A stretch of 64,000 nucleotides of DNA, from positions 59,028-123,027 of the forward strand of contig JABDRN010000028.1 of NCBI GenBank assembly GCA_013041745.1, written 5' to 3'. Within the stretch, counting starts at the first letter, position 1. Every line of letters begins with the position of its first letter. The DNA is from Gammaproteobacteria bacterium. Its GTDB lineage: Bacteria > Pseudomonadota > Gammaproteobacteria > SZUA-229. The translations under genes were made by a program, and so were the position numbers. The notes beneath the pieces are model-generated. The model was not told where the DNA came from and made no database searches. It saw only the letters and a list, made by a program, of their open reading frames with translations. Shown one piece after another: positions 1 to 64,000 of this stretch.

Positions 1-1
1 C

Positions 2-216
2 GGCGCGAACAAATTTAAAACAATTATTAAAGATGGTGCTTTTATAGGTTCTGACACACAGCTGGTTGCGCCGGTTACAGTCGGCGAAAACTCGACTATC
101 GCTGCAGGTTCGACCATTACTAAAGACACAGCTGATGATACTTTGACCTTAAGCCGAACCCCGCAAAAGTCGATAAAAGGCTGGCTTAGGCCTAAAAAGA
201 AAATCGATAAATAGTT
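2..216 (+). CDS. glmU: GlmU (bifunctional GlcNAc-1-P uridyltransferase / GlcN-1-P acetyltransferase), C-terminal fragment; the 5' end lies outside the window
   Basis: Frame 2 translates to a left-handed beta-helix hexapeptide tail (...[16 protein letters not shown]...[11 protein letters not shown]) typical of the GlmU C-terminus. Stop TAG at 214-216. Confidence 0.8.
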
Positions 217-319
217 ATTTATCGGCATAAACCTTGATTATGTTGAAAAAATGACATATTCATAAGTAGTTGCATCATAAATGAGCACAAATAGAACGGA
301 CTCCTAGGTGAGGTGCTTA

Positions 320-1111
320 ATGATGAAACAGATAAAAATATTCATAGTCACATTCCTGCTTACGATAACGTGCATAACTTTTCCGATCACGGCGGGTGCT
401 GACGAGCTCGTCAGCCAGTCCAGCAATATATTTAAATTTCAGCAAAAATTAGCGATGAACGGCAATGTTCATGCACAATATAAGCTGGCCTCAATGTATG
501 AGACGGGTGATGGCGTTACAGCCGATATCAAGCAGGCGAAACATTGGTATAGCCGTGCGGCTGAGGCCGGTTCGAAACCGGCAATGCATCGCAGCACCTA
601 CCTGGAAGCCAAAGAAAAAGGTTTTGATCCGGCCAAAGATGCTGACTGGTTAAACAGCGTTAAAACAGAGGCCGGTGCGCATAAAGCTGAAGCGATGTTC
701 TTATTGGGCCAGCTTTATGGTGAAGGTATTGGCGTAAAAAAAGATCTTTTGAAATCACTGGAGTTGCTCAAGCAGGTAAGGATTCTTGGTGTTGCCAACG
801 TCGATAAGCAGATCGCATTCATCCAGAATGAGATCGACCAGCAAAACAAATCAGAACAGCGTAAAAAGGTCGTGCGTAGCAAAGAAAACTTACGTCTAAA
901 ACAGGCTAGTGAGACACAGTTGGCTACTCAACAGGCCGATACAGAACAACAGGCTAAACAGAAAGCAGAAGCAGAGAAGCTAGCACAGGCTGAAAAGATC
1001 CGGCGCTATGAGAAGGCTATGATGCAACTGAAGATGGAGCAGCAGCTCATAGATAGGCAGCAGGAGTGGGCATCAGGGGGTGATGTTGCTTCAGCGGATG
1101 ATGAGATCTAG
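320..1111 (+). CDS. Secreted Sel1-repeat (TPR-like) protein with a Q/K/E-rich coiled-coil C-terminal tail
   Basis: Signal peptide (MMKQIKIFIVTFLLTITCITFPITAGA). Two or three Sel1 motifs (YKLASMYETGDGVTADIKQAKHWYSRAAEAG; MFLLGQLYGEGIGVKKDLLKSLELLKQ). SD GGTGAGGTG 7 nt before ATG at 320. The ORF-track GTG at 308 is less likely. Confidence 0.65.
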   Translation: MMKQIKIFIVTFLLTITCITFPITAGADELVSQSSNIFKFQQKLAMNGNVHAQYKLASMYETGDGVTADIKQAKHWYSRAAEAGSKPAMHRSTYLEAKEKGFDPAKDADWLNSVKTEAGAHKAEAMFLLGQLYGEGIGVKKDLLKSLELLKQVRILGVANVDKQIAFIQNEIDQQNKSEQRKKVVRSKENLRLKQASETQLATQQADTEQQAKQKAEAEKLAQAEKIRRYEKAMMQLKMEQQLIDRQQEWASGGDVASADDEI

Positions 1112-1135
1112 ATAAGCAGTACTGCTTCATAGTAA

Positions 1136-1169
1136 GCCTCGGCATGTAGAGTTGTAGCCGGAGCTTTTT
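1136..1169 (+). terminator. Putative intrinsic terminator after the Sel1 gene
   Basis: Imperfect GC-rich hairpin (gcCTCGGC...GCCGGAGc) followed by TTTTTT at 1164-1169. Confidence 0.4.
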
Positions 1170-1211
1170 TCGCATGGTTTAATTATACTGATTATATTCA
1201 AATTATTTTTG

Positions 1212-1240
1212 TTATAGCGCACTGCAATGGTGCGCTATAA
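1212..1240. promoter_or_regulatory. Perfect 11-7-11 inverted repeat TTATAGCGCAC-tgcaatg-GTGCGCTATAA; candidate operator upstream of the large ORF
   Basis: Exact reverse-complement arms read directly from the sequence. The core GCGCAC-N7-GTGCGC is shared with the NtrC-type dyads at 47724 and 50170. Confidence 0.4.
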
Positions 1241-1397
1241 TTGTTCTGGTCACACAAGGCATTGTTTTTATTGGTTATAAGCATTTAAGGATATGGTTAT
1301 ATAAAAACAATTCGATTGGATATCTTGGCTCTACATCTCTAAAATTAACATCCCGCAAGTTTTTTGCTGCCGCTGAGGTTTAGTTTTGTCCACTGTT

Positions 1398-4300
1398 ATG
1401 AACTCAAAAGAGAAATTCTCCTTTCCAGAAAGAAGGGCTATCGATAAACGCCAGATCACATTACAGCATATCTGTTTACAATTAGCCTCACTGGGCCATC
1501 GATGCCAGTTGAGTTCTGATCGAGGTTATCTTGCTGTTGCTGATAGCCTGTTAAAAAATTATTCAGCCCAGCGACAACTGCTGGCAGAATACCGTTGTCC
1601 GGCAGATCAGCGCATACAGAATTTTTTAAATGCTTATCTGAAACGCAATGGTATCGATATTGATATTAAGTTACCAGGAGAAACTTTTAACCTGAATGAA
1701 AAAGGTATCGCTCGTGAATTATCGATCCCATACAACGGCAATACCTATAAGTCAGACTTACTAGAATCATACCGTCTGATTCAGGGCGTGCTGCATAATC
1801 CAAGGAATGATCGTCGGACCACCTCGGGAGTCTTTCATGTCGTAGAAGGCGGCTTACCGATACCAGCAGATAAAAAAGCTGTACCGGTAGATGTTTATGC
1901 AAACTTATTACAGGTCGCGCTTGATCCGCCCAATGACTTGATGGGGCTGCCTATTGCCAGTGATAATGAAGAGCCGGTTGATATGTGGGTGACTTTATTA
2001 TTAAGACCTATCGTGCGACCTGAAGTTGAGGGTGTATTGCCTCAGAAGAGTCTGGAAACACGGTTTTTTGCACCAGGATCACTGGTGTCGAACCTCGACT
2101 TTGTTGAAACGATTTTTGGTAATGGCGGTGATCCGTTTTTACCAGAGAATGATGCGGCGCTGGATATTGACCACTGGACGGGGCATAGCGGCTGCGTCAT
2201 CCTGGCACCGCACCTGAATAAACTGAGTAAGAAATTACTGGGCCTGCCTCACTATGATGATGCAACAGAGCGCCAACGTGAGGATGGCATGTGCTGGAAA
2301 GATGAAAATGAACTGTATAACGATGGCGGCGCTTTCAAGGTCGTTTGTCGTGATATGTCGGGGGTCATCGTTACTATCATCGCTGATAACTACTTTGGTT
2401 ACAGTAAGAAAGAAGTTAAATCACAGATCAGTTATTCAGCTAACCTTTTTGGTGGTGTTGAAGAAGAGCATGCTGGCGGTGCCGTTGCTTTTCCACGTTT
2501 CAATCTAGGTAATTATTACTTGCCCAAGATCGAAGATGATATGCGGGACCATACCTTCCAGCGCTTATGCAAACAATTAGAAGGCGGAATAACGGTGATG
2601 CCTGAAGGTTATGCCATTGATAATACCTTCTCAGATATCTATTACATTCCTGAATATGCACATATCGACATGGAGCAGCAGAAGATAAGCTGGTCAACCA
2701 ATGGCAGAGAACAACAGATAAAATTACGGGTTAAATATACCTATATCTATCCCAGTGGTTTTAAAGTGCATATGCAGAAGCATCCACAGGCACCTAGCTG
2801 GCGTCTGATCGGCACTCTCGGTGAAGGCACGCACTGTCATAAGCCCAGCACGGTATCAGGTGGCGGTAAATCTGAAATTTCCAAATCGATCCAGGATTCG
2901 ATGATATCTGGCCCGGTGTTTGTTGGTGATTTTGAAAAAGACCTCGACAAAGTCGAAGCGATCTTTAACTACGATTATTCGAACCGGCGACGCGACAGCT
3001 CAAAAAACGATGACAGGAATGTGCTCACCAGTAAGCGTAGTCTTGGCTCGGTGATCAGGTTGTTGACACCTTCGGCTGAAACTTATACCGATGAGTACAA
3101 CGAGTGGTTAGAGAGTATCCCTCAGCACATACTGGCCCTGGTTTATTTGATCAAGCGATTTTATAAGACAGAGTGGGGCGATAACTGGCGCGAGCATTTC
3201 TCTGTGGATGAAGTTAACGGTTACCCGGCTCATGAACTTAAATATGATGGCCGAAAGATGATTACCAGTTATCTGCGTGTCGGTATACGTGAAGATGGTA
3301 CCTGGCGAATATATAAACTACGACAGGATTTTGTTGCTGCGACTAAAGTACAGACCGAAGATGATATTTCGGCTTCGACTGTAATCCCTGTGAGTTATGT
3401 CGAAGGTAAATTGAATAAACGATATGAAAGCTCTGGCGTCAAGATAGTCAAGAACTGCGAAAATCGCCTGTTTCAGCGTCCGGATGATGCAGTCGTTCGA
3501 GGTCTTGATACACAGACAGAAAAAGATCTGTCTGAGCAGGGTAACTTTATTTCGAATTTTCAACCGCTCAGAGCTGATGATGCCCGTGAATTAGTTGAAG
3601 ATGTGATCAACTTTCAGAAGTATTCGCTGCCGATGCAGTCTCTGATTCGTCTCGCTGCTACGGCTGAAGACGAGTACTTTGTATCATCAGCACACCCGCG
3701 TCTTGTCGATGGAAATCCAACTAAGAATATGCGCTACTTGCAAAAGCGTCCAGACCTTGCGAACCCCAGAAGTCTGTACCTTGCACAAACAGGAACTCGT
3801 CTGTCGAGAGGTTTATCGCTTGATGAGCCAGTGTACTTCCCTGTCAATGCTGTATTACAGGGGCGGCGTAATAACCCTGAAGAAAAAAAAGCAGGTATCA
3901 GACCGCTGGCAGTTTATAACCCGATTCATTACCAGGAGTTACCTGAACTGTTTATGGATCTGATCTGCAGCCTGACAGGAAAATCGCCATCAACGACGGG
4001 TGCTGGTTCCGAAGGCGCGCTGACCAAGGGACCATTTAATGCGCTATCAACGACTGCTGATCTAAATAATGCACTGGTTTCATTTATCCTGTGTGATTAT
4101 GCCGGTTATTCTTCTGCTGCTGGGTATATTGGTACCAACCGCCGCATAGACCATGATATCAGCATGCTCATACCGGAGATCTGGTGTCGTTTACCGATCA
4201 GGCAACGTGATCCCAAATACCTGATCGAGAAAGGCTTTCTCGAAAAAATTGATGACTTTGAATATGACGGTAAAAAGATTCATGCCAGTCGCCTGGGCTA

Positions 4301-4847
4301 TCGAATGACAGAGAAGTTTGTGCATGCATTTTTCGGAAAGGTATTTGATAGTCCGACCATCGTATTTGACGAAGAGATGCTGCGCCCGGAAACGCAGGGT
4401 ATGGACGCTTATGTAGACGGTATCAATAATATCGTTGAAGCACAGCAGAAAGTGTCGCGAGCTTATATCGAAGATGGTTCTATCAATGATGCGTGCCCGC
4501 CTTTGCAGGCAGTGCTGCGTATAATGGCTGAAGGCAGCTATGAAGGAAAAACGATCGATGATCCGAGTATCCGTGAGATGTTCACCAGGGATTACCTGTT
4601 AAACAGCGACTGGTATAAGGAGCGTTTAATTATTAAGCAACAGCGCGATGCGTCTTTGTGGCAGATGAACCATGACTACATCGAACAGAAGATGGATGAG
4701 ATAAACGAGTCTGTAACTGACATGTGGGCAGAACTGCAAGGTCAGTTGGAAAACGCTGAGCAAATGCGTGAGTGGGTAAACAGCGATAGTTACCTGGAGC
4801 GTTTACAAGGTACACTGGGTGCTGACTGGATACATAGAGGTGCATAA
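1398..4847 (+). CDS. Large (about 1150 aa) conserved hypothetical cytoplasmic protein with no family recognised
   Basis: Single uninterrupted 3.4 kb ORF with coding-like composition, no TM segments and no motif I can assign. ATG at 1398 is preferred over TTG at 1386. A strong terminator follows. Confidence 0.6.
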   Translation: MNSKEKFSFPERRAIDKRQITLQHICLQLASLGHRCQLSSDRGYLAVADSLLKNYSAQRQLLAEYRCPADQRIQNFLNAYLKRNGIDIDIKLPGETFNLNEKGIARELSIPYNGNTYKSDLLESYRLIQGVLHNPRNDRRTTSGVFHVVEGGLPIPADKKAVPVDVYANLLQVALDPPNDLMGLPIASDNEEPVDMWVTLLLRPIVRPEVEGVLPQKSLETRFFAPGSLVSNLDFVETIFGNGGDPFLPENDAALDIDHWTGHSGCVILAPHLNKLSKKLLGLPHYDDATERQREDGMCWKDENELYNDGGAFKVVCRDMSGVIVTIIADNYFGYSKKEVKSQISYSANLFGGVEEEHAGGAVAFPRFNLGNYYLPKIEDDMRDHTFQRLCKQLEGGITVMPEGYAIDNTFSDIYYIPEYAHIDMEQQKISWSTNGREQQIKLRVKYTYIYPSGFKVHMQKHPQAPSWRLIGTLGEGTHCHKPSTVSGGGKSEISKSIQDSMISGPVFVGDFEKDLDKVEAIFNYDYSNRRRDSSKNDDRNVLTSKRSLGSVIRLLTPSAETYTDEYNEWLESIPQHILALVYLIKRFYKTEWGDNWREHFSVDEVNGYPAHELKYDGRKMITSYLRVGIREDGTWRIYKLRQDFVAATKVQTEDDISASTVIPVSYVEGKLNKRYESSGVKIVKNCENRLFQRPDDAVVRGLDTQTEKDLSEQGNFISNFQPLRADDARELVEDVINFQKYSLPMQSLIRLAATAEDEYFVSSAHPRLVDGNPTKNMRYLQKRPDLANPRSLYLAQTGTRLSRGLSLDEPVYFPVNAVLQGRRNNPEEKKAGIRPLAVYNPIHYQELPELFMDLICSLTGKSPSTTGAGSEGALTKGPFNALSTTADLNNALVSFILCDYAGYSSAAGYIGTNRRIDHDISMLIPEIWCRLPIRQRDPKYLIEKGFLEKIDDFEYDGKKIHASRLGYRMTEKFVHAFFGKVFDSPTIVFDEEMLRPETQGMDAYVDGINNIVEAQQKVSRAYIEDGSINDACPPLQAVLRIMAEGSYEGKTIDDPSIREMFTRDYLLNSDWYKERLIIKQQRDASLWQMNHDYIEQKMDEINESVTDMWAELQGQLENAEQMREWVNSDSYLERLQGTLGADWIHRGA

Positions 4848-4882
4848 GTACTAAGTTAATTTGCACATTTAATTTGTAACTA

Positions 4883-4935
4883 AAAAAACAAACCCGTGCC
4901 GTTCTTATTTAAGTCCGGCACGGGTTTGTTTTTTG
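4883..4935. terminator. Bidirectional rho-independent terminator
   Basis: A7 run, then AAACCCGTGCCG ... CGGCACGGGTTT (12-bp stem), then T8. It lies between convergent genes. Confidence 0.8.
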
Positions 4936-4962
4936 TTACTGCTAGATTAGATTTTTACAATG

Positions 4963-5286
4963 CTATGCCATGCTGCCAAAAGATTTGTCAACGGCGCCGG
5001 CGGGTACCTTTAAACCGGCTAGTCGACAACCTTGAGCAACGGGACCTCCAGGGATGATCTGATATAGGTATTTCATGCCGCCACGCGAGTGAAATTTTTC
5101 CTCCAGTGCATCCTTGATCTGCCGTAGATTAGGAAATTCAACCTTATGGTAATACTCCTGAAGGGCGCGAATCAGGTCCCAGTGATCTTCGGTTAATTCA
5201 ACGCCATCACTTTTGGCAGTCTCTTGTGCTTTTTCCATGTCCCAGTCGTCAGGTGCATTTGGGAATGATTCAGATGTCACAGTCAT
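4963..5286 (-). CDS. TusE/DsrC-family sulfur-relay-like protein, divergent paralog lacking the penultimate C-terminal Cys
   Basis: Homologous to the ORF at 18476-18814 (TEDHWDLIRALQEYY... vs TQEHWDIINEAREYF...). It retains a single Cys in ...QGCRLAGLKVP but ends ...GAVDKSFGSMA instead of ...PKPTGCV. Confidence 0.6.
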   Translation of the reverse strand: MTVTSESFPNAPDDWDMEKAQETAKSDGVELTEDHWDLIRALQEYYHKVEFPNLRQIKDALEEKFHSRGGMKYLYQIIPGGPVAQGCRLAGLKVPAGAVDKSFGSMA

Positions 5287-5336
5287 AGTTATCTCCAGTT
5301 TTTGATCAATGCCTAATTTAAAGATTCTAGTTAAGG

Positions 5337-5897
5337 TTAAGGAAAAGTAGATGTGGTGATGTCTTTAAAGTTCTGTTGCCCCATAACCACCCAGCGGGGC
5401 GTTGCACTCCCTGTGCCGGCATCGCTCAGATGAGGGTGCTCGTATTTTACCTGGTTGATGATGTCTTCCTGTGAAGGTTCAACGTCAACGATAAAAATAT
5501 GCTTGCCTTCGTCCAGATCTTTTTGAAAACGACGGAAGTCTTTATGAGGAGTTTGTATGCCATAAAAACCGCCACTCCATGTAATGAAGCCGAACATGAC
5601 GATTGCCAGGAAATAAAATGGTATCCAGGTATAGGTCTCGGGAAGTTTTGACAGATATCCGATGATGAGTACCAATGCAGCAGCAGCGGTACCAAAGAGT
5701 AAACCTAGAATCGTGCCACGTACCACGTCTTTCTTTAAGACTGATTCGATATTATGTAGATGTGCATGTTTATCTACAGCCGCATCATCATTACTTAAAA
5801 CATGAATCTGAGGTTTATTTATTCCTCTCTGTTCCAGCTCTTCTTCTATGCGTTCGAGATCATCAAGGTCATCACTAATAAAATAATGTCGTTTCAT
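5337..5897 (-). CDS. Hypothetical membrane protein (2 TM)
   Basis: ORF with an acidic N-terminus and two hydrophobic helices (ILGLLFGTAAAALVLIIGYL; WIPFYFLAIVMFGFITW). No family recognised. Confidence 0.45.
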   Translation of the reverse strand: MKRHYFISDDLDDLERIEEELEQRGINKPQIHVLSNDDAAVDKHAHLHNIESVLKKDVVRGTILGLLFGTAAAALVLIIGYLSKLPETYTWIPFYFLAIVMFGFITWSGGFYGIQTPHKDFRRFQKDLDEGKHIFIVDVEPSQEDIINQVKYEHPHLSDAGTGSATPRWVVMGQQNFKDITTSTFP

Positions 5898-6422
5898 AAC
5901 AATTCTCCATAGTTTGATACTGCATGGTTAACATTGGTTTAGTTGCTCAAGGATATGTTAAGTTCATCAAATACTCCTTAACGCACTAAGCGTATTAAGG
6001 TGTAGTTAACATAAAGACGAACTGGTTTATACAGGTTCAGCCCCCGCTGATACAAGTTATTGATATCTAGTTGAATATTAGGGCGCCACCAAAAATGAAT
6101 GTCAAGTCGATAAGAGCAGAATATTTGTCAAGAAATTACTGGTTGGGAAAGAGCGTATTTGCTAAGCGTCTGATTTAATTATTAATATATGAAGTAATGA
6201 TAAAAGGTATGATCGATAATAAGACAATTATTAATTGATAGCGGTCTGAAATCTGCAGCCTTGGCGAAATAATGCATAATTTTTCCAGGATAAATAAATG
6301 AACCTGGCCTCATCATGTCAAGAACAATATTTACAGATCTGTTACTGGTGTGGTGCTTATTGAATGATACTATCTTCAAAGAATAATGGAAAAATGTTTT
6401 GAAAAAGAAGAAGAATAAAAAA

Positions 6423-7856
6423 ATGAACCTGCGATGGCGGCGCACCAAGATTATCGCCACTATTGGGCCAGCATCTGATTCAGTTAAAAATATCACTGCT
6501 CTGATAAAGTCTGGAGTAAATGTATTTCGGTTGAACATGTCCCATGGAGACCATGATTATCATAAAAAGATTTTCAGCAGGATACGTTCGTGTTCGAATA
6601 AAACGGGAACATACGGTGCTATCCTGATGGATCTGTGTGGACCTAAAATTCGAGTAGGTAAGTTCGAAGAAGGCAGTATCCAGCTAAAGAAAAATGACAG
6701 TGTAGTGGTCCGTTGTGGAAGTGGTATCGGGCGTGATGGCATTATCATCTCTCAATACCAGCAGCTTTATAAAGATGTAAAAAAAGGTGAAAGAATATTG
6801 CTCGATGACGGCAATTTGGAATGTAGAGTCGTAAGTGTCAATGGAAAAGATGTCCATTGTAAGGTGGTCTATGGCGGTGAGCTAAAAAATAATAAAGGCT
6901 TAAACTTGCCCGATACGATGATTTCAGCAACTAGTTTTACTGCAAAAGACAAGATGGACGTAAAGCTGGCGATGGAACTGGGCGCAGATTTTGTTGCCTT
7001 GAGTTTCGTGCGTACCGCCAGGGATATCAAGGGATTGATTAAATATATGGCTCGTGTGGATAAAGTAATACCGGTTATCGCAAAAATAGAAAAACCAGAA
7101 GCTGTAGTCAATATCGATGAGATTATAAAATCTTCATATGGAATAATGATCGCGCGTGGAGACCTGGGTATCGAGTTGCCAGCAGAAGAAGTTCCTTTGA
7201 TACAGAAAGTCGTTACCGATAAAGCGAGAGCAAACAACCGTCCTGTTATTGTGGCTACACAGATGATGGAGTCGATGATTACAAACGCAAGACCGACGAG
7301 AGCAGAAGTTGGAGACGTTGCGAATGCCGCAATGACCAGCGTTGACGCAGTGATGCTTTCTGCAGAAACAGCGGCGGGTAAATACCCCGTTAAAGCTGTC
7401 GGCATGATGGATTGTATACTGCGGGAGATAGAGAACCACCAGTGGAGCTCAGGAAGTTTTGGTGATGACTCCGGCGGCAATCTCGATCGACCTTCATCAC
7501 GACGTGCTATCGCGCATGCCGCTAATTCTTTGGCACACGACCTTAAACTACAGGGAGTGCTAGTGCCTACGGATAGTGGTCATACAGCCGCTGTACTGTC
7601 TGCGAGTCGCCCGTCATCACCATTGCTAGGCTTGTCGACGAGTATGGAAACCTGTCAGAAGTTATCACTTCACTGGGGCATCATTCCGTTTCTTATAAAT
7701 AAAGAGGAATCTCAGAACTGGAAGCTTCTCAGTCAGGATATTTGTAATCGATGTAAACTAACCAGGGCCGGTAACAGGGTGCTACTTGTTTCCGGCTTTA
7801 ATGATGATGAGTTACTCAATGAACCAGTCATGAAGATAATCAATGTAATAAATTGA
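6423..7856 (+). CDS. pyk: Pyruvate kinase
   Basis: N-terminus MNLRWRRTKIIATIGPASD...NVFRLNMSHG matches the PykA-type RRTKIV(T/A)T(L/I)GPA motif. The full-length barrel, lid and C-terminal domains are present. The ORF-track start at 6399 adds a poly-K leader and is unlikely. Confidence 0.85.
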   Translation: MNLRWRRTKIIATIGPASDSVKNITALIKSGVNVFRLNMSHGDHDYHKKIFSRIRSCSNKTGTYGAILMDLCGPKIRVGKFEEGSIQLKKNDSVVVRCGSGIGRDGIIISQYQQLYKDVKKGERILLDDGNLECRVVSVNGKDVHCKVVYGGELKNNKGLNLPDTMISATSFTAKDKMDVKLAMELGADFVALSFVRTARDIKGLIKYMARVDKVIPVIAKIEKPEAVVNIDEIIKSSYGIMIARGDLGIELPAEEVPLIQKVVTDKARANNRPVIVATQMMESMITNARPTRAEVGDVANAAMTSVDAVMLSAETAAGKYPVKAVGMMDCILREIENHQWSSGSFGDDSGGNLDRPSSRRAIAHAANSLAHDLKLQGVLVPTDSGHTAAVLSASRPSSPLLGLSTSMETCQKLSLHWGIIPFLINKEESQNWKLLSQDICNRCKLTRAGNRVLLVSGFNDDELLNEPVMKIINVIN

Positions 7857-7905
7857 GTTGGCAGAGCGGGTATATTGATAATTTAGCAAGTAGAACTGGA
7901 TGGTT

Positions 7906-8211
7906 TTATCGCTTATATGGTGCTGATGCATATGGCTGCTTCATATAATATGGGGTGTTTATAGTATTACGTCGAGGGTTGACGCCCTGGTTGAAGCTGC
8001 GGATATTATAATTGTCTATGTTGCGCTGTATAGGATAATACTGATATCGTCGGTGTTGGGCTCGCCAGATATTCTGCTCACGATTGTAATTGAAATGGTT
8101 TAGCCATCCCGGTGGTCCGCCAGCAGGGCAAAAAGGGATCTCCGGGAAAGCATAACTATCGATTGGCAGCATACTGACAAAGATAACTAAAATAGTTTTT
8201 GCAGGTGTCAT
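7906..8211 (-). CDS. Small secreted hypothetical protein (Y/N/R-rich)
   Basis: ORF with an N-terminal signal peptide. Composition is low-complexity and there is no homology I can name. Confidence 0.3.
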   Translation of the reverse strand: MTPAKTILVIFVSMLPIDSYAFPEIPFCPAGGPPGWLNHFNYNREQNIWRAQHRRYQYYPIQRNIDNYNIRSFNQGVNPRRNTINTPYYMKQPYASAPYKR

Positions 8212-8319
8212 GATATCGGGTTATTCATATAATAAAGACGTCTATTATAAGTAATGTTAGAGTTAAAGTATGTATATCAGTGTTTGGCGGTCGCCGCTTC
8301 GTAATAACAAGAGTGAAAG

Positions 8320-8895
8320 ATGAAAAATAAAGTTTCTGCATATTTGTTTGCTGTAAGTATGATAATTACCACGCTTGCTGAAGCAGCTGCTAGTGAGGTC
8401 AAGGTGCACAAGAATGAGGATACCGGACTATTGACCTGGACTATGAGCGATAAAGGTTTTCAGGTAGAGCTGATACAGCTGTTACCTGATTTCATCCGTG
8501 CAATCTATGCCAAGCATAATTTTCCAAAAGAAGAGATAGAACGCGCCGCTTCATATTGTATTTTTGGTACGATTTTAAAAAATACATCTGATCAACAGAT
8601 GAGTTATCGTGTTGCAGACTGGCGTTACATGACCTCCGACGGCAAGGAGCACCCGGTTAAAACAAAGACACAGTGGCTCGATGAATGGCGTAAGGCAGGT
8701 GTAACTTTTTCCTGGACATTACTGCCGGATGCGGGAGATTTTTCTGTTGGTGACTGGCAGCAAGGGTTTACTACTATAAAATTACCGCGTAATACAGAGT
8801 TCGATATTATTTTTAAATGGCGGCTTGATGGCGTCGAACATGCAGGCGTATTGGAGAATATAAAATGTGCACCAGAGTCCTTACCGCAAATGTAA
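8320..8895 (+). CDS. Secreted hypothetical protein
   Basis: Signal peptide MKNKVSAYLFAVSMIITTLAEAAA. Followed directly by a TlpA-like thioredoxin gene. Confidence 0.45.
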   Translation: MKNKVSAYLFAVSMIITTLAEAAASEVKVHKNEDTGLLTWTMSDKGFQVELIQLLPDFIRAIYAKHNFPKEEIERAASYCIFGTILKNTSDQQMSYRVADWRYMTSDGKEHPVKTKTQWLDEWRKAGVTFSWTLLPDAGDFSVGDWQQGFTTIKLPRNTEFDIIFKWRLDGVEHAGVLENIKCAPESLPQM

Positions 8896-8941
8896 TAATA
8901 TGCTGAATAAATCTCAAAATGAATGACACTCGCAGAATAAT

Positions 8942-9469
8942 ATGAAATATATAATTTTTATAGTTGGTTTTATCAGTACATTTGTAGCTTATGCAGACTG
9001 GCAGCAGCCCGAACTAAGCCATAACCTTACCGTATTAAAAAAAGCTATACCGGCGAAGGATTTTGAGTTACAGGATATGGATGAAGAAACAATCAGGTTA
9101 TCGGACTATAAAGGAAAAGTAGTCTTATTAAATTTCTGGGCGACCTGGTGTCCGCCATGTATCAGAGAGATGCCATCGATGGAGAGGTTGCACCAGCAGG
9201 TGGGTGCTGAGGGTTTTAAAGTCATCGCTATAAACCAGATGGAAGATGCTGACCAGGTCTTTGCATTTACCGGTCAGCTAGAGGTAGATCCTACGTTTGA
9301 GATCCTGTTCGATACAACAAGCAGCGTTTCCCGTGATTATGCCGTGCGCGGTCTACCGACGACTTACTTGATCGATAAAGAGGGCAGGATTCGTTACCGT
9401 GCAGTTGGCGGGCGTGAGTTTGACCACCCAGAAGTTATAAAAACTATTGAGCAGTTGATGGCAGAATAG
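8942..9469 (+). CDS. TlpA/ResA-like periplasmic thiol:disulfide oxidoreductase (thioredoxin fold)
   Basis: Signal peptide plus an NFWATWCPPC active-site motif. Confidence 0.75.
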   Translation: MKYIIFIVGFISTFVAYADWQQPELSHNLTVLKKAIPAKDFELQDMDEETIRLSDYKGKVVLLNFWATWCPPCIREMPSMERLHQQVGAEGFKVIAINQMEDADQVFAFTGQLEVDPTFEILFDTTSSVSRDYAVRGLPTTYLIDKEGRIRYRAVGGREFDHPEVIKTIEQLMAE

Positions 9470-9470
9470 T

Positions 9471-9812
9471 CTATTTTACAAGCTTGATTGTGCTCTGAGA
9501 TGTCTGCCGACTGATGCAGATAACGACTTCGCAGTATTCATTAGTTTCATCCACTGGTGTAGGGTCATCAGCGCAATTACAGCCGGCAATTATACCGTTA
9601 TAAAACAGCCCTGCTTTTATGGTGATACTGCTTTCATCGTGATCAGTGTTCAGCACCATTACCGTCAGTTTATCACTTAGCGCATAACTGCTATTCTGCA
9701 GTCCTTGCTGTAAAGGCAGCAAGTTGGCATCAAGAGAAAGCATCTCCTGTTTAAAGGTGGCATCAAAAGAGTCAGTACCCCATGCCTTTAATGATAAAGG
9801 TAAATCAAACAT
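9471..9812 (-). CDS. Hypothetical protein
   Basis: ORF only, no recognised motif. Overlaps the GNAT gene start by 8 nt, suggesting an operon. Confidence 0.4.
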   Translation of the reverse strand: MFDLPLSLKAWGTDSFDATFKQEMLSLDANLLPLQQGLQNSSYALSDKLTVMVLNTDHDESSITIKAGLFYNGIIAGCNCADDPTPVDETNEYCEVVICISRQTSQSTIKLVK

Positions 9813-10269
9813 TCAGGTTTACCTGCATGACAATGACCTCATGATTTTGATACTGGCGTTGTTCGAGTATCGACCAGCCTAGTTTTAAATAAAAGCCGGT
9901 CTTATCTGGGGTATAAAGATATAGTCTGCCTATATGTGCTGCTTGCGCCTGTGCCATAACATGTAACACGAGTTTGCGCCCGATACCCTGTTTACGATAT
10001 TCGGGCCTGACGAAGACACTTGCTAGCCAGGGTTTTAACTGCGGCTCGGTTTTCATGTCCTGATCAACGATGGCAGCAGAGCCTAGCAGAACGTCATCTT
10101 TTGCGACGAAAGTACTTGGGATCAATTCATCACTAAGATGAGGTTGCATCCTTAATATCCTCGCAGTGAGATCTTCTCCAGGGTTCAGGTGAGACCACTC
10201 ATCCTGGTGCCATGAGGCTAATGTTGAAAGGTTTTCTGGTTCATCTTTCAAGTTGACTATTTTGATCAT
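9805..10269 (-). CDS. GNAT family N-acetyltransferase
   Basis: Acetyl-CoA binding motif QGIGRKLVLHVMAQAQ and the size fit the GNAT fold. Confidence 0.7.
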   Translation of the reverse strand: MIKIVNLKDEPENLSTLASWHQDEWSHLNPGEDLTARILRMQPHLSDELIPSTFVAKDDVLLGSAAIVDQDMKTEPQLKPWLASVFVRPEYRKQGIGRKLVLHVMAQAQAAHIGRLYLYTPDKTGFYLKLGWSILEQRQYQNHEVIVMQVNLNV

Positions 10270-10503
10270 AGCAGAATGGCACCATAGGTTATCGCGTGGT
10301 TATCGATAAATATACGCTAAAATTTTCTTGCTGATAAGTGCTGCTTTGCCTGATATTTTGTATTTTTTGCGGGAGATTGTTTATTTCAATAACAGGGCGC
10401 AAAGGCTGCTAAAACCGGCCCTTTTTGAGAGAGACTCTTTTAAATCTATAGAGGAAAACTCGATTTAATTTATTTTTTTCACTTTCGTTCATTATACGTT
10501 GCA

Positions 10504-10896
10504 CTACTCACTGATATCATCAATATCCTGGTAAACCTCATTTGTAAAACGAGGTGTGCAAATCGCCAGGAATACCAAATCCTCGCTGCCGACATTCGTG
10601 ATTCGCTGCCCACACATCGGCGGGATCAGCACGGTGTCGCCAGCTTTTACTTCTTGCGGTTCATGTTCATCAAGCTCGATAAGGCCCTTGCCAGAGATAA
10701 TGCTATAGCGTTCTGTGGTTCCAACTAGACGATGCCATCTCGTCGTTACGCCGGGTCTGACCCGTGCCCTGGCAATCGATACCTCGGGATCATAATCTGA
10801 ATTGGAGAGTTCAGTAATATAACATCGCTCTTCAGTGAAGTACTCTTCATCCGGCCTGTATTTTTTTATTAAAGGTTTCATCATGATAATTATCAA
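10504..10896 (-). CDS. Cupin-domain protein
   Basis: Cupin-like beta-barrel motifs (GVTTRWHRLVGTTERYSIISGKG...GDTVLIPP). The start may be a few codons downstream (MKPLIKK). Confidence 0.55.
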   Translation of the reverse strand: MIIIMMKPLIKKYRPDEEYFTEERCYITELSNSDYDPEVSIARARVRPGVTTRWHRLVGTTERYSIISGKGLIELDEHEPQEVKAGDTVLIPPMCGQRITNVGSEDLVFLAICTPRFTNEVYQDIDDISE

Positions 10897-11031
10897 GTAT
10901 TGAGAATATAAAAAGCGAAGATAAACGCATGCTGTTGGTTTTAGATAGTTATGTTGATTTACATCAAGACTCTATCACTATTCACTAATATACTACCGGG
11001 ACAAATTTAGAGGTGATTAAAATGAATATAT

Positions 11032-11163
11032 TTAGTGAATTATTCAATGACCTGACAGGATGGTTAACCGTTGGCATCATTCTTTTTATGCTGTTGATGA
11101 TGGCTTTTCTGTTCAGTATGTTTGTTAATAAATCAGCTGGCAGCGGTAAATAAAAAAGACTTA
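11032..11163 (+). CDS. Small (43 aa) single-TM membrane protein, not in the ORF track
   Basis: ATG preceded by a strong SD (AGAGGTGATTAAA-ATG). Translates to MNIFSELFNDLTGWLTVGIILFMLLMMAFLFSMFVNKSAGSGK*. Confidence 0.45.
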
Positions 11164-11559
11164 CCTGCTGGTTTGCGAATGGAATTCATAACTATACCAG
11201 TTGATATCAGCGCCGGTCAGTAATGGTAACGATATTAACGCTACCATACCAAATATCGCCATAATGATGGCACCAAGAAATGCGCTACCAAAGCCCTTGA
11301 CTTCAAAACCGGGTACCAGTACGGCGGAGAGCATTATCATCAATGCATTGATGACTAAAGCGAACAGGCCAAAGGTTAAAATTGATAGCGGCGCAGTCAA
11401 AAACCAGAGTATGGGGCGAATAAACGCATTGATCAGGCCTAGTACGACGGCGGCGAGGAGAAACGCGATGCTGTTATCAGCTTTTATTCCAGGTACGATT
11501 AGGGTGGCAAAGCCAAGGCCAACGGCAGTGCCCAGCCATGTGATAAGTAATTCGGTCAT
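11161..11559 (-). CDS. DUF360 / phage-holin-4-like small membrane protein
   Basis: About 130 aa, four hydrophobic helices, glycine-rich (GLGFATLIVPGIK...), typical of the YvlD/DUF360 family. Confidence 0.5.
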   Translation of the reverse strand: MTELLITWLGTAVGLGFATLIVPGIKADNSIAFLLAAVVLGLINAFIRPILWFLTAPLSILTFGLFALVINALMIMLSAVLVPGFEVKGFGSAFLGAIIMAIFGMVALISLPLLTGADINWYSYEFHSQTSR

Positions 11560-11617
11560 CGTCTTTTATTTTCGTCTAGTGTCTTGACTGTATGTAGTCA
11601 CAAGTCTTTTTTCACAA

Positions 11618-12175
11618 TTAATGTGAGAACGGATTCTGTGTCTTATCAACAGAAAATCCATCATCGATGCTCTCTTCCGTAGGATCAGTTTTATTCTTCT
11701 CATTCGATGTTTTAGCTTTTGCTGTACAGCATCCGGCGATCTCTTTTAGCGCAGTTACTTCATCGACCTGTGTAAATGCAAACGAACGTAAGTAAGGTTT
11801 ATAGCCGACGGCGTTATCTATAGTGAGCGATGTAGTCACACGGAGATACGATGTGCTGCCAGCATCGAGCAAGAGAGTGATCGGAGATAGCTCGCTATAG
11901 TCTCTATCTGCCTGAAATTCGAATGTGTGTTCTCCGGGCGCAAGGGATAAGCGTGAATTGATACCATTCCTGGCGTATAGTTTTAACTCACCATCAACGT
12001 TGATGCCCGGTGAATACAGAGCATTGCTCATCACTGGTGGACGATAGATATATATCAAAGCCTGGTTCTGATCAGCAGTTGCTGGTAAGAATACTGCCGT
12101 TTCCGTATATGTACTGCAAGCAGTACACAGAAAAATGCTAACTATAGAAATTATTTTTAAAAGTAATTTATTCAA
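11618..12175 (-). CDS. Lipoprotein (DUF2846-like)
   Basis: Lipobox ...FLCTAC|S; periplasmic beta-rich domain. Confidence 0.5.
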   Translation of the reverse strand: MNKLLLKIISIVSIFLCTACSTYTETAVFLPATADQNQALIYIYRPPVMSNALYSPGINVDGELKLYARNGINSRLSLAPGEHTFEFQADRDYSELSPITLLLDAGSTSYLRVTTSLTIDNAVGYKPYLRSFAFTQVDEVTALKEIAGCCTAKAKTSNEKNKTDPTEESIDDGFSVDKTQNPFSH

Positions 12176-13676
12176 AGCTTAATTTGTAGCCTGCATCATC
12201 TAGATAATCAACCTCTTTACTCAGATCTGCCAGGGTCATATTATGTTCATCGAGCCATCCCTCAGGAAAGCGTAGATGTATTTTTTTATTGCTTACCGTT
12301 AAATCGATTTCAGGTATCTGCTGGTCGGTTCTGCCGCGGTGTAGTAATACGGCTATGCGTAATATTACACACATCTGTTTTCCTGGCTTCACAAATGGTT
12401 TCATCAGCTGCTTGAAAGCATCGACTCTCAGCTTGCTACGGTGTGACAGGACAAGCGCAGCGAGCAATGCCTGCTCCTGGCGAGAAAAGCCTTGTAGGTC
12501 AGCATTTTGTAATATGTAGGCACCGTGCTTGTGGTAATTATTGTGAGATACCTGCAGGCCGATCTCGTGAAGCATAGATGCCCATTTTAGTAACGGCGCA
12601 AGCTGCTCGGTATCAATTGCCCACTGCTTACAGGCGGCATGGCACAGGGTTTGCACGGTATTGGTTATTCGCTGTGCCTGCTCGACATCGACACCCCAGC
12701 GAGACATAGCAGCTTCGACGGTAGCGTCTCTTACGTCCTGATGGGTTATCCGACCGACAAGATCATAGAGCAGACCTTCCCTCATGCTTTGATCTGAGAC
12801 CAGCATATGATCTATATTCAGAGTATTGAAAATTGCCAGTAAAACGGAGAGGCCGCCAGCAATAACGGGTCTGCGACTATCGCTTAGACCAGTGAGTTTT
12901 AGTTTATCGACATGTCCTGCATCGATGACTGTATCACGTAGTTTCAGCAGTGCTTTGTAACTGATGCCTTCAAGGCACCAGCCTTCCTGATGGACGATGT
13001 TTCCGATGGACTTTATAGTACCAGAGCAACCTATCGCCTCTTCCCATCTTCCTGCCTTGAAGTCAGGTGCCTGTGGAAACAGGGTCAGAGCTGCTTCAAG
13101 CTCTGCAGCGTTCATTGCCTGTTTGGTGATATTACCGTTATTAAAAAAACGTCTGCTAGAGCTGACGCAACCGGTATAGAGACTTTCCCTGCGCAACGGT
13201 GTCATGCCATGACCGATAATAAACTCTGTACTGCCACCACCGATATCGACAACCAGTCGCTTGCCCTCCTTGGTTGCCAGGCCATGCGCTACACCGAGAT
13301 AGATCAAGCGCGCTTCTTCACGGCCCTCTATGATTTCGATAGAATGATTTAATATATCTTCAGCCTTTTCAACGAATGAGCGTGAATTTTTTGCTACTCG
13401 CAAAGTGTTTGTGCCGGCAACGCGAATGGCTGAGTGCGGCAGGTCGCGTATGCGTTGAGAAAAAGTTTCGAGGCATTCAAATGCCCTCTTTTGAGCTGGC
13501 TCACTTATATTGCCTTTTTCATCGAGGCCGCCACCGAGGCGAACACTCTCCCGCAAGCGGTCGATTACCGACAATGTGCCGGATTCTTCAAGGCGGGCTA
13601 CAATCATATGGAAGCTGTTTGAGCCGAGGTCGATTGCCGCTACTATCTCCGGCAAGTTTTGTTTTATTGTGGACAT
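12168..13676 (-). CDS. Ppx/GppA family exopolyphosphatase / guanosine pentaphosphate phosphohydrolase
   Basis: N-terminal AAIDLGSNSFHMIVAR... actin-like ATPase motifs of Ppx/GppA; about 500 aa. Confidence 0.85.
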   Translation of the reverse strand: MSTIKQNLPEIVAAIDLGSNSFHMIVARLEESGTLSVIDRLRESVRLGGGLDEKGNISEPAQKRAFECLETFSQRIRDLPHSAIRVAGTNTLRVAKNSRSFVEKAEDILNHSIEIIEGREEARLIYLGVAHGLATKEGKRLVVDIGGGSTEFIIGHGMTPLRRESLYTGCVSSSRRFFNNGNITKQAMNAAELEAALTLFPQAPDFKAGRWEEAIGCSGTIKSIGNIVHQEGWCLEGISYKALLKLRDTVIDAGHVDKLKLTGLSDSRRPVIAGGLSVLLAIFNTLNIDHMLVSDQSMREGLLYDLVGRITHQDVRDATVEAAMSRWGVDVEQAQRITNTVQTLCHAACKQWAIDTEQLAPLLKWASMLHEIGLQVSHNNYHKHGAYILQNADLQGFSRQEQALLAALVLSHRSKLRVDAFKQLMKPFVKPGKQMCVILRIAVLLHRGRTDQQIPEIDLTVSNKKIHLRFPEGWLDEHNMTLADLSKEVDYLDDAGYKLSFE

Positions 13677-13747
13677 TTAATCTTTCTGTGAATTGCACCG
13701 TGCTAGCTTATATAATGACATCTTACAGTAAAAAATATTGAGTGTAA

Positions 13748-14917
13748 TTGATAATTCACGTGTGTATTACCGATACTAATTATTATTTAAACAAGCTAAA
13801 AGCGTTTGCTTTTATATCGTCATTTGCTTTATCGGTGACCGCCAATGCAGAGGCAGATATCGAGCCAGTAGAGCCAGAGGCAACAAAGTCTGAGCAGGTA
13901 AAAACGAGTAATGCTGTGCCAGAATCAGGCGAAGAAACGCCTGATCTCGAAACGACGATCGAAGAAGCCATCGAAGAATATGAAATCTATAAAAAACTTA
14001 ATCCAGAAAATCCATGCGACCGTGGACTTGACACATATAACTATGAGAAAAGCTGGTATGACGAAACCCAGGTATATGTAAACTCGGCCTTCTGTGAACC
14101 GGCACTATGGTTCGATAACTTTTTTGGCAGTGATCGTGTCTTCAATGAAGGTGCCGCGGGCACCTATATCCGCTGGCGGAATGATTTCACATATGATGAG
14201 GAAGATTACTTTGATTTTAAAACAAACCTGAGTTTCAGTATTGAGCTCCCCGGCCTGGAAAATCGTCTTCGATTGACTTTTGAAAGTGATGAAGATGAAG
14301 CACTGCGTGATATTGCACCGGGCCAGGAGTCGACGACCAATACACTGGGGTTGCAATTGGATGTCAAAGAAAATGATCGCTCGAAGTTTAATGTCAGCAT
14401 CAGCCTGAGTCCGAGGATCCGGTTTCGTTATCGCTATACCTATCCTGTAGCGAAGTCGATCACCTTACGTCTGACGCAGGAAGTGCAGCGTGAAAAAGCT
14501 GTCCACAGTGCACGTACCCTGTTCGATTTTGAAAAGCTTTTCAAGAACCAGCTGTTCTTTCGATCTTCGAGTGAAGGCAAGTTATCTGAAGAGTTTGATG
14601 GCGTCGACTGGCTGCAGGCGTTCGTACTGTATCAGCGGATAAACAAGAAAACATCGTTATCTTACGAGACCAGTGCAAACGGCATCACAGAACCTATGAC
14701 ACTGGCCACCAACTACCGGGTAGGCATTCGTTTCAGAAAAAACTTTCACCGCAAATGGCTGTTCTATGAGATAGCGCCTGAAGTAACCTGGCCGGTAACG
14801 CTTGATGAAGAGCGGCTGGAGGTGGCAGGGAACAGACGATCTAAATGGTTGATATTTTTCCGCCTGGAAGTTCATTTTGGTAACGCCTCCAAGAGGCGCT
14901 ATGAGGACTACTACTAG
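13748..14917 (+). CDS. Secreted or outer-membrane hypothetical protein with an acidic N-terminal region
   Basis: Signal-like segment KLKAFAFISSFALSVTANA, a beta-rich body and a C-terminal aromatic ...EDYY typical of OM barrels. Start uncertain. Confidence 0.45.
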   Translation: MIIHVCITDTNYYLNKLKAFAFISSFALSVTANAEADIEPVEPEATKSEQVKTSNAVPESGEETPDLETTIEEAIEEYEIYKKLNPENPCDRGLDTYNYEKSWYDETQVYVNSAFCEPALWFDNFFGSDRVFNEGAAGTYIRWRNDFTYDEEDYFDFKTNLSFSIELPGLENRLRLTFESDEDEALRDIAPGQESTTNTLGLQLDVKENDRSKFNVSISLSPRIRFRYRYTYPVAKSITLRLTQEVQREKAVHSARTLFDFEKLFKNQLFFRSSSEGKLSEEFDGVDWLQAFVLYQRINKKTSLSYETSANGITEPMTLATNYRVGIRFRKNFHRKWLFYEIAPEVTWPVTLDEERLEVAGNRRSKWLIFFRLEVHFGNASKRRYEDYY

Positions 14918-14942
14918 CCTATATGACCACGCTCGAGAGTCT

Positions 14943-17066
14943 TCAGGCTGGTAACGTTGCTGCCTGTACGCAACGCAGCACATGGTAGTCAAACATACCG
15001 TCCAGCGCGTCGTATACCGGTTTTAATTTTCTGCTGCCGTCATCGACGCTCAGCAGTGTTTCATGGATGATGCTGATGTCTCGCGGTTTGATATCGATAA
15101 CTTCTTCCAGGTTTAATTCTCCCTGTTCGATACAGTTTGCCAGGTGAGCGTAAACGGTTGTGGGTTTGATCTTACGTGTGTTGGCGATGGTGTCTATGTC
15201 CTGGCCGCTGCGAAACAGCATCAGGGTCTCATTGACCGTTTCTGAATTGCTGGTTTTAATTCCCTCCTGATGCTGCTGTATGACCTTGAGAAAAGCATCG
15301 GCATATTTTTTCAGCTTGGTCTCACCGACACCGCTTAGCCGCAGAAACTGAACATGATCCTGTGGCTGCCGTTGCATCATCTCGGAAAGGGTTGCATCAT
15401 GGAAGATAACGAATGGCGGAACATTGTTCTCATCGGCAAGTCTTTTTCTACAGTCGCGCAGTGCTTGCCACAAGGCGTAGTTTTCTGAATCATCATTAAC
15501 GAACGGTTTACGGCCTTTACCTGAGGCTCTAGCTGTCTTGCTCTCTTTGCGTAATAAGAGTGTCTGATCACCTCTTAGGATCGGGCGGCACTGTTCGGCC
15601 AGGAGAAGACTGCCATGGCCCTCGATATCGACCGCGAGCAGGTTACGACTGATCAGCTGACGGTAAATAGTACGCCACTGTCTGGCATCAAGCTCCTTGC
15701 CCAGGCCATAGATATTTAATGAATCATGACCAAATTGCTTGATACGCTCATTCGCCTTGCCGGTCAGCACGTCAACCAGGTAGTTGACGCCGAAACGTTG
15801 GCCGGTCCGGTGCACGCATGATAAGGCCTTTTGCGCTGCCAGGGTTGCATCCCATGTGTCGGCCGGTGACAGACAGTTATCACAGTTACCACAGGCATGA
15901 TCCAGCTTTTCACCAAAATACTCCAGTAGTGACTGGCGGCGACAGGTGGTTATCTCGGTAAAGCCAAGCATGGTTTCAAGTTTTTGCTGTTCTACACGTT
16001 TGTACTGTTCTGCAGCCGAAGAGGACGCCATCATCTGCCTGAGCGTGATCACATCCTGTAAGCCGTAGGCCATCCAGGCGTCCGCCGGCTGGCCATCTCT
16101 ACCTGCCCTACCGGTTTCCTGGTAATAGGCTTCCATGCTTTTAGGCAGGTTAAGGTGGGCAACAAAACGTACATCAGGCTTATCGATACCCATACCAAAA
16201 GCGATGGTGGCGACGATGATGATAGCGTCTTCGTTGAGAAAACGCTGCTGATTGGCCTGTCTTTCAGCTGGCGGCAGTCCTGCGTGGTATGGCAGGGCTG
16301 TTAAGCCTTTATCTGTCAACCATGCGGCAGTGTTCTCTACTTTCTTGCGCGACAGGCAATAGACTATACCTGAATCATTCTCGTGTTCGTTTTGAATAAA
16401 TCGTAGTAATGCGCTGCGTGCGTTACTCTGTGATTCAGTGATGCGATAACAGATATTGGGCCGGTCAAAACTGGAGATGAAGTCACGCGCATGCTCCAGT
16501 TGAAGTCGTTGTTTAATCTCTTTGCGGGTGGCCTGGTCGGCGGTCGCGGTCAGTGCTATCCGCGGTATCTCAGGAAACTGTTCATGCAGCAGTGACAGCC
16601 GTATATAGTCTGGCCGGAAGTCATGTCCCCATTGCGAGACACAGTGTGCTTCATCGATAGCAAAAAGTGAGATCCTTGTCTGTTTTAATAGCTCGATAAA
16701 GCCGTTCGTGTTGAGTCGCTCCGGGGCAACATACAGCATGTCAAGATCGCCATTAACCAGGTCAGTCTCCGTCTTCTGTGTTGTCTCGGCGTCCAGCGTA
16801 GAGTTTAGGAATGCTGCATTGATGCCCAGTTGCTGCAAAGCGATAACCTGGTCATGCATCAGCGCGATAAGTGGCGATATTATTATGCCGGTGCCACTAC
16901 GACATAATGAAGGAATCTGGTAACAGAGTGATTTTCCACCGCCGGTTGGCATTAGAACAACAGCATCATCACCCTTGATCAAGGTTTTTATTATCTCGCC
17001 CTGTTGCAGGCGAAACTCAGAATAGCCGAAGGTATGTTGCAGGTAGTCGAGAGCAGTATCTTCCAT
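14943..17066 (-). CDS. recQ: ATP-dependent DNA helicase RecQ
   Basis: [26 protein letters not shown]..., DEAH box ([17 protein letters not shown]), the Zn-binding Cys cluster, and RQC and HRDC regions. The start is placed at an internal Met matching the RecQ N-terminus; the ORF-track start at 17192 overlaps the upstream gene. Confidence 0.9.
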
Positions 17067-17133
17067 GACTGTTACTCCAATTATTAAGTGATATGTCAGG
17101 GTTGACCCCCATTCTACCATGGACCTCTCATGG

Positions 17134-18312
17134 TTAGGCTTCGTCAGGCAGCACGAATGAAGAGGCGCCTTCGATAGCTTCCTCCTCTTCACTTTCTTCG
17201 GCGATCAAGCTCAGGCCGCCGTGTGTATCACTACTATCGGAAGCTGTATCACCTTTTTCTGCAAGCTCGATCTTTAGACGTAAATTATTTTCTGCATCTG
17301 CATTTTTAAGTGCTTCTTCCAGGCTGATTTTTCCATCCTTATATAATTGATATAAGGCCATATCAAATGTCTGCATACCCATAGGTTCAGACTTTTCCAT
17401 GACTTCCTTGATCTCGAGGATTTCGCCTTCCTTTACAAGATCGGCGATACGTGGCGAGTTCAGCAGTATCTCGATGGCGGCACAGCGTTTACCATCCACA
17501 GTAGGGATAAGCCTCTGTGAAACAAATGCCTGCAGATTGATGGAAAGGTCACTCAGTAGAGACTGGCGTTTTTCTTCTGGAAAAAAATTAATGATACGGT
17601 CGAGTGCCTGATTGGCATTGTTTGCATGTAGCGTTGAGATTGCCAGGTGGCCCGTTTCAGCGAAAGCTAATGCGTGTTCCATGGTTTCACGGTCTCGGAT
17701 CTCGCCGATGAGTATGACATCAGGTGCCTGTCTCAGGGTGTTCTTTAGTGCATCTTCAAAACTGTCTGTATCCATACCGACTTCACGCTGGTTGATGATA
17801 CAGCCCTTGTGTTGATGAACGAACTCGATCGGATCTTCGATGGTGATGATATGCCCCTTGGAGTTGCTGTTACGGTGGTCGATCAGGGCGGCAAGCGAGG
17901 TGGATTTTCCTGAACCCGTTCCGCCGACAAATAGTATCAGTCCGCGTTTCAGCATGATGACCTTCTTTAATACGTCAGGCAGGCCAAGCTGTTTTATGTC
18001 TGGTATCTCGGTTACGATATTTCGTATCACCATCGAAACTTCGTTGCGTTGTTTGAATATATTGACACGAAAACGTCCAATATCAGGCAGTGATAATGCG
18101 AGGTTCATCTCGGGTTTATTCTTGAACTCGAGCTTCTGTTTGTCTGACATTAATTCATTGGCGAGGCTTTCTACCCAGCCAACGGGAGCAGGGTCTTTAC
18201 CGAGTGGTGTTAGCATACCGCTGAATTTTGCACTCGGACGTGCACCTGTGGAAAGATAAAGGTCAGAACCATCTTTTTCTGCGAGGACTTTTAAATAGGG
18301 GGCTACTTTCAT
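17134..18312 (-). CDS. PilT/PilU-family type IV pilus retraction ATPase with an acidic C-terminal tail
   Basis: Walker [10 protein letters not shown], PilT-family core, and a C-terminal E/D/S-rich extension. Confidence 0.8.
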
Positions 18313-18410
18313 ACTTTTATGAGATAGATTTCGTTGATGTCGATAAAGTATATGGTGGATCGGAAATTAATCTATGAATCGGCAGGAAAGTTTTAAAATT
18401 TAAGATGAAC

Positions 18411-18440
18411 AGTAAAAAAGCCGCGATGAAATCGCGGCTT
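18411..18440. terminator. Bidirectional intrinsic terminator, downstream of the tusE-like gene
   Basis: A6, then AGCCGCGA-tgaaa-TCGCGGCT (8-bp stem), then T4. Confidence 0.65.
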
Positions 18441-18475
18441 TTCTGTAAGTAATACTTTAAAAAAAGATCTAGTGC

Positions 18476-18814
18476 TTAGCTACAGCCTTTAGGCCTAGGC
18501 AGACCAGCAATCTTGTTTGCGCACTTGATCAGACCTGTCGGGAATAAAGAATAAATATATTTTTGATCGCTACGATCTTTGCCATATTTTTTCTTCATGA
18601 TCTTTGAGAATGCGCGAGGTTCACAGACACTGCCGTTCTCCTGGAAATATTCACGTGCTTCGTTGATGATGTCCCAGTGTTCCTGAGTTAATCCATCAGT
18701 AATCTTTTCGTTTTTGGCGATTTCTTCTGCGAGCTCTTCGCTCCATTCATCGAGATTTTCTAACCAGCCAGCTTCGCTGAGCTGGATAATTTGACCGTTT
18801 ACTTCTGCTTGCAT
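18476..18814 (-). CDS. TusE/DsrC-family sulfur transfer protein (canonical, with both C-terminal Cys)
   Basis: C-terminus ...LFPTGLIKCANKIAGLPRPKGCS with a CysB...CysA(penultimate) arrangement. Confidence 0.8.
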   Translation of the reverse strand: MQAEVNGQIIQLSEAGWLENLDEWSEELAEEIAKNEKITDGLTQEHWDIINEAREYFQENGSVCEPRAFSKIMKKKYGKDRSDQKYIYSLFPTGLIKCANKIAGLPRPKGCS

Positions 18815-18956
18815 GGGATGTACCTGTAAATAATAAAAAATAATAACCTAGTAATTAGGTCAAGTATTATATAGAAAAACTACAGGATTATAAACACCAT
18901 AGTATATAAGGATTTAATTAAATTATATATTGTTGATTTTATTGGCAATATCTCAC

Positions 18957-19505
18957 TCAACGTACGAGCTGCTTGTTTACTTCATCACGTTTTTCCTTAC
19001 CTTCCAGCAGTTCTATCAGGGTGAGAGTGAAGTCCATCGCGGTTCCAGGGCCTCGAGAAGTCACGATTTTTCCATCGACTTCGACTGCGTTCTGGGTGAT
19101 TTTTATTGCCTCATTGTCGGCTGCCTGTAATGCTCCAGGGTAGCTGGTAGCTGTCTTTCCATCCAGTATGCCGGCTTTTGCCAGTGCTTTTGGCGCAGCG
19201 CAGATCGCAGCGAGATATTTATTATCTTCTGCGTGCTTTTTTAATAATAGCTGCAGCTGATCGTTATCACGCAGGTGGTCGGCGCCTGGCAGGCCACCCG
19301 GTAAGACGATGAGGTCGTAGCTTTCATCCATCACCTTGTCGATACTGGTATCGGGGATGATCGTTATTCCCCTGGACGCTTTTACCGGCATCTCATCGAG
19401 GCCACAGGTGGTGACCGAGACTCCAGCGCGGACTAACAGGTCTGTGATGGTGATAGCTTCGAGCTCTTCACAGCCTTGAGCAAGCGGCACTAGTACATGC
19501 GACAT
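18957..19505 (-). CDS. DJ-1/PfpI (YajL/ThiJ-like) family protein
   Basis: Nucleophile-elbow motif AAICAAP and overall DJ-1 fold signature. Confidence 0.75.
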   Translation of the reverse strand: MSHVLVPLAQGCEELEAITITDLLVRAGVSVTTCGLDEMPVKASRGITIIPDTSIDKVMDESYDLIVLPGGLPGADHLRDNDQLQLLLKKHAEDNKYLAAICAAPKALAKAGILDGKTATSYPGALQAADNEAIKITQNAVEVDGKIVTSRGPGTAMDFTLTLIELLEGKEKRDEVNKQLVR

Positions 19506-20322
19506 GTCGATTCTCCGGGTGATTGTTCTTTCTTTGATTAGCAGTGCGAACCAGTTCTGAGACCGGTATCAGTTTGATGTCATGCTGGTTTAATTCGTTC
19601 AGATGAGCCTTTAAAAACTTAATGGTCTGTGGATAAGGGTGAGCGATAGCCAGGGCGTACCCGCGCTGATTTACTTTCTTGATGAACAGGTCAAATTGCT
19701 GGCGTAATGTGCCGATATTATGGTCCGGGTCAAGAAAAAAATCACGTGACAGTACCGGGACATTGTTTTCAATGGCAATTTTATCGGCGATCGATTTGCT
19801 GGTTGTTTTACTGTCGATAAAATACAGGCCGCCCATACGTGATAGTTCATCCATCAGCCAGGCCATATGTCCGGGGTGCCTGGTCAACAGGCTGCCCATG
19901 TGGTTATTCACGCCTCGCACATAAGGTACAGAGTTCAGGTTTAAACGTAGCTCTTCTCTGAATTCGTTCCTGGTCATGTGAAGGTCGAGTGTGCCGGGCG
20001 AATGCTGATGATGTTCGACGGACTGCATTGGCAGGTGCAACATGACTTCTTTATTTTTTTTAGCGGCCAGCCTGGCAAGCTTTTTGGCATAGGTCGTCTT
20101 TGGCAGTATAGCGATGGTCAATGTCGCCGGCAGGTTGATAACATCGCGGCCATATTCAAGGTTATTGCCGACATCATCTATTATTATGCTGGCGAATTTG
20201 TCAGCCTGTAGTGGTGGTAGATGGAAAACAAAAAGGAGCAACGCGAAAGCTATCAATCGCCGTTGTTTTCTCACCGATACCCTGTAAGTATGGATTAGTT
20301 TTAAAAATGAGTCGTCTAACAT
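19468..20322 (-). CDS. YibQ-like divergent polysaccharide deacetylase
   Basis: Signal/TM N-terminus; position immediately downstream of envC-ctp as in enterobacteria. Overlap with the DJ-1 gene start suggests the true start is downstream. Confidence 0.55.
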   Translation of the reverse strand: MLDDSFLKLIHTYRVSVRKQRRLIAFALLLFVFHLPPLQADKFASIIIDDVGNNLEYGRDVINLPATLTIAILPKTTYAKKLARLAAKKNKEVMLHLPMQSVEHHQHSPGTLDLHMTRNEFREELRLNLNSVPYVRGVNNHMGSLLTRHPGHMAWLMDELSRMGGLYFIDSKTTSKSIADKIAIENNVPVLSRDFFLDPDHNIGTLRQQFDLFIKKVNQRGYALAIAHPYPQTIKFLKAHLNELNQHDIKLIPVSELVRTANQRKNNHPENRHVACTSAACSRL

Positions 20323-20355
20323 CCATGTTAAATATAGCCGGTAAAATCGTATTGA

Positions 20356-21690
20356 TCACGATTTACTTAAAATATTTAGACCCTTTAATAGCAGCAGCGC
20401 TTCGAATAGCTGGAAATCATCAGAGGCTTTTATCTTTTCCTCTTTTTCTTCGCCTTTCTTACCTTCCTCTACAGCTTTCTTGATGGCTTCCTGAGATTTT
20501 GTCGGATTGCTGATACTGCCGCTCAGGTCAGATTCCTTGATGCGAAGCGAGGTACCGTCTTCTTTCGAATCTTCGATCTCATAACTGTCGAGAATAATAT
20601 CCGGAGTGATACCTTCCCCCTGTATCGAGCGGCCGCTGGGTGTGAAGTATCGTGCGGTAGTAATCTTAACGGCACCACCACTGCGTAACTCCTGGATAGT
20701 CTGCACCGAACCTTTACCAAATGATTTGCTGCCCATAACAACAGCGCGTTTGTGGTCCTGTAATGCGCCGGCAACGATCTCAGAAGCTGAAGCCGAGCCG
20801 CCATTGATCAGAACCACTAGGGGGGAGCCATTCATGATATCGCCTGGCTTGGCATTAAATTCAAAGTCGGAGTTGGCTATGCGGCCTTCTGTGTATACCA
20901 GTTTTCCTTCATCGATGAATGCATCTGAAACGTCAGCTGCAGCGCTCAGTACACCGCCTGGATTGTTGCGTAGATCAAGAACCAGGCCTTTCAGCTCGTT
21001 CTTGTTCTCTTTCTTCAAGTTGCTTAATTCGTTTACCAGGTCACGTGCGGTTTTTGACTGGAAATTACTGATACGGATGTAACCGTAATCAGGCTCCAGG
21101 ATACGGCTCTTGACACTTTTCACCGAGATGATGTCACGAGTAACGGTAAATGGCAGTGGTTTGTCAGCGCCTTCTCTAATAACGGTTAATTTGATGTCGG
21201 TACCCGGTTCACCACGCATGATCTTAACGGCGTCGTTCAAAGTCATGCCTTTGACAGATTTATCATTCAGGCGGATGATCAGATCGCCAGCTTCAAGGCC
21301 GGCGCGATATGCCGGGGTATCGTCGATGGGCGAGATGACTTTGACAAAACCATCTTCCATGCCAACCTGGATACCAAGACCGCCAAATTTGCCGGTGGTG
21401 CCGATTTTTAACTCTTTATACTCTTCATTGTTCAGATAGGTGGAATGAGGGTCGAGACCAGTCAGCATACCGCGGATAGCATGCTCTAGCAGGGTCTTGT
21501 CGTCGACTTCTTCGACATAGTCACTTTTGACACGTGCGAAGATATCTGAAAAATTACGTAATTCGTTAAGCGGCAGACCGACGGACTCATCTGCGTTTTT
21601 CTCAGCCAGCACACTGCTGGTAATTGAAACAGAAACACCAACAAAAATACCAAAGACCAGCACGAGAACGGTCTTATATTGATTACTCAT
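20356..21690 (-). CDS. Carboxy-terminal processing peptidase (S41, Ctp/Prc-like) with PDZ domain
   Basis: PDZ (GDLIIRLNDKSVKGMTLNDAVKIMRGEPGTDIKL) plus an S41 catalytic region (GSASASEIVAGALQD). Confidence 0.85.
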   Translation of the reverse strand: MSNQYKTVLVLVFGIFVGVSVSITSSVLAEKNADESVGLPLNELRNFSDIFARVKSDYVEEVDDKTLLEHAIRGMLTGLDPHSTYLNNEEYKELKIGTTGKFGGLGIQVGMEDGFVKVISPIDDTPAYRAGLEAGDLIIRLNDKSVKGMTLNDAVKIMRGEPGTDIKLTVIREGADKPLPFTVTRDIISVKSVKSRILEPDYGYIRISNFQSKTARDLVNELSNLKKENKNELKGLVLDLRNNPGGVLSAAADVSDAFIDEGKLVYTEGRIANSDFEFNAKPGDIMNGSPLVVLINGGSASASEIVAGALQDHKRAVVMGSKSFGKGSVQTIQELRSGGAVKITTARYFTPSGRSIQGEGITPDIILDSYEIEDSKEDGTSLRIKESDLSGSISNPTKSQEAIKKAVEEGKKGEEKEEKIKASDDFQLFEALLLLKGLNILSKS

Positions 21691-21817
21691 AAATAACTCC
21701 GGTAGAAACCACTTCGAATGTGTATTGACCTGTATTTGAAGGGGGCTCAGTATAAATCTTTAATTAAGGTAAATAATAGTGGTTAGAGCGTATTAATGCC
21801 AGTATGTTCCGCCATTA

Positions 21818-23029
21818 TTATATCCTAGGGCTCTTGGCGGAGGCATGTTTTGCCTTGCTCGAGCACCACTTAGTGGGGTTGATCGGTTTGCCGCGAGCGC
21901 GGATTTCGAAGTAGACCCCGCTCGTTGGCTGGCCACCGCTGTCGCCAGCTGTTGCGATGACTTCTCCCGCCTGCACCCAGTCCCCTGTCTGTTTGAATAA
22001 CGACTCATTGTGGCCGTACAGGCTCATATAGCCATCACCGTGATCCACTATGGTGATAAAGCCAAAACCCTGTAACCAGTCGGAAAAAGCAACACGACCA
22101 TGGCTGACAACACGTACGGGTGTTCCTAGCTCGGCTTTTATCAGGACACCATTCCATTTAAGGTCGCCATAGTTTTTAGACTGGCCGAAGCGATTGAGGA
22201 AACGGCCGCTGACCGGCCACGGCAACTTTCCCTTCTGAGAGTCGAATGGCCGGTTTTCTGAAGGGCTGGTAGGTATATCGGCAAGTAGTTCACCGAGAGA
22301 CTTAAGAAGGTTTTCAATTCGGCCGCGACTGGTCTCAAGATTGGTTAAGGTGCTTTCCTGATTCTTGATCTTTTTGCTGAGCTCGGACAGTAGTTGTTTG
22401 CGCTGAAAGCGCTGTTTCTGACGCTGACGCTTTTTTTCCTTCTGCTCTTTAAACAGGGCGTTTTTTGCCGCTATTGTCTGCTTGAGCGCGGCTTCGGTCA
22501 CTTTCTTTTGCTGAAAAGTATCCAGGAATATATCGATCTGCTGCTGCCGGGCACGGTTCAGATAGTTAAAATAGACATGTGCGCGTCCGGCTTTGGCTGG
22601 ATCCTGTTGATTTAACAGCATTTTCAGGTTTTGCTGATTTCCCATGCTGTATGCTGCACGAGTCTGTTCTGATAGCGCGGTTCGTTGATGGCCTAGCTGC
22701 CGGTTTAGCTGGTCGAGCTCATCATTGAGCTTTTTTTCCTGTTTGCGGTTCTGATAGACTTCGTTTTGCAGATTTTTGAGTTTCTTCGAGGTTTTGCTGA
22801 TTTCCACTTCCAGAGTTTTGAGTTCTGTGACGACATGACTGCGTTGTTTTTTGCTGCCTTTTAGATGCTGCTGGACCTTGGCTATGCTTTGCTGCAGTTT
22901 CTCGAGCTTGTCCTGATAATGCGTCATATCTTCTTTTTTTGACGCATAAACCTGGTATGAAGTGAAAAAAAGACTTAAAAACAATAATATAGAATATATT
23001 GCACGATAATCCGCGATAGTAATAAACAT
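21818..23029 (-). CDS. envC: EnvC-like murein hydrolase activator (coiled coil plus M23/LytM domain)
   Basis: Long N-terminal coiled coil and a C-terminal LytM domain (GFITIVDHGDGYMSLYGHN...GVYFEIRARGKPINP). Confidence 0.8.
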   Translation of the reverse strand: MFITIADYRAIYSILLFLSLFFTSYQVYASKKEDMTHYQDKLEKLQQSIAKVQQHLKGSKKQRSHVVTELKTLEVEISKTSKKLKNLQNEVYQNRKQEKKLNDELDQLNRQLGHQRTALSEQTRAAYSMGNQQNLKMLLNQQDPAKAGRAHVYFNYLNRARQQQIDIFLDTFQQKKVTEAALKQTIAAKNALFKEQKEKKRQRQKQRFQRKQLLSELSKKIKNQESTLTNLETSRGRIENLLKSLGELLADIPTSPSENRPFDSQKGKLPWPVSGRFLNRFGQSKNYGDLKWNGVLIKAELGTPVRVVSHGRVAFSDWLQGFGFITIVDHGDGYMSLYGHNESLFKQTGDWVQAGEVIATAGDSGGQPTSGVYFEIRARGKPINPTKWCSSKAKHASAKSPRI

Positions 23030-23192
23030 ATAGACTTGGCGATTTCGTTATTATTTGGCTTGGATTCAGAACGTGAGTAAGTAATATTTACTCAAATTTC
23101 AGGATTTTGCTATTTCAATTCAAAAAAAAGTGTATTAATGTATGCTTTATTAATTATATTATTAAGCAACTCTTTAGTTTCGAGGTTACACC

Positions 23193-23522
23193 ATGGTAAT
23201 AAGTCCTAACGATCCTGATTTAATGACTCGTGAAGAAGATATCAGCCGGGCATCACGCTCTTTAAAAGCGATGTCTCATCCACTACGTTTAAAGATTCTG
23301 TGCACTTTAGGTGACCAGGAAGTTAGTGTACAGGATATCGTTGATGCAGTGGGTACTTCACAGAGCAATATATCTCAGCATCTTGCGATTTTACGAGACA
23401 AGGGCATACTGGCTTCCAGGAAAGATGCAAATAAGGTGTTTTATCGCGTCGGAGATACTCGAACGCTTCGTCTTATCGGTATGATGCAGGAAGTATTCTG
23501 TTCAACAGGTCCCGGGCATTAG
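23193..23522 (+). CDS. ArsR/SmtB-family transcriptional regulator with two Cys at SqrR/BigR-like positions
   Basis: wHTH (VQDIVDAVGTSQSNISQHLAILRDKGIL); Cys in alpha2 (ILCTLGD) and near the C-terminus (VFCSTG). Confidence 0.7.
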   Translation: MVISPNDPDLMTREEDISRASRSLKAMSHPLRLKILCTLGDQEVSVQDIVDAVGTSQSNISQHLAILRDKGILASRKDANKVFYRVGDTRTLRLIGMMQEVFCSTGPGH

Positions 23523-23601
23523 ACTGATACTGTAAGCTTTTCTCACTTCAAAAATGCGTTTATACCAAAGCCTGTGCTGTAATACCTCAGCAAGGTCTCC
23601 C

Positions 23602-23625
23602 GTATAACGCTTTCTCGCGTTATAC
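23602..23625. promoter_or_regulatory. 9-6-9 inverted repeat GTATAACGC-tttctc-GCGTTATAC; candidate ArsR-family operator upstream of the rhodanese gene
   Basis: Perfect dyad about 45 nt upstream of the 23668 start. Confidence 0.4.
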
Positions 23626-23667
23626 TTCACGTTTACCTGTTCAATCTATTAAAAGGTCGCTGTTTCT

Positions 23668-24099
23668 ATGGAGCAACTCTCCGAATTTGTACTAAATAAT
23701 CTCCTGTTGTTTGCTGCACTTGTGGTGGTGCTGGTCATGCTGATCAAGGCGGAATTAGAGCATCAGGCCAATAAAGGATCATATCTGTCGCCATCAATGG
23801 CGACACGACTGATAAATAACCATAGCGATGCATTGATACTTGATGTCAGAACCGCTGCTGATTATAAAAATGGCCATATTAAAGGTGCGAAGAATATACC
23901 TCTCGGCGACTTTGCCGGCAGTGTTGATAAATTAGCAGCCGATAAAGATAAGCCTGTTCTGGTCTACTGTAACTCTGGTAATACGGTTACGCGAGCTATC
24001 AAGCTATTGAAAAAAGCAGGTTTTCAACAGGTAAATAATCTCGACGGCGGTATCGCGGCATGGAAAGAAGCCAATATGCCGTTATCGAAAAAAAAATAA
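23668..24099 (+). CDS. Membrane-anchored single-domain rhodanese (YibN-like sulfurtransferase)
   Basis: N-terminal TM, active-site loop VYCNSGNTVTRA, and the synteny yibN-secB-gpsA. Confidence 0.75.
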   Translation: MEQLSEFVLNNLLLFAALVVVLVMLIKAELEHQANKGSYLSPSMATRLINNHSDALILDVRTAADYKNGHIKGAKNIPLGDFAGSVDKLAADKDKPVLVYCNSGNTVTRAIKLLKKAGFQQVNNLDGGIAAWKEANMPLSKKK

Positions 24100-24132
24100 T
24101 ACTAAGTTATCAATAATTCAGGAAGTTAATTC

Positions 24133-24591
24133 ATGAGCGAAGAAAATCAGCAGTTTGCGATTCAAAAAATATATCTAAAAGACGTTTCATTCGAGTCGCC
24201 CAATTCCCCGCAGTCATTCACCAGTGACAAACAGCCGCAGATAAATGTACAGATCAACAGCTCCAACCAGAGTGTTGCCGAAGATACATATGAAGTCGTT
24301 CTGGAGATAACAGTAACAGCAAAACACGATGACAAAACGGCCTTTTTAGCCGAGGTCAAACAGGCGGGCATCTTTACCATTACTGGTTTTCCACAGGAAA
24401 ACCTGGGTGGCATGATCGGTGCTTTCTGCCCCGAGACTTTATTCCCGTATGCCAGGGAATCGGTTTCTGAGCTGGTTTCAAAAGGCGGTTTCCCGCAGTT
24501 GCTGCTGGCACCGGTTAACTTCAATGCGCTGTATGCGCAGCAGGTGCAACAACAGGCTGCAGAGCCGACACAGGAAGATACCGCACATTAA
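24133..24591 (+). CDS. secB: Protein-export chaperone SecB
   Basis: MSEENQQFAIQKIYLKDVSFESPNSP... colinear with E. coli SecB. Confidence 0.9.
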   Translation: MSEENQQFAIQKIYLKDVSFESPNSPQSFTSDKQPQINVQINSSNQSVAEDTYEVVLEITVTAKHDDKTAFLAEVKQAGIFTITGFPQENLGGMIGAFCPETLFPYARESVSELVSKGGFPQLLLAPVNFNALYAQQVQQQAAEPTQEDTAH

Positions 24592-24605
24592 TCGGATGTT
24601 TGCAT

Positions 24606-25622
24606 ATGACCGTCGTTGATAAGGCACATCCCATCGCTGTTCTCGGTGCGGGATCATGGGGGACTGCGCTGGCAATTCACCTGGCAGACTCCGGGCATGA
24701 TGTGCTGCTATGGGGCAATGATAAGCAGCATATGCAAACGCTTCACGAGCAGCGATGTAATCAGCAGTACTTGCCTGATGTGCCGTTCCCGGAGCTATTA
24801 CAGACAACGGATGATCTGAAAAGCGCGCTGTCTTCACCGGCCTGGGTGTTGATAGCGATTCCGAGTCACGCATACCGATCATTTCTACACGAAAATTCGG
24901 CCCTGTTTAAAGCAGATGTCGGTATCGCCTGGGCCAGCAAAGGCCTGGAACATGGCAGTGGAAAACTCATCCACCAGGTAGTTGCAGAAGAATTGCCGCA
25001 ATGTAATAAAACAGCTGTCATGTCTGGCCCTACTTTTGCTGGTGAGGTGGCACGTAACCTGCCAACCTCGATAACCGTTGCATCAGAATCTGAAGAGTTT
25101 TCCCTACAGGTAAGTGATGACCTGCATAGCGGGCGTTTTCGCGTGTACCTCAGCTCAGATATGGTAGGGGTTGAGCTTGGCGGTTCGATGAAAAATGTTC
25201 TGGCGATTGCCGCAGGTGCAGCCGATGGCCTGGGTTTTGGTGCAAATACCCGGGCGGCCCTGATCACACGCGGTCTGGCGGAGATGATGCGCCTGGGTGA
25301 GGCCATGGGAGGCAAAAGAGAAACCTTCATGGGGCTGGCAGGTATGGGAGATCTGATACTGACCTGTACCGATAACCAGTCACGCAACCGCCGTACCGGC
25401 CTGCTGCTGGCGCAGGGTAGAACGCTGGAACAGGTTCACCAGGAGATCGGCCAGGCCATCGAAGGCATAAAAACCGCCAGAGAAGTAGTCCAACTGGCGC
25501 GTCAACATGATGTGGAAGTGCCTATCAGTGAGCAGGTTTATCGTGTGCTGTACGAAGGTTGCCCCATCGATGAAGCTGTACATACGCTGTTGAGCAGAAA
25601 ATCAACAAAGGAAACCATCTAG
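24606..25622 (+). CDS. gpsA: NAD(P)H-dependent glycerol-3-phosphate dehydrogenase
   Basis: IAVLGAGSWGTALA Rossmann motif and GpsA motifs throughout. The start could also be 24600. Confidence 0.9.
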   Translation: MTVVDKAHPIAVLGAGSWGTALAIHLADSGHDVLLWGNDKQHMQTLHEQRCNQQYLPDVPFPELLQTTDDLKSALSSPAWVLIAIPSHAYRSFLHENSALFKADVGIAWASKGLEHGSGKLIHQVVAEELPQCNKTAVMSGPTFAGEVARNLPTSITVASESEEFSLQVSDDLHSGRFRVYLSSDMVGVELGGSMKNVLAIAAGAADGLGFGANTRAALITRGLAEMMRLGEAMGGKRETFMGLAGMGDLILTCTDNQSRNRRTGLLLAQGRTLEQVHQEIGQAIEGIKTAREVVQLARQHDVEVPISEQVYRVLYEGCPIDEAVHTLLSRKSTKETI

Positions 25623-25634
25623 CACACTGGCTAT

Positions 25635-26090
25635 TCATCGAAAGTGGATGAACTGGTTCTGTCTCAAACCTTCGTAGGTGACAATGGCGACCGTATTCGA
25701 CAGGTTCAGACTGCGGCTATGCTCCAGCATGGGTAAACGCAGGACATGATCCGCTTCCACAGAGCATAGATAATCATTCGGCAGGCCCCTGGTCTCGGGC
25801 CCAAATACGAGATAATCTCCTGCTTTGAATGTCGCCTGGTGATAATGTCTGCGACCTTTTGTCGACAGAGCATAGATCTCGTTGTCTGGCTGCAGCTCCT
25901 CGATCGATGAATATGTTTTGACATCGGCCCATTCATGATAGTCCAGACCTGCGCGCCTGAGCTGTTTGTCATCCAGCTTAAAACCCAATGGCTCAATCAG
26001 ATGTAAGTTACAACCGGTGTTAGCGCACAGGCGAATGATGTTGCCGGTATTCGGCGGAATTTCTGGCTGGTAGAGTACGATATTGAACAT
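25635..26090 (-). CDS. trmL: tRNA (cytidine/uridine-2'-O)-methyltransferase TrmL (SpoU family)
   Basis: MFNIVLYQPEIPPNTGNIIRLCANTG... SPOUT motifs; about 150 aa. Confidence 0.85.
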   Translation of the reverse strand: MFNIVLYQPEIPPNTGNIIRLCANTGCNLHLIEPLGFKLDDKQLRRAGLDYHEWADVKTYSSIEELQPDNEIYALSTKGRRHYHQATFKAGDYLVFGPETRGLPNDYLCSVEADHVLRLPMLEHSRSLNLSNTVAIVTYEGLRQNQFIHFR

Positions 26091-26172
26091 TTCACTATTT
26101 AAACACGCATTTATCGTGTTACATCACAAATAATCACACTTAATCAAGATTTTAGTGGTCGTTGCATAGAAC

Positions 26173-26188
26173 ATGGCAACATTTCTGC
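26173..26188 (+). promoter_or_regulatory. Sigma54-like -24/-12 element TGGCAACatttcTGCT upstream of the sigma54 activator gene
   Basis: GG-N10-GC spacing is correct; about 35-45 nt upstream of the start. Confidence 0.35.
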
Positions 26189-26220
26189 TATATAAGGTGT
26201 TGTTATGCATCTAATGATTT

Positions 26221-27675
26221 TTGGGGAAATCGATGCCGGAAAATGAACAACAAAATAGTTCGGCTAATACCGATACGTCAGCAGTTAAAACCAGCCTGTT
26301 ACTGGTCGATGATGATCCACTGATACTGGAAGGCCTGGGTTTTATGTTGCGCAAGCAATATAAGATGATTACGGCTGACTCAAGACCGCAGGCACTGGAA
26401 AAAGTGCATCAGGCGGATGCACTGCCTAGCCTGGCGTTAATCGATCTGGGTTTGCCGCCTTACCCGCATAAACCCGATGAAGGTTTTGCCCTGATCCGTG
26501 AACTGCTCTCATTGCAGCCTAATATGAAAGTGCTGGTCTTATCCGGGCAGGATAATGATGTCAATATTCAGCATGCTTTAACAATCGGTGCGGTCGACTT
26601 TATAGCAAAACCTGCGGAGCCAGACCTGCTGCTTGCCAGGCTGCAGCACCATCAGCGCCTGCATGAGGTAGACCAGCGTAGAGATGCTCAGAAAACGGTT
26701 TCGATCATCGGCGACAGTGTCGCCATGCAGATGGTGAACGACCAGATATCACAGTTTGCCGATTCTCCATTTCCAGTGCTGATAGAAGGCCCTTCTGGAA
26801 CCGGTAAAGAGCTCGTCGCAAGGGCGCTGCATGAAAACAGTATCCGCAGTTCAGAACCCTACCTGGCAATCAATTGTGCGGCAATTGCGCCAGACCTGCT
26901 GGAAGCGCAACTGTTCGGTCATGCAAAGGGCGCTTTTACCGGCGCCACACAGGAACATAAAGGCTTCTTTATCGAGGCAGGGAAAGGTACATTGCTGCTC
27001 GATGAAATCGGCGAACTGCCTTTGGCCCTGCAGGGCAAGCTATTGCGTGTCATCGAGAGTGGTGAGTTTTATCGTATCGGCGAGACCCGTGAGTATCATT
27101 CACAGGCAAGGATAATCGCTGCGACCAATAAGGTATTGCAGGAAGAGGTGAGGAATGATCGCTTCAGAAACGATTTATATCATCGCTTGAGTATCCTGAA
27201 TATTCAGTTGCCGGCTTTAAACATGAGGGGAGATGATGTCTTCCTGTTGTTGAATTCGTTCATGGAGTCTTATGCTGACACCGTCCCGCCGTTTGTTCTT
27301 GATGATGGTGCACGCGAGCTATGGCAGCAGTATGATTACCCTGGCAATGTTCGTGAGCTGAGAAACATCGTCATCAGGCTTGGTACGAAATATCCTGGAA
27401 AGAGCGTAGACAAGGTTCAGCTCAGCGCTGAACTGGAAACACAGCTGTCGGCCAACTCGCTTGCGGAAAGCGCGACTTCGGTCAGTGATGAGATGATCGC
27501 TCAGCAGATCAGAGCAGACGAATTCGATCTTGATGGTTTGCTGAGTGAGATAGAGAGCCGCAGTATACGTATCGCGCTTGAGCTCAATGACAACAATGTC
27601 AGTAAGGCGGCAAAGGCATTGAAGATAAACAGGACAACGTTATACAGCCGAGTACAAAAACTGGGGTCGGAATAG
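26221..27675 (+). CDS. Sigma54-dependent response regulator (receiver + AAA+ + Fis HTH), PilR-like
   Basis: Receiver (LLVDDDPLILEGLG), AAA+ ([21 protein letters not shown] motif), C-terminal HTH. Confidence 0.85.
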   Translation: MGKSMPENEQQNSSANTDTSAVKTSLLLVDDDPLILEGLGFMLRKQYKMITADSRPQALEKVHQADALPSLALIDLGLPPYPHKPDEGFALIRELLSLQPNMKVLVLSGQDNDVNIQHALTIGAVDFIAKPAEPDLLLARLQHHQRLHEVDQRRDAQKTVSIIGDSVAMQMVNDQISQFADSPFPVLIEGPSGTGKELVARALHENSIRSSEPYLAINCAAIAPDLLEAQLFGHAKGAFTGATQEHKGFFIEAGKGTLLLDEIGELPLALQGKLLRVIESGEFYRIGETREYHSQARIIAATNKVLQEEVRNDRFRNDLYHRLSILNIQLPALNMRGDDVFLLLNSFMESYADTVPPFVLDDGARELWQQYDYPGNVRELRNIVIRLGTKYPGKSVDKVQLSAELETQLSANSLAESATSVSDEMIAQQIRADEFDLDGLLSEIESRSIRIALELNDNNVSKAAKALKINRTTLYSRVQKLGSE

Positions 27676-29037
27676 ATGTATCAGGAGCACTTTGGCCTGA
27701 GCCGTCCACCTTTCAAGATCACGCCGGATACCAGCCTGTTCTTCGAAGGAAATCAGCGTGGTGCGGCGCTGGATGCATTGATGTATGCCATCACCAGCGG
27801 TGAAGGCATCATCAAGGTCGTCGGTGAAGTCGGCAGTGGTAAAACGATGTTATGCCGCATGCTCGAGGTGCGTTTATCAAATGATGTCGACGTAATCTAT
27901 ATCGCAAATCCCAGCCTGTCTCCAGATAATATATTGCATGTCATCGCACACGAATTGCATCTCGATGTTAATAATGAGATGAGCAAGGTCGATGTCATGC
28001 AGCGCATACAGACGCACCTGCTAAAAAAACATGCCGATAACCGGCAGGTGGTGCTGTTCGTTGAAGAAGCGCAGAGTATGCCGATCGAAACACTGGAAGA
28101 GATACGATTATTGAGTAATCTGGAGACAGATCATAATAAATTATTACAGATGGTCCTGTTCGGCCAGCCAGAACTTGATGAAAAGCTTTCACAACCGCAT
28201 ATAAGACAGTTGAAAGAGCGAATCACACACAGTTTTTATCTGGCGCCTTTCCCACCTGACGATACCCTGCATTACCTCAACTTCAGGCTGCGTGCCGTCG
28301 GTTATAAGGGGCCGGATATTTTCAATAAAAAAACTGCCGGCGTGGTGAAAAAATATTCCGCTGGCCTGACCCGGCGTATCAATATCCTGGCAGACAAATC
28401 TATGCTGGCAGCATTTTCAGAAGGCAGCCACACCGTTACTGCAACACATGTTAAATCAGCCGCAGAGGATAGTGAGTTCAAAAACTCGATAAACAGTAAA
28501 AAAATACTGATATCGGCGTTGGCTTTAGTATTACTCGCGGTTGTTCTGTTTGCTGGCATCTATATCGGCAGACAGGAATGGTCGCAGCGAGACCTGGAAA
28601 AAGCACAGGATGCACCTGTTGTCGAGCAGAAGAAAATTCCGTCGCTGTCACTAGCGCCTCAGGCTGGCCCCCAGCCAGCTGCGGAGGAAGTAAGTAGCAT
28701 TCCAGCTGGCAAGATCCGCGAACGCCTGGCAGAGACAAGGCAGTGGTTCAGCACGGCTGCGGATAATAATTTTAGTATCCAGCTATTTATGGCCAGGACC
28801 AGCGACGCGGATAAAGTCGAGGCATTTCTTCTCGATGCGCCTGAAACACTTGATTTAACAAAGATTTACATCTATGAAACTGTTATAAACGGACGTTCAT
28901 GGTATAGCGTCTTATACAATGAATTCATCACTCAGGATGATGCCATAGAAAAACTCGATACATTACCGGCTTCTTTGAAAGCGAGTGACCCCTATCTGCG
29001 TCGTGTCAGCGCGCTGAAAAAAGATGTTGCCCGATAA
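27676..29037 (+). CDS. ExeA/MshM-like AAA ATPase with a C-terminal SPOR-like domain
   Basis: Walker A GEVGSGKTMLCR; C-terminal FSIQLFMARTSDADKVEAF... peptidoglycan-binding-like region. Confidence 0.7.
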   Translation: MYQEHFGLSRPPFKITPDTSLFFEGNQRGAALDALMYAITSGEGIIKVVGEVGSGKTMLCRMLEVRLSNDVDVIYIANPSLSPDNILHVIAHELHLDVNNEMSKVDVMQRIQTHLLKKHADNRQVVLFVEEAQSMPIETLEEIRLLSNLETDHNKLLQMVLFGQPELDEKLSQPHIRQLKERITHSFYLAPFPPDDTLHYLNFRLRAVGYKGPDIFNKKTAGVVKKYSAGLTRRINILADKSMLAAFSEGSHTVTATHVKSAAEDSEFKNSINSKKILISALALVLLAVVLFAGIYIGRQEWSQRDLEKAQDAPVVEQKKIPSLSLAPQAGPQPAAEEVSSIPAGKIRERLAETRQWFSTAADNNFSIQLFMARTSDADKVEAFLLDAPETLDLTKIYIYETVINGRSWYSVLYNEFITQDDAIEKLDTLPASLKASDPYLRRVSALKKDVAR

Positions 29038-29104
29038 AAAAGACAGCGCCAATAATAGTTACAACGATGACAAGGGAAAGTCGTTTTGATCGGCTAGTTG
29101 AACA

Positions 29105-30802
29105 ATGATAATAAATAAAATTAAAAAAAGCATATCGCAGGTATTAATGATTGGTGTCGTTATGACCTCAATCGTTTCCTGTGGAGCAACGAACCCGCCG
29201 ACGATTTCACAAGGACATCTCAAATCGACGTCAGAAAGTGAAGCGGCGGATAAAGCATCGATACCGCAGCCGGTAACAAAGGTTCCGGCTCTACCTAGGC
29301 CTGGCAAACGCGAGAAACTTGAGACCTATACTGTAGTCGTCAACCAGGTGCCGATTCGTGAACTGCTTTTTTCTATGGCAAGAGATGCAGATCTAAACCT
29401 CGATATCGACAGTGATATCTCAGGCAAGATCACCATGAATGCGATCGACCAGACACTGCCGAAGATACTGGACCGTATCGAGTCACAGGCAGATATCACC
29501 TATTTTCTTGAAGGTGATACCTTAAAAGTAAAAGCAGATAAACCATATCTTCATGTCTACCATGTTAACTATCTGAATATCAGCCGTGAGAGCGGCGGCA
29601 AAGTCAGTGTCTCTACTGAGATAGGTGCAACCAGTTCAGGCATAAACACTACCGGCAGTGGAGGCGGTGGCGCCAGCCAGGGTGGTTCCAGTAGTGGTCA
29701 GAACAAGGCTAATTCGGATATAGAGAACGAGAGCATCAATGAGTTCTGGACCACGATAACGCTGAATATTGGCGGTATCCTGGGCCAGGAGATAAAAGCC
29801 AGTTCTGGTGCACGCCTGTTGACGGGTAATGATATTATCGTTAACCGCGAGAGCGGCATCATCGCAGTGCGTGCGACATCAAAACAACACAAAGCTATTC
29901 GCGGCTTTATCGATAAGGTCGTTGGTAGCGCTCAGCGACAGGTGCTGATCGAAGCAACGATTGCCGAAGTACAGTTAAGCGACAACTACCAGGCCGGAAT
30001 AGACTGGTCTCTGGTAAGTGAAACGGCTACCGTAGGCGGAAATACAGTGCTGACAAAAGGTGGTATACAGGATGTCATCGGCGGTAACCTGGGATCTTCT
30101 CCGTTCTTCCAGCTGGCGACCTCGGGCACGATAAATGGAAACCCGTTGAATATTACCTTGAAAGCGCTGGAAACCTTTGGTGATGTAAAAGTTTTATCCA
30201 GCCCTAAAGTCATGACCCTGAACAACCAGACAGCTATCCTGAAGGTTGTCGATAACGAGGTATTCTTTACCACGAATGTCGAGGTTGATTCCGGTTCGGT
30301 TAACCAGAACTCGCAGATCATCATTGATACCGATGTCAATACCGTGCCGGTTGGTATCGTCATGTCGGTAACGCCTTATATCGATGAAGTGGAAACAGTG
30401 ACCCTTAATATCCGTCCAACGATATCAAGGATCATCGATTTCGTTGATGACCCTAACCCGTTGCTGGCAGATGCAGGTGTGGTCAGCCAGATACCGGTAT
30501 TGCAGGTGCGTGAGATTGAGACCATGCTGAAGGTTGACGACAGCGAGACTGCTGTTATCGGCGGTCTCATGCAGGACCAGATAAACAAGGAAAATCGCGG
30601 TGTGCCTGTCCTGTCCAGTATCCCGTTGCTAGGTGCCTTATTCTCTTATACTGAAGAAAAGTATGTGAAGTCAGAACTGGTCATCTTTATCCGCCCGGTG
30701 ATAATTGAAGACGCGAGCCTGGATGGTGACTTATCTGATTATAAAAAATACTTACTGGAAGATATTCGTCAGGAAACAGCGGATAAGTTAGCAGAGCAAT
30801 AG
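29105..30802 (+). CDS. Secretin (MshL/PilQ/GspD family), lipoprotein-type N-terminus
   Basis: Lipobox (IVSCGA) and a C-terminal secretin domain (VPVLSSIPLLGALFSYTEEKYVKSELVIFIRP). Confidence 0.8.
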   Translation: MIINKIKKSISQVLMIGVVMTSIVSCGATNPPTISQGHLKSTSESEAADKASIPQPVTKVPALPRPGKREKLETYTVVVNQVPIRELLFSMARDADLNLDIDSDISGKITMNAIDQTLPKILDRIESQADITYFLEGDTLKVKADKPYLHVYHVNYLNISRESGGKVSVSTEIGATSSGINTTGSGGGGASQGGSSSGQNKANSDIENESINEFWTTITLNIGGILGQEIKASSGARLLTGNDIIVNRESGIIAVRATSKQHKAIRGFIDKVVGSAQRQVLIEATIAEVQLSDNYQAGIDWSLVSETATVGGNTVLTKGGIQDVIGGNLGSSPFFQLATSGTINGNPLNITLKALETFGDVKVLSSPKVMTLNNQTAILKVVDNEVFFTTNVEVDSGSVNQNSQIIIDTDVNTVPVGIVMSVTPYIDEVETVTLNIRPTISRIIDFVDDPNPLLADAGVVSQIPVLQVREIETMLKVDDSETAVIGGLMQDQINKENRGVPVLSSIPLLGALFSYTEEKYVKSELVIFIRPVIIEDASLDGDLSDYKKYLLEDIRQETADKLAEQ

Positions 30803-30819
30803 GGTCATAGGTAAGAATT

Positions 30820-32118
30820 ATGAGTTTATTGCTAGATGCCTTAAAAAAAGCTGCCGATGACAAGCAGAGAATAGCGCAGGACCGGTTAGCAGAAGAGCCT
30901 CTAGATATGGAAGCAAGCGAGGAAGGATCTGAGCTGAGCTTGCAGGCCGGTGATGGTGGCGTGCAGAATTCAGAGCCGGAGGAAGAGTTAACACTTGATC
31001 TAATCGATAAAGATATTACTGAGTCGCCGTCTAATATGGCAGAGCCAGGTACGGCTGATGAGAATCTAGATGATGGCTCATTACAGCTACAACAGCCTGA
31101 TGATCCAGGCTCGCGTCAGCAGAAGACGTATACGGTTTCAGACGAGGCGCTGTCCATGCTCATCTACAAGACAAACCGTGATGTTAAGCAGGGAAAACGC
31201 CTGGCGATTGCTAGTGTAATGATATTCAGTCTGGCGGTGCTCACTTTAGGAGCGGTCTACTATTACATGGATATGCAGTCAGAGATTGCAAACCTGGAGA
31301 GAAAACACCAGATCGCCATGCAGTCGATGCAGTCGAAAACTAATAGAGAAAAAGCACCGCAACAGTCCGAGATAATACGTAACCTGGTGAGTGAGTCAGA
31401 CCTCGAAGACAAGGTGCGTTATGCGAAGAAGCAGATGACCGAAAAGCCTGCTCAAAAGCAGGCTGTTCAATCACAATCTGTAGCCTCCCGAAATAGCAGG
31501 AATGAAGCCGGAGTGGTTTCATTTCAGAAAACTAATAAGACCGATCCGATTGCCGAGAGGCTGGAACAGGCCTGGCAGGCATATGATGATGGCCGCTATG
31601 ACAGTGCTAAGAGCCTGTATGCTGAAGTACTGCGCAGCGAGCAGAACAACAGGGATGCTTTACTTGGTCTTGGTGCCATCGCTGTTATAGAAAAAGACTA
31701 TCTGTCTGCACGAAAAATCTACATATCCCTGTTAAAGCAGGATCCGCGTGATCCGATAGCAATCGCTGCTATCGCCAGCATGCAGAGTGACGCGGCATCA
31801 TTACAGGAAGAGGCGCTATTTCTGCAGAATATGTTACAGAAAAATCCTGATGCCGCCCCTCTGAACTTTGCTCTGGGAAATGTCTATGCACAGCAGCAGA
31901 AGTGGAAACCTGCTCAGCAGTCATATTTTAATGCCTGGCAGCAGGATATTGAAAATGCCGATTATATCTTCAACCTTGCTGTCAGTCTCGATCAGCTGGG
32001 TAAGCAAGAGCAGGCGATCAGTTTCTATAGGGACAGCCTGGTCAAGTCGAGCAATAAACAGGTCAGTTTTTCACGTGAAGCCGTGCAAAAACGGATCACA
32101 GAATTATCCGGGTTATAG
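30820..32118 (+). CDS. TPR-repeat pilus biogenesis protein (MshN-like)
   Basis: Acidic N-terminus, one TM, C-terminal TPR repeats. Confidence 0.55.
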   Translation: MSLLLDALKKAADDKQRIAQDRLAEEPLDMEASEEGSELSLQAGDGGVQNSEPEEELTLDLIDKDITESPSNMAEPGTADENLDDGSLQLQQPDDPGSRQQKTYTVSDEALSMLIYKTNRDVKQGKRLAIASVMIFSLAVLTLGAVYYYMDMQSEIANLERKHQIAMQSMQSKTNREKAPQQSEIIRNLVSESDLEDKVRYAKKQMTEKPAQKQAVQSQSVASRNSRNEAGVVSFQKTNKTDPIAERLEQAWQAYDDGRYDSAKSLYAEVLRSEQNNRDALLGLGAIAVIEKDYLSARKIYISLLKQDPRDPIAIAAIASMQSDAASLQEEALFLQNMLQKNPDAAPLNFALGNVYAQQQKWKPAQQSYFNAWQQDIENADYIFNLAVSLDQLGKQEQAISFYRDSLVKSSNKQVSFSREAVQKRITELSGL

Positions 32119-32122
32119 ATTA

Positions 32123-33838
32123 ATGAATGCACCCAACCTCATTGATGTTAAACGTAAGCTCGGGCAACAGTTGCTGGAGAAAGGGCTGATCACTATCGAT
32201 CAGCTAGACATCGGCCTGACTGAGCAGAAGAAAAACGGCCGACTGCTCGGTGAGGTGCTGGTCGGATTAGGCTTCGTATCCGAATCTATCATGCGTGATG
32301 TCCTGAGCCAGGTGCTTGGTATCGCCAGTGTTGAACTCGCCAGTGTCGTTCCTGACATGGTCGCGCTTGACCTGATCAACAAGGAGGCCGCTGAAAGGTA
32401 CACAGTCGTGCCTGTCAGCTTCGATAGCGAGATCCAGCGCTTGAAAGTGGCGATGAAGAACGCTTCGGACCTGACCGTTCTGGATCGTCTGCACGCACTC
32501 GTCGGCAGGAAGATCGAGCTCGAGCCCATGGTCGCAGGTGAAGGCGAGATCAAAAAAGCGATCGACCAGTTTTATGGTTATGAGCTGTCAGTTGATGGCA
32601 TCCTGCGTGAGATCGAGACCGGTGAGATTGATTATCGCAGCCTCGATGCAACAGAAGATGAATATAGCCAGCCCCTGGTAAGGCTGGTCGATGCGATACT
32701 GGCCGATGCGGTAAAACGAGAAGCATCGGACATCCACTTCGAGCCTGAAGAAGGCTTCCTGCGATTGAGATATCGTATCGATGGCGTATTGCGGCAGATA
32801 CGGAGCCTGCATAAAGATTACTGGTCTGCGATCGTGGTCCGCCTGAAAGTGATGTGCATGATGAACATCGCTGAAACGAGAATCCCTCAGGATGGTCGTT
32901 TGAGCTTGCAGGTACAGGGGCACCGCGTTGATTTCCGTGTATCGGCGCAGCCGACGACGCATGGAGAAAATATCGTATTACGTGTTCTGGATCGTGCCAA
33001 AGGCATCGTGCCGATGGATGATCTCGGTATCCATGAAGACACCCTGAATGAGTTGAAGATGATGATGGCCAGACCGGAAGGCATCATCCTGGTCACCGGC
33101 CCCACAGGTAGCGGTAAGACGACGACTTTATATTCATTATTGAACTATGTGAAATCTGAGCAGGTGAACATCATGACGCTGGAAGACCCGGTGGAATATC
33201 CTATGGATATGATCAGGCAGACCTCGGTCAATGAAGTCGCACGTATGGATTTTGCCAACGGTATCCGCTCGATGATGCGTCAGGATCCGGATATCATCCT
33301 GGTCGGTGAGATCCGTGATGAAGATACGGCTGATATGGCGTTTCGTGCCGCCATGACGGGTCACCAGGTGCTGTCTACTTTACACACCAACTCGGCTATC
33401 GGTACGTTTCCACGGCTACTGGATATCGGGGTGTTGCCTGATATCATGACAGGCAACATCATCGGCGTCATCAGTCAGCGCCTGCTAAGGGTGTTGTGTC
33501 CGCAGTGTAAGGAAGAGAAGCAGCCGAATGAGATCGAGAGCAAACTGCTCGATCTCGAATTTGAAAGCACCGAGCATAAGATTTTTGAACCCGGTGGATG
33601 CAGTCACTGTGACAATACCGGGTACAGGGGACGGCTGGCAATAATCGAGGCACTACGAATAAATGCTGAACTTGATGAGCAGATTGCAAAGCGCGCTACT
33701 CTTGGAGAGCTGAAAGCGACCGCCAAGACGACGGGATATAAGACCCTGGCAGATGATGCGATAAGATGTGTCCTGGAAGGCAAGACATCTCTCACAGAAG
33801 TGTCGCGCGTCATCGATCTGACGCAGCGCTTGATATAA
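32123..33838 (+). CDS. GspE/PilB/MshE-type pilus assembly ATPase
   Basis: N-terminal T2SSE_N domain, Walker A GPTGSGKTTT, Asp and His boxes, and the tetra-Cys Zn motif (CPQC...CSHC). Confidence 0.85.
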   Translation: MNAPNLIDVKRKLGQQLLEKGLITIDQLDIGLTEQKKNGRLLGEVLVGLGFVSESIMRDVLSQVLGIASVELASVVPDMVALDLINKEAAERYTVVPVSFDSEIQRLKVAMKNASDLTVLDRLHALVGRKIELEPMVAGEGEIKKAIDQFYGYELSVDGILREIETGEIDYRSLDATEDEYSQPLVRLVDAILADAVKREASDIHFEPEEGFLRLRYRIDGVLRQIRSLHKDYWSAIVVRLKVMCMMNIAETRIPQDGRLSLQVQGHRVDFRVSAQPTTHGENIVLRVLDRAKGIVPMDDLGIHEDTLNELKMMMARPEGIILVTGPTGSGKTTTLYSLLNYVKSEQVNIMTLEDPVEYPMDMIRQTSVNEVARMDFANGIRSMMRQDPDIILVGEIRDEDTADMAFRAAMTGHQVLSTLHTNSAIGTFPRLLDIGVLPDIMTGNIIGVISQRLLRVLCPQCKEEKQPNEIESKLLDLEFESTEHKIFEPGGCSHCDNTGYRGRLAIIEALRINAELDEQIAKRATLGELKATAKTTGYKTLADDAIRCVLEGKTSLTEVSRVIDLTQRLI

Positions 33839-33858
33839 CGGGATTACAGGTAACGACT

Positions 33859-35067
33859 GTGCCAGATTATAAGTTCAGAACAATTGATGCAGCTGGTAAG
33901 ATCCGCAACGATACCATGGTGGCGAGCAATCCCATGGAGCTCGAAAAGCGCCTCGGCAGTATGGGTTTTGACCTGCTAAGTTACAAGGAGCAGAACAAGG
34001 CTGGCGGTAGCGCATTCAGGTCGAAGAGTATCAGCCGACGCGAACTGATCAATTTTACCTTCCATATAGAGCAGCTAATAAAGTCTGGCGTACCTCTGAT
34101 CGATAGCCTCAAAGATATCCGCGACAGTCTCGAATATAGCCACTTTACAGATATCTTACAGACGGTGATCGACGATATCGAGGGCGGTAAAACCCTGTCG
34201 CTGGCGTTGGCAGAACATCCGGCGATATTTGATAACGTCTATGTCACACTAGTGAGGATAGGTGAAGAGACGGGTCAGTTGGCTGAGGTGCTAAAAGACC
34301 TGGCAGATACAATCCGCTGGCAGGATGAACTGGTATCACAGACAAAAAAAATCATGATCTACCCGGCGATAGTCTCGGTGATCGTGCTGCTGGTGGTGGC
34401 GTTTCTGATGATGTACCTGATGCCGCAGCTACTGCCTTTCATCAAGAATATAGGCTCAGATATCCCGTTACATACGCAGATACTGATCGATCTTTCACAT
34501 ATCTTTGTTGAATACTGGTACCTCATTTTCAGTGCACCGTTCGTTATCTATTTCTGCTTGAAATTTGTAGCAAGGAAAAACCAGAATTTCAAATATTATC
34601 TAGATGGCGTGAAATTGAAGATCTGGATATTCGGGCCGTTGATGACAAAGATTAAACTTGCACGTTTTGCAAACTACTTTGCGATGATGTACAGCTCAGG
34701 TATCACCGTACTGGATTCGCTCAAGATATCAGAACAAATGGTCGATAACCTGGTGCTTGAAGATTCGATCGACAAGGCGAGGACCAGCATATCTGAAGGA
34801 GTCATGATCAGTAAAAGTTTTGAGGCCGTCGGTGTTTTCCCGTCGATGATCGTGCGCATGTTAAAGGTGGGAGAGGATACCGGTGCGATGGATGATGCAT
34901 TGCTCAATGTCAGCTACTTCTATAACCGTGAGGTAAAGGAGTCGATCGATAAGATAGAGCCAACGATATTGCCGATACTAACGGTCATCCTCGGCGGTAT
35001 CATGATGTGGATAATGATGGCGGTATTGGGACCTGTATACGATGCGGTCTCCGGAGTGAAGCTCTGA
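33859..35067 (+). CDS. GspF/PilC/MshG-type inner-membrane platform protein
   Basis: Two GspF repeats and 3 TM. Start placed at GTG 33859 (uncertain; ATG at 33916 is the alternative). Confidence 0.75.
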   Translation: MPDYKFRTIDAAGKIRNDTMVASNPMELEKRLGSMGFDLLSYKEQNKAGGSAFRSKSISRRELINFTFHIEQLIKSGVPLIDSLKDIRDSLEYSHFTDILQTVIDDIEGGKTLSLALAEHPAIFDNVYVTLVRIGEETGQLAEVLKDLADTIRWQDELVSQTKKIMIYPAIVSVIVLLVVAFLMMYLMPQLLPFIKNIGSDIPLHTQILIDLSHIFVEYWYLIFSAPFVIYFCLKFVARKNQNFKYYLDGVKLKIWIFGPLMTKIKLARFANYFAMMYSSGITVLDSLKISEQMVDNLVLEDSIDKARTSISEGVMISKSFEAVGVFPSMIVRMLKVGEDTGAMDDALLNVSYFYNREVKESIDKIEPTILPILTVILGGIMMWIMMAVLGPVYDAVSGVKL

Positions 35068-35069
35068 TC

Positions 35070-36641
35070 ATGAAACGTTTATTTTATTTTACCGGATACC
35101 GCCTCAGCGTGATGCACTGGAAGGGCAAGCAGCTGCTGGGATCGAGTTCTTTCGAGCCGACAGAAGCTGGTCTGGAGAAGTTTCGGGCTTATCTCTCCAG
35201 TACTGAAAAGATAGCCAGCAAATTTCTTGTCGACGTCATCGAAGAAGATTTCAGGAGTGAGAAAATTCCACATGTCGGTGCTCGTGATAGGCGCGCCGTG
35301 ATAAACCGCCTGCTCGACCGCTTCTACCGGTCGAGTAAACAGTATTGTTATAGCACGGTTATCGGCCGCGAAAAAAGTGGCAGAAAAGATGACATCGTAC
35401 TGCTGGGAGCGATGACCAACCCGCATCTTATCCAGCCGTGGTTGACCATTATCGATGAGTGCGAGGTCCCCCTTTCTGGCATATGGACGCTGCCGCTGAT
35501 AAGTAAAAAACTCTTAAAAACGATAAGGGCTTCATCCGGCGTCGTACTGCTGGTCAGCCAGCAGGTAAACAGCAATGTCAGGCAGACGCTATTCAGAGAC
35601 GGCAAACTGATATCCAGCCGTCAGTCTATTATCAACCAGGGCATCAATGATATATCAGGTATCGGAGAACTGGCGGCTCCCGAGGTACAGCGCACCATCG
35701 AGTTCCTTCGCGCCCAGGGCCTGATCGGTCTTGATGAGTTGATCAACCTGCATATCCTGGGAAGTGATGAGCAACTGGCTTCGTTACAGCAGTATTTCAG
35801 GGCAGGTGAACAGCAGAGTGTCTCGATCCACCCGATCGCAGAGATTCATAAGAAACTAGGTTTGAAAGACGTTGGCGAAAAATTTTCTGATGGTATATTT
35901 GCCTGGTATTGTGTAGCGCAGGACATCACTAGCAGTCACTATGGTGAGACACATGAGTTCAATCGTTATCATAATAGGCTTGCTGCTGCTGCGTTATATG
36001 TAGCAAGCCTGGCCGTTCTTATTTCTGGCGCCCTGTTAACACAGTCGAATGTATCCGATGCATTGGAGTATGAGAGATCGATCACCCTGTTAAAGCAGCA
36101 AGAAAACAGTTATAAGGAGCTGTACTCCAAAAAATTCGAAGAGTTTGAAGAAGTTTTCCAGAACGCGGGGGTAATGAACTCGGCGGTTGAACTTGCAGAG
36201 CAGATTAAACGCAACAGCGCCACATCGCCGCTGGACTTCCTCATCGCCCTTAGTGAGATTGTCAGTAATGATATGTCGACGAATATCTATATCGACAAGA
36301 TAGAGTGGTCGGCCATCAATGTCGATGAAAGAGACGGCAGTGTTTCAAAAGCCAACTTTAGCGGAAAGCAATCGGTAAAACATGGTGCGATAGTTACCGG
36401 CCGCATCGACATACCGGAGAATAATTATCGTGATTCTGTCGATCAGATACAGCGGATTATTGACTTGTTGCAGGCCAGTTCGCGTATAGAGAAAGTAGAA
36501 GCATTAAAGATGCCGGTCGACCTGCGCTCCGAAAGTAAATTTTCTACGGAGTCAGGTGTAGAGATCAGGCGGCGAACCAGTCTCGAGACGACCGGTGTTT
36601 TTTCTTTGAGAATAACGATGAAGGCACCGGACCATGTTTAG
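35070..36641 (+). CDS. MshI-like (PilM-PilN fusion) pilus assembly protein
   Basis: Cytoplasmic actin-like N-terminus, one TM (AAAALYVASLAVLISGALL), periplasmic C-terminus. ATG at 35070 is placed 2 nt after the upstream stop. Confidence 0.55.
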   Translation: MKRLFYFTGYRLSVMHWKGKQLLGSSSFEPTEAGLEKFRAYLSSTEKIASKFLVDVIEEDFRSEKIPHVGARDRRAVINRLLDRFYRSSKQYCYSTVIGREKSGRKDDIVLLGAMTNPHLIQPWLTIIDECEVPLSGIWTLPLISKKLLKTIRASSGVVLLVSQQVNSNVRQTLFRDGKLISSRQSIINQGINDISGIGELAAPEVQRTIEFLRAQGLIGLDELINLHILGSDEQLASLQQYFRAGEQQSVSIHPIAEIHKKLGLKDVGEKFSDGIFAWYCVAQDITSSHYGETHEFNRYHNRLAAAALYVASLAVLISGALLTQSNVSDALEYERSITLLKQQENSYKELYSKKFEEFEEVFQNAGVMNSAVELAEQIKRNSATSPLDFLIALSEIVSNDMSTNIYIDKIEWSAINVDERDGSVSKANFSGKQSVKHGAIVTGRIDIPENNYRDSVDQIQRIIDLLQASSRIEKVEALKMPVDLRSESKFSTESGVEIRRRTSLETTGVFSLRITMKAPDHV

Positions 36642-37263
36642 TCAGATAACACCAACCCTCATGCGAGCTATCGGTGTATTCGTTGTGATACTGGTGGTTA
36701 GCGTCATCGTCATCTCGATCTCTTATGTCTATTTGGACGATGTGTTCAATGACCAGCAAGCAGCCAAGCGGGCCATGCGTGTCTGGCAGACCAAGATTAA
36801 CAGCTCGGTCGAGAACAATCAGATCATAGATGAGTTCGAGAGTAACTTTTTAAAGCTGGTAAACCAGGGAGTGGTCGGTGCCGAGGACAGGCTTAGCTGG
36901 TTTGAGACGATCCAGAATACGACGAAAAAACGCGGTATGCCATCAGTTAAATACAGTATCTCGACACAGGCAGCGCTCGATGAAGGCAACCTAAAAGTAG
37001 ACTATCGGGGTATCGATGTCTTCAAAAGCCTGATGACGCTGGATATCAAGATGGCTCATGAAGGTGACCTGTTCGCATTACTAAACGATCTGGAGAAAGC
37101 AGATGGACTGTTCGCAGTCGACCGTTGTGACATAGAAAAGATAAGCAAAACAACCGTTGATACAGAGAATGCCATGAAAGCATACTGTGAGCTCGGCTGG
37201 TACACCTTCCGAGGATCGCGGGCAAATGCCAGGGCAAGTGGTGGTCGAAGAAATGAGAGCTAA
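36634..37263 (+). CDS. PilO/MshJ-like pilus assembly protein
   Basis: N-terminal TM and a coiled/periplasmic domain; overlaps the upstream stop by 8 nt. Confidence 0.5.
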   Translation: MFSQITPTLMRAIGVFVVILVVSVIVISISYVYLDDVFNDQQAAKRAMRVWQTKINSSVENNQIIDEFESNFLKLVNQGVVGAEDRLSWFETIQNTTKKRGMPSVKYSISTQAALDEGNLKVDYRGIDVFKSLMTLDIKMAHEGDLFALLNDLEKADGLFAVDRCDIEKISKTTVDTENAMKAYCELGWYTFRGSRANARASGGRRNES

Positions 37264-37645
37264 TAAAATTTTCCTCTGTCTAATATCGATTTTTTTTAGT
37301 GGTGTGTCATCGGCTGAATATAATGCCGATGACTTGAACAAGCTGTTCACTGATAAAAATCAGCGCGCGCGGATCGATGCGGCTCGATCAGGCTTGACTG
37401 GTTCTGCTAAACAAACAGACAAGGTCAAAGTGGATGGATATGTTACGCGAAGCGATGGAAAAAGTGTGGTATGGATTAATGGCCAGAGCACGCTTGATAG
37501 CTCGAGGGTCGGGAATATTCGAGTCCACCAGTCTTCGATGCATAAGGATAAAAAAGTCGGTATAAGTATCGACGGTGAAAGCAGGCGTCTCAGACCAGGG
37601 GAAACCTGGAGCAAGAGTACGGGTAAAATCGTTGATTCTCAATGA
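37253..37645 (+). CDS. MshK-like small periplasmic pilus assembly protein
   Basis: Signal peptide MRANKIFLCLISIFFSGVSSA; about 130 aa. Start placed at the in-frame ATG 37253. Confidence 0.5.
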   Translation: MRANKIFLCLISIFFSGVSSAEYNADDLNKLFTDKNQRARIDAARSGLTGSAKQTDKVKVDGYVTRSDGKSVVWINGQSTLDSSRVGNIRVHQSSMHKDKKVGISIDGESRRLRPGETWSKSTGKIVDSQ

Positions 37646-39131
37646 TAGACAAATCTACCGCTCACGTCAGAATGGTGTTGCACTACTGGTGCTTGCTATC
37701 CTGATTGCATTTACGGTCACTGCTTACTACTTCTCTAATATATCACTATTACAGGTTGAGCTTGAAAATGACAAACAGACCCGCACTGCTCTGGCCAAGG
37801 CCAGACAGGCATTGCTGTCTTATGCGGTCACTCACTGGCAGAGTAATGACCGCTTGAGCTTGATCGGACAGCTTCCCTGCCCCGACTCAAATAATGCGAC
37901 GCCAGAGGGCGAGCAGAATGCACCTTGTGGTGCAGCATACGCAAATGCTATCGGCTACTTTCCCTGGCGGACGCTAAATATAGATGCTTTGTATTCGGGT
38001 GATGGTGAATGCCTGTTATATGCAGTATCACCGGCTTATAAATCAGCGCCTGTGGCAGCTATTAATCCTGATAGCTTCGGCCAGTTTCAGATCGTCGATT
38101 CCGCTGGTGCCGTTGTCCTGGGTAATATACCGGAAGACAGGCCCGTCGCTATTATTTTTGCAGCGGGCAAAGCTTTAGGCGGGCAGGCTAGAAATCATGT
38201 GAATAACAGTTTATGCGGACTGGACTATGGAAATATAGCGGCTTATCTGGATGACGATGGCACCACGGATAATGCAGCGATCGATATAGCCGTCAATAAT
38301 GTCATCGATCGATTCGTACATAAGTATGATGGATCAGAACAGGGCGCTAATCCGTTGAATGACAGCCTGGTAACCGTCACCCATGAAGATCTCTGGCAGG
38401 TACTGGATAGTTCTATAACAAGTGCTGATTTCAACATAGCGATGAAAAATCTCACAGAAGCTGTTGCCATGTGCTTCGCAGCATACGGATTAAATAACAT
38501 AGATAATAATCTGCCGATGCCTGCAGCTCTTGATCTGAATGGTGGTGAATACAGGCGAAATACCGATTATGATGATAGCGCTAATTTTACTACGGCCTTT
38601 GCCGGACGCCTGCCATATAATGTCTCTAGTGCCAATGCCGTCAGTGGTGTCGTTGGTACACCAAATATCTATAGTAATGCATTTTGTGATGCGATCGATT
38701 TACCGAGCACCATAGCTATCAATGAGAATATCAACTTCTCTAATGATGCAGGCAGTGATAATGGCGAGTACTTTGATCTGTGGCAGAACTGGAAGGATCA
38801 TTTTTTCTATGCTGTATCTAATCGCTTTAAACCTGATGGTGGCGGTTCTGCAGCAGCATGTGATCCGGGTGGTAGTGACTGCGTCGATGTCAGCGGTACA
38901 AAATATGCAGCAATCATCTTTTTCTCCGGGCTGAAACAAGTGGGGCAGAGCCGTTATGCTCCGCCGTTTGAGGCTGATGAAAAAAATGTTATTAGCAACT
39001 ACCTGGAAAATGGTAATCCGGCAGATTTTCCTGATAATTCAGGCACTGGCGACTACGATATAGTCGGTGGTGCCAGTAATGATGTTATGTTCTGCATCAG
39101 AGAAGATATGAGTGTGGTCGAATGTCTTTAA
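37632..39131 (+). CDS. GspK-like large minor (pseudo)pilin; start uncertain
   Basis: N-terminus ...RQNGVALLVLAILIAF resembles the GspK-type prepilin segment lacking the Glu+5; large periplasmic domain. No in-frame ATG, so TTG 37632 or GTG 37575. Confidence 0.45.
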   Translation: MILNDRQIYRSRQNGVALLVLAILIAFTVTAYYFSNISLLQVELENDKQTRTALAKARQALLSYAVTHWQSNDRLSLIGQLPCPDSNNATPEGEQNAPCGAAYANAIGYFPWRTLNIDALYSGDGECLLYAVSPAYKSAPVAAINPDSFGQFQIVDSAGAVVLGNIPEDRPVAIIFAAGKALGGQARNHVNNSLCGLDYGNIAAYLDDDGTTDNAAIDIAVNNVIDRFVHKYDGSEQGANPLNDSLVTVTHEDLWQVLDSSITSADFNIAMKNLTEAVAMCFAAYGLNNIDNNLPMPAALDLNGGEYRRNTDYDDSANFTTAFAGRLPYNVSSANAVSGVVGTPNIYSNAFCDAIDLPSTIAINENINFSNDAGSDNGEYFDLWQNWKDHFFYAVSNRFKPDGGGSAAACDPGGSDCVDVSGTKYAAIIFFSGLKQVGQSRYAPPFEADEKNVISNYLENGNPADFPDNSGTGDYDIVGGASNDVMFCIREDMSVVECL

Positions 39132-39925
39132 AAACACATGAACAAAATGGCTTTACCTTGATAGAGATAGCGGTCGTACTCGTTATCGTCGGCGTGCTCG
39201 TGGGCAGTTTTATCGGTTCGGTCTCCAGCAGGATAGAGACCACACGGCGAGATGATACCAAACAGCAGCTCGAGGAGATAAAAGAGGCGATAATCGGGCA
39301 TGCAATCACACACGGTAGGCTGCCATGCCCGACAACGACCACCGGCCTGGGCCGCGAACAGCCAGGCCCCGGCGTCTGTACCTGGCAACACGGTTTTGTT
39401 CCAGGGGTGACGCTCGGCCTGAGCGGTAATTACAACAGGGACGGCCTGTTGACAGACAGCTGGGGCAACCCGATAAGGTATACCGTAGCTACATCAAACG
39501 GCAGTGCACTGACGAGGTCACCTGGGGCGGGCGGCATGGTTGATGTCGGCATGGCTGCACTGGCGCCGGCACTGATCGTATGCGATGGCGATAGTACTGT
39601 GATTGACGACTGTGCCGGCGCCCCTGCTCCTGCAAAATTGACCGATGAGGCACCATTCATAATCCTGTCTCTGGGAAAAGATGGCAGTGGTTTTGTTACT
39701 AATGTGGCACCAAATTCTGACCAGGGTGAAAACGCGGGAGAGGTTGCAGTAGCAGCAAATGCTGCGGGAGAGAATGTTGCTTATACTGTTGCTGGAAACC
39801 GTGTCTTCGTCAGTAAAGCATATAGTGATGAAGTGTCAGCAGCGGGCCGTTTTGATGATATTATCGTCTGGGAGTCTAAGTACGTGCTTTATAGCCGTAT
39901 GATGAATGCTGGTCAATTACCATAA
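39122..39925 (+). CDS. Type IV pilin-like protein (N-methylation motif)
   Basis: N-terminus MSLKTHEQNG|FTLIEIAVVLVIVGVLVG. Confidence 0.7.
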   Translation: MSLKTHEQNGFTLIEIAVVLVIVGVLVGSFIGSVSSRIETTRRDDTKQQLEEIKEAIIGHAITHGRLPCPTTTTGLGREQPGPGVCTWQHGFVPGVTLGLSGNYNRDGLLTDSWGNPIRYTVATSNGSALTRSPGAGGMVDVGMAALAPALIVCDGDSTVIDDCAGAPAPAKLTDEAPFIILSLGKDGSGFVTNVAPNSDQGENAGEVAVAANAAGENVAYTVAGNRVFVSKAYSDEVSAAGRFDDIIVWESKYVLYSRMMNAGQLP

Positions 39926-40045
39926 TTATGGTTATCCATTAATTGTCTATGTTGCTTTAGGTCGACTGCTCTTTATAGTTTGTTTCGTTTAATAGCATAG
40001 CTATATTGCAACGGGCATACCTGCAAATAGTCGACTACTTACCTT

Positions 40046-41737
40046 TCATGGATCTTGATTGGATTCTTTCATCACAAACCTAACTTCGCCATCTTCATTA
40101 TTACCTATCGACAGTTCATAGCCATGTGTCCTGGCAAGCTCATAAGATTGATACATACCAATACCAAAGCCGTCGTTAGATGAAACTACCTCCTTGAATA
40201 GTTGGTGATATATAGCTGGCTCGATAGCACTGCCTGTATCGGTAATACTTAGCTGTAATTGATGCCTTTCACATGAGAGCTGTACAACAATACTAAGTTT
40301 GGGTTCACGCAATCTTTTATTTCTCGCGTTGTCCAGCAGGTTTTCAACTACTGTGGTGAAGATGTCGACAGGAATCTCCATATCTTTATCTATATCGATG
40401 GAGAATTCGATATGTCTGCCGGTATAACGTAGCTGCAGCTGGTTCCACCAGTGCAGCAGAGAACCGCTCTGCGCCTGTCTGACCGATTCCGGCGATGGTG
40501 CCCGAAGTTTCTCCAGGGTCGTATTCAATCTCTGGGTCAATAGCGGCATCTGTTTTCTCAGGACATCTATTCTTTCCTGAATCGTTGCATCCTCATCGCT
40601 TATTATCTGCGACATCGTCTGAGTCGACTGCAGTATATTCTTCACGTCATGCGTCAACTTGGAACCGGTTTCATAAATTGCCTGCATATGCGCCTGTTTG
40701 AGCATCTGTTGTTCCTGCAGTTTGGCGCGGTAATAAAAAGTCAGTACGTTGAGCAGCAGTTTGCTGTGTAGCAGTAACGATGGACCGACAGGTGTATATG
40801 TATATATGGTCAACCTCAACTTATCATCGTTTATGCTTACCTGGTTGGATGACTCTTCACCTTCGAGTCCGTCGGTAGAAGCTGTATTCCATCTGACGCC
40901 GCAGATCCAGTGCTGGCGCATAAGGTAATGCAGGCTTGCGCTAAGGAAGTTTTCCGGGCGAAGGCCGGTGTTGGCTTCAAGCGTGGATACATGGGTGAAC
41001 CACTGTTCGAACGGGCCGCCGATATTAAGTACATACTTTTCCAGCAGTTGGGCCAGGCCGGTAAAGCCGGCGCGCGGCGCCCAGAGAAAAGCAGTCAACA
41101 GTAAGAACAAGCTCAGTATGATGGCGCTGGTTGCTAATGATTCGAGATATGGTTTTTCAGCCGTCAGGCTGATCAAGACGCTGCCCATGCATAAAAAGAC
41201 AGTGAGTATCACGACGAGAAAACCACGGATGAAATCGACCTGGTTTGATGTGCTGTCTGTTACCGGGTATAGCAGCAGCAGTAATGGAAGCAGCATTAAC
41301 GCGGTGCTGAACATCGGCTGTATCGACGAAGACAATGCCGTGAGATTAAATAGTTCTGGCGTCAAATACAGTATCAGCTCGATAAAGAGCGTGATCACGG
41401 CAAGGCCATAGGCCGCACGGGCCAGTCCACGGGCGAATATACGGCCGGTCAAAAGCGTCAGCAGTAGCAGGGTCCAGAAAGCGTTCAACCAGGGGTTGAA
41501 GAAATAGATATAAGCGGCGATCAATATGGTCAGGATAAAAAGCTGTATTACACTGAATGAGGACTGCTGCTTGATGACCGGCTGCCACAGCAGGAAGAAA
41601 CCGAAATGCACGAAGAGAAAGCTTTGTGTAAGTGCGGTGTCGCCGTTTCCAAGGTGGATTGCAGCGAGCAGGCTGAATATCATCAGCCCTAATAAACGAT
41701 GTTCATTATCGAGCAAAAACTGGCTGTTTGGGGGCAT
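40046..41737 (-). CDS. Multi-TM sensor histidine kinase (PilS-like)
   Basis: About six N-terminal TM helices; HisKA (LTHDVKNILQS) and HATPase_c (GFGIGMYQSYELARTHGYELS...). Confidence 0.75.
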   Translation of the reverse strand: MPPNSQFLLDNEHRLLGLMIFSLLAAIHLGNGDTALTQSFLFVHFGFFLLWQPVIKQQSSFSVIQLFILTILIAAYIYFFNPWLNAFWTLLLLTLLTGRIFARGLARAAYGLAVITLFIELILYLTPELFNLTALSSSIQPMFSTALMLLPLLLLLYPVTDSTSNQVDFIRGFLVVILTVFLCMGSVLISLTAEKPYLESLATSAIILSLFLLLTAFLWAPRAGFTGLAQLLEKYVLNIGGPFEQWFTHVSTLEANTGLRPENFLSASLHYLMRQHWICGVRWNTASTDGLEGEESSNQVSINDDKLRLTIYTYTPVGPSLLLHSKLLLNVLTFYYRAKLQEQQMLKQAHMQAIYETGSKLTHDVKNILQSTQTMSQIISDEDATIQERIDVLRKQMPLLTQRLNTTLEKLRAPSPESVRQAQSGSLLHWWNQLQLRYTGRHIEFSIDIDKDMEIPVDIFTTVVENLLDNARNKRLREPKLSIVVQLSCERHQLQLSITDTGSAIEPAIYHQLFKEVVSSNDGFGIGMYQSYELARTHGYELSIGNNEDGEVRFVMKESNQDP

Positions 41738-41843
41738 ATTGATTATTATTTTGTTGCTTTCATGTGATTGTAGAACAAGCTTTTAACCTTTGTATCAATA
41801 GCCGCTATAATCGGAGTGATTCAGACCATATAAAACCGACAAT

Positions 41844-42614
41844 ATGTTTTCTCAGGTTCTTACCATCGCACGTTTCACCATCATCGAGTCATTGAGAAAT
41901 CGGCTGTTACTACTATCGTTTCTGGTGATCGGCATCAGCTTTGGCCTGGTGGAATTTATCGGTGACCTGGCTATTACCGAACACCGGGTTACACAGGTGG
42001 CTATCCTTGCTGCTTTTTTAAGGATGAGCGCAGTGGTGATCACTACCTTGTTTGTCGTTTCCAGTACGGTTCGAGAGCTACATGACAAAACACTGGAGAT
42101 GATCCTGGCGATGCCGATCCGCCGAGGCAGCTATTATCTTGGCAAGATGATCGGCTATTTCTATATCGCTGCATTAGTGGCTATTATTTTTGCCGTCCTG
42201 CTGTTGTTATATGCCGATCCTGAACAGATAGTGATATGGACCATATCGCTGTTCTTTGAACTTGTGCTGGTAGTCGCATTAAGCCTGGTCATGCTGTTCA
42301 CTTTCAACCAGGTGCCATCAGCATTGGCAGCGGTGTTTATCATTTACGGTGCATCACGTATCGTTACCTCGATTTTCCTGATGGCCAAGTACCCTATCAT
42401 TGCCCATACTTCGATCGCCCAGCAATTTATGGATAGCTTCATCGAGCTGCTCACATGGTTATTACCTGACTTGCACCGCTATACACAAACCGCCTGGCTG
42501 ACCTATAACACTGCTGACTGGAGTACGCTGTTGCCATTGCTTGGACAGACCGTTATCTACCTGATGTTCCTGTCATTTATCGCGTTGTTCGATTTCTACA
42601 GAAAGAATTTTTAG
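41844..42614 (+). CDS. ABC-2 family transporter permease
   Basis: Six TM, ABC-2/NosY-like topology. Confidence 0.6.
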   Translation: MFSQVLTIARFTIIESLRNRLLLLSFLVIGISFGLVEFIGDLAITEHRVTQVAILAAFLRMSAVVITTLFVVSSTVRELHDKTLEMILAMPIRRGSYYLGKMIGYFYIAALVAIIFAVLLLLYADPEQIVIWTISLFFELVLVVALSLVMLFTFNQVPSALAAVFIIYGASRIVTSIFLMAKYPIIAHTSIAQQFMDSFIELLTWLLPDLHRYTQTAWLTYNTADWSTLLPLLGQTVIYLMFLSFIALFDFYRKNF

Positions 42615-42622
42615 ATGAGCTA

Positions 42623-43372
42623 ATGCACTATAACCATTTCTTACATAAAGACAGGCCGTTAAGTGATGTCCCTCGGTCGGTTAAGAGATTGCTCTTGCTC
42701 ACACTGCTGATGCAGTTGACATGGCATAGTTTCCAGGAGCCGGTTGTGGCAAAGGCAAAAGACCTTGCGCCGCCGCTGTCGACGCGAACCTACGTCATGA
42801 GCTCGATGGGCGAGCCGATAGCAGCAGCAAAATTTCTTAACCTTTGGCTTCAGGCTTTTGACAATCAGCCCGGTGCCAGTATTCCGTTTTACAAGTTAAA
42901 CTACCCGCGGTTGACACAATGGCTGGATACTATCTTAGAGCTGGATCCAGAGGGGCATTACCCTATGCTGGTTGCGGCGAGGGTGTATGGCAGTGTTCAG
43001 AATCCGGAAAAACAACGAATAATGACGGATTACGTTTTCTACAAGTTTAACGAGAATCCAAATAAGTACTGGCGCTGGCTGGCGCACGTTATCATCACAG
43101 CCAAACATGAACTAAAAGATTATGATCTCGCCCTGAAATATGCCAATGCACTGGCGGAGAAAGCGACAGGTAAGAATGTCCCGTATTGGGCAAAGGATAT
43201 GAAGATCATCGTGCTCGAGGACATGGGTGAAGTAGAAGCCGCGAAGATCCTGGTCGGTGCCCTGATAGAGAGTAATGAGATTACAGACCCTTACGAATTG
43301 AATTTTTTGACCAATAAGATTAAAGTTTTAGAAGAAAAAGCGTTAAAAAAGCGACAAAGTGTTGAAAAATAG
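42623..43372 (+). CDS. Hypothetical protein (possibly TPR-like, helical)
   Basis: ORF only. Confidence 0.4.
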   Translation: MHYNHFLHKDRPLSDVPRSVKRLLLLTLLMQLTWHSFQEPVVAKAKDLAPPLSTRTYVMSSMGEPIAAAKFLNLWLQAFDNQPGASIPFYKLNYPRLTQWLDTILELDPEGHYPMLVAARVYGSVQNPEKQRIMTDYVFYKFNENPNKYWRWLAHVIITAKHELKDYDLALKYANALAEKATGKNVPYWAKDMKIIVLEDMGEVEAAKILVGALIESNEITDPYELNFLTNKIKVLEEKALKKRQSVEK

Positions 43373-43437
43373 ACAGAAATATAGCCACTAAGCTGGAAAA
43401 TTTACTGCAAATCCTTGTTTTATGAGCTATATAATGT

Positions 43438-43453
43438 TGGTATGGTAATTGCT
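43438..43453 (+). promoter_or_regulatory. Sigma54 promoter TGGTATGgtaaTTGCT upstream of the major pilin gene
   Basis: GG-N10-GC with TTGCT at -12; about 55 nt upstream of ATG 43521. Confidence 0.5.
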
Positions 43454-43520
43454 CTATCAATAATAAGAACAATAAATAATAACGCAATTTTAGACTGAGA
43501 TTAAATTCATGAGTAAAGTA

Positions 43521-44237
43521 ATGAAACAAAAAGGTTTTACGCTGATAGAGATTGCTATCGTTTTAGTCATCATCGGGTTGTTGCTCGGTGGTGTATTGAA
43601 AGGTCAGGAGCTTATCAATACTGCCAGGGTCCGTGCGTTGAATAATACGGTTGATGGTATTACTGCTGCCTGGTTCAGCTTTCAGGATCGCTATCGCGCA
43701 TTTCCTGGCGATTATACTCAGGCAACCGTAAATTTACCCAATAATGCTGGCCTGATTGTCGATGGTGATGGTAATGGACGTGTCGGTATCACCGGTGCAA
43801 ACACAGATTCACCTGCAGAGCGGGCGAATGTCTGGGTACAGCTTCAGGCAGCCGGTTATATCACAGGAAATTTTGATGCAGATGTAGCCAATGTCGCTAC
43901 TGCTCCAGAGTACGGCTGTTCGGTCGAGACCTGTCCAGATAATGGTTTCGGTGCCGGTATGAACCTGACTTTCGGTAATCAGATCCGGGGTGGTGCTGCA
44001 GCCCAGGATGAGCATGAGTTGATCACAGGTCGCGGTATTCCTGTAGAAGTGATAGCAGAGTTAGACCGAAAAGTTGATGATGGTGAGCCCGAAACCGGTG
44101 CCATGCAGCTGGGTGCTGGTGGCGTTGGCTGGGTAGCCGCTGAGTCTGATAACTGTCAACGTAATAATGCTGGTGTCAGCGTGTACGAACTGCAGGCGCC
44201 AAGTTCTAACTGTGCTGCCGTGTTTAGAAACTTTTAA
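43521..44237 (+). CDS. Type IV major pilin (MshA-like)
   Basis: MKQKG|FTLIEIAIVLVIIGLLLGG. The start is placed at the internal Met, giving a canonical 5-aa leader. Confidence 0.75.
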   Translation: MKQKGFTLIEIAIVLVIIGLLLGGVLKGQELINTARVRALNNTVDGITAAWFSFQDRYRAFPGDYTQATVNLPNNAGLIVDGDGNGRVGITGANTDSPAERANVWVQLQAAGYITGNFDADVANVATAPEYGCSVETCPDNGFGAGMNLTFGNQIRGGAAAQDEHELITGRGIPVEVIAELDRKVDDGEPETGAMQLGAGGVGWVAAESDNCQRNNAGVSVYELQAPSSNCAAVFRNF

Positions 44238-44275
44238 TTTAAAATATTATTATATTTAATAAAGGTATAATATTA

Positions 44276-44301
44276 AAAAGAGCCCAACGGGCTCTTTTTT
44301 T
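44276..44301 (+). terminator. Intrinsic terminator after the pilin gene
   Basis: GAGCCC-aac-GGGCTC followed by T7. Confidence 0.7.
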
Positions 44302-44312
44302 GTGTGCTGAAT

Positions 44313-45038
44313 ATGACGATAAAATGTGAACAAGTGGTTAAAAGCTATGCCGATAAAATCGTGCTGGATGGCATTGAGCTTGAGATAAAACAGGGAGAAT
44401 TTTCCAGCCTGGTAGGGATGAATGGTTGTGGCAAGTCGACCTTGATCAAGGCGATACTCGATCTTATCGGTATAGATAGCGGTGTGATCAGCATCGATGG
44501 CCGTTCGCATCGGACAGTAAATGCACGAGATAATATAGCATATCTGCCAGACCGGTTTTCGCCGCCGGTGCACCTGCGAGGTCAGGACTTTATCCAGTAT
44601 ATGCTGCGTCTGCATGGCAGTGACAGTAATAAGCAACAGATCGAAGAAATACTTGATGGCCTGGAGCTGGATAAGACAGTGATGCAGGAATCGGTGAATA
44701 AACTGTCTAAAGGGATGACCCAGAAACTGGGCCTGGCCTCTTGCCTGTTGAGCGGTAAATCTTTATTGATCCTCGATGAACCGATGAGCGGGCTTGATCC
44801 GCGCGCGCGTTTTCTGTTCAAGCAGCAGCTTGCGCAGTTGAAACAGCAGGGCGCAACCGTGTTCTTTAGCTCTCATGTGCTGGCCGATGTGGAAGAGATG
44901 GCTGATTCGATGGCAGTGCTCCACGATAGCAGGATATATTTTTCTGGAACACCAGATGATTTCAAGCGGCAATATCAGGCGGAGAATGTTGAGCAGGCTT
45001 ATATGAACTGTATCGAAGATAAACAAGCCTTCAGTTAG
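44313..45038 (+). CDS. ABC transporter ATP-binding protein
   Basis: Walker A GMNGCGKST, signature LSKGMTQK, Walker B LILDEPMSGLD. Confidence 0.8.
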   Translation: MTIKCEQVVKSYADKIVLDGIELEIKQGEFSSLVGMNGCGKSTLIKAILDLIGIDSGVISIDGRSHRTVNARDNIAYLPDRFSPPVHLRGQDFIQYMLRLHGSDSNKQQIEEILDGLELDKTVMQESVNKLSKGMTQKLGLASCLLSGKSLLILDEPMSGLDPRARFLFKQQLAQLKQQGATVFFSSHVLADVEEMADSMAVLHDSRIYFSGTPDDFKRQYQAENVEQAYMNCIEDKQAFS

Positions 45039-45089
45039 ACCAACCGATAGTCGAGCTTGCGCGATGCTATGTTCCTGACGTTTGCTGAC

Positions 45090-46502
45090 TTAAAGCTCGA
45101 GCTCCTTGATCTTTCTGGTCAGGGTGTTGCGTCCCCAGCCAAGTAATTTGGCAGCATCATTTTTTTTACCTTTGGTTTTTTGCAGTGCGGCTTCTATCAG
45201 TATCCCTTCCACCTGCGCGATAATCTTCGAAGCGATATTGGTTTCTCCCGATAGTAACTGTTGTTGCGCGGTGGTCGAAAGTATCTGCTTCCAGTCGCCA
45301 CCATTTTCAGCGTCGCTAATCTGGTCATTACTAAGAAGCTCGGCTGGCAGATCTGACAGGTGTACGGTTTGTCCGGAGGTCATGACTGCCAACCACTTAC
45401 AGGTATTCTCCAGTTGCCGAACATTGCCAGGCCAGTTGAGAGAAGTAAGGTATGCGATTGTTTCATCATCTATCGATTTGGGTTCCGCAGAATCGTCATC
45501 GATGGCCAGCTCTCTTACGGCACGCTGTAAGAACAGATTGAATAATCCCGGGATGTCCTCTTTACGCTCGCGTAGAGGTGGGAGCTGTATTCGGATGACA
45601 TTCAAGCGGTGGTAGAGATCTTCACGGAACAGTCCCTGCTTGACATTCTCTTCCAGATTCTGATGTGTTGCAGCGATAACACGAACATTGACCTTGATCG
45701 GGGTATGCCCGCCGACTCGATAGAAAACACCATCGGCCAGTACGCGTAACAGGCGAGTCTGCAACTCAGCAGGCATATCGCCGATCTCATCGAGAAACAA
45801 TGTGCCGCCATCTGCCTGTTCGAAACGGCCTTTTCGTAATGCCTGTGCACCGGTAAAAGCCCCTTTTTCATGACCGAATAACTCTGACTCTAACAGTTCT
45901 TTAGGTATAGCGGCGGTGTTCAATGCAATAAAAGCGTTATTGGCGCGTGGACTGTGTTTGTGCAGTGACAGTGCGACGAGTTCTTTACCGGTACCGGATT
46001 CGCCCGTAATCAGGACACTGATGACCGACTTTGACAAGCGCCCGATAGTACGAAAAACCTCCTGCATGGCAGGAGCTGCACCTATGATCTCTGGTCCTTC
46101 CTGATTGCTGTAGAGGTCGCTGCTGCTGTCCAGCTTTTTCTTGCACGCACGCTGAGCGACCTCAATGGCATCATCGATATCAAAAGGTTTTGGCAGGTAT
46201 TCAAATGCCCCTCCCTGGTAAGCAGAAACCGCACTATCAAGGTCTGTGTGTGCAGTCATGATAATGACTGGCAGGTCAGGGTGATCTGTCGAAAGCTGGG
46301 ATAATAACTCCAGGCCATCGATACCAGGCATACGTACATCAGTGATGATGGCGTCGGGCGTCTCCTGTTGTAGCCTCTGTAATATGGTATTGGCATTATC
46401 AAAACTGGTCACGATGAAGCCGGCACCTTCGAGTGCTTTCTGTAACACCCATCGAATTGAGTCGTCATCGTCAATGATCCAGATGTGATTCTGTGCAGTC
46501 AT
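45090..46502 (-). CDS. ntrC: Nitrogen regulation protein NR(I), NtrC/GlnG
   Basis: Receiver [14 protein letters not shown], sigma54 AAA+ ([21 protein letters not shown]) and HTH; sits downstream of ntrB and glnA. Confidence 0.9.
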
Positions 46503-47593
46503 TAATCTGCTCCATTATGTATATTTATAGGTAATAAAATCGTAAAAATAGTTTTATCTGGCTGGCTGGTAAACTCGATTAAACCATTGTGTTGCTGTAC
46601 CAGAGATTGTGCTATTGATAAACCGAGGCCTGTGCCTTCGGCATGCCCTGTGATCATGGGCATAAATATTTTTTCATGTAACTCTTCAGGTACGCCGCTG
46701 CCGTTGTCTTCGATTTCTATCTTTGCGACAAGGGCGTGAGTTTGAGTCCCGATCGTACAGTTCCGCTGTGCTCGTGTCCGATAGATGATCTTGCCATCAG
46801 AAGAGCCATCAGTGTTAGAGGTGATCGCTTTAACTGCGTTCCGCGTAATATTGAGTATCACCTGAATTATCATAGACTCATCAGCGTTCAACTCAGGGAT
46901 ACTGGGGTCGTAGTCTGCAACGACAGATACCTCATCATTCTCAGCGAGAACAAGTTTTCTGACGTGTTCCAGAATTTTATGAATATTGGTATCACTTTTC
47001 GTGGGAATATCTTTAGGGCCGACCATCCGGTCCAGCAGGTTTTTTAAGCGGTCGGCCTCATTGATAATGATCTGGGTAAACTGTTTGTTATCTTCATCGG
47101 TCAGCTCTCTTTCAAGCAGTTGGGCAGCACCTCGAATACCACCCAGAGGATTCTTGATCTCATGAGCCAGTCCGCGTAACAGGGATTTGCTGGCTTCATA
47201 CTGGCTGAGGATGCTGTCCTCATGTGAATGCTTATGCTGTGAATTTATGCGTATGAACTCTAGTAATAAATATTTACCTTCGCTCATATATTCTATCGGA
47301 GAAACGGAATAGTCTACCTCTATTGTCTTCTGGTTATGTAACAGCAGCTCACTTTCATAAACCGTATAAGGGTGGTTGGAAATCACCGACCGCTCCAGGC
47401 GGTCAAAAAACTCATATTCTTCGATGACCAGCTCACGTATATTTTTTTCCATCGCACGGTTGTTACTGACGTGGAAGAGCATCTCGGCTGCAGGATTAAT
47501 GCAGACGATCCGTAGGTCCTCGCCGATGACAATAACAGCAGAGTGCAGGTTATCGATGATTGTTTGTGGCGATTTATATTCTGTAGAAACCAT
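46502..47593 (-). CDS. ntrB: Nitrogen regulation sensor kinase NR(II), NtrB/GlnL
   Basis: PAS N-terminus, H-box HEIKNPLGGIRGAAQLL and HATPase_c. Stop overlaps the ntrC start. Confidence 0.9.
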   Translation of the reverse strand: MVSTEYKSPQTIIDNLHSAVIVIGEDLRIVCINPAAEMLFHVSNNRAMEKNIRELVIEEYEFFDRLERSVISNHPYTVYESELLLHNQKTIEVDYSVSPIEYMSEGKYLLLEFIRINSQHKHSHEDSILSQYEASKSLLRGLAHEIKNPLGGIRGAAQLLERELTDEDNKQFTQIIINEADRLKNLLDRMVGPKDIPTKSDTNIHKILEHVRKLVLAENDEVSVVADYDPSIPELNADESMIIQVILNITRNAVKAITSNTDGSSDGKIIYRTRAQRNCTIGTQTHALVAKIEIEDNGSGVPEELHEKIFMPMITGHAEGTGLGLSIAQSLVQQHNGLIEFTSQPDKTIFTILLPINIHNGAD

Positions 47594-47723
47594 AATGTAT
47601 GTGATGCAATAACCGAACCAATTTTCAGAAAAGAATAAAAATATTTTATATTCTTATTTTTCAATGTGTTAGTGTGTCGATAAGGTGTCGAACTAACAGA
47701 TCAAATGGAAAGGCACATTCTAG

Positions 47724-47742
47724 CGCACCAACATGGTGCATG
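47724..47742. promoter_or_regulatory. NtrC-type dyad GCGCACCAacaTGGTGCATGC upstream of ntrB
   Basis: Matches the TGCACCA-N3-TGGTGCA consensus. Position is analogous to the NtrC-repressed glnL promoter in E. coli. Confidence 0.5.
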
Positions 47743-47781
47743 CCAGTGATTCTACAGTTTTGCTGATTTTCAGGCTGCGGA

Positions 47782-48327
47782 TTAGCGGGCCTGTCTTCTT
47801 ACCACAGTGTTTTTTATATGAATTGTAACGGGCTTGGTTCGCTTGATGATCTTGCCCTTTTTATTGCGGATCTGCGCCTGCAGGGTGTGTTGACCACGAT
47901 CAGAGCGGCCTATCTGTAATAACAGGCTCTGGCTGTTCTTTACGATTGGTTTACCATCCATCAACAGCCAGGTGGTATGGCCTTCTTCGGTACTCAGCGC
48001 CGGGGTCAGTTTGAGAGAGACCATCAGGTCAGGCTCGTTCCATATCGTCTGGTCGTTTACGGGTGCGCTGATACTGAATTTTGTGTATTTTGTCTCTGCT
48101 GCTTTTTCTTCTTTGACAACTTCTTCCTTTGGCGGTACCTTGAGCGGATCAACGACAGTTATCGCAGGAGGGGTAAACTGTTCTGAGTTTTCAAATGGCT
48201 TATCAGAATAGATGACGTTGCCTTCTTCATCCAGGCCTTTGTATAGTCCGGCGCTGATGCTTGATGCGTAAAAAATGGCGGTGATCAGGAAATATTTAAA
48301 CAGGGGAGTTCTCATGGCATCAAGCAT
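47782..48327 (-). CDS. DUF4124-like secreted protein between glnA and ntrB
   Basis: Signal peptide with a conserved LYKGLDEEGNVIYSDKP motif. Confidence 0.5.
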   Translation of the reverse strand: MLDAMRTPLFKYFLITAIFYASSISAGLYKGLDEEGNVIYSDKPFENSEQFTPPAITVVDPLKVPPKEEVVKEEKAAETKYTKFSISAPVNDQTIWNEPDLMVSLKLTPALSTEEGHTTWLLMDGKPIVKNSQSLLLQIGRSDRGQHTLQAQIRNKKGKIIKRTKPVTIHIKNTVVRRQAR

Positions 48328-48350
48328 AGCTTTCTATCGCTGTCACTGCA

Positions 48351-48383
48351 ATAAAAAAGCCCCGCATAAGTATGCGGGGCTTT
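48351..48383. terminator. Bidirectional intrinsic terminator downstream of glnA
   Basis: A6, then GCCCCGCA-taagta-TGCGGGGC, then T5. Confidence 0.8.
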
Positions 48384-48429
48384 TTGCTGTCAGACTGATA
48401 ACACCCCCGTTTCCGAGGGAGTGATTGAT

Positions 48430-49839
48430 TTACACGCTGTAGTACATATCGAACTCACAAGGATGTACCGATGCGCGGTAACGCTGGACTTCTTCGCTCT
48501 TCAAGTCAATGAAACCGTCGATCATGTCATCATCGAAGACACCGCCTTCGGTCAGGAATGCGCGATCTTCGTCCAGTGCTTTTAAAGCTTCATCAAATGA
48601 GAAAGCAACCTGTGGGATTTTGGCTTCTTCTTCTGGTGGCAGGTCATACAGGTCTTTGTCTGCAGCCGCACCTGGATCGATCTTGTTCCTGATACCGTCA
48701 AGGCCGGCCATCAGCATCGCTGCGAAACACAGGTATGGGTTAGCTGTATTATCACCGAAACGCACCTCGATACGGCGTGCTTTAGGGCTGGATACGTGAG
48801 GGATACGGATAGAGGCAGAACGGTTACGAGCAGAATATGCCAGCATAACAGGCGCTTCAAAACCGGGTACCAGGCGTTTGTAACTGTTGGTCGAAGCATT
48901 AGCGAATGCATTCAGCGCTTTGGCATGTTTGATGATGCCGCCGATGTAATACAGTGCTGTCTGAGACAGGCCGCCGTAGAGGTCACCAGAGAATGTATTT
49001 TCTCCGTCTTTGAAGATCGACTGGTGAACGTGCATACCGTTACCGTTATCACCGACCATCGGTTTTGGCATGAAAGTCGCGGTCTTTCCGTATGCATGCG
49101 CCACGTTGTGTACGACATATTTGTAGATCTGAACTTCGTCAGCTTTACGCACCATGGTGTTGAACAGCGCGCCGATCTCACACTGGCCTGCTGTTCCCAC
49201 TTCATGGTGGTGTACTTCTGTTTTACATCCCATGTCTTCCATAACCAGGCACATAGAAGATCGCAGGTCCTGCAATGAGTCTATCGGAGGAACCGGGAAG
49301 TAACCGCCTTTGACACCAGGACGGTGGCCCATGTTGTTGCCGTCGTAATCTTTACCAGTGTTCCAGGCGGCTTCTTCGGATTCGATCTTATAGAACACAC
49401 CGCCCATCTCGTCGCCCCACTGGACACCGTCGAAAACAAAGAACTCGTTTTCAGGACCGAAGTAAGCCGCATCGCCGATGCCGGTAGACTTCAGGTAAGC
49501 TTCAGCACGTTTCGCGATAGAGCGTGGGTCGCGGTTGTAGCCGGTCATGTCAGTCGGTTCGATGATATCGCATGTGATATTCATGGTGACTTCTTCACAG
49601 AACGGGTCGATAACCTGGGAATCACAGTCTGGCATCAGGATCATGTCAGATGCGTTAATACCTTTCCAGCCCTGAATTGACGAGCCGTCGAACATCTTGC
49701 CTTCGGTCAGACTGTCTTCATCAACGGTGTGTGACGGTACAGAAACGTGCTGTTCTTTACCCTGGGTATCAGTAAAACGAAAATCGACGAATTTAACGTC
49801 TTTTTCCTTAATCATATTTATAACGTCAGTTGCAGACAT
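48430..49839 (-). CDS. glnA: Glutamine synthetase type I
   Basis: Full-length GSI with conserved motifs including the adenylylation-site region (NLYDLPPEE). Confidence 0.95.
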
Positions 49840-49966
49840 TTTTAGAGCCTCTAGATAGTATTGATAAGTATTCCGCGCAGAGTACTAAATTTGCCTATAG
49901 GGTCGCTGTGCGGCATGTTTTGTTTTATGTTTATCCGGAGACTGGCAGAGATCCGGCCCGGATAAA

Positions 49967-50059
49967 AGGACCTTTAATCAACCCTGTTTTTTCTGGTGGC
50001 GACCGTCGACAGATAGCAGCGAGTCGTCGATCAGCAACAGGGCTCATCAAAGGTCCTTT
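49967..50059. repeat. About 93-bp imperfect inverted-repeat element in the glnA upstream region
   Basis: AAAGGACCTTTAATCAACCCTG at 49967-49988 and CAGGGCTCATCAAAGGTCCTTT at 50038-50059. Arms match 19 of 22. Each end is itself an 11-bp palindrome AAAGGWCCTTT. Confidence 0.45.
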
Positions 50060-50169
50060 GTTAACAAGGGGTGATTTTGCACGAAAGCGTTCAATAATGG
50101 AAACCCCATATTAAGTGCCATCGTGCGATGTAACTAAAAAAAGTAACAGGCAGATGGCACAGACTTTCA

Positions 50170-50190
50170 TGCGCACCAATGTGGTGCGCA
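50170..50190. promoter_or_regulatory. NtrC-type dyad TGCGCACCAatgTGGTGCGCA (glnA upstream activating site)
   Basis: Perfect 9-3-9 palindrome matching the NtrC consensus. About 330 bp upstream of the glnA start and abutting the CDF stop codon. Confidence 0.55.
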
Positions 50191-51333
50191 TCAGTAAAAT
50201 TGTAGCTTGCACTCACCGACCGATCCGACTTGTTTCGTTGCCTCATAAAATTCTTTCTGCAAAGAAGGCACGTCTTCGATCTTGTTGAGAAATTTATATG
50301 GTAAGCCGGCTTCGACGCTGATATGCCCATCCAGGTAGTGCAGGGTTATGTCATCAATATTTTTCAAGGTCTCATGTTTTGACCATTCCTGGTTCAGCGC
50401 CAGCAGTAATTCACTGCGAAGCGGTAAGTTTTTACAGCTTGCCGCACTCTCATCGTCTTCCGGATCAATATGGACAGTGACATCGTTGACTTCATCAAAC
50501 TTCTCTATTAATGCGGTCTCGACGCTCTCAGAGATATGGTGACCTTCCGAAACACTCAGTTTGGGCGATACCTGTATATGTACATCAACCAATGCATTGT
50601 GTCCCATACGGCGGCTGCGTAATAGATGCAATTCACGGACATCATCGATATCCAGAATAGTGTTTTTTATCTGTTCGACCATCTCTGGTTCCAGTGCTGT
50701 ATCGACCAGCTCCTGTACACTCTGCCGGCTCAGGTCGAGCCCGATCTTGCCGATCATCAGGGCGACAATAATTGCAGCGATGGCATCGACCAGCGGATAA
50801 CCGATAAAGGTGGCGCCGATACCGAAGAGTACGACGATCGAGGAAACTGCATCACTGCGGTGATGCCAGGCATTTGCCTCGAGTAACGGCGATCGGATCT
50901 TATGCGCGACGGCACGTGTCGCATGATACAGGGCTTCATTGCTAAGGATAGAAATAGCAGCAATAATCAGGGTGAAAGATGCTGGTATGGCGATATCTTC
51001 CGGATTTTCCAGACGCAGTATGGCGTCATAAGCGATGCCACCGGCAACACCCATCAACAAGATGCCGAGCGCCACGGTGGCGAGCGTTTCATAACGGCCA
51101 TGACCATAAGGGTGGTCTTCGTCTGCGTCTTCACCGGCATGCTTGGCAGCGACCAGTACCATGGCATCGCTGGCAAGGTCAGAGAGCGAGTGGATGCCAT
51201 CAGCGAGCAGGGCCTGCGACTGCCCCATGATACCGCCAACTGTTTTGATCACGGCGAGGAACAGGTTTACGGCTACGCCCCAGAGGGTGATACGGTTGGT
51301 TTCCTTTTTGCGCTGCTCGATAGAAATTTCCAT
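50191..51333 (-). CDS. Cation diffusion facilitator (CDF) transporter with an extra C-terminal domain of about 80 aa
   Basis: Six TM with the metal-site motif HSLSDLASD...; the cytoplasmic CTD is followed by an additional Cys-containing tail. Confidence 0.75.
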   Translation of the reverse strand: MEISIEQRKKETNRITLWGVAVNLFLAVIKTVGGIMGQSQALLADGIHSLSDLASDAMVLVAAKHAGEDADEDHPYGHGRYETLATVALGILLMGVAGGIAYDAILRLENPEDIAIPASFTLIIAAISILSNEALYHATRAVAHKIRSPLLEANAWHHRSDAVSSIVVLFGIGATFIGYPLVDAIAAIIVALMIGKIGLDLSRQSVQELVDTALEPEMVEQIKNTILDIDDVRELHLLRSRRMGHNALVDVHIQVSPKLSVSEGHHISESVETALIEKFDEVNDVTVHIDPEDDESAASCKNLPLRSELLLALNQEWSKHETLKNIDDITLHYLDGHISVEAGLPYKFLNKIEDVPSLQKEFYEATKQVGSVGECKLQFY

Positions 51334-51372
51334 GGCCTTATTTTGATTGCCGGGGATTGATGGTGCAAGTAC

Positions 51373-51891
51373 TTATTGAGGTTTTATCTTTTTCAGACCG
51401 TTATTCAGAGCATCTTCAATATATCCGCCATATAGGTCTAATGTATTTATACCCAGAATACGTTGCGATACTTCGTTGCCATCGCCGTCGAAAAATAAAA
51501 TAGTCGGTGTCAGTACAACGTCTATATCTCTGGCAAAAACATCGGGAGTCGTATTATTACCGGAAAAATCGATTATCGTCTGATAACTGTCGAGATCGAT
51601 CTTACGTATCAGTACGATCCCGGAATAATAATCATTGCGCAACATAGGCTTGATGAACTCTTCTTCCAGCAGATCGCAATAACCGCAGTAACTGGCGGAG
51701 ACTTCCAGCATGATTATTTTGTTTTCTTCGCGAGCCACTTTTGCCAGGCTCGAAAAATCTGTTGCATACTGGATGACCACATGAGGCAATATATCTTCCT
51801 CATCTTCCAGTTCATAGGCATCATACGTTTCGTTGGCCGATGACATTGATGGATATATTTGCAACAGCAAGATGAAAATAAGGTGTTTCAT
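51373..51891 (-). CDS. Periplasmic thioredoxin-fold protein
   Basis: Signal peptide; CGYC active-site motif. Confidence 0.6.
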   Translation of the reverse strand: MKHLIFILLLQIYPSMSSANETYDAYELEDEEDILPHVVIQYATDFSSLAKVAREENKIIMLEVSASYCGYCDLLEEEFIKPMLRNDYYSGIVLIRKIDLDSYQTIIDFSGNNTTPDVFARDIDVVLTPTILFFDGDGNEVSQRILGINTLDLYGGYIEDALNNGLKKIKPQ

Positions 51892-51921
51892 GGTGAAGAT
51901 ATTGCTACCTGGAGATGTATA

Positions 51922-52488
51922 TTATGAGTCAAACTCATCGTTATTGTTGAAGTTTCTAAATGCAGATTCATCCTCGAATTCTACCATCTCGGGCTGTTGT
52001 GATTTTACCCATTGCATCAGTCGTAACTGACCATCGATGAGAGCTTGCCCGATAGATCGATGCAGGTTTTTATGCAGCATCATGACCAGCTGCAATCTAT
52101 TATTCGAAGTGGCGATATGAAGATGGGTTTCTGGCTTGCTGCGGCTGAATTTATCAATTATGTCCGTTGGTAAACAAGGGGTGTCGCAGGCAACGATTAG
52201 CACCCTGTCGTGCAGGGCATGAGGCAATGCAGCATAGATACCCGCCAGTGGTCCAAGATATTGCTCAGTCTCATCAGCGATAACTGTCTCAGAGTATCGT
52301 TGATATTGCTTGGTATTACGATTCGCGCTTATCACGATGTCATCGACCTGGGGTATAATTTTTTCGATGACATGTTCGATGAGAGGTTTACCTCTGTACT
52401 CGAGCAGCCCCTTATCTACACCACCGACACGTTTGCCTTCTCCTCCGGCAAGGATGATGCCGCTGACCTGCTCAGCGATCTTGTTCAT
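51922..52488 (-). CDS. mobA: Molybdenum cofactor guanylyltransferase MobA
   Basis: MNKIAEQVSGIILAGGEGKRVGGVDKGLL... matches the MobA N-terminus. Start placed at the internal Met. Confidence 0.8.
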   Translation of the reverse strand: MNKIAEQVSGIILAGGEGKRVGGVDKGLLEYRGKPLIEHVIEKIIPQVDDIVISANRNTKQYQRYSETVIADETEQYLGPLAGIYAALPHALHDRVLIVACDTPCLPTDIIDKFSRSKPETHLHIATSNNRLQLVMMLHKNLHRSIGQALIDGQLRLMQWVKSQQPEMVEFEDESAFRNFNNNDEFDS

Positions 52489-52863
52489 GAGAATAAACAG
52501 GTGATATTGCCTGATAACATAACGGTACTGCAAAGTTTCCACGTCATCTCGGTTTTGTCCACTGGTAATGGCGGGCTATGTTTCATAAGGCAGTATAAGG
52601 TTGCGTTAGATCAGGATAAATTCTAACAAGGTATCATATCTCAAGCCTTGATCGTTTTGTGATAATTATAAGGTGCCTTCCATGGCGTGTGAGGAGTCTC
52701 GTCCTTGTATGATTCAAACTCTGTAATGTGATTCAGTTGAGCACCAAAACTACTGGTAGCAGGCGCTTCACCTAAATGAGTTTACAGGGTGTTCAGACAT
52801 AGTCATGTGCAACATGCATGCCAGCGATAAAACCGGTATCTGCAGTCGATTACAAGGTGAAGT

Positions 52864-52880
52864 TGCACAGTTAGGGTGCA
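52864..52880. promoter_or_regulatory. NtrC-like dyad TGCACagttagGGTGCA upstream of the ANTAR regulator gene
   Basis: TGCAC-N6-GGTGCA spacing matches NtrC sites. Additional GTGCAA half-sites occur at 52806, 52877 and 52918. Confidence 0.4.
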
Positions 52881-52973
52881 AAATCGGTGTCGATATGAGT
52901 TATTCAGGTGCAATGCTGTTCCCTAAAATGGTTTTCTCTGGCTATAACAGGCATATACAGTACCTATATCATT

Positions 52974-52989
52974 TGGCATGACTATTGCT
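52974..52989 (+). promoter_or_regulatory. Sigma54 promoter TGGCATGactaTTGCT driving the ANTAR regulator
   Basis: Near-consensus -24 GG and -12 TTGC with correct spacing. It overlaps the ORF-track ATG at 52978, which argues for a downstream start. Confidence 0.6.
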
Positions 52990-53025
52990 ATTTGTTACAT
53001 GTATGAAAACCAAGAAGATTTGTAT

Positions 53026-53598
53026 ATGGACCTGATCCTTGTTGCCGACAACCTGGATAGCGCTCAGCCATTATTGAGAGTTGCATCAAAGTCTGGCTAT
53101 CGAATAGTGAAGTTGATCGAAGTGGATGCTGATGCCAGCAGGTATGTGGAATCATTGCGCCCTGACGCCCTGATAGTGCTCAGTGATGAAATAGACCGGC
53201 TAGTGTTACGGCAGATGAAAGCTATCACCGCAAAACAACCCTTACCGATGGTTGTTTTTACCCGTGATTCTAATCCCGATTCTATCGATGCCGCTGTAAA
53301 AGCCGGTGCTAGTACTTATGTAGTTGACTGTAATGATCCTGAGAGGCTGGGCTCTCTGCTGGGTGTGGCCAGGTCGAGGTTCGATGAGCAGCAACGCTTA
53401 CAGAAAGAGCTGCTGCAGACAAAGATCGCACTGTCCGACCGGAAGAATGTAGAAAGAGCAAAAGGTATCATCATGAAAACCAAGAGCGTAAGTGAAGACC
53501 AGGCTTATAACGCGATGCGAAAACTGGCGATGAACCATAATAAACGCATAGGTGAAATAGCTGAGCAGATAATCTCAGCGTCTGAAGTCCTGGTCTAA
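53026..53598 (+). CDS. NasT/AmiR-like response regulator with C-terminal ANTAR RNA-binding antitermination domain
   Basis: Receiver-like N-terminus (MDLILVADN...) and ANTAR (LSDRKNVERAKGIIMKTKSVSEDQAYNAMRKLAMNHNKRIGEIAEQII). Confidence 0.8.
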   Translation: MDLILVADNLDSAQPLLRVASKSGYRIVKLIEVDADASRYVESLRPDALIVLSDEIDRLVLRQMKAITAKQPLPMVVFTRDSNPDSIDAAVKAGASTYVVDCNDPERLGSLLGVARSRFDEQQRLQKELLQTKIALSDRKNVERAKGIIMKTKSVSEDQAYNAMRKLAMNHNKRIGEIAEQIISASEVLV

Positions 53599-53697
53599 TA
53601 GACGTTATTAAAGTTCAGTCATCAGCTGGATTGATCTATGTTCTCCTGACCCATCATGACAGCGTAAAATATATAACATAAGTCTTTCAGGTGAAAA

Positions 53698-54669
53698 ATG
53701 GGATGGCTAGATAAATCAATCAGTAAACAGCGTAGTTTTATAGAAGGTTTATTACTTGATCCTTTGAGCAAGCTTGCCGATATATGTGTTGACAGCTGGA
53801 GTGACAGGAAAAAGCTGGATCAGAGTCTGAAAGCCTATCTGCAGGCGAAAACAGATCACCGCTGTTCTTTATTGTATGCGATAGACATAAAGGGCCTGCA
53901 GTACAGCAGTAATATCTCAAAAGATATGGTCGATGAAGCCATCATCGGTCAGGACCTGTCGCACAGGCCTTATCTAAAAAGCATCGATAATGGCAGTGAA
54001 ACACAGTTGTTGCTTAGTGATGTCTACATCGATAAGCAGACCCGCAAGCCCTGTATAACAGTGCTACATGAGGTCAGGTCGAATCATGAGGTCATCGGCT
54101 ATATCGCTGCTGATTTCGGACTGAAAGATCTGCCGTTAAAAAACGTTAATGAGTTACAGTCATATGAATGGCGCCAGATAAAAGGCGATCCTTCCATACG
54201 TGGTACGATGTTTCAGCAGACGCGGGTCCGCAGTTCGATGGATCAGCATATCGATGAAGTGCTCGATGTGGTCGAGTCCCTGATGACAGAGCAGGGGGTG
54301 TTTCACGTAAAGCTGCATTTCTCCAGTTCACGAGCGACACTATGGTCATACAGTGATCCTTATCGATATCGTCTGCATGTATTGGACGAGATAATTAATC
54401 CTAAAGTTTGTCTCGTCTATGAAAAAGTGCCTTACCCTGAGCAGGCCCTGGTCACGGCCGGTATGGTGCACAACGTGTTAAAAGCTTTCAAGCTTTTGAG
54501 GGATGCTGATGAAACTATCTACCTGCGGGCCGCGTCATTGAATATAATGAACGGGCTGGTCGGACTCAACTTCTCCTGCGACGGCTCTCATTATATGCCA
54601 GCCAATGAATTTCTCGAAAAAGACCTGAGGTTCTGGTTTGGCGAAGAAACTATCTGTGTCAATGCCTAG
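53698..54669 (+). CDS. Cytoplasmic Cache/PAS-like sensor protein; putative ligand-sensing partner of the ANTAR regulator
   Basis: No TM. Cache-like motif RPYLKSI...LLLSDVYIDKQTRKPCITVLHEV...EVIGYIAADFGL. Sits where nasS would be but is unrelated to NrtA-type binding proteins. Confidence 0.5.
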   Translation: MGWLDKSISKQRSFIEGLLLDPLSKLADICVDSWSDRKKLDQSLKAYLQAKTDHRCSLLYAIDIKGLQYSSNISKDMVDEAIIGQDLSHRPYLKSIDNGSETQLLLSDVYIDKQTRKPCITVLHEVRSNHEVIGYIAADFGLKDLPLKNVNELQSYEWRQIKGDPSIRGTMFQQTRVRSSMDQHIDEVLDVVESLMTEQGVFHVKLHFSSSRATLWSYSDPYRYRLHVLDEIINPKVCLVYEKVPYPEQALVTAGMVHNVLKAFKLLRDADETIYLRAASLNIMNGLVGLNFSCDGSHYMPANEFLEKDLRFWFGEETICVNA

Positions 54670-54684
54670 ATATTAATGATAGAT

Positions 54685-54709
54685 AAAAAAAGGCAGCCTG
54701 TCGGCTGCC
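54685..54709 (-). terminator. Intrinsic terminator (minus-strand orientation) after the PhoX-like gene
   Basis: GGCAGCC-tgtc-GGCTGCC with the T-run on the minus strand (A7 on the plus strand). Confidence 0.6.
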
Positions 54710-54779
54710 CCACTAAGTTCATGACAGAGGTGTCGGACCTCACGGTGAATGTGTCACCATCATGATCAAGGCACGGGTC

Positions 54780-56117
54780 TTAGTCGTTGTCTTTCCAGTG
54801 GCCCTTGCCTTTACGTGTTATCGCCCACGTGGCATCGCCATCATCAGCTGCTGAGTGCTGTACGTTGACATACAGGGTTTTGTCATCAGTCGGGCTGAAG
54901 TAGATGCCGGTACCTTCTGCACCCGGGTCGGTCAGAGAAGCGAATAAGTCAACGTCTTTAGATGCTCCATACTCGTTAGTTTTTGTAGAAGCGAACCAGA
55001 TGTCAGATGGTTTGTTATCTTCGATCATGATCAGGTCACCGTTTGGTGCTTCTGCCAGGTTGTCGACGCTGTCGAAACCAGTCTGGTGGCCTTCCTGACC
55101 GGGCTTGCCTATTTCAACAGGAGCGTTAACGCCAGCTTTAACGAAGTTAGTGACTTGCATTGACTGAAGATCAACAGCGATCACACGGCCTTCGTAGTAC
55201 TCTTTGCCGTATTCGTCACGAGGGCCTTCAGTGATAGCAACGTACAGATTGCCGTCGATGATTTCCAGGTCTTCAGGACGCTGGTAGCTTGCGCCGCCAG
55301 CCAGAGTGCCGGCGCGACGAGCATCAGTAGCGTCGATAGGGCCCAGCCATTCGCCCTGTCCAGTATTATCGGCACGATGCTCATTGTTAAGAGGGGTTTT
55401 AATGCCCAGAACGTACAGATCACCAGAAGACAGGTCACCGTAATTGTGAGGAACGAACTTGTAAATGCCGCCACCACATGGAATGCCCAGGTCACAGCCT
55501 GAAGTACGGCCGCGGTGCTCATCTACTACATAAACGTTACCATCAATGTCGAAATCGATGCCTTCGTGCGCCAGGCGGCCAACAGCAGGACGATCATGAA
55601 TTACTGCAGCAGTAGTCAGGTCAGCATCCAGTTCGATTTCGAAAAAACGCCCGCCCGTTGTTTCTTCAGCGAATACAACTGTGCCCCATGGGGACCAGCG
55701 AATACCGTCCAGGGCATTATATGAAGGGTCCTGAGCCAGGATGGAAGTTGCACCGGTTTCCAGGTCAACAACAGTAACTGTGCCGCCTTCTGGCTGGTTG
55801 GCCGGGAAGCGCAGTTCATGAGTGCGATACATAAAACGACCAGCCATCGGGCCAGTTTCATTGACAACGTTCATGTCATGCCAGTCGTCGCGGCCACCGT
55901 CATAGATGTTCAGGTCTGCTTCATCAGAAACCACAGTCTGTTTGAAGCCTTTAGGCAGTTTCCATGGCGCAGTCGGATCCCAGTTAGCTGCGTTAGCAGA
56001 TTCTTCGAGTGGTTTGAAGCTGAAGCTGTTGTTTTTTTTATCATCATCTGCCTGTACTGTGCCAGAGATGGTTAACGCTGCAGTGATAGCAGAAGCCAGT
56101 AAGTGATTTTTGTTCAT
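54780..56117 (-). CDS. Secreted DUF839/PhoX-family beta-propeller (phosphatase-like) protein
   Basis: Signal peptide MNKNHLLASAITAALTISGTVQA after SD AAGGAAAAA; DUF839-like motifs (SPWGTVVFAEE, NGDLIMIEDN). Confidence 0.5.
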   Translation of the reverse strand: MNKNHLLASAITAALTISGTVQADDDKKNNSFSFKPLEESANAANWDPTAPWKLPKGFKQTVVSDEADLNIYDGGRDDWHDMNVVNETGPMAGRFMYRTHELRFPANQPEGGTVTVVDLETGATSILAQDPSYNALDGIRWSPWGTVVFAEETTGGRFFEIELDADLTTAAVIHDRPAVGRLAHEGIDFDIDGNVYVVDEHRGRTSGCDLGIPCGGGIYKFVPHNYGDLSSGDLYVLGIKTPLNNEHRADNTGQGEWLGPIDATDARRAGTLAGGASYQRPEDLEIIDGNLYVAITEGPRDEYGKEYYEGRVIAVDLQSMQVTNFVKAGVNAPVEIGKPGQEGHQTGFDSVDNLAEAPNGDLIMIEDNKPSDIWFASTKTNEYGASKDVDLFASLTDPGAEGTGIYFSPTDDKTLYVNVQHSAADDGDATWAITRKGKGHWKDND

Positions 56118-56440
56118 TAAATTTTTCCTTAAGCAAGGTTGAAAATATTTATAACCAGGAGTCAATGTGGTTATGTCGTTCTCAGTCATTCCTGAGAGCG
56201 GATATATTCATCGAGTTGTGTGAAAGATTTATTAAACAAAATTGACGGTTTTATGAATATATATGTCGTATGACAGATATGCAGTTATTGTTACAACATT
56301 ATTACTAAAAATTTTTGTAACCGATGCAGACGAACTGGTTTGGTGCGGATGGAATCTTTATGGGCTTCTATGGTGCAATAGTTGCCTGGAATGAGTAAAA
56401 GTTATTATTAAATCTTACGTATATTAACGACTTGAAAAAC

Positions 56441-56456
56441 TGGCACGTTCTATGCT
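56441..56456 (+). promoter_or_regulatory. Sigma54-like promoter TGGCACGttctaTGCT of the flavo-heme operon
   Basis: Consensus -24 TGGCACG; the -12 is TGCT (one mismatch) with correct spacing. About 20 nt upstream of ANTAR hairpin P1. Confidence 0.45.
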
Positions 56457-56474
56457 TATGCATTAATAAGTGAG

Positions 56475-56546
56475 CTGGTCAATGGCGGCCAGTCTGAATA
56501 AATACATTTTTTAGATAATTATCTAAGACACAAAGCAATGGTGCTT
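56475..56546 (+). ncRNA. ANTAR-target dual hexaloop hairpins (P1 56475-56492 CUGGUC[AAUGGC]GGCCAG; P2 56533-56546 AAGC[AAUGGU]GCUU) in the operon leader
   Basis: Both loops are hexaloops with A at position 1 and G at position 4, the ANTAR-target signature. P2 overlaps the 5' arm of the terminator. Confidence 0.55.
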
Positions 56547-56586
56547 GTATGCGGATTAGTTTCGTATGCAAGCGCCATTTTTTTTG
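56538..56586 (+). terminator. Leader intrinsic terminator (attenuator) upstream of the flavoprotein gene
   Basis: A 16-bp stem (AUGGUGCUUGUAUGCG / CGUAUGCAAGCGCCAU with 3 G-U pairs), 9-nt loop, then T8. Located 25 nt before the start codon. Confidence 0.7.
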
Positions 56587-56610
56587 TGCCGTTTAAAAGT
56601 CGATAGTTTT

Positions 56611-58629
56611 ATGAGCGCAATGCTAGAAAAGATCGTACCTGTAGCACAGGTCTCATCAGATAACGCAGTTTGTATCGCTGCCGAGACGGCCGCAATCGTC
56701 ATCGTTGGCAGTGGTCCTGTCGGTATGCAGTTTGCCAATGAACTCATGCTACGTAATACCGATGCACCCGTTATCGTTTATGGCAGCGAGCCTGTGCAGC
56801 CATACAACAGGGTAAGGCTCTCAGACTATCTTGCCGGTGAGGTATACCGTGATGCGCTTTCGATCGAGGAGCCTGTTTCAGGTAATGCAAATATCGAGTT
56901 TCGTTATAACTGTGCCGTCGAGTGGATCGATAAGAAAGAAAGGTTTATAACCGATGCCAGTGGCAGGGTGCAGCGATATTCAAAGCTGGTGCTGGTCACA
57001 GGGTCAACACCATTTATACCGATGTTTGGCAACCGCCATTACGAAGGTGTCTATACCTTTCGTACACTGGGCCAGGCGGATGAACTGCTCTCCAGAAAAA
57101 TCCGTACCAGGCATACTGTTGTCATAGGCGGAGGTCTGCTGGGCATTGAAACTGCGCGTGCCATGCAGAAGTATCATACAGATATAACCATCGTCGAACA
57201 TAACAGATGGTTGATGATGCAGCAGCTCGATGAGAAGGGTTCATCATATCTTGAGGACTACATCAAAAAGAACGGGATAAATATAGTACTCGATGACAGT
57301 GTCGTCAGTGTTACGGGAAATGGCCGTGTCGAGGGTGTAACGCTACGTAGCGGTAAAACAATAGAATGCGATACATTAATCGTAGCCGCCGGAGTTCGAC
57401 CGAATATTTCGCTGGCCAGGGATGCCGGACTGGTCTACCACAAAGGCATCCGTATCGATAATCATTTGCAGACCTCAGAGAAGGATATCTTTGCTATCGG
57501 TGAGTGTGCAGAACATGACGAAAATGTTTACGGGCTGGTAAAACCAGGTTTTGATCAGGCGGCTGTTCTTGCGGAGCGTTTGACAGGCGGTGATGCTCAG
57601 TATGTCGGGTCGATAAGTACGACAAAGTTGAAGGTCATGTCACAGGCAGTTTTCAGTGCTGGACGCAATGGTATAGATGAAGAGCCTGGTGCGTCCGTTA
57701 GTGAATATGTTTTCAGCGATAAGGATGCTGGTATATATCGAAAGATTCGCATCTTCGGGAATCGTATCATCGGTGTGATCGCCGTCGGTGAATGGCATGA
57801 GAGTGCTCTTATCAATGAAGCCATACAGGAAAGACGCAAGTTCTGGTTCTGGCACCTGGTCCGTTTCAAAGCCACTGGAAATATCTGGGGTGATGCAGAT
57901 GATATCGATGTATCGACATGGCCAGCGTCTGCGACCGTATGTAACTGTACCGGGGTGACACGAGGCAGATTAAGCAGCGTAGTTAACAGTGGATGTGAGG
58001 ATGTCGCCTGCCTTACCAGGATGACGCGCGCTGGAAGTGTCTGTGGCTCATGCAAACCGTTACTGGCGGAGATGTTAGGTGAGTCAGCTGATATCGAACC
58101 GGTACGGTCATGGCGGGGGCTGCTGGCTTTATCTGCACTGACTGTTGTTATCACAGTGATGTTCGCATTGTTCTGGCCGATACCGTTTGCTGATAGTGTG
58201 CAGTACGAAATACGCTGGGATGAATTATGGCGAGACTCACTGTTCAAGCAGATCAGTGGTTTCAGTATGCTGGGGCTGATCGTAATCGGACTTTTCATCT
58301 CGCTGCGAAAGCGCAGTTCTAAAGTCAGCTTCGGAGATTATGACCTGTGGCGTATATCTCACATCGTGCTCGGTATCGTCGCCCTGGCAGTGCTCATCGC
58401 GCATACCGGTTTTCGTTTAGGCAATGAACTGAATATGCTGCTGATGATTAATTTTTTATTGCTGGCTGCGGCCGGTGCAAGCGCCAGTACTGTCGTGGCA
58501 ACCGAGCATCGCATGGTGCCGGCAGTCGCAAAGAAGAAGCGCAAGATGTGGAACAAGGTGCACCTGTTTCTGTTCTGGTCTCTGCCTGTACTCCTGGGTT
58601 TTCATGTCTTGAAGACATATTACTACTGA
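56611..58629 (+). CDS. NirB-N-terminal-like NAD(P)H flavoprotein (FAD/NAD plus BFD [2Fe-2S]) fused to a C-terminal His-rich 5-TM domain
   Basis: GSGPVG and GGGLLG Rossmann motifs; GECAEHDENVYGLVKPGFDQAAV (compare NirB GECASWNNRVFGLVAPGYKMAQV); BFD-like CNCTGVTRGRL...CGSCKP; then five hydrophobic helices with His residues. No siroheme or 4Fe-4S domain. Start at the internal Met after the terminator. Confidence 0.75.
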   Translation: MSAMLEKIVPVAQVSSDNAVCIAAETAAIVIVGSGPVGMQFANELMLRNTDAPVIVYGSEPVQPYNRVRLSDYLAGEVYRDALSIEEPVSGNANIEFRYNCAVEWIDKKERFITDASGRVQRYSKLVLVTGSTPFIPMFGNRHYEGVYTFRTLGQADELLSRKIRTRHTVVIGGGLLGIETARAMQKYHTDITIVEHNRWLMMQQLDEKGSSYLEDYIKKNGINIVLDDSVVSVTGNGRVEGVTLRSGKTIECDTLIVAAGVRPNISLARDAGLVYHKGIRIDNHLQTSEKDIFAIGECAEHDENVYGLVKPGFDQAAVLAERLTGGDAQYVGSISTTKLKVMSQAVFSAGRNGIDEEPGASVSEYVFSDKDAGIYRKIRIFGNRIIGVIAVGEWHESALINEAIQERRKFWFWHLVRFKATGNIWGDADDIDVSTWPASATVCNCTGVTRGRLSSVVNSGCEDVACLTRMTRAGSVCGSCKPLLAEMLGESADIEPVRSWRGLLALSALTVVITVMFALFWPIPFADSVQYEIRWDELWRDSLFKQISGFSMLGLIVIGLFISLRKRSSKVSFGDYDLWRISHIVLGIVALAVLIAHTGFRLGNELNMLLMINFLLLAAAGASASTVVATEHRMVPAVAKKKRKMWNKVHLFLFWSLPVLLGFHVLKTYYY

Positions 58630-58650
58630 GCATTCAAAACGGACAGGGTT

Positions 58651-60072
58651 ATGAATGTGAGTGAGACGGCACTGAAGTGGATCTTATGGATAGTACTAAC
58701 AACGATAATTGTTATATGGCTAGGTTATTCGATGCTTTCTGAGTCAGCAGATAAAACGATATTTATGCCCGGGCCATTAAGTCCGGGGCATCATCAGCTG
58801 GCAGATGCCTGTGGTGCTTGCCATGCTGATGCTTTTGGCGGCGGAGAAGTGCTGCAGCAGTCCTGTGTTGACTGCCATGGCGAAGACAGGGTGAAGCCTT
58901 TTGATTCTCACCCAGCAAAAAAATTTAAGGATCCACGTAATGTTGAGCTCTTAGAAAATATCGATGCCCTGATGTGTACCAGCTGCCATACAGAACATCG
59001 TCCAGAGATCACGGCAAAAGATGGCGTGACACAGCCGATCGATTTCTGTGTTCACTGTCACCAGGATGTTGCTGAGGAGCGACCGTCACATGAAGGTATG
59101 GCCTTTGATACCTGTAAAGATTCTGGCTGTCACAATTTTCATAATAATCGTGCTCTGTATACCGACTTTCTGATTAAGCATCTCGATGAGCCGCCGACAT
59201 TGAAACAAGTCGTGCTGCCCGCAAAAGAGTATCTCGATGTTATCGATGAAGTCGTCGAGTACCCCCGAGAAAAATATCCACTGACTCAACTCGAAGAAAA
59301 AGATATCGATGCCGTGGAACGGCTGACTGTCAGTCCAGAGATAAAAAAAGACTGGCTCGAAACATCACATGCTAAATCGGGTGTCAATTGTACAGCATGC
59401 CATATAACGGAGGATGGTAGCGGCAGTGAGAAATGGACTGACCATCCTGAGCACCAGGCCTGCTCGAGTTGCCATAGTGTGGAAGTATCGCGTTTTACAG
59501 AGGGTAAGCATGGCATGCGTCTTAAACAGGGACTGTCACCGATGACGCCAGAGAATGCCATGCTGCCGATGAAAGAAGCTGCGCAACATGAAGATCTTAC
59601 CTGCAGCAGCTGCCATGGCGCTCATCGATTCGATGTGGTGTCGGCCGCTGTCGAATCATGCCTTGGCTGTCACGATGATGACCATAGCCTCGCTTACGAG
59701 CAGTCGCCACATTATCAGCTGTGGCAGAAAGAGATAAGCGGTGAAGCTGAAGCTGGCACCGGCGTTTCCTGCGCCAGTTGCCACATGCCACGTATCAGTT
59801 ATGACGTCAGTGAATGGTCAAGTCGCATAATCGTCGACCACAACCAGAGTGCAAACCTGTCGCCCAACAGCAAGATGATCCGTTCCAGTTGCCTGCACTG
59901 TCATGGCCTGGAGTTTACCTTGGAAGCATTGATCGACGTGAATATGATCAACAATAACTTCACTGGAAAGCCCGTTATTAATAGCGAAACGATGGACCTT
60001 GCCGACAGCGAAAACCAGAGACGCCTGAAGGCGGCGGCTGAAGATGAAGATGCTGGCATGTTCGGTTTCTAG
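58651..60072 (+). CDS. Membrane-anchored multiheme cytochrome c (10-11 heme sites); NapC/NrfH-like tetraheme N-module plus an additional multiheme domain
   Basis: N-terminal TM, then CGACH, CVDCH, CTSCH, CVHCH within about 130 aa, then CTACH, CSSCH, CSSCH, CLGCH, CASCH, CLHCH and one CX4CH (CKDSGCH). Confidence 0.8.
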   Translation: MNVSETALKWILWIVLTTIIVIWLGYSMLSESADKTIFMPGPLSPGHHQLADACGACHADAFGGGEVLQQSCVDCHGEDRVKPFDSHPAKKFKDPRNVELLENIDALMCTSCHTEHRPEITAKDGVTQPIDFCVHCHQDVAEERPSHEGMAFDTCKDSGCHNFHNNRALYTDFLIKHLDEPPTLKQVVLPAKEYLDVIDEVVEYPREKYPLTQLEEKDIDAVERLTVSPEIKKDWLETSHAKSGVNCTACHITEDGSGSEKWTDHPEHQACSSCHSVEVSRFTEGKHGMRLKQGLSPMTPENAMLPMKEAAQHEDLTCSSCHGAHRFDVVSAAVESCLGCHDDDHSLAYEQSPHYQLWQKEISGEAEAGTGVSCASCHMPRISYDVSEWSSRIIVDHNQSANLSPNSKMIRSSCLHCHGLEFTLEALIDVNMINNNFTGKPVINSETMDLADSENQRRLKAAAEDEDAGMFGF

Positions 60073-60134
60073 AGAGTAGCAGAAAACTAACCGTTGATTT
60101 TTCAACATAAACAAACTTGACCTTAGAGGTGATT

Positions 60135-60743
60135 ATGAAAAACATGAAACACAATTTGAAACGAAAGCTGATGATTGGCACTGCAGTATCTGCTATCGCA
60201 GCTGCCACGGCTGTCAGTGCCGAGGTCTCTGATGCAAAAGTATCTGTAAAAGCGATGGCAGATGCATTACACCTGGTGATGGATTCCGATCGTTCGGTAT
60301 ATACCAAGAAGATCGTGAACAGGCTGGTGAAAAAAGAGAAAGTGATCAAAGCGTCCGAACACTTCGAAGATGAAAAAGCACTGGTGTTGCCAGCACAGAT
60401 GTTCAGGTTCGGTTCGGAGATGGCGGCAAAGCGAGCAGAGAAACTGGATGATGTTAATTTCAGTTATACCCTGCAGTCGCTATGGCCTATCAATAAACAG
60501 AATGCGCCGAAGACCAATGCAGAAAAAGCAGGTTTGAAATATGTCGCGGAGAACAAGGGTAAAAATTATTACACGACCGAGAAGCTTGGCGGGGTAAATT
60601 ATTTTACCGCAGTTTACGCAGATACGGGTGTCGCACCGGTATGTGTTTCATGTCATAACAAGCACCCGGACACACCGAAAAAAGATTTTAAGATCGGTGA
60701 CGTAATGGGTGGCGTAGTTATCCGTATACCGGTTGAAGGCTAA
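60135..60743 (+). CDS. Periplasmic monoheme c-type protein, DUF3365/Tll0287-like (PAS-like heme c)
   Basis: Signal peptide; single C-terminal CVSCHNKH. SD AGAGGTGATT directly before the ATG. Confidence 0.5.
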   Translation: MKNMKHNLKRKLMIGTAVSAIAAATAVSAEVSDAKVSVKAMADALHLVMDSDRSVYTKKIVNRLVKKEKVIKASEHFEDEKALVLPAQMFRFGSEMAAKRAEKLDDVNFSYTLQSLWPINKQNAPKTNAEKAGLKYVAENKGKNYYTTEKLGGVNYFTAVYADTGVAPVCVSCHNKHPDTPKKDFKIGDVMGGVVIRIPVEG

Positions 60744-60754
60744 TAGATAGCACT

Positions 60755-61156
60755 ATGTTGACCGGACTAGGTAACATTATATCTCTTGCATTCTCTGTTG
60801 TAGTCTTTACCACGGTCATGGTATCAGAGGCGCTGGCGGATAATGCGGATTATATTCAGTCAGGTGATGAAGCACTGCAACAGGGCCGAGGCCTGTGGCT
60901 GGAGAACTGCGAGGGATGTCATGGTTATGGTATCGCAGACGCACCGATACCTATGCAAGCTGGCGACTGGAAGCACCGCGTGATAAAGGAAAGAGAGGTT
61001 CTATATCGTCATGCTATAGAAGGTTTTATCGGTGAGGACTATAGCATGATGCCGGCACGCGGCGGTAATGAAGAATTAAACGACGACCAGGTTAAAGCGG
61101 CGGTGGATTATATGCTGTTCCTGGCAAATTTTTATATCAAACAACAAGACAATTAA
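60755..61156 (+). CDS. Class I cytochrome c (c5-like)
   Basis: Signal peptide, CEGCHGYG, and a distal Met region (DYSMMPARGG). Confidence 0.75.
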   Translation: MLTGLGNIISLAFSVVVFTTVMVSEALADNADYIQSGDEALQQGRGLWLENCEGCHGYGIADAPIPMQAGDWKHRVIKEREVLYRHAIEGFIGEDYSMMPARGGNEELNDDQVKAAVDYMLFLANFYIKQQDN

Positions 61157-61166
61157 CGAGGTGATT

Positions 61167-61592
61167 ATGATAACTCCACAACAGAAAGAACTGGTACAAA
61201 AAACATGGGTGATGGTCGTGCCTATCGCTGATACGGCCGCCGAGCTTTTTTATGGCCGATTATTCGAGCTGGAGCCCGAATACAAGAAGATGTTTAAAAA
61301 CGATATGACAGAGCAGGGTAAAAAGCTGATGAAGACGATCAATATCGCTGTAGAAGCGCTTGATGATGTCGAACCACTGGTCCCGGTGCTAAAAAAGATG
61401 GGTGCTGACCATGCAGGTTATGGCGTAAAAGAGCGTGACTACAACGTCGTCGGTGCAGCCCTGTTATGGACGCTGGAAAAAGGTCTGGGTGACGCCTTTA
61501 CCGATGAGGTCAAAAATGCCTGGGGTGCAGTCTATGAATTACTGGCAAGCGTGATGAAGTCTGGTGCAGCAGAAGCAGAACAGGCAGCATAA
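61167..61592 (+). CDS. Single-domain bacterial globin (Vitreoscilla-Hb / flavohemoglobin N-domain-like)
   Basis: Aligns to VHb: B10 Tyr (FYGRLF), E7 Gln, proximal His (GADHAGYGV), and ...NVVGAALLWTLEKGLGDAFTDEVKNAWGAVYELLASVM. Same GAGGTGATTATG start context as the 60135 gene. Confidence 0.8.
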   Translation: MITPQQKELVQKTWVMVVPIADTAAELFYGRLFELEPEYKKMFKNDMTEQGKKLMKTINIAVEALDDVEPLVPVLKKMGADHAGYGVKERDYNVVGAALLWTLEKGLGDAFTDEVKNAWGAVYELLASVMKSGAAEAEQAA

Positions 61593-61645
61593 GATTTAAG
61601 GTTTACTCCACAGGAACACAGGGACGCAGGGAAGCACTTATTAAC

Positions 61646-61680
61646 AGGGCCAGTGGACATCAGTTCACTGGCCCATTTCT
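61646..61680 (+). terminator. Putative terminator ending the flavo-heme-globin operon
   Basis: GGGCCAGTGGAC-atca-GTTCACTGGCCC followed by ATTTCTGTAT (weak T-run). Confidence 0.45.
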
Positions 61681-61686
61681 GTATAT

Positions 61687-61998
61687 CTAATAATGAACGG
61701 CCAGCCAGATGGTTTCTGTATCCGGGGCGGTCCATGACACCTTGTGTCTTTCATGTGCAGGTATGTTTAGATGATCACCCTGTTTGAGGCTAAACTTCGA
61801 TCCATCCGGGAAGGTTAATTCGGCGGCACCCTGCAACACGATTATCCACTCGTTCTTGTCCTGATCATACCAGCCGCTATCCGGAGAAGTATGCCCTTTT
61901 GAGATGATCCTCTCGATCTTTATGCTTTCACTATCGATGAGCGGATTGAATATTTCCTGGTCCATATTTTCAGGGATGTCATCAAAGATATTATCCAT
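61687..61998 (-). CDS. Cupin-domain protein
   Basis: Two cupin motifs (GHTSPDSGWYDQDKNEWIIVLQG; GDHLNIPAHERHKV). Confidence 0.6.
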   Translation of the reverse strand: MDNIFDDIPENMDQEIFNPLIDSESIKIERIISKGHTSPDSGWYDQDKNEWIIVLQGAAELTFPDGSKFSLKQGDHLNIPAHERHKVSWTAPDTETIWLAVHY

Positions 61999-62210
61999 GA
62001 TCAGTCCTCATGATTAATGTGGAATATCGGCAAGCTGAATTTGAATATATTAGCCAGTTCATGCAGTTTGTCACTCAGCTAGTCGGTCGTTTTTACCTTG
62101 TAGGCAAGAGGTTTGCTCAAGGCTGCTAGCGCTCTTATTCTTGCTGAAAATTAGATCAGTGATTGTCTTAACCATGGCACGCACACCCTAAGCCTTTGAT
62201 GGAACCTGGC

Positions 62211-62465
62211 CTATTTACGGAATTCAGTGATCTTTTCAAGTTCATAGATCGCGTCTGATATCGTCTCAAGCTTGCTCTCGAGTATGGCCTGGGCGTCATA
62301 GAGCCCCCGGTTGTAGAAATACGGGCCTATCTCTTCAGAGAAGAAGTCGAGCAGGAACTGGGCATCGAACTGGCCGATCTCCTGCTCAAGTTCCTCTGTA
62401 AAATAAAGCTGGATCTTCCTGCTGATGATTTCTTTTTCTTCTTTGCTGAATTCTATATCTGACAT
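62211..62465 (-). CDS. Small conserved hypothetical protein (DUF2164-like)
   Basis: 84-aa acidic helical ORF. Confidence 0.4.
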   Translation of the reverse strand: MSDIEFSKEEKEIISRKIQLYFTEELEQEIGQFDAQFLLDFFSEEIGPYFYNRGLYDAQAILESKLETISDAIYELEKITEFRK

Positions 62466-62650
62466 ATTATTTTCCCTGTCTATAATCGACCGGTGCGGCA
62501 GTTGAACGCATGGCAGGCTATTTAACGATAAAAAACTGAGACCAACTACCTTCGCATGAGACGGTTTCTATGTTATTTGTTTCTTACGATTATGGCATAG
62601 TTGCTGGTAAATATTTTTACCCTGAATATCGGTGGCTTGCCACCCTGGGT

Positions 62651-62980
62651 TTAATGCCCGGTAGTATTCGAAAATAAATGTATTACCAGCACACCTGAAA
62701 CGATCAACCCCATACCGATAATCGCAGGCAGGTCCAGCGATTGCTTGTAGTAGAAAAAACCAACGGCCGATATCAACACGATACCGAGCCCGGACCAGAC
62801 TGCATAGGTAATGCCTAGAGGTATCGTCCTTATTACCAGGGTCATAAAGTAGAATGCGACACCATAACCAACGACCACGATCATGCTCGGGATCAAGCGC
62901 GTAAATTCATCAGATGCTTTCAGCGCACTGGTTGCGATAACTTCTGCAACGATGGCAATTGCCAGGAATAAGTACGCCAT
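62651..62980 (-). CDS. SMR-family small multidrug/quaternary-cation efflux protein (EmrE/SugE-like)
   Basis: Four TM with the conserved Glu in TM1 (IVAEVIATSALK); about 109 aa. Confidence 0.8.
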   Translation of the reverse strand: MAYLFLAIAIVAEVIATSALKASDEFTRLIPSMIVVVGYGVAFYFMTLVIRTIPLGITYAVWSGLGIVLISAVGFFYYKQSLDLPAIIGMGLIVSGVLVIHLFSNTTGH

Positions 62981-62987
62981 AGTTACT

Positions 62988-63653
62988 CTATTTGTAATAC
63001 CTGGTAAAAGTAGCTATATCTTCTCGGGAAGTTCGATAACTGTTAACCAGCGCGTCATCGTCACCATAACCCAGAGCCATACCGCATAGCAGTATGGTTT
63101 CCTTCGGGTAATCCAGTTCGATTTTGATGATCTCGGGGTAATCTGCGAGCGATGCCTGCGGACAGGTCGCCAGCCCCTGATCAACCGCGGCCAGCATTAC
63201 TGACTGCAAAAACATACCATAATCTATATATGATCCGGTCTGCATGACAGCATCGATAAAAAACAGCAGCAGGACAGGGGCATCGAAGGCGCGATAATTA
63301 GCGGCCCACTGATCGACCTGGCGTTGCTTGTCTTCGCGCATGATGCCCAGCGTCTTATACATGAGCAGGCCGCAATCTTTTCGACGAGACGCATAAGGCT
63401 CTATCCACTCGTTCGGGTAATACTGGTAGTCAGCTTTGCCCTTATCCCCGGCGCGAAAAGCCTGTTCGATCCTGGACTGGAGCTTGAGCTTTGTTTTGCC
63501 GGTGACCACGGCTACCTGCCAGGGCTGCGTGTTCACACCCGATGGCGCATGGCGTGCCGCGTCTAGTATAGTATCGATTATTTCAGGTTCGACGGTTTTG
63601 TCTAGAAAGGCGCGGGTAGATTTACGTTGTGCTAATGCCGTGATGACATCCAT
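62988..63653 (-). CDS. Nitroreductase-family flavoprotein
   Basis: MDVITALAQRKSTRAFLDK... and the nitroreductase fold. Likely co-transcribed with the SMR gene (7-nt gap). Confidence 0.7.
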   Translation of the reverse strand: MDVITALAQRKSTRAFLDKTVEPEIIDTILDAARHAPSGVNTQPWQVAVVTGKTKLKLQSRIEQAFRAGDKGKADYQYYPNEWIEPYASRRKDCGLLMYKTLGIMREDKQRQVDQWAANYRAFDAPVLLLFFIDAVMQTGSYIDYGMFLQSVMLAAVDQGLATCPQASLADYPEIIKIELDYPKETILLCGMALGYGDDDALVNSYRTSREDIATFTRYYK

Positions 63654-63769
63654 CTGAATGCTCCTCAACCTCTTCAATGTTGCATGATAGCTTACTGTAT
63701 ATAACGCCAGTATCGCTCAGATTTTTTTAAGGATGATACGACGCTACGAGTTGTAGCATATGTTATGTC

Positions 63770-63976
63770 TCATCCATTGCCTTCGTCGTCTGATACCATC
63801 TTGGCGAAGCCGAGTAAAATTCCGATACCGACAGAAAAAAAGCCGACGGCGAACAATATATAAGCCAGCGATGAACGTGTATCAAAATAAAAAATAAAGC
63901 ACGCTATTATCATCGATAATAAGCCTGCCATGATGGTTATATAACTTTTATTGAACATCGGATTTCCAAAAAACAC
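63770..63976 (-). CDS. Small hypothetical membrane protein (2 TM)
   Basis: ORF only; hydrophobic. Confidence 0.3.
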   Translation of the reverse strand: MFFGNPMFNKSYITIMAGLLSMIIACFIFYFDTRSSLAYILFAVGFFSVGIGILLGFAKMVSDDEGNG

Positions 63977-64000
63977 ATAAATCAGGCGTTGAAGAATAAC

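Follow-up and report, generated by a model that had tools for sequence, protein, structure and literature searches.

A flavoprotein-multihaem cytochrome-globin operon with NasT/NtrC-type control elements, a possible accessory of bacterial nitrate assimilation

What would a bacterium gain from an operon that carries the control elements of assimilatory nitrate (nas) operons, but in which nitrate reductase, nitrite reductase and transporter genes are all absent? The question is raised by a locus within a 64,000-nt window of DNA from a Gammaproteobacteria bacterium (SZUA-229; assembly GCA_013041745.1, contig JABDRN010000028.1, positions 59,028–123,027 of the forward strand). The operon consists of five closely spaced genes, encoding a flavoprotein-membrane fusion, an 11-haem cytochrome, a Tll0287-like protein, a class I cytochrome c and an Hmp-type globin, and an ANTAR pseudo-receiver gene is located 2.8 kb 5' of it (Table 1). 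All elements listed in a first-pass annotation of this DNA were recovered in place or close by, and its domain calls, with one exception described below, agree with the Pfam and NCBIfam profiles. We tentatively consider the operon an accessory of nitrate assimilation, which would form one electron-transfer device that removes or salvages reactive nitrogen oxides, a reading whose chance we put a little below even.

Table 1. Features of the locus (positions refer to the window).
Feature	Position	Strand	Evidence or description
mobA	51922–52542	-	TIGR02665 above cut-off
NtrC-type enhancer dyad TGCACAGTTAGGGTGCA	52864–52880		1 mismatch in 12 to TGCACC-N5-GGTGCA (pattern scan)
sigma54-like promoter of ANTAR gene TGGCATGACTATTGCT	52974–52989	+	pattern scan
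NasT-like antiterminator, pseudo-receiver + ANTAR	53026–53598	+	PF03861, E=4.8e-18
dCache-like protein, 323 aa, cytoplasmic, stand-alone	53698–54669	+	weak dCache_1 Pfam match
sigma54 promoter of operon (predicted) TGGCACGTTCTATGCT	56441–56456	+	pattern scan
Leader hairpin P1	56474–56493	+	7-bp stem, hexaloop AAUGGC (A1, G4), -10.3 kcal/mol
Leader hairpin P2	56533–56546	+	4-bp stem, hexaloop AAUGGU
Leader intrinsic terminator	56537–56587	+	19-bp stem at 56537–56579, then U8
Flavo-iron-sulfur-cytochrome b fusion (predicted)	56611–58629	+	NirB-type FAD/NAD(P)H module, BFD-type [2Fe-2S], 5-TM domain
11-haem c-type cytochrome, N-terminal membrane anchor	58651–60072	+	10 CXXCH + 1 CX4CH
Tll0287-like (sCache_haem) monohaem protein, periplasmic	60135–60743	+	PF11845, E=2e-19, 70.8 bits
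Class I cytochrome c, periplasmic	60755–61156	+	Cytochrome_CBB3, Cytochrom_C (Pfam)
Single-domain globin, flavohaemoglobin/Vitreoscilla type, cytoplasmic	61167–61592	+	PF00042, E=1e-16
Operon-ending intrinsic terminator	61647–61674	+	12-bp stem, 8 G-C pairs

Regulator genes and operon leader

The NasT-like ANTAR gene, its sigma54 promoter and an NtrC-like dyad had been placed about 3 kb upstream of the operon, and all of them were located. The dyad is flanked by divergent sigma54-like promoters; about 95 nt separate it from the downstream promoter of the ANTAR gene, which in turn precedes ATG 53026 by 37 nt. NtrC-type sites with at most two mismatches occur only seven times in the 64 kb, two of the others being positioned upstream of glnA (50172) and ntrB (47724). 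The glnA-ntrBC genes are 3 kb from the ANTAR regulator in this window, and the adjacent mobA, also reported earlier, is confirmed by its profile match. The ANTAR reading frame is open from 52978 (52978–53598), with ATG 53026 as the most likely start, which would give the 190 aa called in orthologues. The receiver part scores 20.7 bits with Response_reg, under the Pfam cut-off of 30.2, and the best PDB relatives of the protein are 6WSH, Rv1626 (1S8N) and NasR (4AKK).

Directly after the ANTAR gene we found a second gene, overlooked in the first-pass annotation, which encodes the dCache-like protein. The protein has no sequence match in PDB; its AF2 model (pLDDT 72.7) retrieved the sensor domains of KinD, CtaA, Tlp3 and DctB as top Foldseek matches (E ~4e-6), and in other genomes the gene adjoins ANTAR or falls within nas clusters. 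It is a candidate ligand sensor and antiterminator partner, functionally analogous to NasS. In this lineage only, the regulator genes and the operon have a PhoX-like gene between them, on the opposite strand.

As for the operon leader, the sigma54-like promoter, two ANTAR hexaloop hairpins and overlapping terminator proposed earlier are all present and exceed chance expectation. The terminator (-28.7 kcal/mol, z = -6.5; none of 200 shuffles folded equally well) takes its 5' arm from the loop and 3' arm of P2. By itself P2 is weak (at best -4 kcal/mol), which is what one would expect of an anti-terminator element stabilised by a protein. The leader matches the experimentally defined ANTAR target, P1/P2 hexaloops with A1/G4 (PMC3369931). 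In the fetched loci the dual hexaloop plus T-run motif gave 77 matches, compared with 1–4 in shuffles, and 33 of 70 loci have a hexaloop hairpin followed by a T-run upstream of the fusion gene, versus 1.2% of random windows. In 42 of 70 orthologous loci the 300 nt preceding this gene contain a strict sigma54 pattern (background 0.02 per 300 nt), and NtrC-like dyads are seen 70–135 nt farther upstream in many loci. The NtrC site of the operon promoter in this window is weak (3 mismatches), which counts against membership of an NtrC regulon. Conservation of the promoter, the hairpins and the terminator extends from gamma- to betaproteobacteria, and the same type of leader precedes NMT1_2/NrtA (nrtA nitrate transporter) genes in seven of ten tested cases. 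The recurrence of promoter, NtrC-like sites and ANTAR leader, together with the shared leader of nrtA, argues that the operon belongs, as an accessory, to the NasT/NtrC regulon of nitrate assimilation.

The proposed nas-operon architecture is therefore borne out by conserved elements. Like the NasS-NasT/NasR-controlled nas operons of Paracoccus, Azotobacter, Pseudomonas and Klebsiella (nasF), the locus combines a sigma54 promoter and NtrC-type enhancer, a two-hexaloop (A1/G4) leader in which the second hairpin competes with an intrinsic terminator, and a REC-like plus ANTAR regulator, with the same leader before nrtA in the same loci. Yet, the ANTAR neighbour in this genome is the cytoplasmic dCache-like protein and not NasS, whereas in six other loci the ANTAR gene adjoins an NrtA-like gene in the NasS position.

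Distribution of the cassette and its genetic context

We found the cassette in at least 581 bacterial species, and about 80 loci sampled among these share its gene order. Five-gene collinearity extends from gamma- to betaproteobacteria, Nitrospirota and Verrucomicrobiota, and cultured carriers include Thiosocius, Halochromatium, Alcanivorax and Noviherbaspirillum. Regulator and operon are co-conserved across genomes, an ANTAR gene being present within 10 kb of the cassette in 31 of 82 loci (the six loci with an adjoining NrtA-like ORF are among these 31). Of 79 loci, 34 have NrtA within 10 kb, and NirB/NasA are close by in around ten. In many other genomes the cassette lies within nas clusters, beside nirBD, nasA and nrtABC; the earlier description of a system without nitrate or nitrite reductase thus holds for this locus but not for those genomes. 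Such embedding implies an accessory of nitrate assimilation and no substitute for it. In turn, some genomes (Thiosocius) carry the cassette apart from any nas gene, which counts against a role in nitrate assimilation.

So wide a distribution, with cultured genera among the carriers, would favour the view that the system has already been characterised under another name, e.g., in subscription journals or in other terminology. We consider this improbable, as profile searches matched the cassette to no characterised system and neither the fusion nor the 11-haem cytochrome reaches the cut-off of any model in NCBIfam release 20.0 (June 2026). The public names of orthologues are generic ("FAD-dependent oxidoreductase," "cytochrome c3 family protein," "hypothetical protein"), a full-text literature search, mostly outside subscription journals, retrieved no description, and a 2026 preprint treats stand-alone sCache_haem members as of unknown redox role (bioRxiv 10.64898/2026.02.01.703092).

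Redox proteins of the operon

The fusion ORF is open from 56566 (56566–58629); ATG 56611 is its most likely start, and ATG 56566 falls within the leader terminator. The protein matches Pyr_redox_2 (E=7e-54), Rubredoxin_C and Fer2_BFD. Its N-terminal 470 residues are NirB/NorW-like and cover only positions 1–468 of the 794-position NirB model, to be followed by five predicted TM helices. The GxGxxG motifs, C444, C446, C478, C481 and H584, H598, H651, H665 are invariant across orthologues. No solved relative of the TM domain was found, and its matches to haem-b families (DUF4405, Ferric_reduct and cytochrome b561) are all below threshold. DUF4405-type domains are haem b binders (PMC11334425), and the fusion shares with these, with NOX/ferric reductases and with MsrQ two His pairs on two TM helices at i/i+14 spacing and a membrane domain coupled to an electron-exporting cytoplasmic flavin dehydrogenase, from which we infer haem b binding. 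In contrast to these proteins, the membrane domain of the fusion is preceded by a dehydrogenase of NirB/NorW type, a two-dinucleotide-fold flavoprotein with a BFD [2Fe-2S] domain, and electrons are predicted to pass to a multihaem c-type cytochrome instead of to O2, Fe(III) or MsrP.

Klebsiella NasC and Bacillus NasB feed electrons to assimilatory nitrate reductase, and the NirB/NorW-like module might mainly do the same, the membrane and periplasmic haems linking to the respiratory cytochrome c pool for redox balance. Bradyrhizobium Flp, needed for growth on nitrate and the proposed NasC reductant, gives a precedent (PMC4724949); moreover, mobA adjoins the cassette here and in sampled loci L002–L006 and L068, and NasA is nearby in about eight loci. 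This role seems very unlikely to us, since strict conservation among the partners is seen for the cytochromes and globin, not for NasA, most loci have no nearby nasA (the cassette stands alone in Thiosocius), and nas clusters already possess nirBD with its own flavin module.

The 11-haem cytochrome, for which 10–11 haems had been estimated, retains all 11 haem motifs and 12 further His in 79 orthologues, and its haem domain is predicted to be periplasmic. It was the one misassigned protein: the label "NapC-like" was abandoned, as there is no NapC/NirT match, and the best matches are to Cytochrom_c3_2, with weak similarity over short alignments to octahaem nitrite reductase (E=1.3e-8) and NrfA. 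The AF2 model is poor (pLDDT 55.6).

This similarity lends some weight to a periplasmic assimilatory reductase, in which the 11-haem cytochrome, or the Tll0287-like protein that it feeds, would reduce nitrite, hydroxylamine or NO to ammonium with NAD(P)H; N-starved cells would then scavenge trace N-oxides, the globin having merely a protective side role. NtrC/sigma54 control and co-regulation with nitrate uptake would suit such an enzyme, as would an invariant CH-x-EH after haem 3 that aligns weakly with the CHVEY active-site motif of TvNiR, and C-terminal CxxCHMPR and CLHCH, which we take to resemble the NrfA haem 4/5 motifs. Nevertheless, we judge it unlikely. Unlike in NrfA and octahaem nitrite reductases, the cytochrome has neither CXXCK nor another evident open-site haem, and the conserved His suffice for bis-His ligation of all 11 haems; no catalytic site is thus evident, and the cytochrome may be merely a wire. 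Complete nirBD in the same clusters also indicates that the cassette is not a replacement. What is shared with these reductases is weak profile similarity (E 1e-8 to 1e-5), a predicted periplasmic location and an N-oxide context, whereas the operon's cytochrome is an 11-haem protein held by an N-terminal TM anchor and would obtain electrons from NAD(P)H via a dedicated membrane flavocytochrome instead of from quinol via NrfH or NrfBCD.

The Tll0287-like ORF is open from 60117 (60117–60743), and the protein is called at 202 aa. The protein resembles the Tll0287/sCache_haem family in its above-cut-off PF11845 match, strictly conserved CXXCH and stand-alone periplasmic form; C176, C179, H180, H183, M95 and M197 are conserved. 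It contains no extra Cys; the Cys that serves as axial ligand in Tll0287 and the P. putida protein is missing, the candidate sixth ligands being Met95, Met197 and His183, and it differs from the family in being fixed beside a multihaem cytochrome. Signalling-type sCache_haem domains bind NO, but the stand-alone proteins tested so far bind it weakly (bioRxiv 10.64898/2026.02.01.703092), which counts against an N-oxide function.

The small cytochrome c is optional, with 38 sequences, the window's included, aligned from about 80 loci. Its Cytochrome_CBB3-type class I family, the sigma54/NtrC control and an apparent route from NAD(P)H to c-type cytochromes that bypasses quinones could suggest an outlet for excess reductant or a means of oxygen management: when N is limiting and carbon plentiful, surplus NAD(P)H would be burned via periplasmic cytochrome c and a terminal oxidase, while the globin buffers or delivers O2. 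We see only a slim chance of this, given that the cytochrome is dispensable and that the nitrate/nitrite-type ANTAR gate common to nrtA and the embedding in nas clusters are left unexplained. The globin ORF is open from 61161 (61161–61592) and matches positions 1–136 of PRK13289 (E=7e-23); it also matches Hell's Gate globins (E=5e-28) and Hmp (1e-16). At least 95% of 70 sequences keep Tyr B10 (Y31), Gln E7 (Q52) and His F8 (H84), which, like the resemblance to Hmp, favours a link to N-oxides.

Closest precedent and proposed role

The nearest precedent is the NasT-dependent narK-bjgb-flp-nasC operon of Bradyrhizobium, whose single-domain globin (Bjgb) and NAD(P)H flavoprotein (Flp) detoxify NO arising from nitrate assimilation (PMC4724949). 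Both systems combine NasT-type control (predicted here), an Hmp-like single-domain globin, an NAD(P)H flavoprotein and a nitrate-assimilation context. In the present operon, however, nasC and narK are absent, the flavoprotein is of NirB-N type with [2Fe-2S] and is fused to a di-haem-type membrane domain, and the 11-haem cytochrome and sCache_haem protein are obligatory partners. An NO-defence function leaves the need for an 11-haem periplasmic chain unexplained, which counts against it, and the possible bis-His ligation of every haem in the 11-haem cytochrome likewise speaks against NO reduction in the periplasm.

In the accessory role that we tentatively favour, N limitation would lead NtrC to activate two sigma54 promoters, that of the operon and that of the antiterminator gene. 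For transcription to pass the leader terminator and enter the operon, the ANTAR protein, presumably freed from a ligand sensor (the dCache-like protein here, a NasS-like NrtA homologue in other genomes), would have to bind both hexaloop hairpins. The fusion would oxidise NAD(P)H in the cytoplasm and pass electrons through FAD to [2Fe-2S], and from there either to the cytoplasmic globin or, through two b-haems, across the membrane, where the anchored 11-haem cytochrome would receive them and hand them to the Tll0287-like protein and cytochrome c of the periplasm. The globin would dioxygenate NO to nitrate, while the periplasmic haem chain would reduce NO, and possibly nitrite or hydroxylamine, at the expense of NAD(P)H. 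A periplasmic N-oxide function, as originally proposed, appears plausible, and the nitrogen-starvation and nitrate-sensing controls common to nitrate-uptake genes imply that the operon probably handles NO or related nitrogen oxides.

Gene layout and control elements of the operon

Profile searches, leader folding and promoter scans confirmed that the elements on which the first-pass annotation had built a sigma54- and ANTAR-controlled redox operon are present in the window (see the Table). Genes glnA, ntrB and ntrC are located 3-8 kb left of the mobA/ANTAR region. Both sigma54 promoters, that of the ANTAR gene and that of the operon, carry GG-N10-GC elements close to TGGCAC-N5-TTGC. The NtrC-type dyad lies about 95 nt 5' of the ANTAR promoter and is one of seven sites with at most two mismatches in the 64 kb; two others, upstream of ntrB (47724-47740, one mismatch) and of glnA (50172-50188, two mismatches), served as an internal positive control of the scan. 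The operon promoter of the window, in turn, has only a weaker NtrC-like site, with three mismatches, at -80. Another sigma54-like string, TGGTGCAATAGTTGCC (56377-56392), is found 64 nt 5' of this promoter, where it overlaps with a GGTGCA half-site; it may be a second promoter or belong to an enhancer.

Features of the regulator and operon region (window coordinates)
Feature	Position	Strand	Basis or remark
mobA	directly upstream of the ANTAR gene	-	profile search
NtrC-type dyad, TGCACAGTTAGGGTGCA	52864-80	.	1 mismatch in 12
sigma54-like promoter of the ANTAR gene, TGGCATGACTATTGCT	52974-89	+	pattern scan
ANTAR gene	ORF 52978-53598, likely start 53026	+	PF03861 (Pfam)
323-aa dCache-like gene	53698-54669	+	ORF
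PhoX-like secreted protein gene	54780-56189	-	between regulator pair and operon
sigma54 promoter of the operon, TGGCACGTTCTATGCT	56441-56	+	pattern scan, between PhoX-like gene and fusion gene
hairpin P1, 7-bp stem, loop AAUGGC	56474-93	+	folding
hairpin P2, 4-bp stem, loop AAUGGU	56533-46	+	folding
leader terminator, 19 bp, then U8	56537-79	+	folding
five-gene operon	56566/56611-61592	+	gaps 21, 44, 11, 4 nt
operon-ending terminator, strong	61647-74	+	intrinsic

The ANTAR gene probably starts at 53026, since the first ATG in the ORF overlaps with its promoter sequence; the resulting protein of 190 aa has a length that is also called in relatives. Its C-terminal ANTAR domain is assigned by profile (PF03861, 65.1 bits vs a cut-off of 27.3, E=4.8e-18). 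The N-terminal Response_reg match stays under the cut-off (20.7 vs 30.2 bits), and the protein aligns end to end with the REC-ANTAR structures 6WSH and 1S8N, with Asp at the position of the receiver Lys as judged by eye from that alignment. The neighbour of the ANTAR gene in the window is the dCache-like gene, and no NasS (NrtA-like) gene lies beside it. A further sigma54-like string on the minus strand, TGGCATGCATGTTGCA (52808-52823), is directed at mobA, a thioredoxin-like gene and a CDF gene, and shares the NtrC dyad with the ANTAR promoter; judging from these two elements, mobA may also be N-regulated.

Whole-leader folding gave -49.7 kcal/mol compared to -26.7 ± 3.5 in shuffles, and the terminator by itself -28.7 kcal/mol (z = -6.5). 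The P2 loop and 3' arm (56537-46) double as the 5' arm of the terminator, which makes the two structures mutually exclusive, and both hexaloops carry A1 and G4. This is the same anatomy as that of the experimentally defined ANTAR substrates, in which two hexaloops with A1 and G4 are found, the second in competition with a terminator (PMC3369931). The ANTAR protein is predicted to bind the leader and to allow read-through into the operon. In an Rfam search up to E=10 the leader matched no curated family, and no ANTAR-target family was among the matches, hence this result is not counter-evidence. Of the two possible starts of the fusion gene, the ATG at 56611 is likely because that at 56566 falls within the terminator.

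The PhoX-like insertion is limited to the lineage of the window and is missing at that position in five loci (L002-L006). To the right of the window, where the adjoining sequence was viewed through identical contigs, nas genes are absent and the neighbours are a nitroreductase gene, a MocA-like gene and xdhC. Upstream, 26221-39925 contains an MSHA-type pilus/type II secretion-like cluster (sigma54 activator, secretin, MshE-type ATPase, T2SS-F), which is unrelated to the operon.

Proteins encoded by the cassette

The first gene encodes a fusion protein with Pyr_redox_2, Rubredoxin_C and Fer2_BFD domains (Pfam), aligning to the NirB model TIGR02374 over the first 468 of its 794 positions (E=1e-104; score 351, under the cut-off of 578). 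It shares with NirB the N-terminal module, i.e., the FAD/NAD(P)H part and the BFD [2Fe-2S] domain, whereas the siroheme catalytic domains are missing: neither Pfam nor NCBIfam gave a NIR_SIR siroheme/[4Fe-4S] match, and the C-terminus consists of a TM domain instead. Across 29 aligned sequences (46-100% identity) both dinucleotide-binding motifs, the BFD cysteines C444, C446, C478 and C481, and the histidine pairs H584/H598 and H651/H665 on two TM helices are invariant. The i/i+14 arrangement of each pair is the spacing of di-haem membrane cytochromes b. The TM domain is matched best by DUF4405 (E=8e-5 in three of five members), with the window's own protein at 18.6 bits, under the cut-off of 26.7, as are its Ferric_reduct and cytochrome b561 matches; a PDB sequence search returned no match and no solved relative. 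DUF4405 proteins bind haem b via four central histidines (PMC11334425).

The second gene product (473 aa, N-terminal anchor) shows a Cytochrom_c3_2 match and a weak Cytochrom_C552 match. Eleven haem motifs and 12 further histidines are conserved in 79 orthologues, so that bis-His ligation is possible for every haem; the protein has no CXXCK motif. The protein had been labelled 'NapC-like', which proved wrong, as it has no NapC/NirT match in Pfam or NCBIfam and carries 11 haem motifs, not four. Three further assignments were rejected. NrfA and the octahaem nitrite reductases fail by the lack of CXXCK, a Cytochrom_C552 match confined to residues 347-419 and a PRK11125 score of 32.7 bits vs a cut-off of 595, the DmsE/MtrA decahaem family by TIGR03508 (36.8 bits vs a cut-off of 192.2), and the uet undecahaem cluster of Tenderiales by its different gene content. 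Weak matches to octahaem nitrite reductase (E=1.3e-8 with a three-sequence profile) and NrfA (about 1e-5) were obtained in the PDB profile search, centred on the C-terminal CxxCHMPR/CLHCH pair; that the cassette is a genuine periplasmic assimilatory reductase is a rival to the reading favoured below. The AF2 model of the cytochrome was poor (pLDDT 55.6), too low to justify a fold search.

The third, Tll0287-like protein is assigned to PF11845 (70.8 bits vs a cut-off of 24.1) and has a CXXCH motif whose C176, C179 and H180 show at least 95% conservation among 78 sequences; it also retains His183, Met95 and Met197. Unlike Tll0287, it is devoid of any Cys that could act as an axial ligand. In a 2026 preprint, signalling-type sCache_haem members are reported to bind NO tightly, unlike the single stand-alone member assayed (bioRxiv 10.64898/2026.02.01.703092). 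The small cytochrome is a class I cytochrome c (Pfam) and an optional part of the cassette, as 38 sequences, the window's included, were aligned from about 80 loci.

The globin (PF00042, 143 aa, no signal peptide) resembles Hell's Gate globins and Hmp, and aligns with positions 1-136 of the 399-position flavohaemoglobin model PRK13289; the globin part is thus similar to that of Hmp, but the fused FAD/NAD reductase domain is missing. Residues Y31, Q52 and H84, each with at least 95% conservation among 70 sequences, correspond to Tyr B10, Gln E7 and His F8 in an alignment to Hmp. An NO-dioxygenase-type activity is plausible and is predicted from these sequence features. At one locus, L070 (4465-5894), the cassette continues into three globin ORFs in a row rather than one.

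The 323-aa partner of the ANTAR protein has neither a signal peptide nor a TM helix and no sequence relative in the PDB, and its 4673 homologues are all named 'hypothetical protein'. Its AF2 model (pLDDT 72.7; 84-94 in the N-terminal domain) structurally matches double-Cache sensor domains, such as those of KinD, CtaA, Tlp3, DctB and PctA. We infer a small-molecule sensor that would stand in place of NasS.

Conservation of the cassette and its link to nitrate assimilation

With every species represented by a single genome, at least 581 of the genomes scanned encode the 11-haem cytochrome. In the best 80 of these loci, together with two reached via the fusion protein, the order fusion-cytochrome-Tll0287-like-(cytochrome c)-globin is held almost without exception, and the collinear cassette spans gamma- and betaproteobacteria and extends to MAGs placed in Nitrospirota and Verrucomicrobiota. 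Carriers include sulfur oxidisers, methanotrophs, marine heterotrophs and symbionts. The fusion has thousands of homologues, named 'FAD-dependent oxidoreductase' or misnamed 'nitrite reductase large subunit', and those of the cytochrome are named 'cytochrome c3 family protein'. One contig, L007 (CAVYIJ010000005.1), belongs to a MAG labelled 'uncultured Halobacteria archaeon', yet it holds a typical proteobacterial nas cluster and the cassette, and is therefore probably mis-binned.

The regulatory reading put forward for the window is supported by the recurrence of promoter, dyad and leader in orthologous loci. A strict sigma54 pattern occurs within 300 nt 5' of the fusion gene in 42/70 loci (background 0.02 per 300 nt). 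NtrC-like dyads with at most two mismatches, searched for in the 200 nt 5' of the sigma54 promoter, were found in 13/44 loci, mostly 70-135 nt away from it (background 0.02 per 200 nt; one of the 13, at L070, stems from a coordinate artefact). Hexaloop hairpins with a T-run 3' of them are present upstream in 33 of 70 loci, compared to 1.2% of random windows, and the complete dual-hairpin and T-run motif gave 77 matches in 2.97 Mb (both strands) vs 1-4 in shuffles. The mutually exclusive P2/terminator layout is also present in orthologous loci, where P2 usually reads GGAC-AAMGGC-GUCC. The variants CGAC/GUCG, GGGC/GCCC, GAGC/GCUC and AAGC/GCUU retain pairing. As these sequences were chosen for their pairing, a covariation test on them would be circular, and the hairpins are supported instead by their enrichment over shuffles and random windows.

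Away from the cassette, the leader motif is mostly located 5' of genes for signal-peptide proteins of about 470 aa; among ten tested, seven are NMT1_2/NrtA proteins and one is an alginate-export-type porin. Within 10 kb of the cassette, in 79 loci, we found NrtA in 34, NrtB in 24 and NrtC/D in 30, and an ANTAR gene is near it in 31 of 82. Six loci (L008, L018, L022, L046, L058 and L071) have an NrtA-like gene adjoining the ANTAR gene, which is the NasS-NasT arrangement. A complete NirB is encoded nearby in about ten loci and NasA in about eight, while a PP2C/Ser-Thr kinase and an MFS transporter are neighbours in five to six. The claim that the operon comes without nitrate or nitrite reductase stands only for the locus in the window, as many genomes carry the cassette in the middle of nas clusters. 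A role as electron donor to NasA is another rival explanation. The leader before nrtA, the nrt/nas neighbours and the ANTAR-NrtA pairs argue that the cassette is very likely a member of the NasT/NtrC nitrate regulon, as read from sequence context.

Several neighbouring genes recur as well. The dCache-like gene follows the ANTAR gene in the lineage of the window, elsewhere it closes an nrtBC-nirB-nirD-nasA cluster, and its family is met repeatedly in nas clusters, whether or not an ANTAR gene adjoins (window 53698-54669; L089:10001-10969; L007:20474-21010), making it a candidate new nitrate/nitrite or N-oxide sensor. In seven loci a GlmU-like nucleotidyl-transferase gene (425 aa; L014:5764-7041) is divergent beside the ANTAR gene, and at L014 and L039 it stands between the ANTAR and dCache-like genes. 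An alginate-export-type outer-membrane porin gene, possibly for a nitrate/nitrite porin, is found in nas clusters at L068 (14203-15438), directly after an ANTAR leader, and at 8-10 other loci.

A natural deletion is seen at L090, which has the synteny of the window from ntrC to the PhoX-like gene and a 323-aa protein 86% identical to that of the window. There (L090:12400-13730) the leader region is complete, with sigma54 promoter, the two hairpins and terminator all intact, and a fusion-gene remnant of 87 codons comes next; the 11-haem, Tll0287-like and cytochrome c genes are gone. As the remnant directly precedes the globin gene, the globin alone is left downstream of the leader. This arrangement is in keeping with a globin that fulfils its part of the function by itself, but may represent a recent deletion only.

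Predicted function and significance

Neither the fusion nor the 11-haem cytochrome scores up to the cut-off of any NCBIfam 20.0 model. In a full-text literature search, which had most subscription journals outside its reach, the cassette was undescribed, and it is unmentioned in the work we checked on the Methylomonas NtrC regulon, Fe-oxidiser globins and marine DUFs; we consider it very unlikely that a published description escaped us. The best precedent is the NasT-dependent narK-bjgb-flp-nasC operon of Bradyrhizobium, where a single-domain globin and an NAD(P)H flavoprotein remove NO, a by-product of nitrate assimilation (PMC4724949).

From gene content and context, a function can plausibly be predicted: the cassette would be a NasT/NtrC-controlled accessory operon for N-oxide handling. 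The fusion would take electrons from NAD(P)H and hand them to the cytoplasmic globin, and would also send them through two b-haems into the periplasmic c-haem chain. How well this device fits, together with the Bradyrhizobium precedent, leads us to prefer a role in detoxifying or salvaging N-oxides both in the cytoplasm and in the periplasm, a statement that as a whole we hold to be a serious possibility falling just short of probable. Reductant overflow is a further rival.

There is a substantial chance that the cassette hides a new enzyme system. In the most far-reaching form, which we regard as rather unlikely, it would be an unrecognised N-cycle system composed of an NAD(P)H flavo-FeS-cytochrome b, an 11-haem wire, haem-Cache N-oxide chemistry and a dCache gate. 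Low-potential electrons would be exported across the membrane to the wire, the haem-Cache protein would carry out periplasmic chemistry, e.g., convert NO or hydroxylamine to ammonium for assimilation, and in some lineages the system would be gated by the cytoplasmic dCache sensor replacing NasS beside the ANTAR antiterminator. Such a system would be spread over at least 581 species of several phyla.

Although nitrate assimilation is textbook biochemistry, hundreds of species, proteobacterial and other, carry within or next to their nas clusters a conserved haem operon of five genes that goes under generic names only. The dCache protein and the ANTAR regulator form a testable new sensor-antiterminator pair, and Thiosocius teredinicola, Alcanivorax profundi and Noviherbaspirillum sedimenti are cultured hosts suited to tests. 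If the predicted function is true, carriers of the cassette would possess an extra NAD(P)H-driven electron route to the periplasm that bypasses quinones, and if NO, nitrite or hydroxylamine is removed or recycled by the cassette, this would affect the leak of NO and N2O from aerobic nitrate-assimilating bacteria.

Follow-up and report, generated by a model that had tools for sequence, protein, structure and literature searches.

A Cache-fold protein gene in the NasS position beside a NasT-type ANTAR gene: a possible two-protein antitermination switch

What governs a NasT-type ANTAR antiterminator when the gene that follows it does not encode a NasS-type sensor? The question is raised by a gene pair in the window analysed here, a 64-kb stretch of a gammaproteobacterial contig, in which an ANTAR gene is followed by the gene of a soluble Cache-fold protein, hereafter CacheX. 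Folds, gene order and its conservation, leader structure and covariation, and the degenerate receiver of the ANTAR protein were computed here, and on this basis we propose a NasS/NasT-like antitermination switch of two proteins in which CacheX replaces NasS, a proposal that we consider equally likely to prove right or wrong. The most likely target of the pair is a redox operon close by that is under nitrogen regulation. When nitrogen is limiting, NtrC and sigma54 would transcribe two units, the ANTAR–CacheX pair and, downstream, the leader of this operon. Leader transcripts would end at a 19-bp terminator unless an ANTAR dimer bound both AAxGGY hexaloop hairpins, and it would be CacheX, with a small molecule bound in its N-terminal Cache pocket, that decides on antitermination. 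By analogy with NasS and AmiC, CacheX would probably act by holding or releasing the ANTAR protein. In the AmiC–AmiR system, which regulates amidase in Pseudomonas aeruginosa, an unphosphorylated pseudo-receiver ANTAR protein is sequestered by a separate ligand-binding protein. The ANTAR fold is common to both systems in a PDB comparison, whereas AmiC is an amide-binding protein of periplasmic-binding-protein fold, and the genes and targets differ.

The ANTAR gene and the position of its partner

An ANTAR regulator and a downstream 323-aa gene had been reported in the initial annotation, and both open reading frames were confirmed on the + strand at 53026..53598 (190 aa) and 53698..54669, respectively. 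The ANTAR product carries a NasT-type ANTAR domain (PF03861, E=4e-18, 65.3 bits against a cut-off of 27.3 in the Pfam scan), and its PDB relatives include 6wsh, Rv1626 and the NasR ANTAR domain (aligned to the C-terminal domain). A longer reading frame from 52978 is unlikely because a sigma54-type promoter overlaps that ATG and orthologues are called at 190 aa. The receiver domain is degenerate, with a Response_reg match of 21 bits that lies under the Pfam cut-off of 30.2. YVVD (YVVDC) replaces the receiver Lys, a position held by D in 52 of 57 NasT-type relatives, ADN replaces the acidic pair, and Leu sits at the acceptor position, which is Asp in 39 of the 57. To judge from these residues, phosphorylation cannot switch the protein; histidine-kinase control is ruled out by the absent Lys, acidic pair and acceptor-position Asp, and the loss of these residues makes a non-kinase partner plausible. 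The pair thereby differs from EutV–EutW in both components, since the window ANTAR protein has no phosphorylatable receiver and CacheX has neither HisKA nor HATPase.

The CacheX gene lies on the same strand after a gap of 99 nt, in which a terminator scan predicted no terminator, and a Shine-Dalgarno-like AGGTGA is found 5 nt 5′ of its ATG, an arrangement that makes co-transcription of the two genes plausible. Among the genome loci of the window clade whose CacheX gene follows an ANTAR relative, CacheX is directly 3′ of ANTAR in 8/8 (L001, L002, L004-L007, L009, L012; ANTAR identity 64-88%). The same order holds in 5/5 metagenome ANTAR relatives of at least 65% identity with downstream sequence, and every ANTAR relative of at least 64% identity on a contig reaching downstream has CacheX immediately 3′. 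At 34-48% ANTAR identity, 14 loci have instead a tightly coupled NMT1_2 gene, overlapping by 4-8 nt in 10 of the 14, which by gene content is the NasT–NasS arrangement. CacheX thus occupies the slot that more distant NasT relatives give to an NMT1_2 gene of NasS/NrtA type. No NMT1_2 gene was found in the 64-kb window, nor within 6-8 kb of any ANTAR–CacheX locus of the window clade, and the earlier claim that a Cache-fold gene stands in place of a NasS-type sensor is upheld; a NasS gene could lie elsewhere in the genome, outside the window. The pairing recurs in Thiobacillus (L080 and L049), with identities to the window proteins of 25-32% for ANTAR and 46-47% for CacheX. Here the CacheX ATG and the stop codon of ANTAR overlap, and ANTAR–CacheX of L080 is followed by a NasT-type leader and by an NMT1_2 gene that is nrtA-like.

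Promoters, leader and target operon

A sigma54-type promoter (TGGCAT-N5-TTGCT, 52974..52989, + strand), a consensus match only, is situated about 36 nt 5′ of the ANTAR start codon, and TGGCAY-N5-TTGCW occupies the equivalent place in 9/9 loci examined, including Thiobacillus L080. A second candidate, also a consensus match only (TGGCAC-N5-ATGCT, 56441..56456, + strand), belongs to the target operon and has similar sites in L006, L012, L086, L005 and L120. On the minus strand, 3-8 kb upstream of the ANTAR gene, are an ntrC-like gene (45090-46502; Response_reg, Sigma54_activat and HTH_8), an ntrB-like gene (46502-47593; PAS, HisKA and HATPase_c) and glnA (48430-49839; Gln-synt). The ntrC-like/ntrB-like pair is the probable activator of both sigma54-type promoters, and both units would then depend on NtrC. 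Such dual logic of NtrC and NasT is established for nas operons (PMC10783516, PMC3795266).

The 5′ leader of the operon contains, all on the + strand, a hairpin P1 (56474..56493; 7-bp stem, hexaloop AATGGC with A at position 1 and G at position 4), a hairpin P2 (56533..56546; 4-bp stem, hexaloop AATGGT) and an intrinsic terminator (56537..56585), identified by terminator scan and RNA fold, in which a 19-bp stem (56537-56579) is followed by 8 T. The leader RNA folds at −57.8 kcal/mol. P2 and the terminator are mutually exclusive because the loop and 3′ arm of P2 belong to the 5′ arm of the terminator. Equivalent terminators are present in the leaders of L004, L006, L009, L012, L086, L110, L035 and L042. 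Both hairpin stems covary: across nine loci pairing holds in 96% of cells, with compensatory changes in 9 of 11 pairs, a count biased upward because the hairpins were chosen by a hairpin scan. The published ANTAR substrate consists of two hairpins with hexaloops bearing A at position 1 and G at position 4, the second overlapping a terminator (PMC3369931), and P1, P2 and the terminator, with their AAxGGY hexaloops, match this definition. In our proposal, the ANTAR protein would bind this leader and, since P2 and the terminator have bases in common, keep the terminator from forming. Leaders of this class are common at NasT-type loci. Taken alone, the dual-hairpin motif is not significant, with 2 matches in the window against 0.8 in shuffles; the second match (24088-24042, minus strand) was treated as a chance occurrence. 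No known Rfam family was found in 50000-64000.

The presumed target operon (56611..61592, + strand), whose promoter and leader begin about 1.8 kb 3′ of CacheX, comprises five genes annotated by Pfam and NCBIfam. The first (56611-58629) encodes a NirB-N-terminal flavoprotein fused to a membrane domain, recognised by hydrophobic segments at the C-terminus, and is followed by genes for a decahaem cytochrome c with ten CxxCH motifs (58651-60072), a Tll0287-like protein (60117-60743), a mono-haem cytochrome c (60755-61156) and a globin (61161-61592). The same operon comes after ANTAR–CacheX in L004/5, L006, L009, L012 and L086. A literature search returned nothing relevant on a NirB-multihaem-Tll0287 operon. 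Under sigma54 and ANTAR control, the operon would be part of nitrogen assimilation or nitrogen-oxide handling.

Taken as a whole, the locus resembles the NasS–NasT systems of Paracoccus denitrificans, Azotobacter vinelandii and Pseudomonas in its NasT-type REC-ANTAR protein with YVVD, its second co-oriented gene directly 3′, and its sigma54/NtrC-type promoter and leader of two A..G hexaloop hairpins and a terminator before nitrogen-oxide-related genes (PMC3795266, PMC10783516). It departs from them in the partner, a Cache/PDC protein with a novel C-terminal domain rather than an NrtA-like NMT1_2 binding protein, in the operon, which encodes the NirB-N-terminal membrane flavoprotein, decahaem cytochrome and further haem proteins rather than nirBD-nasA, and perhaps in the ligand, which may not be nitrate. 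For NasS–NasT, nitrate/nitrite-dependent dissociation of the sensor–antiterminator complex has been demonstrated with purified proteins (PMC3795266).

Fold and ligand pocket of CacheX

CacheX has no transmembrane segment (maximum Kyte-Doolittle 19-residue mean 1.12), in agreement with its earlier description as soluble. Residues 1-145 (53698..54132, + strand) form a long N-terminal helix and a Cache/PDC ligand-binding module, assigned by profile and Foldseek, with the motif RPYL...SDVYIDKQTRKPCITV...VIGYIAADF at its core. The match to Pfam dCache_1 (PF02743; E=1.1e-5, 25.5 bits) is below the cut-off of 45 and covers only profile positions 69-155 of 240, and the CacheX family profile matches the KinD sensor domain over residues 11-142 (E=1.5e-6). 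An AlphaFold2 model built with 79 diverse sequences has a pLDDT of 86.6 and a pTM of 0.84 and supersedes an earlier run with 56 close homologues, in which the C-terminal half was poor (pLDDT 66). Against the PDB, Foldseek matched this model to Cache/PDC structures only, many at probability 1.00, including YkuI, KinD, Tlp3, DctB, PctA and CtaA. Neither a recognisable enzymatic or DNA-binding domain nor HisKA/HATPase was detected by Pfam, profile or structure comparison. The model therefore gives CacheX a predicted sensor fold, not an enzyme fold. The KinD match, the AlphaFold2 model and the Cache/PDC-only PDB matches substantiate the Cache/PAS-like motif that the initial annotation had placed in the N-terminal half, and the structure prediction it had suggested as a check for an unrelated enzymatic fold returned a sensor fold instead. 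The N-terminal module is matched best, in structure and profile, by the YkuI C-terminal and KinD sensor domains of Bacillus subtilis. Unlike CacheX, these domains belong to larger signalling enzymes, an EAL protein in one case and a histidine kinase in the other, although the YkuI domain is likewise cytoplasmic. KinD also differs in binding pyruvate and in lacking an Asp that corresponds to CacheX D139.

The AA_motif of dCache_1AA sensors consists of Y121, R126, W128, Y144 and D173 in PctA numbering (Gumerov et al. 2022, PMC8915833). Its equivalents in CacheX are Q85, R90, Y92, Y110 and D139, the last four aligning with PctA R126, W128, Y144 and D173, so that three are identical, one is a conservative change (Trp to Tyr/Phe) and one is changed, in HMMER alignments that are marginal (E 0.0025-0.15). 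Most family members align to PctA without gaps across the motif, 73-78 of 79 family sequences keep the R, Y/F, Y and D, and the equivalent of PctA Y121 is Gln or Arg. Because four of the five motif positions are kept, the pocket suggests a ligand that bears carboxylate and amino groups, not an N-oxyanion. A compound of this kind, for example an amino acid, is our tentative choice, at somewhat less than an even chance; nitrate or nitrite is unlikely but a serious candidate, and some other ligand is rather less probable still. The N-oxyanions, NO and hydroxylamine that the initial annotation had listed for ligand screening find no support in the sequence, in which most of the dCache_1 amino-acid motif is retained. 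CacheX shares with the dCache_1 amino-acid sensors (PctA, Tlp3, Mlp37, CtaA) the fold of its N-terminal module and the equivalents of R126, Y144 and D173. It differs from them in the W128 and Y121 positions and in scoring below the Pfam threshold. Further differences are that CacheX is soluble and cytoplasmic, whereas theirs is an extracytoplasmic domain between two membrane helices, that its second module does not resemble the membrane-proximal PDC in sequence, and that it carries no kinase, MCP or cyclase output.

The C-terminal half, residues 146-323 (54133..54669, + strand), begins with a linker containing a near-invariant WRQIKGDPSIR and continues, according to the family alignment and the model, as a second alpha/beta PAS/PDC-like domain of topology alpha-3beta-3alpha-3beta-alpha. 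Pfam and PDB sequence searches found no relatives of this half, and alignments of whole CacheX to dCache structures extend over 240-280 columns. An internal duplication was considered and rejected, as hhalign of the N- against the C-terminal half gave no signal (probability 0.1). The majority of the family's invariant residues fall in this half, among them the polar residues Q160, D164, R168, H203, S210, S211, D220, R268, D271, R277, N282, N285, S293, C294 and D295. A set of His and Cys residues (H203, H207, C294, H298) is spaced i and i+4 in predicted strands.

The CacheX family and its relation to the antiterminator

CacheX is carried by at least 590 species-level genomes, and nearly all of 558 representatives are stand-alone proteins about 320 aa long. 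Two fusions (P0139 and P0149), one with a NarK-like MFS transporter and one with a receiver domain, are weak evidence because each is on one short contig only. Of 83 species-level loci, only about 13 (~16%) have an ANTAR gene nearby, and about 70 (~84%) have none within 6 kb and heterogeneous neighbours; the family as such is therefore not dedicated to ANTAR. Even the window's own CacheX clade has four copies (L003, L008, L010, L011) with no ANTAR gene upstream, a fifth (L013) being cut at the contig end and thus uninformative. A fixed genomic partner was sought by clustering and Pfam-scanning the neighbours of the 83 loci and none dominates, the scattered neighbours including amt, hisI, pyrC, glgC, argB-like, asparaginase and rhodanese genes, among others. 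ANTAR is nevertheless the commonest single neighbour cluster, and the CacheX genes linked to it fall into three separate clades of the family tree. The co-conservation to which the initial annotation had tied its proposal thus stands from the ANTAR side in the window clade, with a recurrence in Thiobacillus, and fails from the CacheX side.

This distribution bears on whether CacheX controls the antiterminator at all. It may be a general cytoplasmic metabolite sensor or regulator that merely shares an NtrC/sigma54-driven transcript with ANTAR, the antiterminator being set by expression level only, by a NasS encoded elsewhere or by some further signal, for example c-di-GMP, which also modulates the NasT of Pseudomonas putida (PMC10783516). 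We regard this as unlikely, though a contender to be taken seriously. The many members in scattered contexts with no ANTAR neighbour favour it, as does a C-terminal domain that is near-invariant whatever the linkage. A comparison of the three linked clades with unlinked copies revealed no convincing positions specific to ANTAR-linked CacheX; the most conserved part of the protein is equally conserved in both, and so a general function fits it better than dedicated ANTAR binding. Yet the pair is kept while its flanks vary, as in L001 and L007, which have no adjacent target operon, the start and stop codons overlap in Thiobacillus, and CacheX sits exactly at the NasS position of related systems. 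ANTAR genes are moreover rare, such that 13 adjacencies in 83 loci and three clades lie, by our estimate rather than by calculation, far above chance.

A broader reading would make CacheX a widespread soluble cytoplasmic sensor family of sulfur-/iron-oxidising Beta- and Gammaproteobacteria whose Cache pocket, derived from that of the universal amino-acid sensor, responds to an amino-acid-like metabolite reporting nitrogen status. Signalling, somewhat like that of PII, would go by protein–protein contact through a C-terminal domain that is both novel and near-invariant, and the NasT-type antiterminator would be only one of several clients. We offer this as a speculation that is fairly improbable as a whole. 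Other clients could then include nitrate transporters (the NarK fusion) and ammonium transporters (the amt neighbours).

If CacheX does act on the ANTAR protein, the sign of its action could be the reverse of the one proposed. As a positive co-factor, its ligand-bound form would promote ANTAR dimerisation or RNA binding, the opposite of the sequestering of NasT by NasS. The receiver has no phosphorylation residues and dimerisation is needed for dual-hairpin binding (PMC3369931), phosphorylation plays such a role for EutV, and no computed result fixes the sign of regulation. We nonetheless find this arrangement very unlikely, as AmiC and, from published work, NasS (PMC3795266), the characterised non-kinase ANTAR partners, are sequestering inhibitors. 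Lower still we place a C-terminal half that is enzymatic, or a redox module binding a cofactor or metal, and that acts catalytically or senses NO or redox state independently of the Cache pocket: its many invariant polar residues, the H203/H207/C294/H298 set and its want of sequence relatives would allow this, but its predicted topology is PAS/PDC-like, the whole protein matches the structures of sensor domains only, no enzyme family matches, and the Cache pocket residues are strongly conserved too.

A switch in which CacheX replaces NasS would extend what is known of these systems. To our knowledge, kinase-free ANTAR antiterminators have only two known kinds of partner, NasS and AmiC, both of periplasmic-binding-protein fold, and our literature search found no relevant description of an ANTAR–Cache pairing. 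A Cache-fold partner, if real, would be a third solution, and CacheX would be a rare stand-alone cytoplasmic Cache protein with an assigned role. It would provide a testable handle on thousands of 'hypothetical' proteins in sulfur and iron oxidisers and symbionts of environmental importance. The target operon is itself unusual, combining an NAD(P)H flavoprotein–membrane fusion with a decahaem cytochrome, a Tll0287-like protein, a cytochrome c and a globin. Were the ligand an amino acid and not nitrate, the logic of nitrogen-oxide assimilation in these bacteria would depart from the textbook scheme.

The ANTAR–CacheX gene pair and its setting

The initial annotation's gene pair is confirmed on the + strand, with an ANTAR gene (53026-53598; 190 aa; Pfam ANTAR E=4e-18) followed by that of CacheX, a 323-aa Cache-fold protein with no hydrophobic segment (53698-54669). 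The 99-nt gap between them contains no predicted terminator, and a Shine-Dalgarno-like AGGTGA precedes the CacheX ATG. By consensus match, 9 of 9 loci have a sigma54-type promoter in front of the ANTAR gene. A longer ANTAR reading frame from 52978 is unlikely, as the promoter element (52974-52989) overlaps its ATG and the orthologue calls are 190 aa long.

The ANTAR protein is NasT-like, its closest solved relatives being 6wsh, Rv1626 and the ANTAR domain of NasR. Its receiver domain is degenerate, with 21 bits against a Pfam cut-off of 30.2. The acidic pair of receivers is absent, Leu occupies the acceptor position (Asp in 39 of 57 NasT-type relatives), and an Asp, within YVVD, sits at the position of the conserved Lys, as it does in 52 of the 57 relatives. 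Histidine-kinase control of the ANTAR protein is therefore unlikely. AmiR is governed by a protein partner, AmiC. By analogy with that pair and with NasT, which is governed by its partner NasS (PMC3795266), control of the ANTAR protein by a protein partner is plausible.

Upstream of the ANTAR gene, at a distance of 3-8 kb, is a glnA–181-aa ORF–ntrB–ntrC cluster (45090-49839, - strand), whose proximity fits the sigma54-type promoters of both transcription units. The promoters and ntrBC match the established dual control of nas operons by NtrC and NasT (PMC10783516), and expression here would likewise depend on NtrC. Divergent from the ANTAR gene, in an arrangement kept in relatives, is a gene for a MobA-like molybdenum cofactor guanylyltransferase (51922-52542, - strand), a hint that the genome encodes a molybdopterin nitrate reductase elsewhere; the annotated GTG start of the MobA-like gene probably makes it too long, given orthologue calls of 184-188 aa. 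Several relatives carry genes for a NarK-type nitrate/nitrite transporter and a Ser/Thr-kinase-PP2C fusion between mobA and the ANTAR gene (loci L004, 3599-6885, and L086, 1464-4745). The equivalent place in the window (52543-53025) is only a 480-nt intergenic region, so these genes are missing or elsewhere.

Fold and pocket of CacheX

The Cache-like N-terminal half proposed for the partner protein is borne out by its family profile and by structure prediction. The dCache_1 Pfam match is sub-threshold (25.5 bits vs 45; residues 57-145), and a 79-member CacheX profile matches the KinD sensor domain (E=1.5e-6; residues 11-142) and, more weakly, PctA, Tlp3 and Mlp24. The AlphaFold2 model from the 79-member alignment is confident (pLDDT 86.6, pTM 0.84), and its PDB matches (YkuI, KinD, 2p7j, 3lid, Tlp3, DctB, CtaA and PctA) are all Cache/PDC sensor domains. 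Alignments of the model with double-Cache structures span 240-280 columns and the C-terminal half has a predicted alpha-3beta-3alpha-3beta-alpha topology, which together suggest a second PAS/PDC-like module. Searches of Pfam and the PDB found no sequence relatives of this half, and no profile similarity links the two halves. Most of the residues invariant in the family nonetheless sit in the C-terminal half (WRQIKGDPSIR, HFSSSRATLW, LREADETIYLR and FSCDGSHY).

The family is large, with 4673 matches in one search, 558 representatives after clustering at 50% identity, and members in at least 590 species genomes. Its sources are Beta- and Gammaproteobacteria that oxidise sulfur and iron; almost every member stands alone, at ~320 aa, and the annotations are 'hypothetical' or 'PDC sensor domain-containing'. 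A second, divergent paralogue (~43% identity) occurs in close relatives, at loci L001 (10245-11198, - strand) and L008 (7196-8149, - strand), 1.3-2.4 kb from the first CacheX gene and on the opposite strand; these two group as a separate clade of the tree, and the window has no such paralogue. Two fusions, each on a single short Logan contig, join a NarK-like MFS transporter to CacheX (L166, 365-2575; 736 aa) and CacheX to a receiver domain (L167, 676-2085; 469 aa); they may be real or assembly/frameshift artefacts.

In the dCache_1 amino-acid motif, Y121, R126 and W128 of PctA contact the ligand's carboxyl group, and Y144 and D173 its amino group (PMC8915833). HMMER alignments, gap-free between the diverse profile and PctA, equate these with Q85 (Gln or Arg among the 79 members), R90 (kept in 77/79), Y92 (Tyr or Phe in 78/79), Y110 (kept in 77/79) and D139 (kept in 73/79) of CacheX. 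KinD, a pyruvate binder, differs in having no Asp equivalent of D139. The pocket thus predicts a ligand with both carboxylate and amino groups, rather than the N-oxyanions, NO or hydroxylamine initially put forward, although gene context argues for the nitrogen-oxide side.

The leader and the presumed target operon

A leader lies 1.8 kb downstream of CacheX and comprises, in order on the + strand, a sigma54-type promoter (56441-56456; consensus match), hairpin P1 (56474-56493; GCTGGTC-AATGGC-GGCCAGT), hairpin P2 (56533-56546; AAGC-AATGGT-GCTT) and a terminator with a 19-bp stem and a run of 8 T (56537-56579) that has bases in common with P2. In sequence, P1, P2 and the terminator fit the published definition of an ANTAR substrate (PMC3369931). 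Base pairing holds in 96% of cells over 9 loci, with compensatory changes in 9 of 11 pairs, a count biased upward because the hairpins were picked by scanning for hairpins. The bare dual-hairpin motif is not rare by chance, so weight falls on position, terminator overlap, conservation and the frequent occurrence of this leader class at NasT-type loci. Another generic pair of A..G hexaloops with a T-run (24088-24042, - strand; loops ACGGCA and ACCGCC) is probably a chance occurrence, since its loops fall outside the AAxGGY class and shuffled sequence yields about as many hits.

The operon behind the leader (56611-61592, + strand) encodes five proteins: a NirB-N-terminal flavoprotein, a decahaem cytochrome c with weak NrfA-like similarity, a Tll0287-like protein, a small mono-haem cytochrome c and a globin. 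The first retains the NAD(P)H/FAD/BFD part of NirB with no sirohaem domain and is fused to 3-4 C-terminal membrane helices. Its longest reading frame starts at 56566, inside the terminator, and the true start is probably the ATG at 56611; automatic annotation from 56566 would bury the terminator in coding region. This unusual operon, presumed to be under sigma54 and ANTAR-leader control and not described in the literature searched, may be an unconventional nitrite/nitrogen-oxide reducing system in which electrons from NAD(P)H cross the membrane. Between CacheX and the operon lies a PhoX-like gene (beta-propeller phosphatase family; 54780-56189, - strand) with its own terminator, which looks like a local insertion because it is absent from the equivalent position in L004, L006, L009, L012 and L086.

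CacheX in the NasS position

CacheX directly follows an ANTAR relative (64-88% identity) at 8 genome loci of the window clade of the CacheX tree (L001, L002, L004-L007, L009 and L012, chosen as those where it does so), and in all 5 of the metagenome relatives that have downstream sequence and >=65% identity. The pair is constant while its flanks vary, and L001 and L007 have no adjacent target operon. Among more distant ANTAR relatives (34-48% identity), 33 of the 46 flanking genes tested belong to NMT1_2, the NasS/NrtA-type binding-protein-fold family. In 14 loci the NMT1_2 and ANTAR genes are tightly coupled (overlapping by 4-8 nt in 10), which is the NasT-NasS arrangement; in 18 others NMT1_2 lies further downstream, behind hexaloop hairpins, and is an nrtA-like target, not the ANTAR partner. 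CacheX therefore occupies the NasS slot. The 64-kb window contains no NMT1_2 gene, nor do the window-clade loci within 6-8 kb.

Co-conservation of the pair holds in the window clade when viewed from the ANTAR side, but is only partial from the CacheX side: ANTAR is the commonest neighbour cluster of CacheX, yet it is found at only 12-13 of 83 species-level loci, the remaining neighbours being heterogeneous. On the main rival explanation, which we consider less likely than the switch proposed below, CacheX would be a general cytoplasmic sensor merely sharing a transcript with the ANTAR gene. In the CacheX tree, the ANTAR-linked copies occupy three clades. The first is the window clade, in which L003, L008, L010 and L011 have no upstream ANTAR gene and L013 is cut at a contig end. 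In the second (L035, L037 and L042), ANTAR, together with the same target operon, is divergent from CacheX, glgC lying between. In the third (Thiobacillus L080 and L049), the stop codon of ANTAR overlaps the start codon of CacheX (ATGA), and in L080 the pair is followed by a leader of the NasT type and an NMT1_2 gene. No residues were found that separate linked from unlinked copies. A nitrogen link is hinted at by L003, where CacheX comes after nirBD-nasA, by amt directly upstream of CacheX in 3-4 loci, and by the two single-contig fusions.

No account of an ANTAR-Cache pairing came up in the literature searched. The best explanation, to which we give an even chance, is that a Cache-fold sensor replaces NasS in a switch of the NasS/NasT type. 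The folds, the synteny, the leader structure and the degenerate receiver were computed, and from there we infer contact between CacheX and the ANTAR protein, the sign of that contact, dependence on NtrC and the kind of ligand. On this reading CacheX would stand in for NasS as the controller of a NasT-type ANTAR protein.

Follow-up and report, generated by a model that had tools for sequence, protein, structure and literature searches.

The sequence between 56441 and the start codon at 56611 of the 64,000-nucleotide stretch of DNA analysed here (“the window”) is very probably an ANTAR antitermination leader of the NasT/NasR type, which places the five-gene operon behind it under two-level control, by Ntr/sigma54 and by antitermination. 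ANTAR targets are defined by two hexaloop hairpins whose loops have A in the first position and G in the fourth (PMC8934654, PMC7496416). The leader contains two such hexaloops, each closed by a C:G pair, and its second hairpin and an intrinsic terminator cannot form together; in addition, an ANTAR-domain protein is encoded nearby (53026-53598). The initial annotation had proposed an antitermination switch at this site, and that reading is supported by the ANTAR determinants, by covariation among related leaders and by the co-occurrence of a REC-ANTAR gene. The leader is not classed as “eut-type”, a class with a short linker between the hairpins, because its own linker is 39 nt long. Neither does it precede genes for nitrate or nitrite transport and reduction, as nas leaders do; only paralogous leaders precede nrtABC-nirB, so the window leader is nas-like in its predicted working and in the type of regulon to which it belongs, and is not a nas-operon leader.

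Leader elements and their competing folds

The elements of the leader and of the region upstream of it are as follows.

56341-56346 and 56371-56376, + strand: TGGTGC repeats, candidate NtrC-type activator half-sites
56441-56456, + strand: sigma54-type promoter, TGGCAC-GTTCT-ATGCT (consensus TGGCAC-N5-TTGCW, one mismatch)
56474-56493, + strand: P1 hairpin, GCUGGUC / AAUGGC / GGCCAGU, 7-bp stem including a terminal G-U pair
56509-56528, + strand: linker hairpin of 8 bp, within the 39-nt linker between P1 and P2
56533-56546, + strand: P2 hairpin, AAGC / AAUGGU / GCUU, 4-bp stem
56537-56585, + strand: intrinsic terminator, 19-bp stem (56537-56555 with 56561-56579), 5-nt loop, T8

The sigma54 promoter that had been claimed for the leader is present as a motif, TGGCAC-N5-ATGCT, with GG at -24 and GC at -12, and its position would put the start of transcription near 56467; the sigma54 pattern occurs 5 times in the window against 0.76 occurrences expected. 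The two copies of TGGTGC, which are 30 nt apart and lie about 100 and 70 nt 5' of the promoter, are candidate NtrC half-sites, as we infer. A pair at a spacing of 30-31 nt is found in three related loci (L046, L030, L002) as well, and a single copy in three others (L001, L038, L003).

Both ANTAR-type hexaloops lie where the initial annotation had put them, AAUGGC at 56481-56486 in P1 and AAUGGU at 56537-56542 in P2, each with A1 and G4 and each closed by C:G, and the CAAUGG said to recur in the two hairpins does so (CAATGG at 56480 and 56536). The predicted stabilities are -9.6 kcal/mol for P1 and -2.7 kcal/mol for P2 alone. P1 had been described correctly as a hairpin, with a stem of 6 bp that becomes 7 bp when the terminal G-U pair is included. 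The terminator stem, put earlier at 16 bp, has 19 bp according to both the scan and the minimum free energy (MFE) fold, or 17 bp if the two A-U pairs that the first two T of the T-run make with A56537 and A56538 are left out; the hairpin has a folding energy of -28.1 kcal/mol. Its T8 (56578-56585) does end 25 nt before the operon start codon, ATG 56611, as had been noted. The segment common to P2 and the 5' arm of the terminator is 56537-56546, which amounts to 10 nt, one more than the 9 nt first counted.

The leader as a whole has an MFE of -50 kcal/mol (z = -5.2), which none of 200 shuffled sequences equals. A comparison of the terminator and antiterminator folds, which had been suggested as a check, gives -49.7 kcal/mol for the terminator form and -31.5 kcal/mol for the form in which P2 is enforced; since the terminator form is more stable by 18 kcal/mol, the default state of the leader would be off.

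Conservation and covariation in related leaders

The five-gene operon is syntenic in 47 genomes or loci, mostly of sulfur-oxidising Gammaproteobacteria, and about 30 of these have the same leader; the set represents at least 47 species-level genomes, marine-sediment MAGs among them. In Halochromatium glycolicum DSM 11080 (L013) the operon is present and the leader was not detected. Because P1 hairpins picked by hand would bias the measurement of covariation, alignments not fitted to any structure and a covariance model built without the window were used, and terminators were located by a fold-based search, scripts that relied on approximate start codons and strict stems having missed many of them. 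RNAalifold, run on MAFFT alignments of the unfitted kind, predicts P1 and the terminator both for 9 leaders, with compensatory changes in 12 of 25 pairs, and for 21 leaders, with compensatory changes in 15 of 18. The promoter bases TGGCA...TGC do not vary among the 9 close leaders aligned. A sigma54 motif lies 5' of P1 in 17 of 26 leaders, and in 8 of the 9 that have none the ANTAR gene abuts P1.

The covariance model, from which the window and two related loci (L046 and L030) had been withheld, finds 43 sites across the 47 loci and gives one accepted match in the window, at 56472-56582 (27.3 bits, E = 0.0011). Weak matches at 44252-44301 and 63889-63926 were dropped as terminator-like or plain hairpins without hexaloops. 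The window leader is the lowest-scoring accepted match, mainly on account of its 39-nt linker. Linkers of 24-53 nt are found in 18 of the 43 leaders, and all six linkers of at least 36 nt contain a hairpin; the z-scores of these hairpins, between -0.3 and -2.2 with five of them no higher than -1.6, are modest. The hairpin at 56509-56528 may serve to draw P1 and P2 nearer together. The 43 sites include a second copy of the leader, which precedes nrtA-nrtB-nrtC-nirB in 16 related loci.

Pairing was counted over the 43 leaders in an alignment fitted to the P1-plus-terminator model, in whose structure the pairing of P2 is absent. P1 is paired in 94.9% of cells with double changes at 5 of its 6 pairs, and P2 in 95.3% with double changes at 3 of 4. 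P1 and P2 together are paired in 95.1% of cells, compared with 27-44% after the 3' partners have been slid, and contain 109 double-change cells, a number that none of 500 shuffles reaches. For P1 and the terminator together the corresponding values are 94.5% and 200 double-change cells, and 10 of the 12 modelled terminator pairs undergo double changes. Covariation links the 3' strand of P2 (columns 90-93) to each of the two strands with which it can pair. The loop begins with A in 39 of the 43 leaders for P1 and in 39 for P2, loop position 4 is G in 42 (P1) and 43 (P2), and the closing pair is C:G in 35 (P1) and 39 (P2), the remainder being U:G. That related genomes conserve the paired hexaloops, a point on which the initial annotation had staked its reading, is borne out, and the alignment of orthologous leaders that it had recommended reveals covariation in P1, P2 and the terminator alike.

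A scan of Rfam, also recommended, yields no such confirmation: with E <= 10 and with gathering thresholds, no family reaches threshold over the region, the whole window or seven related loci, so neither the window site nor its orthologues are matched. The sub-threshold matches are to narK RNA, P11 and ncS035; a match to WsnRNA46/mir-122 falls on the terminator and is spurious. P11 (RF00625), which we take to be the NalA region, scores 13.2 bits on an orthologue against a gathering score of 70. The narK RNA (RF03032) scores 15 bits on the window leader and 13 on that of L009 against a gathering score of 43.2, and by the Rfam criterion the window leader is not a member of this family. The narK RNA consensus nevertheless resembles the window leader in its layout, a sigma54-like promoter, GGCAC-N..-UUGCU, ahead of a pair of hexaloop hairpins of this type (GGcagCC-AACGGC-GGcugCC, then CGAC-AAAGAC-GUCG), of which the Rfam model annotates structure for P1 alone. 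A literature search found no paper connecting “narK RNA” with ANTAR. The alignment of 43 leaders could serve as the seed of an RNA family that escapes Rfam release 15.

The operon, its regulator and related systems

The operon downstream of the leader, and the regulatory genes upstream of it, consist of the following features.

52974-52989, + strand: sigma54-type promoter of the ANTAR gene, TGGCATGACTATTGCT, 52 nt 5' of ATG 53026
53026-53598, + strand: REC-ANTAR regulator, NasT-like (Pfam ANTAR, 4.8e-18)
53698-54669, + strand: Cache/PDC-like cytoplasmic protein of 323 aa (weak Pfam dCache_1)
56611-58629, + strand: NirB-like reductase, first operon gene, with an N-terminal FAD/NAD(P)H reductase and a BFD 2Fe-2S domain
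58651-60072, + strand: membrane-anchored decahaem cytochrome c (10 CXXCH motifs)
60117-60743, + strand: Tll0287-like haem c protein
60755-61156, + strand: monohaem cytochrome c
61161-61592, + strand: single-domain globin of the Hmp N-terminal type
61647-61674: operon terminator

The NirB-like reductase has no sirohaem or NIR_SIR domain and is fused to a C-terminal membrane domain, a segment of 173 aa whose only matches, all sub-threshold, are to b-haem membrane families. The C-terminal part of the decahaem cytochrome bears a weak likeness to octahaem and NrfA nitrite reductases. Genes for nitrate transport, nitrate reductase and sirohaem nitrite reductase are absent from the operon, and a search for nitrate-assimilation genes found none in the window as a whole or in the roughly 5 kb past its end in the same organism. 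In relatives the operon sits inside nitrate-assimilation clusters. Its content is unusual, as had been remarked, while its context, given these clusters and the paralogous leader before nrtABC-nirB, is not. Literature searches on its combination of proteins found no description of it, and the operon appears to be undescribed in the literature searched.

The gene for the REC-ANTAR regulator lies 3 kb upstream of the leader and probably starts at the conserved ATG 53026, although the listed open reading frame opens at 52978. In 15 of the 17 related loci examined, a motif like that of its promoter precedes the ANTAR start by 28-67 nt, and by 50-67 nt in 14 of these 15. The best PDB match of the protein is EutV (6wsh, 1.6e-14), and Rv1626 and NasR are also matched. 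In an alignment with EutV it retains the residues aligned to the RNA-contacting Tyr and Met (PMC8934654), and a pairwise alignment, which is weak evidence on this point, suggests that its receiver domain lacks the conserved beta5 Lys-Pro. No kinase gene adjoins the regulator gene. ANTAR orthologues adjoin the leader in 24 loci. An ANTAR gene occurs in 25 loci, every one of which has a leader, and is missing from the flank of each of the 11 leaderless loci (Fisher p = 3e-6, a statistic which, like the shuffle controls, ignores phylogeny).

The Cache-like gene begins 100 nt downstream of the ANTAR gene and adjoins it also in five related loci (L001, L002, L030, L046, L038). Every named homologue among the matches listed is called “hypothetical”, a PDB sequence search finds no match for the protein, and NCBIfam has no name for it or for the ANTAR, Tll0287-like and cytochrome c proteins. 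Its AF2 model is of moderate confidence, with a mean pLDDT of 65 and values above 80 in the N-terminal domain, and Foldseek relates the model to the sensor domains of KinD, DctB and Tlp3. The protein is a candidate for a ligand-sensing partner of the ANTAR regulator, its gene occupying the position expected of NasS.

Leaders of nas operons combine NtrC/RpoN with antitermination by NasST or NasR (PMC10783516). The Klebsiella oxytoca nasF leader with NasR and the Pseudomonas NalA leader (nirBD) with NasS-NasT have an RpoN/NtrC-type promoter, to which a conserved sequence motif corresponds here, and, as here, two A1/G4 hexaloop hairpins, the second of which overlaps an intrinsic terminator. Read-through in both depends on a nitrate- or nitrite-responsive ANTAR protein (PMC10783516, PMC7496416). 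The window system differs from both in the gene content of its operon, with no nitrate transporter and neither a nitrate reductase nor a sirohaem nitrite reductase, in its 39-nt linker with a hairpin of its own, and in having a Cache-like protein beside the regulator rather than NasS (NrtA-like) or a NIT-domain sensor. The Enterococcus faecalis eut/EutV system shares its RNA grammar, its REC-ANTAR architecture and, as predicted here, its mechanism. EutV, however, is activated through phosphorylation by EutW and requires a short linker, whereas in the window no kinase gene is adjacent and the linker is long; EutV no longer antiterminated once its linker had been lengthened by 20 nt (PMC8934654). 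The operon itself has a partial counterpart in the NasT-dependent narK-bjgb-flp-nasC operon of Bradyrhizobium, in which nitrate assimilation is combined with NO detoxification by an FAD/NAD(P)H flavoprotein and a globin of the single-domain Hmp type (PMC4724949). The window operon places a globin of the same type and a NirB-like flavoprotein behind a NasT-type leader, but its flavoprotein is fused to a membrane domain, nasC and narK are absent, and it adds three c-type haem proteins, one of them a decahaem, with N-terminal membrane or signal-like segments.

Alternative readings, mechanism and significance

That the two small hairpins stand beside an ordinary terminator by chance would fit the abundance of single C-ANNGNN-G hairpins, which are common (35 in the window, 25 expected). 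The full arrangement of paired C-ANNGNN-G hairpins followed by T6, however, occurs once on the two strands of the window and in none of 200 dinucleotide shuffles; the upstream gene is on the opposite strand, so that there is nothing on the leader strand to terminate; and the arrangement is conserved and covaries across the 43 leaders. Chance is a very remote explanation. It is improbable, too, that the terminator is a genuine attenuator under some other control, by an RNA-binding protein, a metabolite-binding fold or a leader peptide, with the hexaloops conserved for another reason. Such control would suit the facts that ANTAR binding is here a prediction and that the linker far exceeds the eut paradigm (PMC8934654), but Rfam yields no match to a riboswitch or to any other cis-regulatory family, ATG-CAT-TAA is the sole short open reading frame at the 5' end, conservation falls precisely on the ANTAR determinants (A1, G4 and the C:G closing pair), and the presence of the leader tracks that of the ANTAR gene.

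There is a similarly small probability that the main product is a free, sigma54-dependent RNA of about 120 nt (56467-56585) which acts in trans, for example as an ANTAR sponge like EutX. A strong terminator closes the default fold, so a stable short RNA is to be expected, terminated leaders of the nas kind, such as NalA, have been listed as sRNAs (PMC10783516), and the EutX RNA sequesters the ANTAR protein EutV (PMC8934654). Against this, the element lies directly 5' of the same conserved operon on the same strand in 30 loci, its T-run ends merely 2-29 nt before the start codon in loci where that codon is confidently placed, and in at least 8 loci it follows the ANTAR gene and has no promoter of its own. 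A trans-acting sRNA and a cis-acting switch are compatible with each other. The features that weigh against the ANTAR antitermination switch are the P2 stem of just 4 bp, the length of the linker, the low model score of the window leader, the lack of an Rfam match and the absence of nearby nitrate-assimilation genes, which makes nitrate or nitrite a signal proposed by analogy with related loci.

The ANTAR antitermination switch would operate as follows. The sigma54 promoter would start transcription at about 56467, probably through NtrC-type activation under nitrogen limitation, and by default the nascent RNA would fold P1 first and next the 19-bp terminator that ends in U8, with transcription stopping near 56585 and yielding a leader RNA of about 120 nt. 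The active REC-ANTAR protein, whose gene would be under its own sigma54 promoter, would bind the hexaloop of P1 (AAUGGC) and that of P2 (AAUGGU). The weak 4-bp P2 would then be held closed, sequestering 56537-56546, the 5' base of the terminator, and would leave a 9-bp hairpin 8 nt away from the U tract, so that polymerase would read through into the operon. A partner protein, Cache-like here and NasS-like in other lineages, probably holds the regulator inactive and relays the signal. Because the same type of leader precedes nrtABC-nirB in relatives, that signal is most likely nitrate or nitrite. The sequence and its comparisons show the elements, how they are conserved and covary, the competition between P2 and the terminator, and the linkage to the ANTAR gene; binding by the ANTAR protein, the signal, the role of the Cache-like protein and the dependence on sigma54 and NtrC are predictions drawn from them.

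The RNA switch itself is nothing new in principle, since it follows the grammar of nasF, NalA and eut closely. What is less ordinary is the operon that it regulates, the 39-nt linker with its hairpin, and the Cache-like protein in the place of NasS. The last two suggest testable points: that NasT-type leaders of this family, unlike the EutV system, tolerate long linkers that contain hairpins, and that a Cache-like protein may stand in for NasS as sensor. The leader also serves as a functional label, in that it places a conserved operon under control by nitrogen limitation and, probably, by nitrate or nitrite, and so narrows the roles of the NirB-like reductase, decahaem and globin system to the handling of nitrogen oxides. 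Tentatively, and with less than even likelihood, the NasT-type regulon of these mostly sulfur-oxidising Gammaproteobacteria may have taken in an undescribed electron-transfer system that handles an extracytoplasmic nitrogen oxide, with a dCache-like protein replacing NasS in the window lineage. Electrons would pass from NAD(P)H through FAD, the 2Fe-2S centre and the membrane b-type domain to the periplasmic decahaem cytochrome, in a system that would also include the Tll0287-like haem protein, the cytochrome c and the cytoplasmic globin, and whose candidate substrate would be nitrite, NO or hydroxylamine. If this is true, then a free-standing cytoplasmic dCache-like protein would represent a new class of ANTAR partner-sensor.

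Elements of the leader and its two predicted states

The promoter, both hexaloop hairpins, the T8 terminator and the start-codon spacing that the initial annotation had read in this leader are all borne out by the sequence.

Elements of the leader (window coordinates)
56441-56456, +: sigma54-type promoter TGGCAC-GTTCT-ATGCT, one mismatch to the consensus TGGCAC-N5-TTGCW
56474-56493, +: hairpin P1, GCUGGUC/AAUGGC/GGCCAGU
56494-56532, +: P1-P2 linker, 39 nt, which folds as an 8-bp hairpin at 56509-56528
56533-56546, +: hairpin P2, AAGC/AAUGGU/GCUU
56537-56579, +: terminator hairpin, then T8 ending at 56585
56611, +: ATG of the first operon gene, 25 bases past the T8 end

The terminator stem is 19 bp long by both terminator scan and MFE fold, not 16 bp as annotated, and its overlap with P2 is real but involves 10 nt of its 5' arm rather than 9. 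The leader's fold energy is -50 kcal/mol (z = -5.2), and a C-ANNGNN-G hairpin pair followed by a T-run occurs once on both strands of the 64-kb window and in 0/200 dinucleotide shuffles. Since the upstream PhoX-like gene (54780-56189) lies on the other strand, the terminator ends no plus-strand gene.

Taken as separate hairpins, P2 and the terminator have free energies of -2.7 and -28.1 kcal/mol; the fold comparison that the initial annotation had proposed favours the terminator form over the P2-enforced form by 18 kcal/mol, and the default state would therefore be termination. If P2 were held closed, a 9-bp hairpin lying 8 nt from the U tract would be left over. The predicted mechanism matches by analogy the nasF/NasR, NalA/NasT and eut/EutV model, an established antitermination model in which nas leaders are also controlled by RpoN/NtrC (PMC10783516, PMC7496416, PMC8934654).

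The sigma54 motif of the leader promoter is invariant among close leaders and precedes P1 in 17/26 leaders; in 8 of the 9 that lack it, the gene for the REC-ANTAR regulator ends immediately before P1. TGGTGC repeats about 100 and 70 nt 5' of the promoter, found also in the related loci L046, L030 and L002, would fit candidate NtrC-type activator sites. The window holds five TGGCAY-N6-TGCW matches against 0.76 expected, three of them, at 52808-52823 (-), 12640-12655 (+) and 24408-24423 (+), being further to the two promoters of the leader and the ANTAR gene. The match at 52808 faces minus-strand MobA-like, DsbD-like and cation-efflux genes.

Conservation and covariation among related leaders

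A scan for the decahaem cytochrome, with one genome per species, gave 47 loci, most of them MAGs of sulfur-oxidising Gammaproteobacteria (Thiogranum, Sedimenticolaceae, Chromatiales, Halochromatium) and a few from Burkholderiaceae. The five operon genes are syntenic in all 47, and about 30 have the window's leader layout before the first gene: two successive hexaloop hairpins, a terminator whose 5' base is the 3' half of the second hairpin, and a T-run shortly 5' of the start codon. This count takes in L007 and L019 (L019 6481-7949; L007 6535-6608), in which some 1.5 kb separate the leader from the reductase gene, operon gene 1, and the gene between them is porin-like in L019 and presumably so in L007. 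The L019 gap holds a gene for a 444-aa AlgE-like (Alginate_exp) outer-membrane porin, which fits a substrate handled in the periplasm.

Covariation was evaluated with RNAalifold on MAFFT alignments made without reference to a structure. Nine close leaders gave P1 and the terminator, with compensatory changes in 12/25 pairs, and 21 more distant leaders, none of them from the window or either of its two nearest relatives, gave such changes in 15/18 pairs. A covariance model made from these 21 matches the window significantly once, at 56472-56582 with 27.3 bits (E = 0.0011), despite a 35-nt linker insertion. When 43 leaders are aligned to this model, P1 and P2 are 95.1% paired, as against 27-44% with slid 3' partners, and show 109 double-change cells, a number reached by 0/500 shuffles (shared ancestry uncorrected); because P2 is absent from the structure of the model, its covariation is not imposed by the fit. 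P1 with the terminator is 94.5% paired with 200 double-change cells (43 leaders, shared ancestry uncorrected). P1, P2 and the terminator all covary; the initial annotation had proposed to look for this in orthologous leaders. The 3' strand of P2 (columns 90-93) covaries with each of its alternative partners, 80-83 in P2 and 146-149 in the terminator, a double partnership expected of a two-state switch.

Loop position 1 is A in 39/43 leaders in each hairpin, loop position 4 is G in 42/43 (P1) and 43/43 (P2), and the closing pair is C:G in 35/43 (P1) and 39/43 (P2); A1, G4 and the C:G closing pair are the published ANTAR determinants (PMC8934654, PMC7496416). EutV does not tolerate a linker extended by 20 nt (PMC8934654), whereas the window linker measures 39 nt and strict EutV spacing is not followed in the leader family: the linkers have a bimodal length distribution, with 25 of the 43 leaders at 2-9 nt and 18 at 24-53 nt, and those of at least 36 nt each have their own hairpin.

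In the Rfam scan that the initial annotation had proposed, no family reached its threshold in the window, in the leader region searched at E <= 10 or in any of seven related loci. Rfam narK RNA (RF03032) gave a weak sub-threshold match of 15 bits, which is nevertheless informative; L009 7834-7994 is likewise sub-threshold, and P11 and Burkholderia ncS035 are also weak sub-threshold matches. Because the RF03032 consensus itself reads as a sigma54 promoter with two hexaloop hairpins, narK RNA is probably an ANTAR/NasT-type leader; a literature search found no paper linking the two.

The regulator and its candidate sensor

The leader is present in 25/25 loci with the ANTAR gene, and that gene is absent from the retrieved flank in 11/11 loci that have the operon and no detected leader (L010, L011, L013, L014, L027, L029, L032, L033, L034, L040 and L047; p = 3e-6, shared ancestry uncorrected). 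Some leaderless loci have a sigma54-like motif only, and their operon is evidently under different control. Conserved hexaloops, covariation and this linkage together support, as sequence evidence, the initial reading of the leader as an ANTAR antitermination switch.

Features upstream of the leader
52974-52989, +: sigma54-type motif of the ANTAR gene, overlapping the ATG of the listed ORF
53698-54669, +: Cache/PDC-like cytoplasmic protein, 323 aa, starting 100 nt 3' of the ANTAR gene

The REC-ANTAR protein encoded upstream on the plus strand matches Pfam ANTAR at 4.8e-18, with EutV, Rv1626 and NasR as its best PDB matches. Given the motif overlap, translation probably begins at ATG 53026. Of 17 related loci examined, 15 (L001, L002, L004, L005, L012, L015, L022, L024, L030, L031, L038, L044, L045, L046 and L017) have a corresponding motif 28-67 nt ahead of the ANTAR start, 14 of them at 50-67 nt, and from this conservation the regulator itself appears to be nitrogen-controlled.

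The Cache-like protein belongs to a large family, with thousands of homologues whose named members are all "hypothetical"; in its predicted structure (pLDDT 65) it resembles PDC/dCache sensor domains, those of KinD, DctB and Tlp3. In contrast to NasS-NasT systems, its gene adjoins the ANTAR gene in the window, L001, L002, L030, L046 and L038, while a NasS-like NrtA paralogue takes its place in L007, L019, L018, L022, L028 and L036; the Cache-like protein may hypothetically be an alternative sensor partner. The leader directly follows the Cache-like gene in L001, L002, L030 and L046, so the PhoX-like gene that separates the two in the window looks like a local insertion.

The operon and its link to nitrate assimilation

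Genes of the operon, in part with window coordinates
Gene 1: 672 aa, NirB-like over residues 29-492 (FAD/NAD(P)H and BFD 2Fe-2S part)
58651-60072, +: membrane-anchored decahaem cytochrome c (ten CXXCH motifs)
Tll0287-like haem c protein
Monohaem cytochrome c
Single-domain globin of the Hmp N-terminal type

The five genes have their own terminator at 61647-61674. The gene 1 product has no sirohaem domain, and its C-terminal part is a membrane domain of several hydrophobic helices (58108-58626, +), which gave sub-threshold matches only, to b-haem families (DUF4079, DUF4405, Ferric_reduct, cytochrome b561). Public gene calls (L048, L049) start gene 1 at ATG 56566 (687 aa), within the terminator 3' arm; the N-terminal sequence conserved in five orthologues favours ATG 56611. 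The ten haem motifs of the decahaem cytochrome include no CXXCK, and over residues 341-446 it is similar to the C-terminal region of octahaem nitrite reductases.

A literature search found no paper describing this five-gene operon. Its nearest precedent in content is Bradyrhizobium narK-bjgb-flp-nasC, in which NasS-NasT controls a globin and a flavoprotein that detoxify NO from nitrate assimilation (PMC4724949). The window and the sequence just past its end, in the same organism, contain no nrt or nirB genes. The same covariance model detects a second leader of this type in 16 loci, directly 5' of nrtA (NMT1_2), a permease, an ABC ATPase and then full-length nirB.

Second leaders (locus coordinates)
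L001 16467-16572; L002 16580-16683; L004 6605-6705; L006 12899-12979
L015 13218-13324; L018 4182-4307; L022 15200-15312; L023 5322-5410 (-)
L024 14109-14195; L025 5316-5402 (-); L028 15993-16077; L031 10967-11050
L038 13144-13245; L044 14461-14559

Two ANTAR-type switches are present at every listed locus but L018 and L028, in which the nrtA-side leader alone was detected. A leader before nrtA-nrtB-nrtC-nirB assigns this leader type to nitrate assimilation and makes the regulator NasT-like. The operon, called unusual in the initial annotation, does differ from its precedent in gene content, but its leader type is tied to nitrate assimilation in relatives. The switch itself is thus of a known type, and the interest lies in what it controls, a cytochrome/globin operon which the nrtA-side leader ties to nitrate assimilation, and perhaps in the signal sensor.
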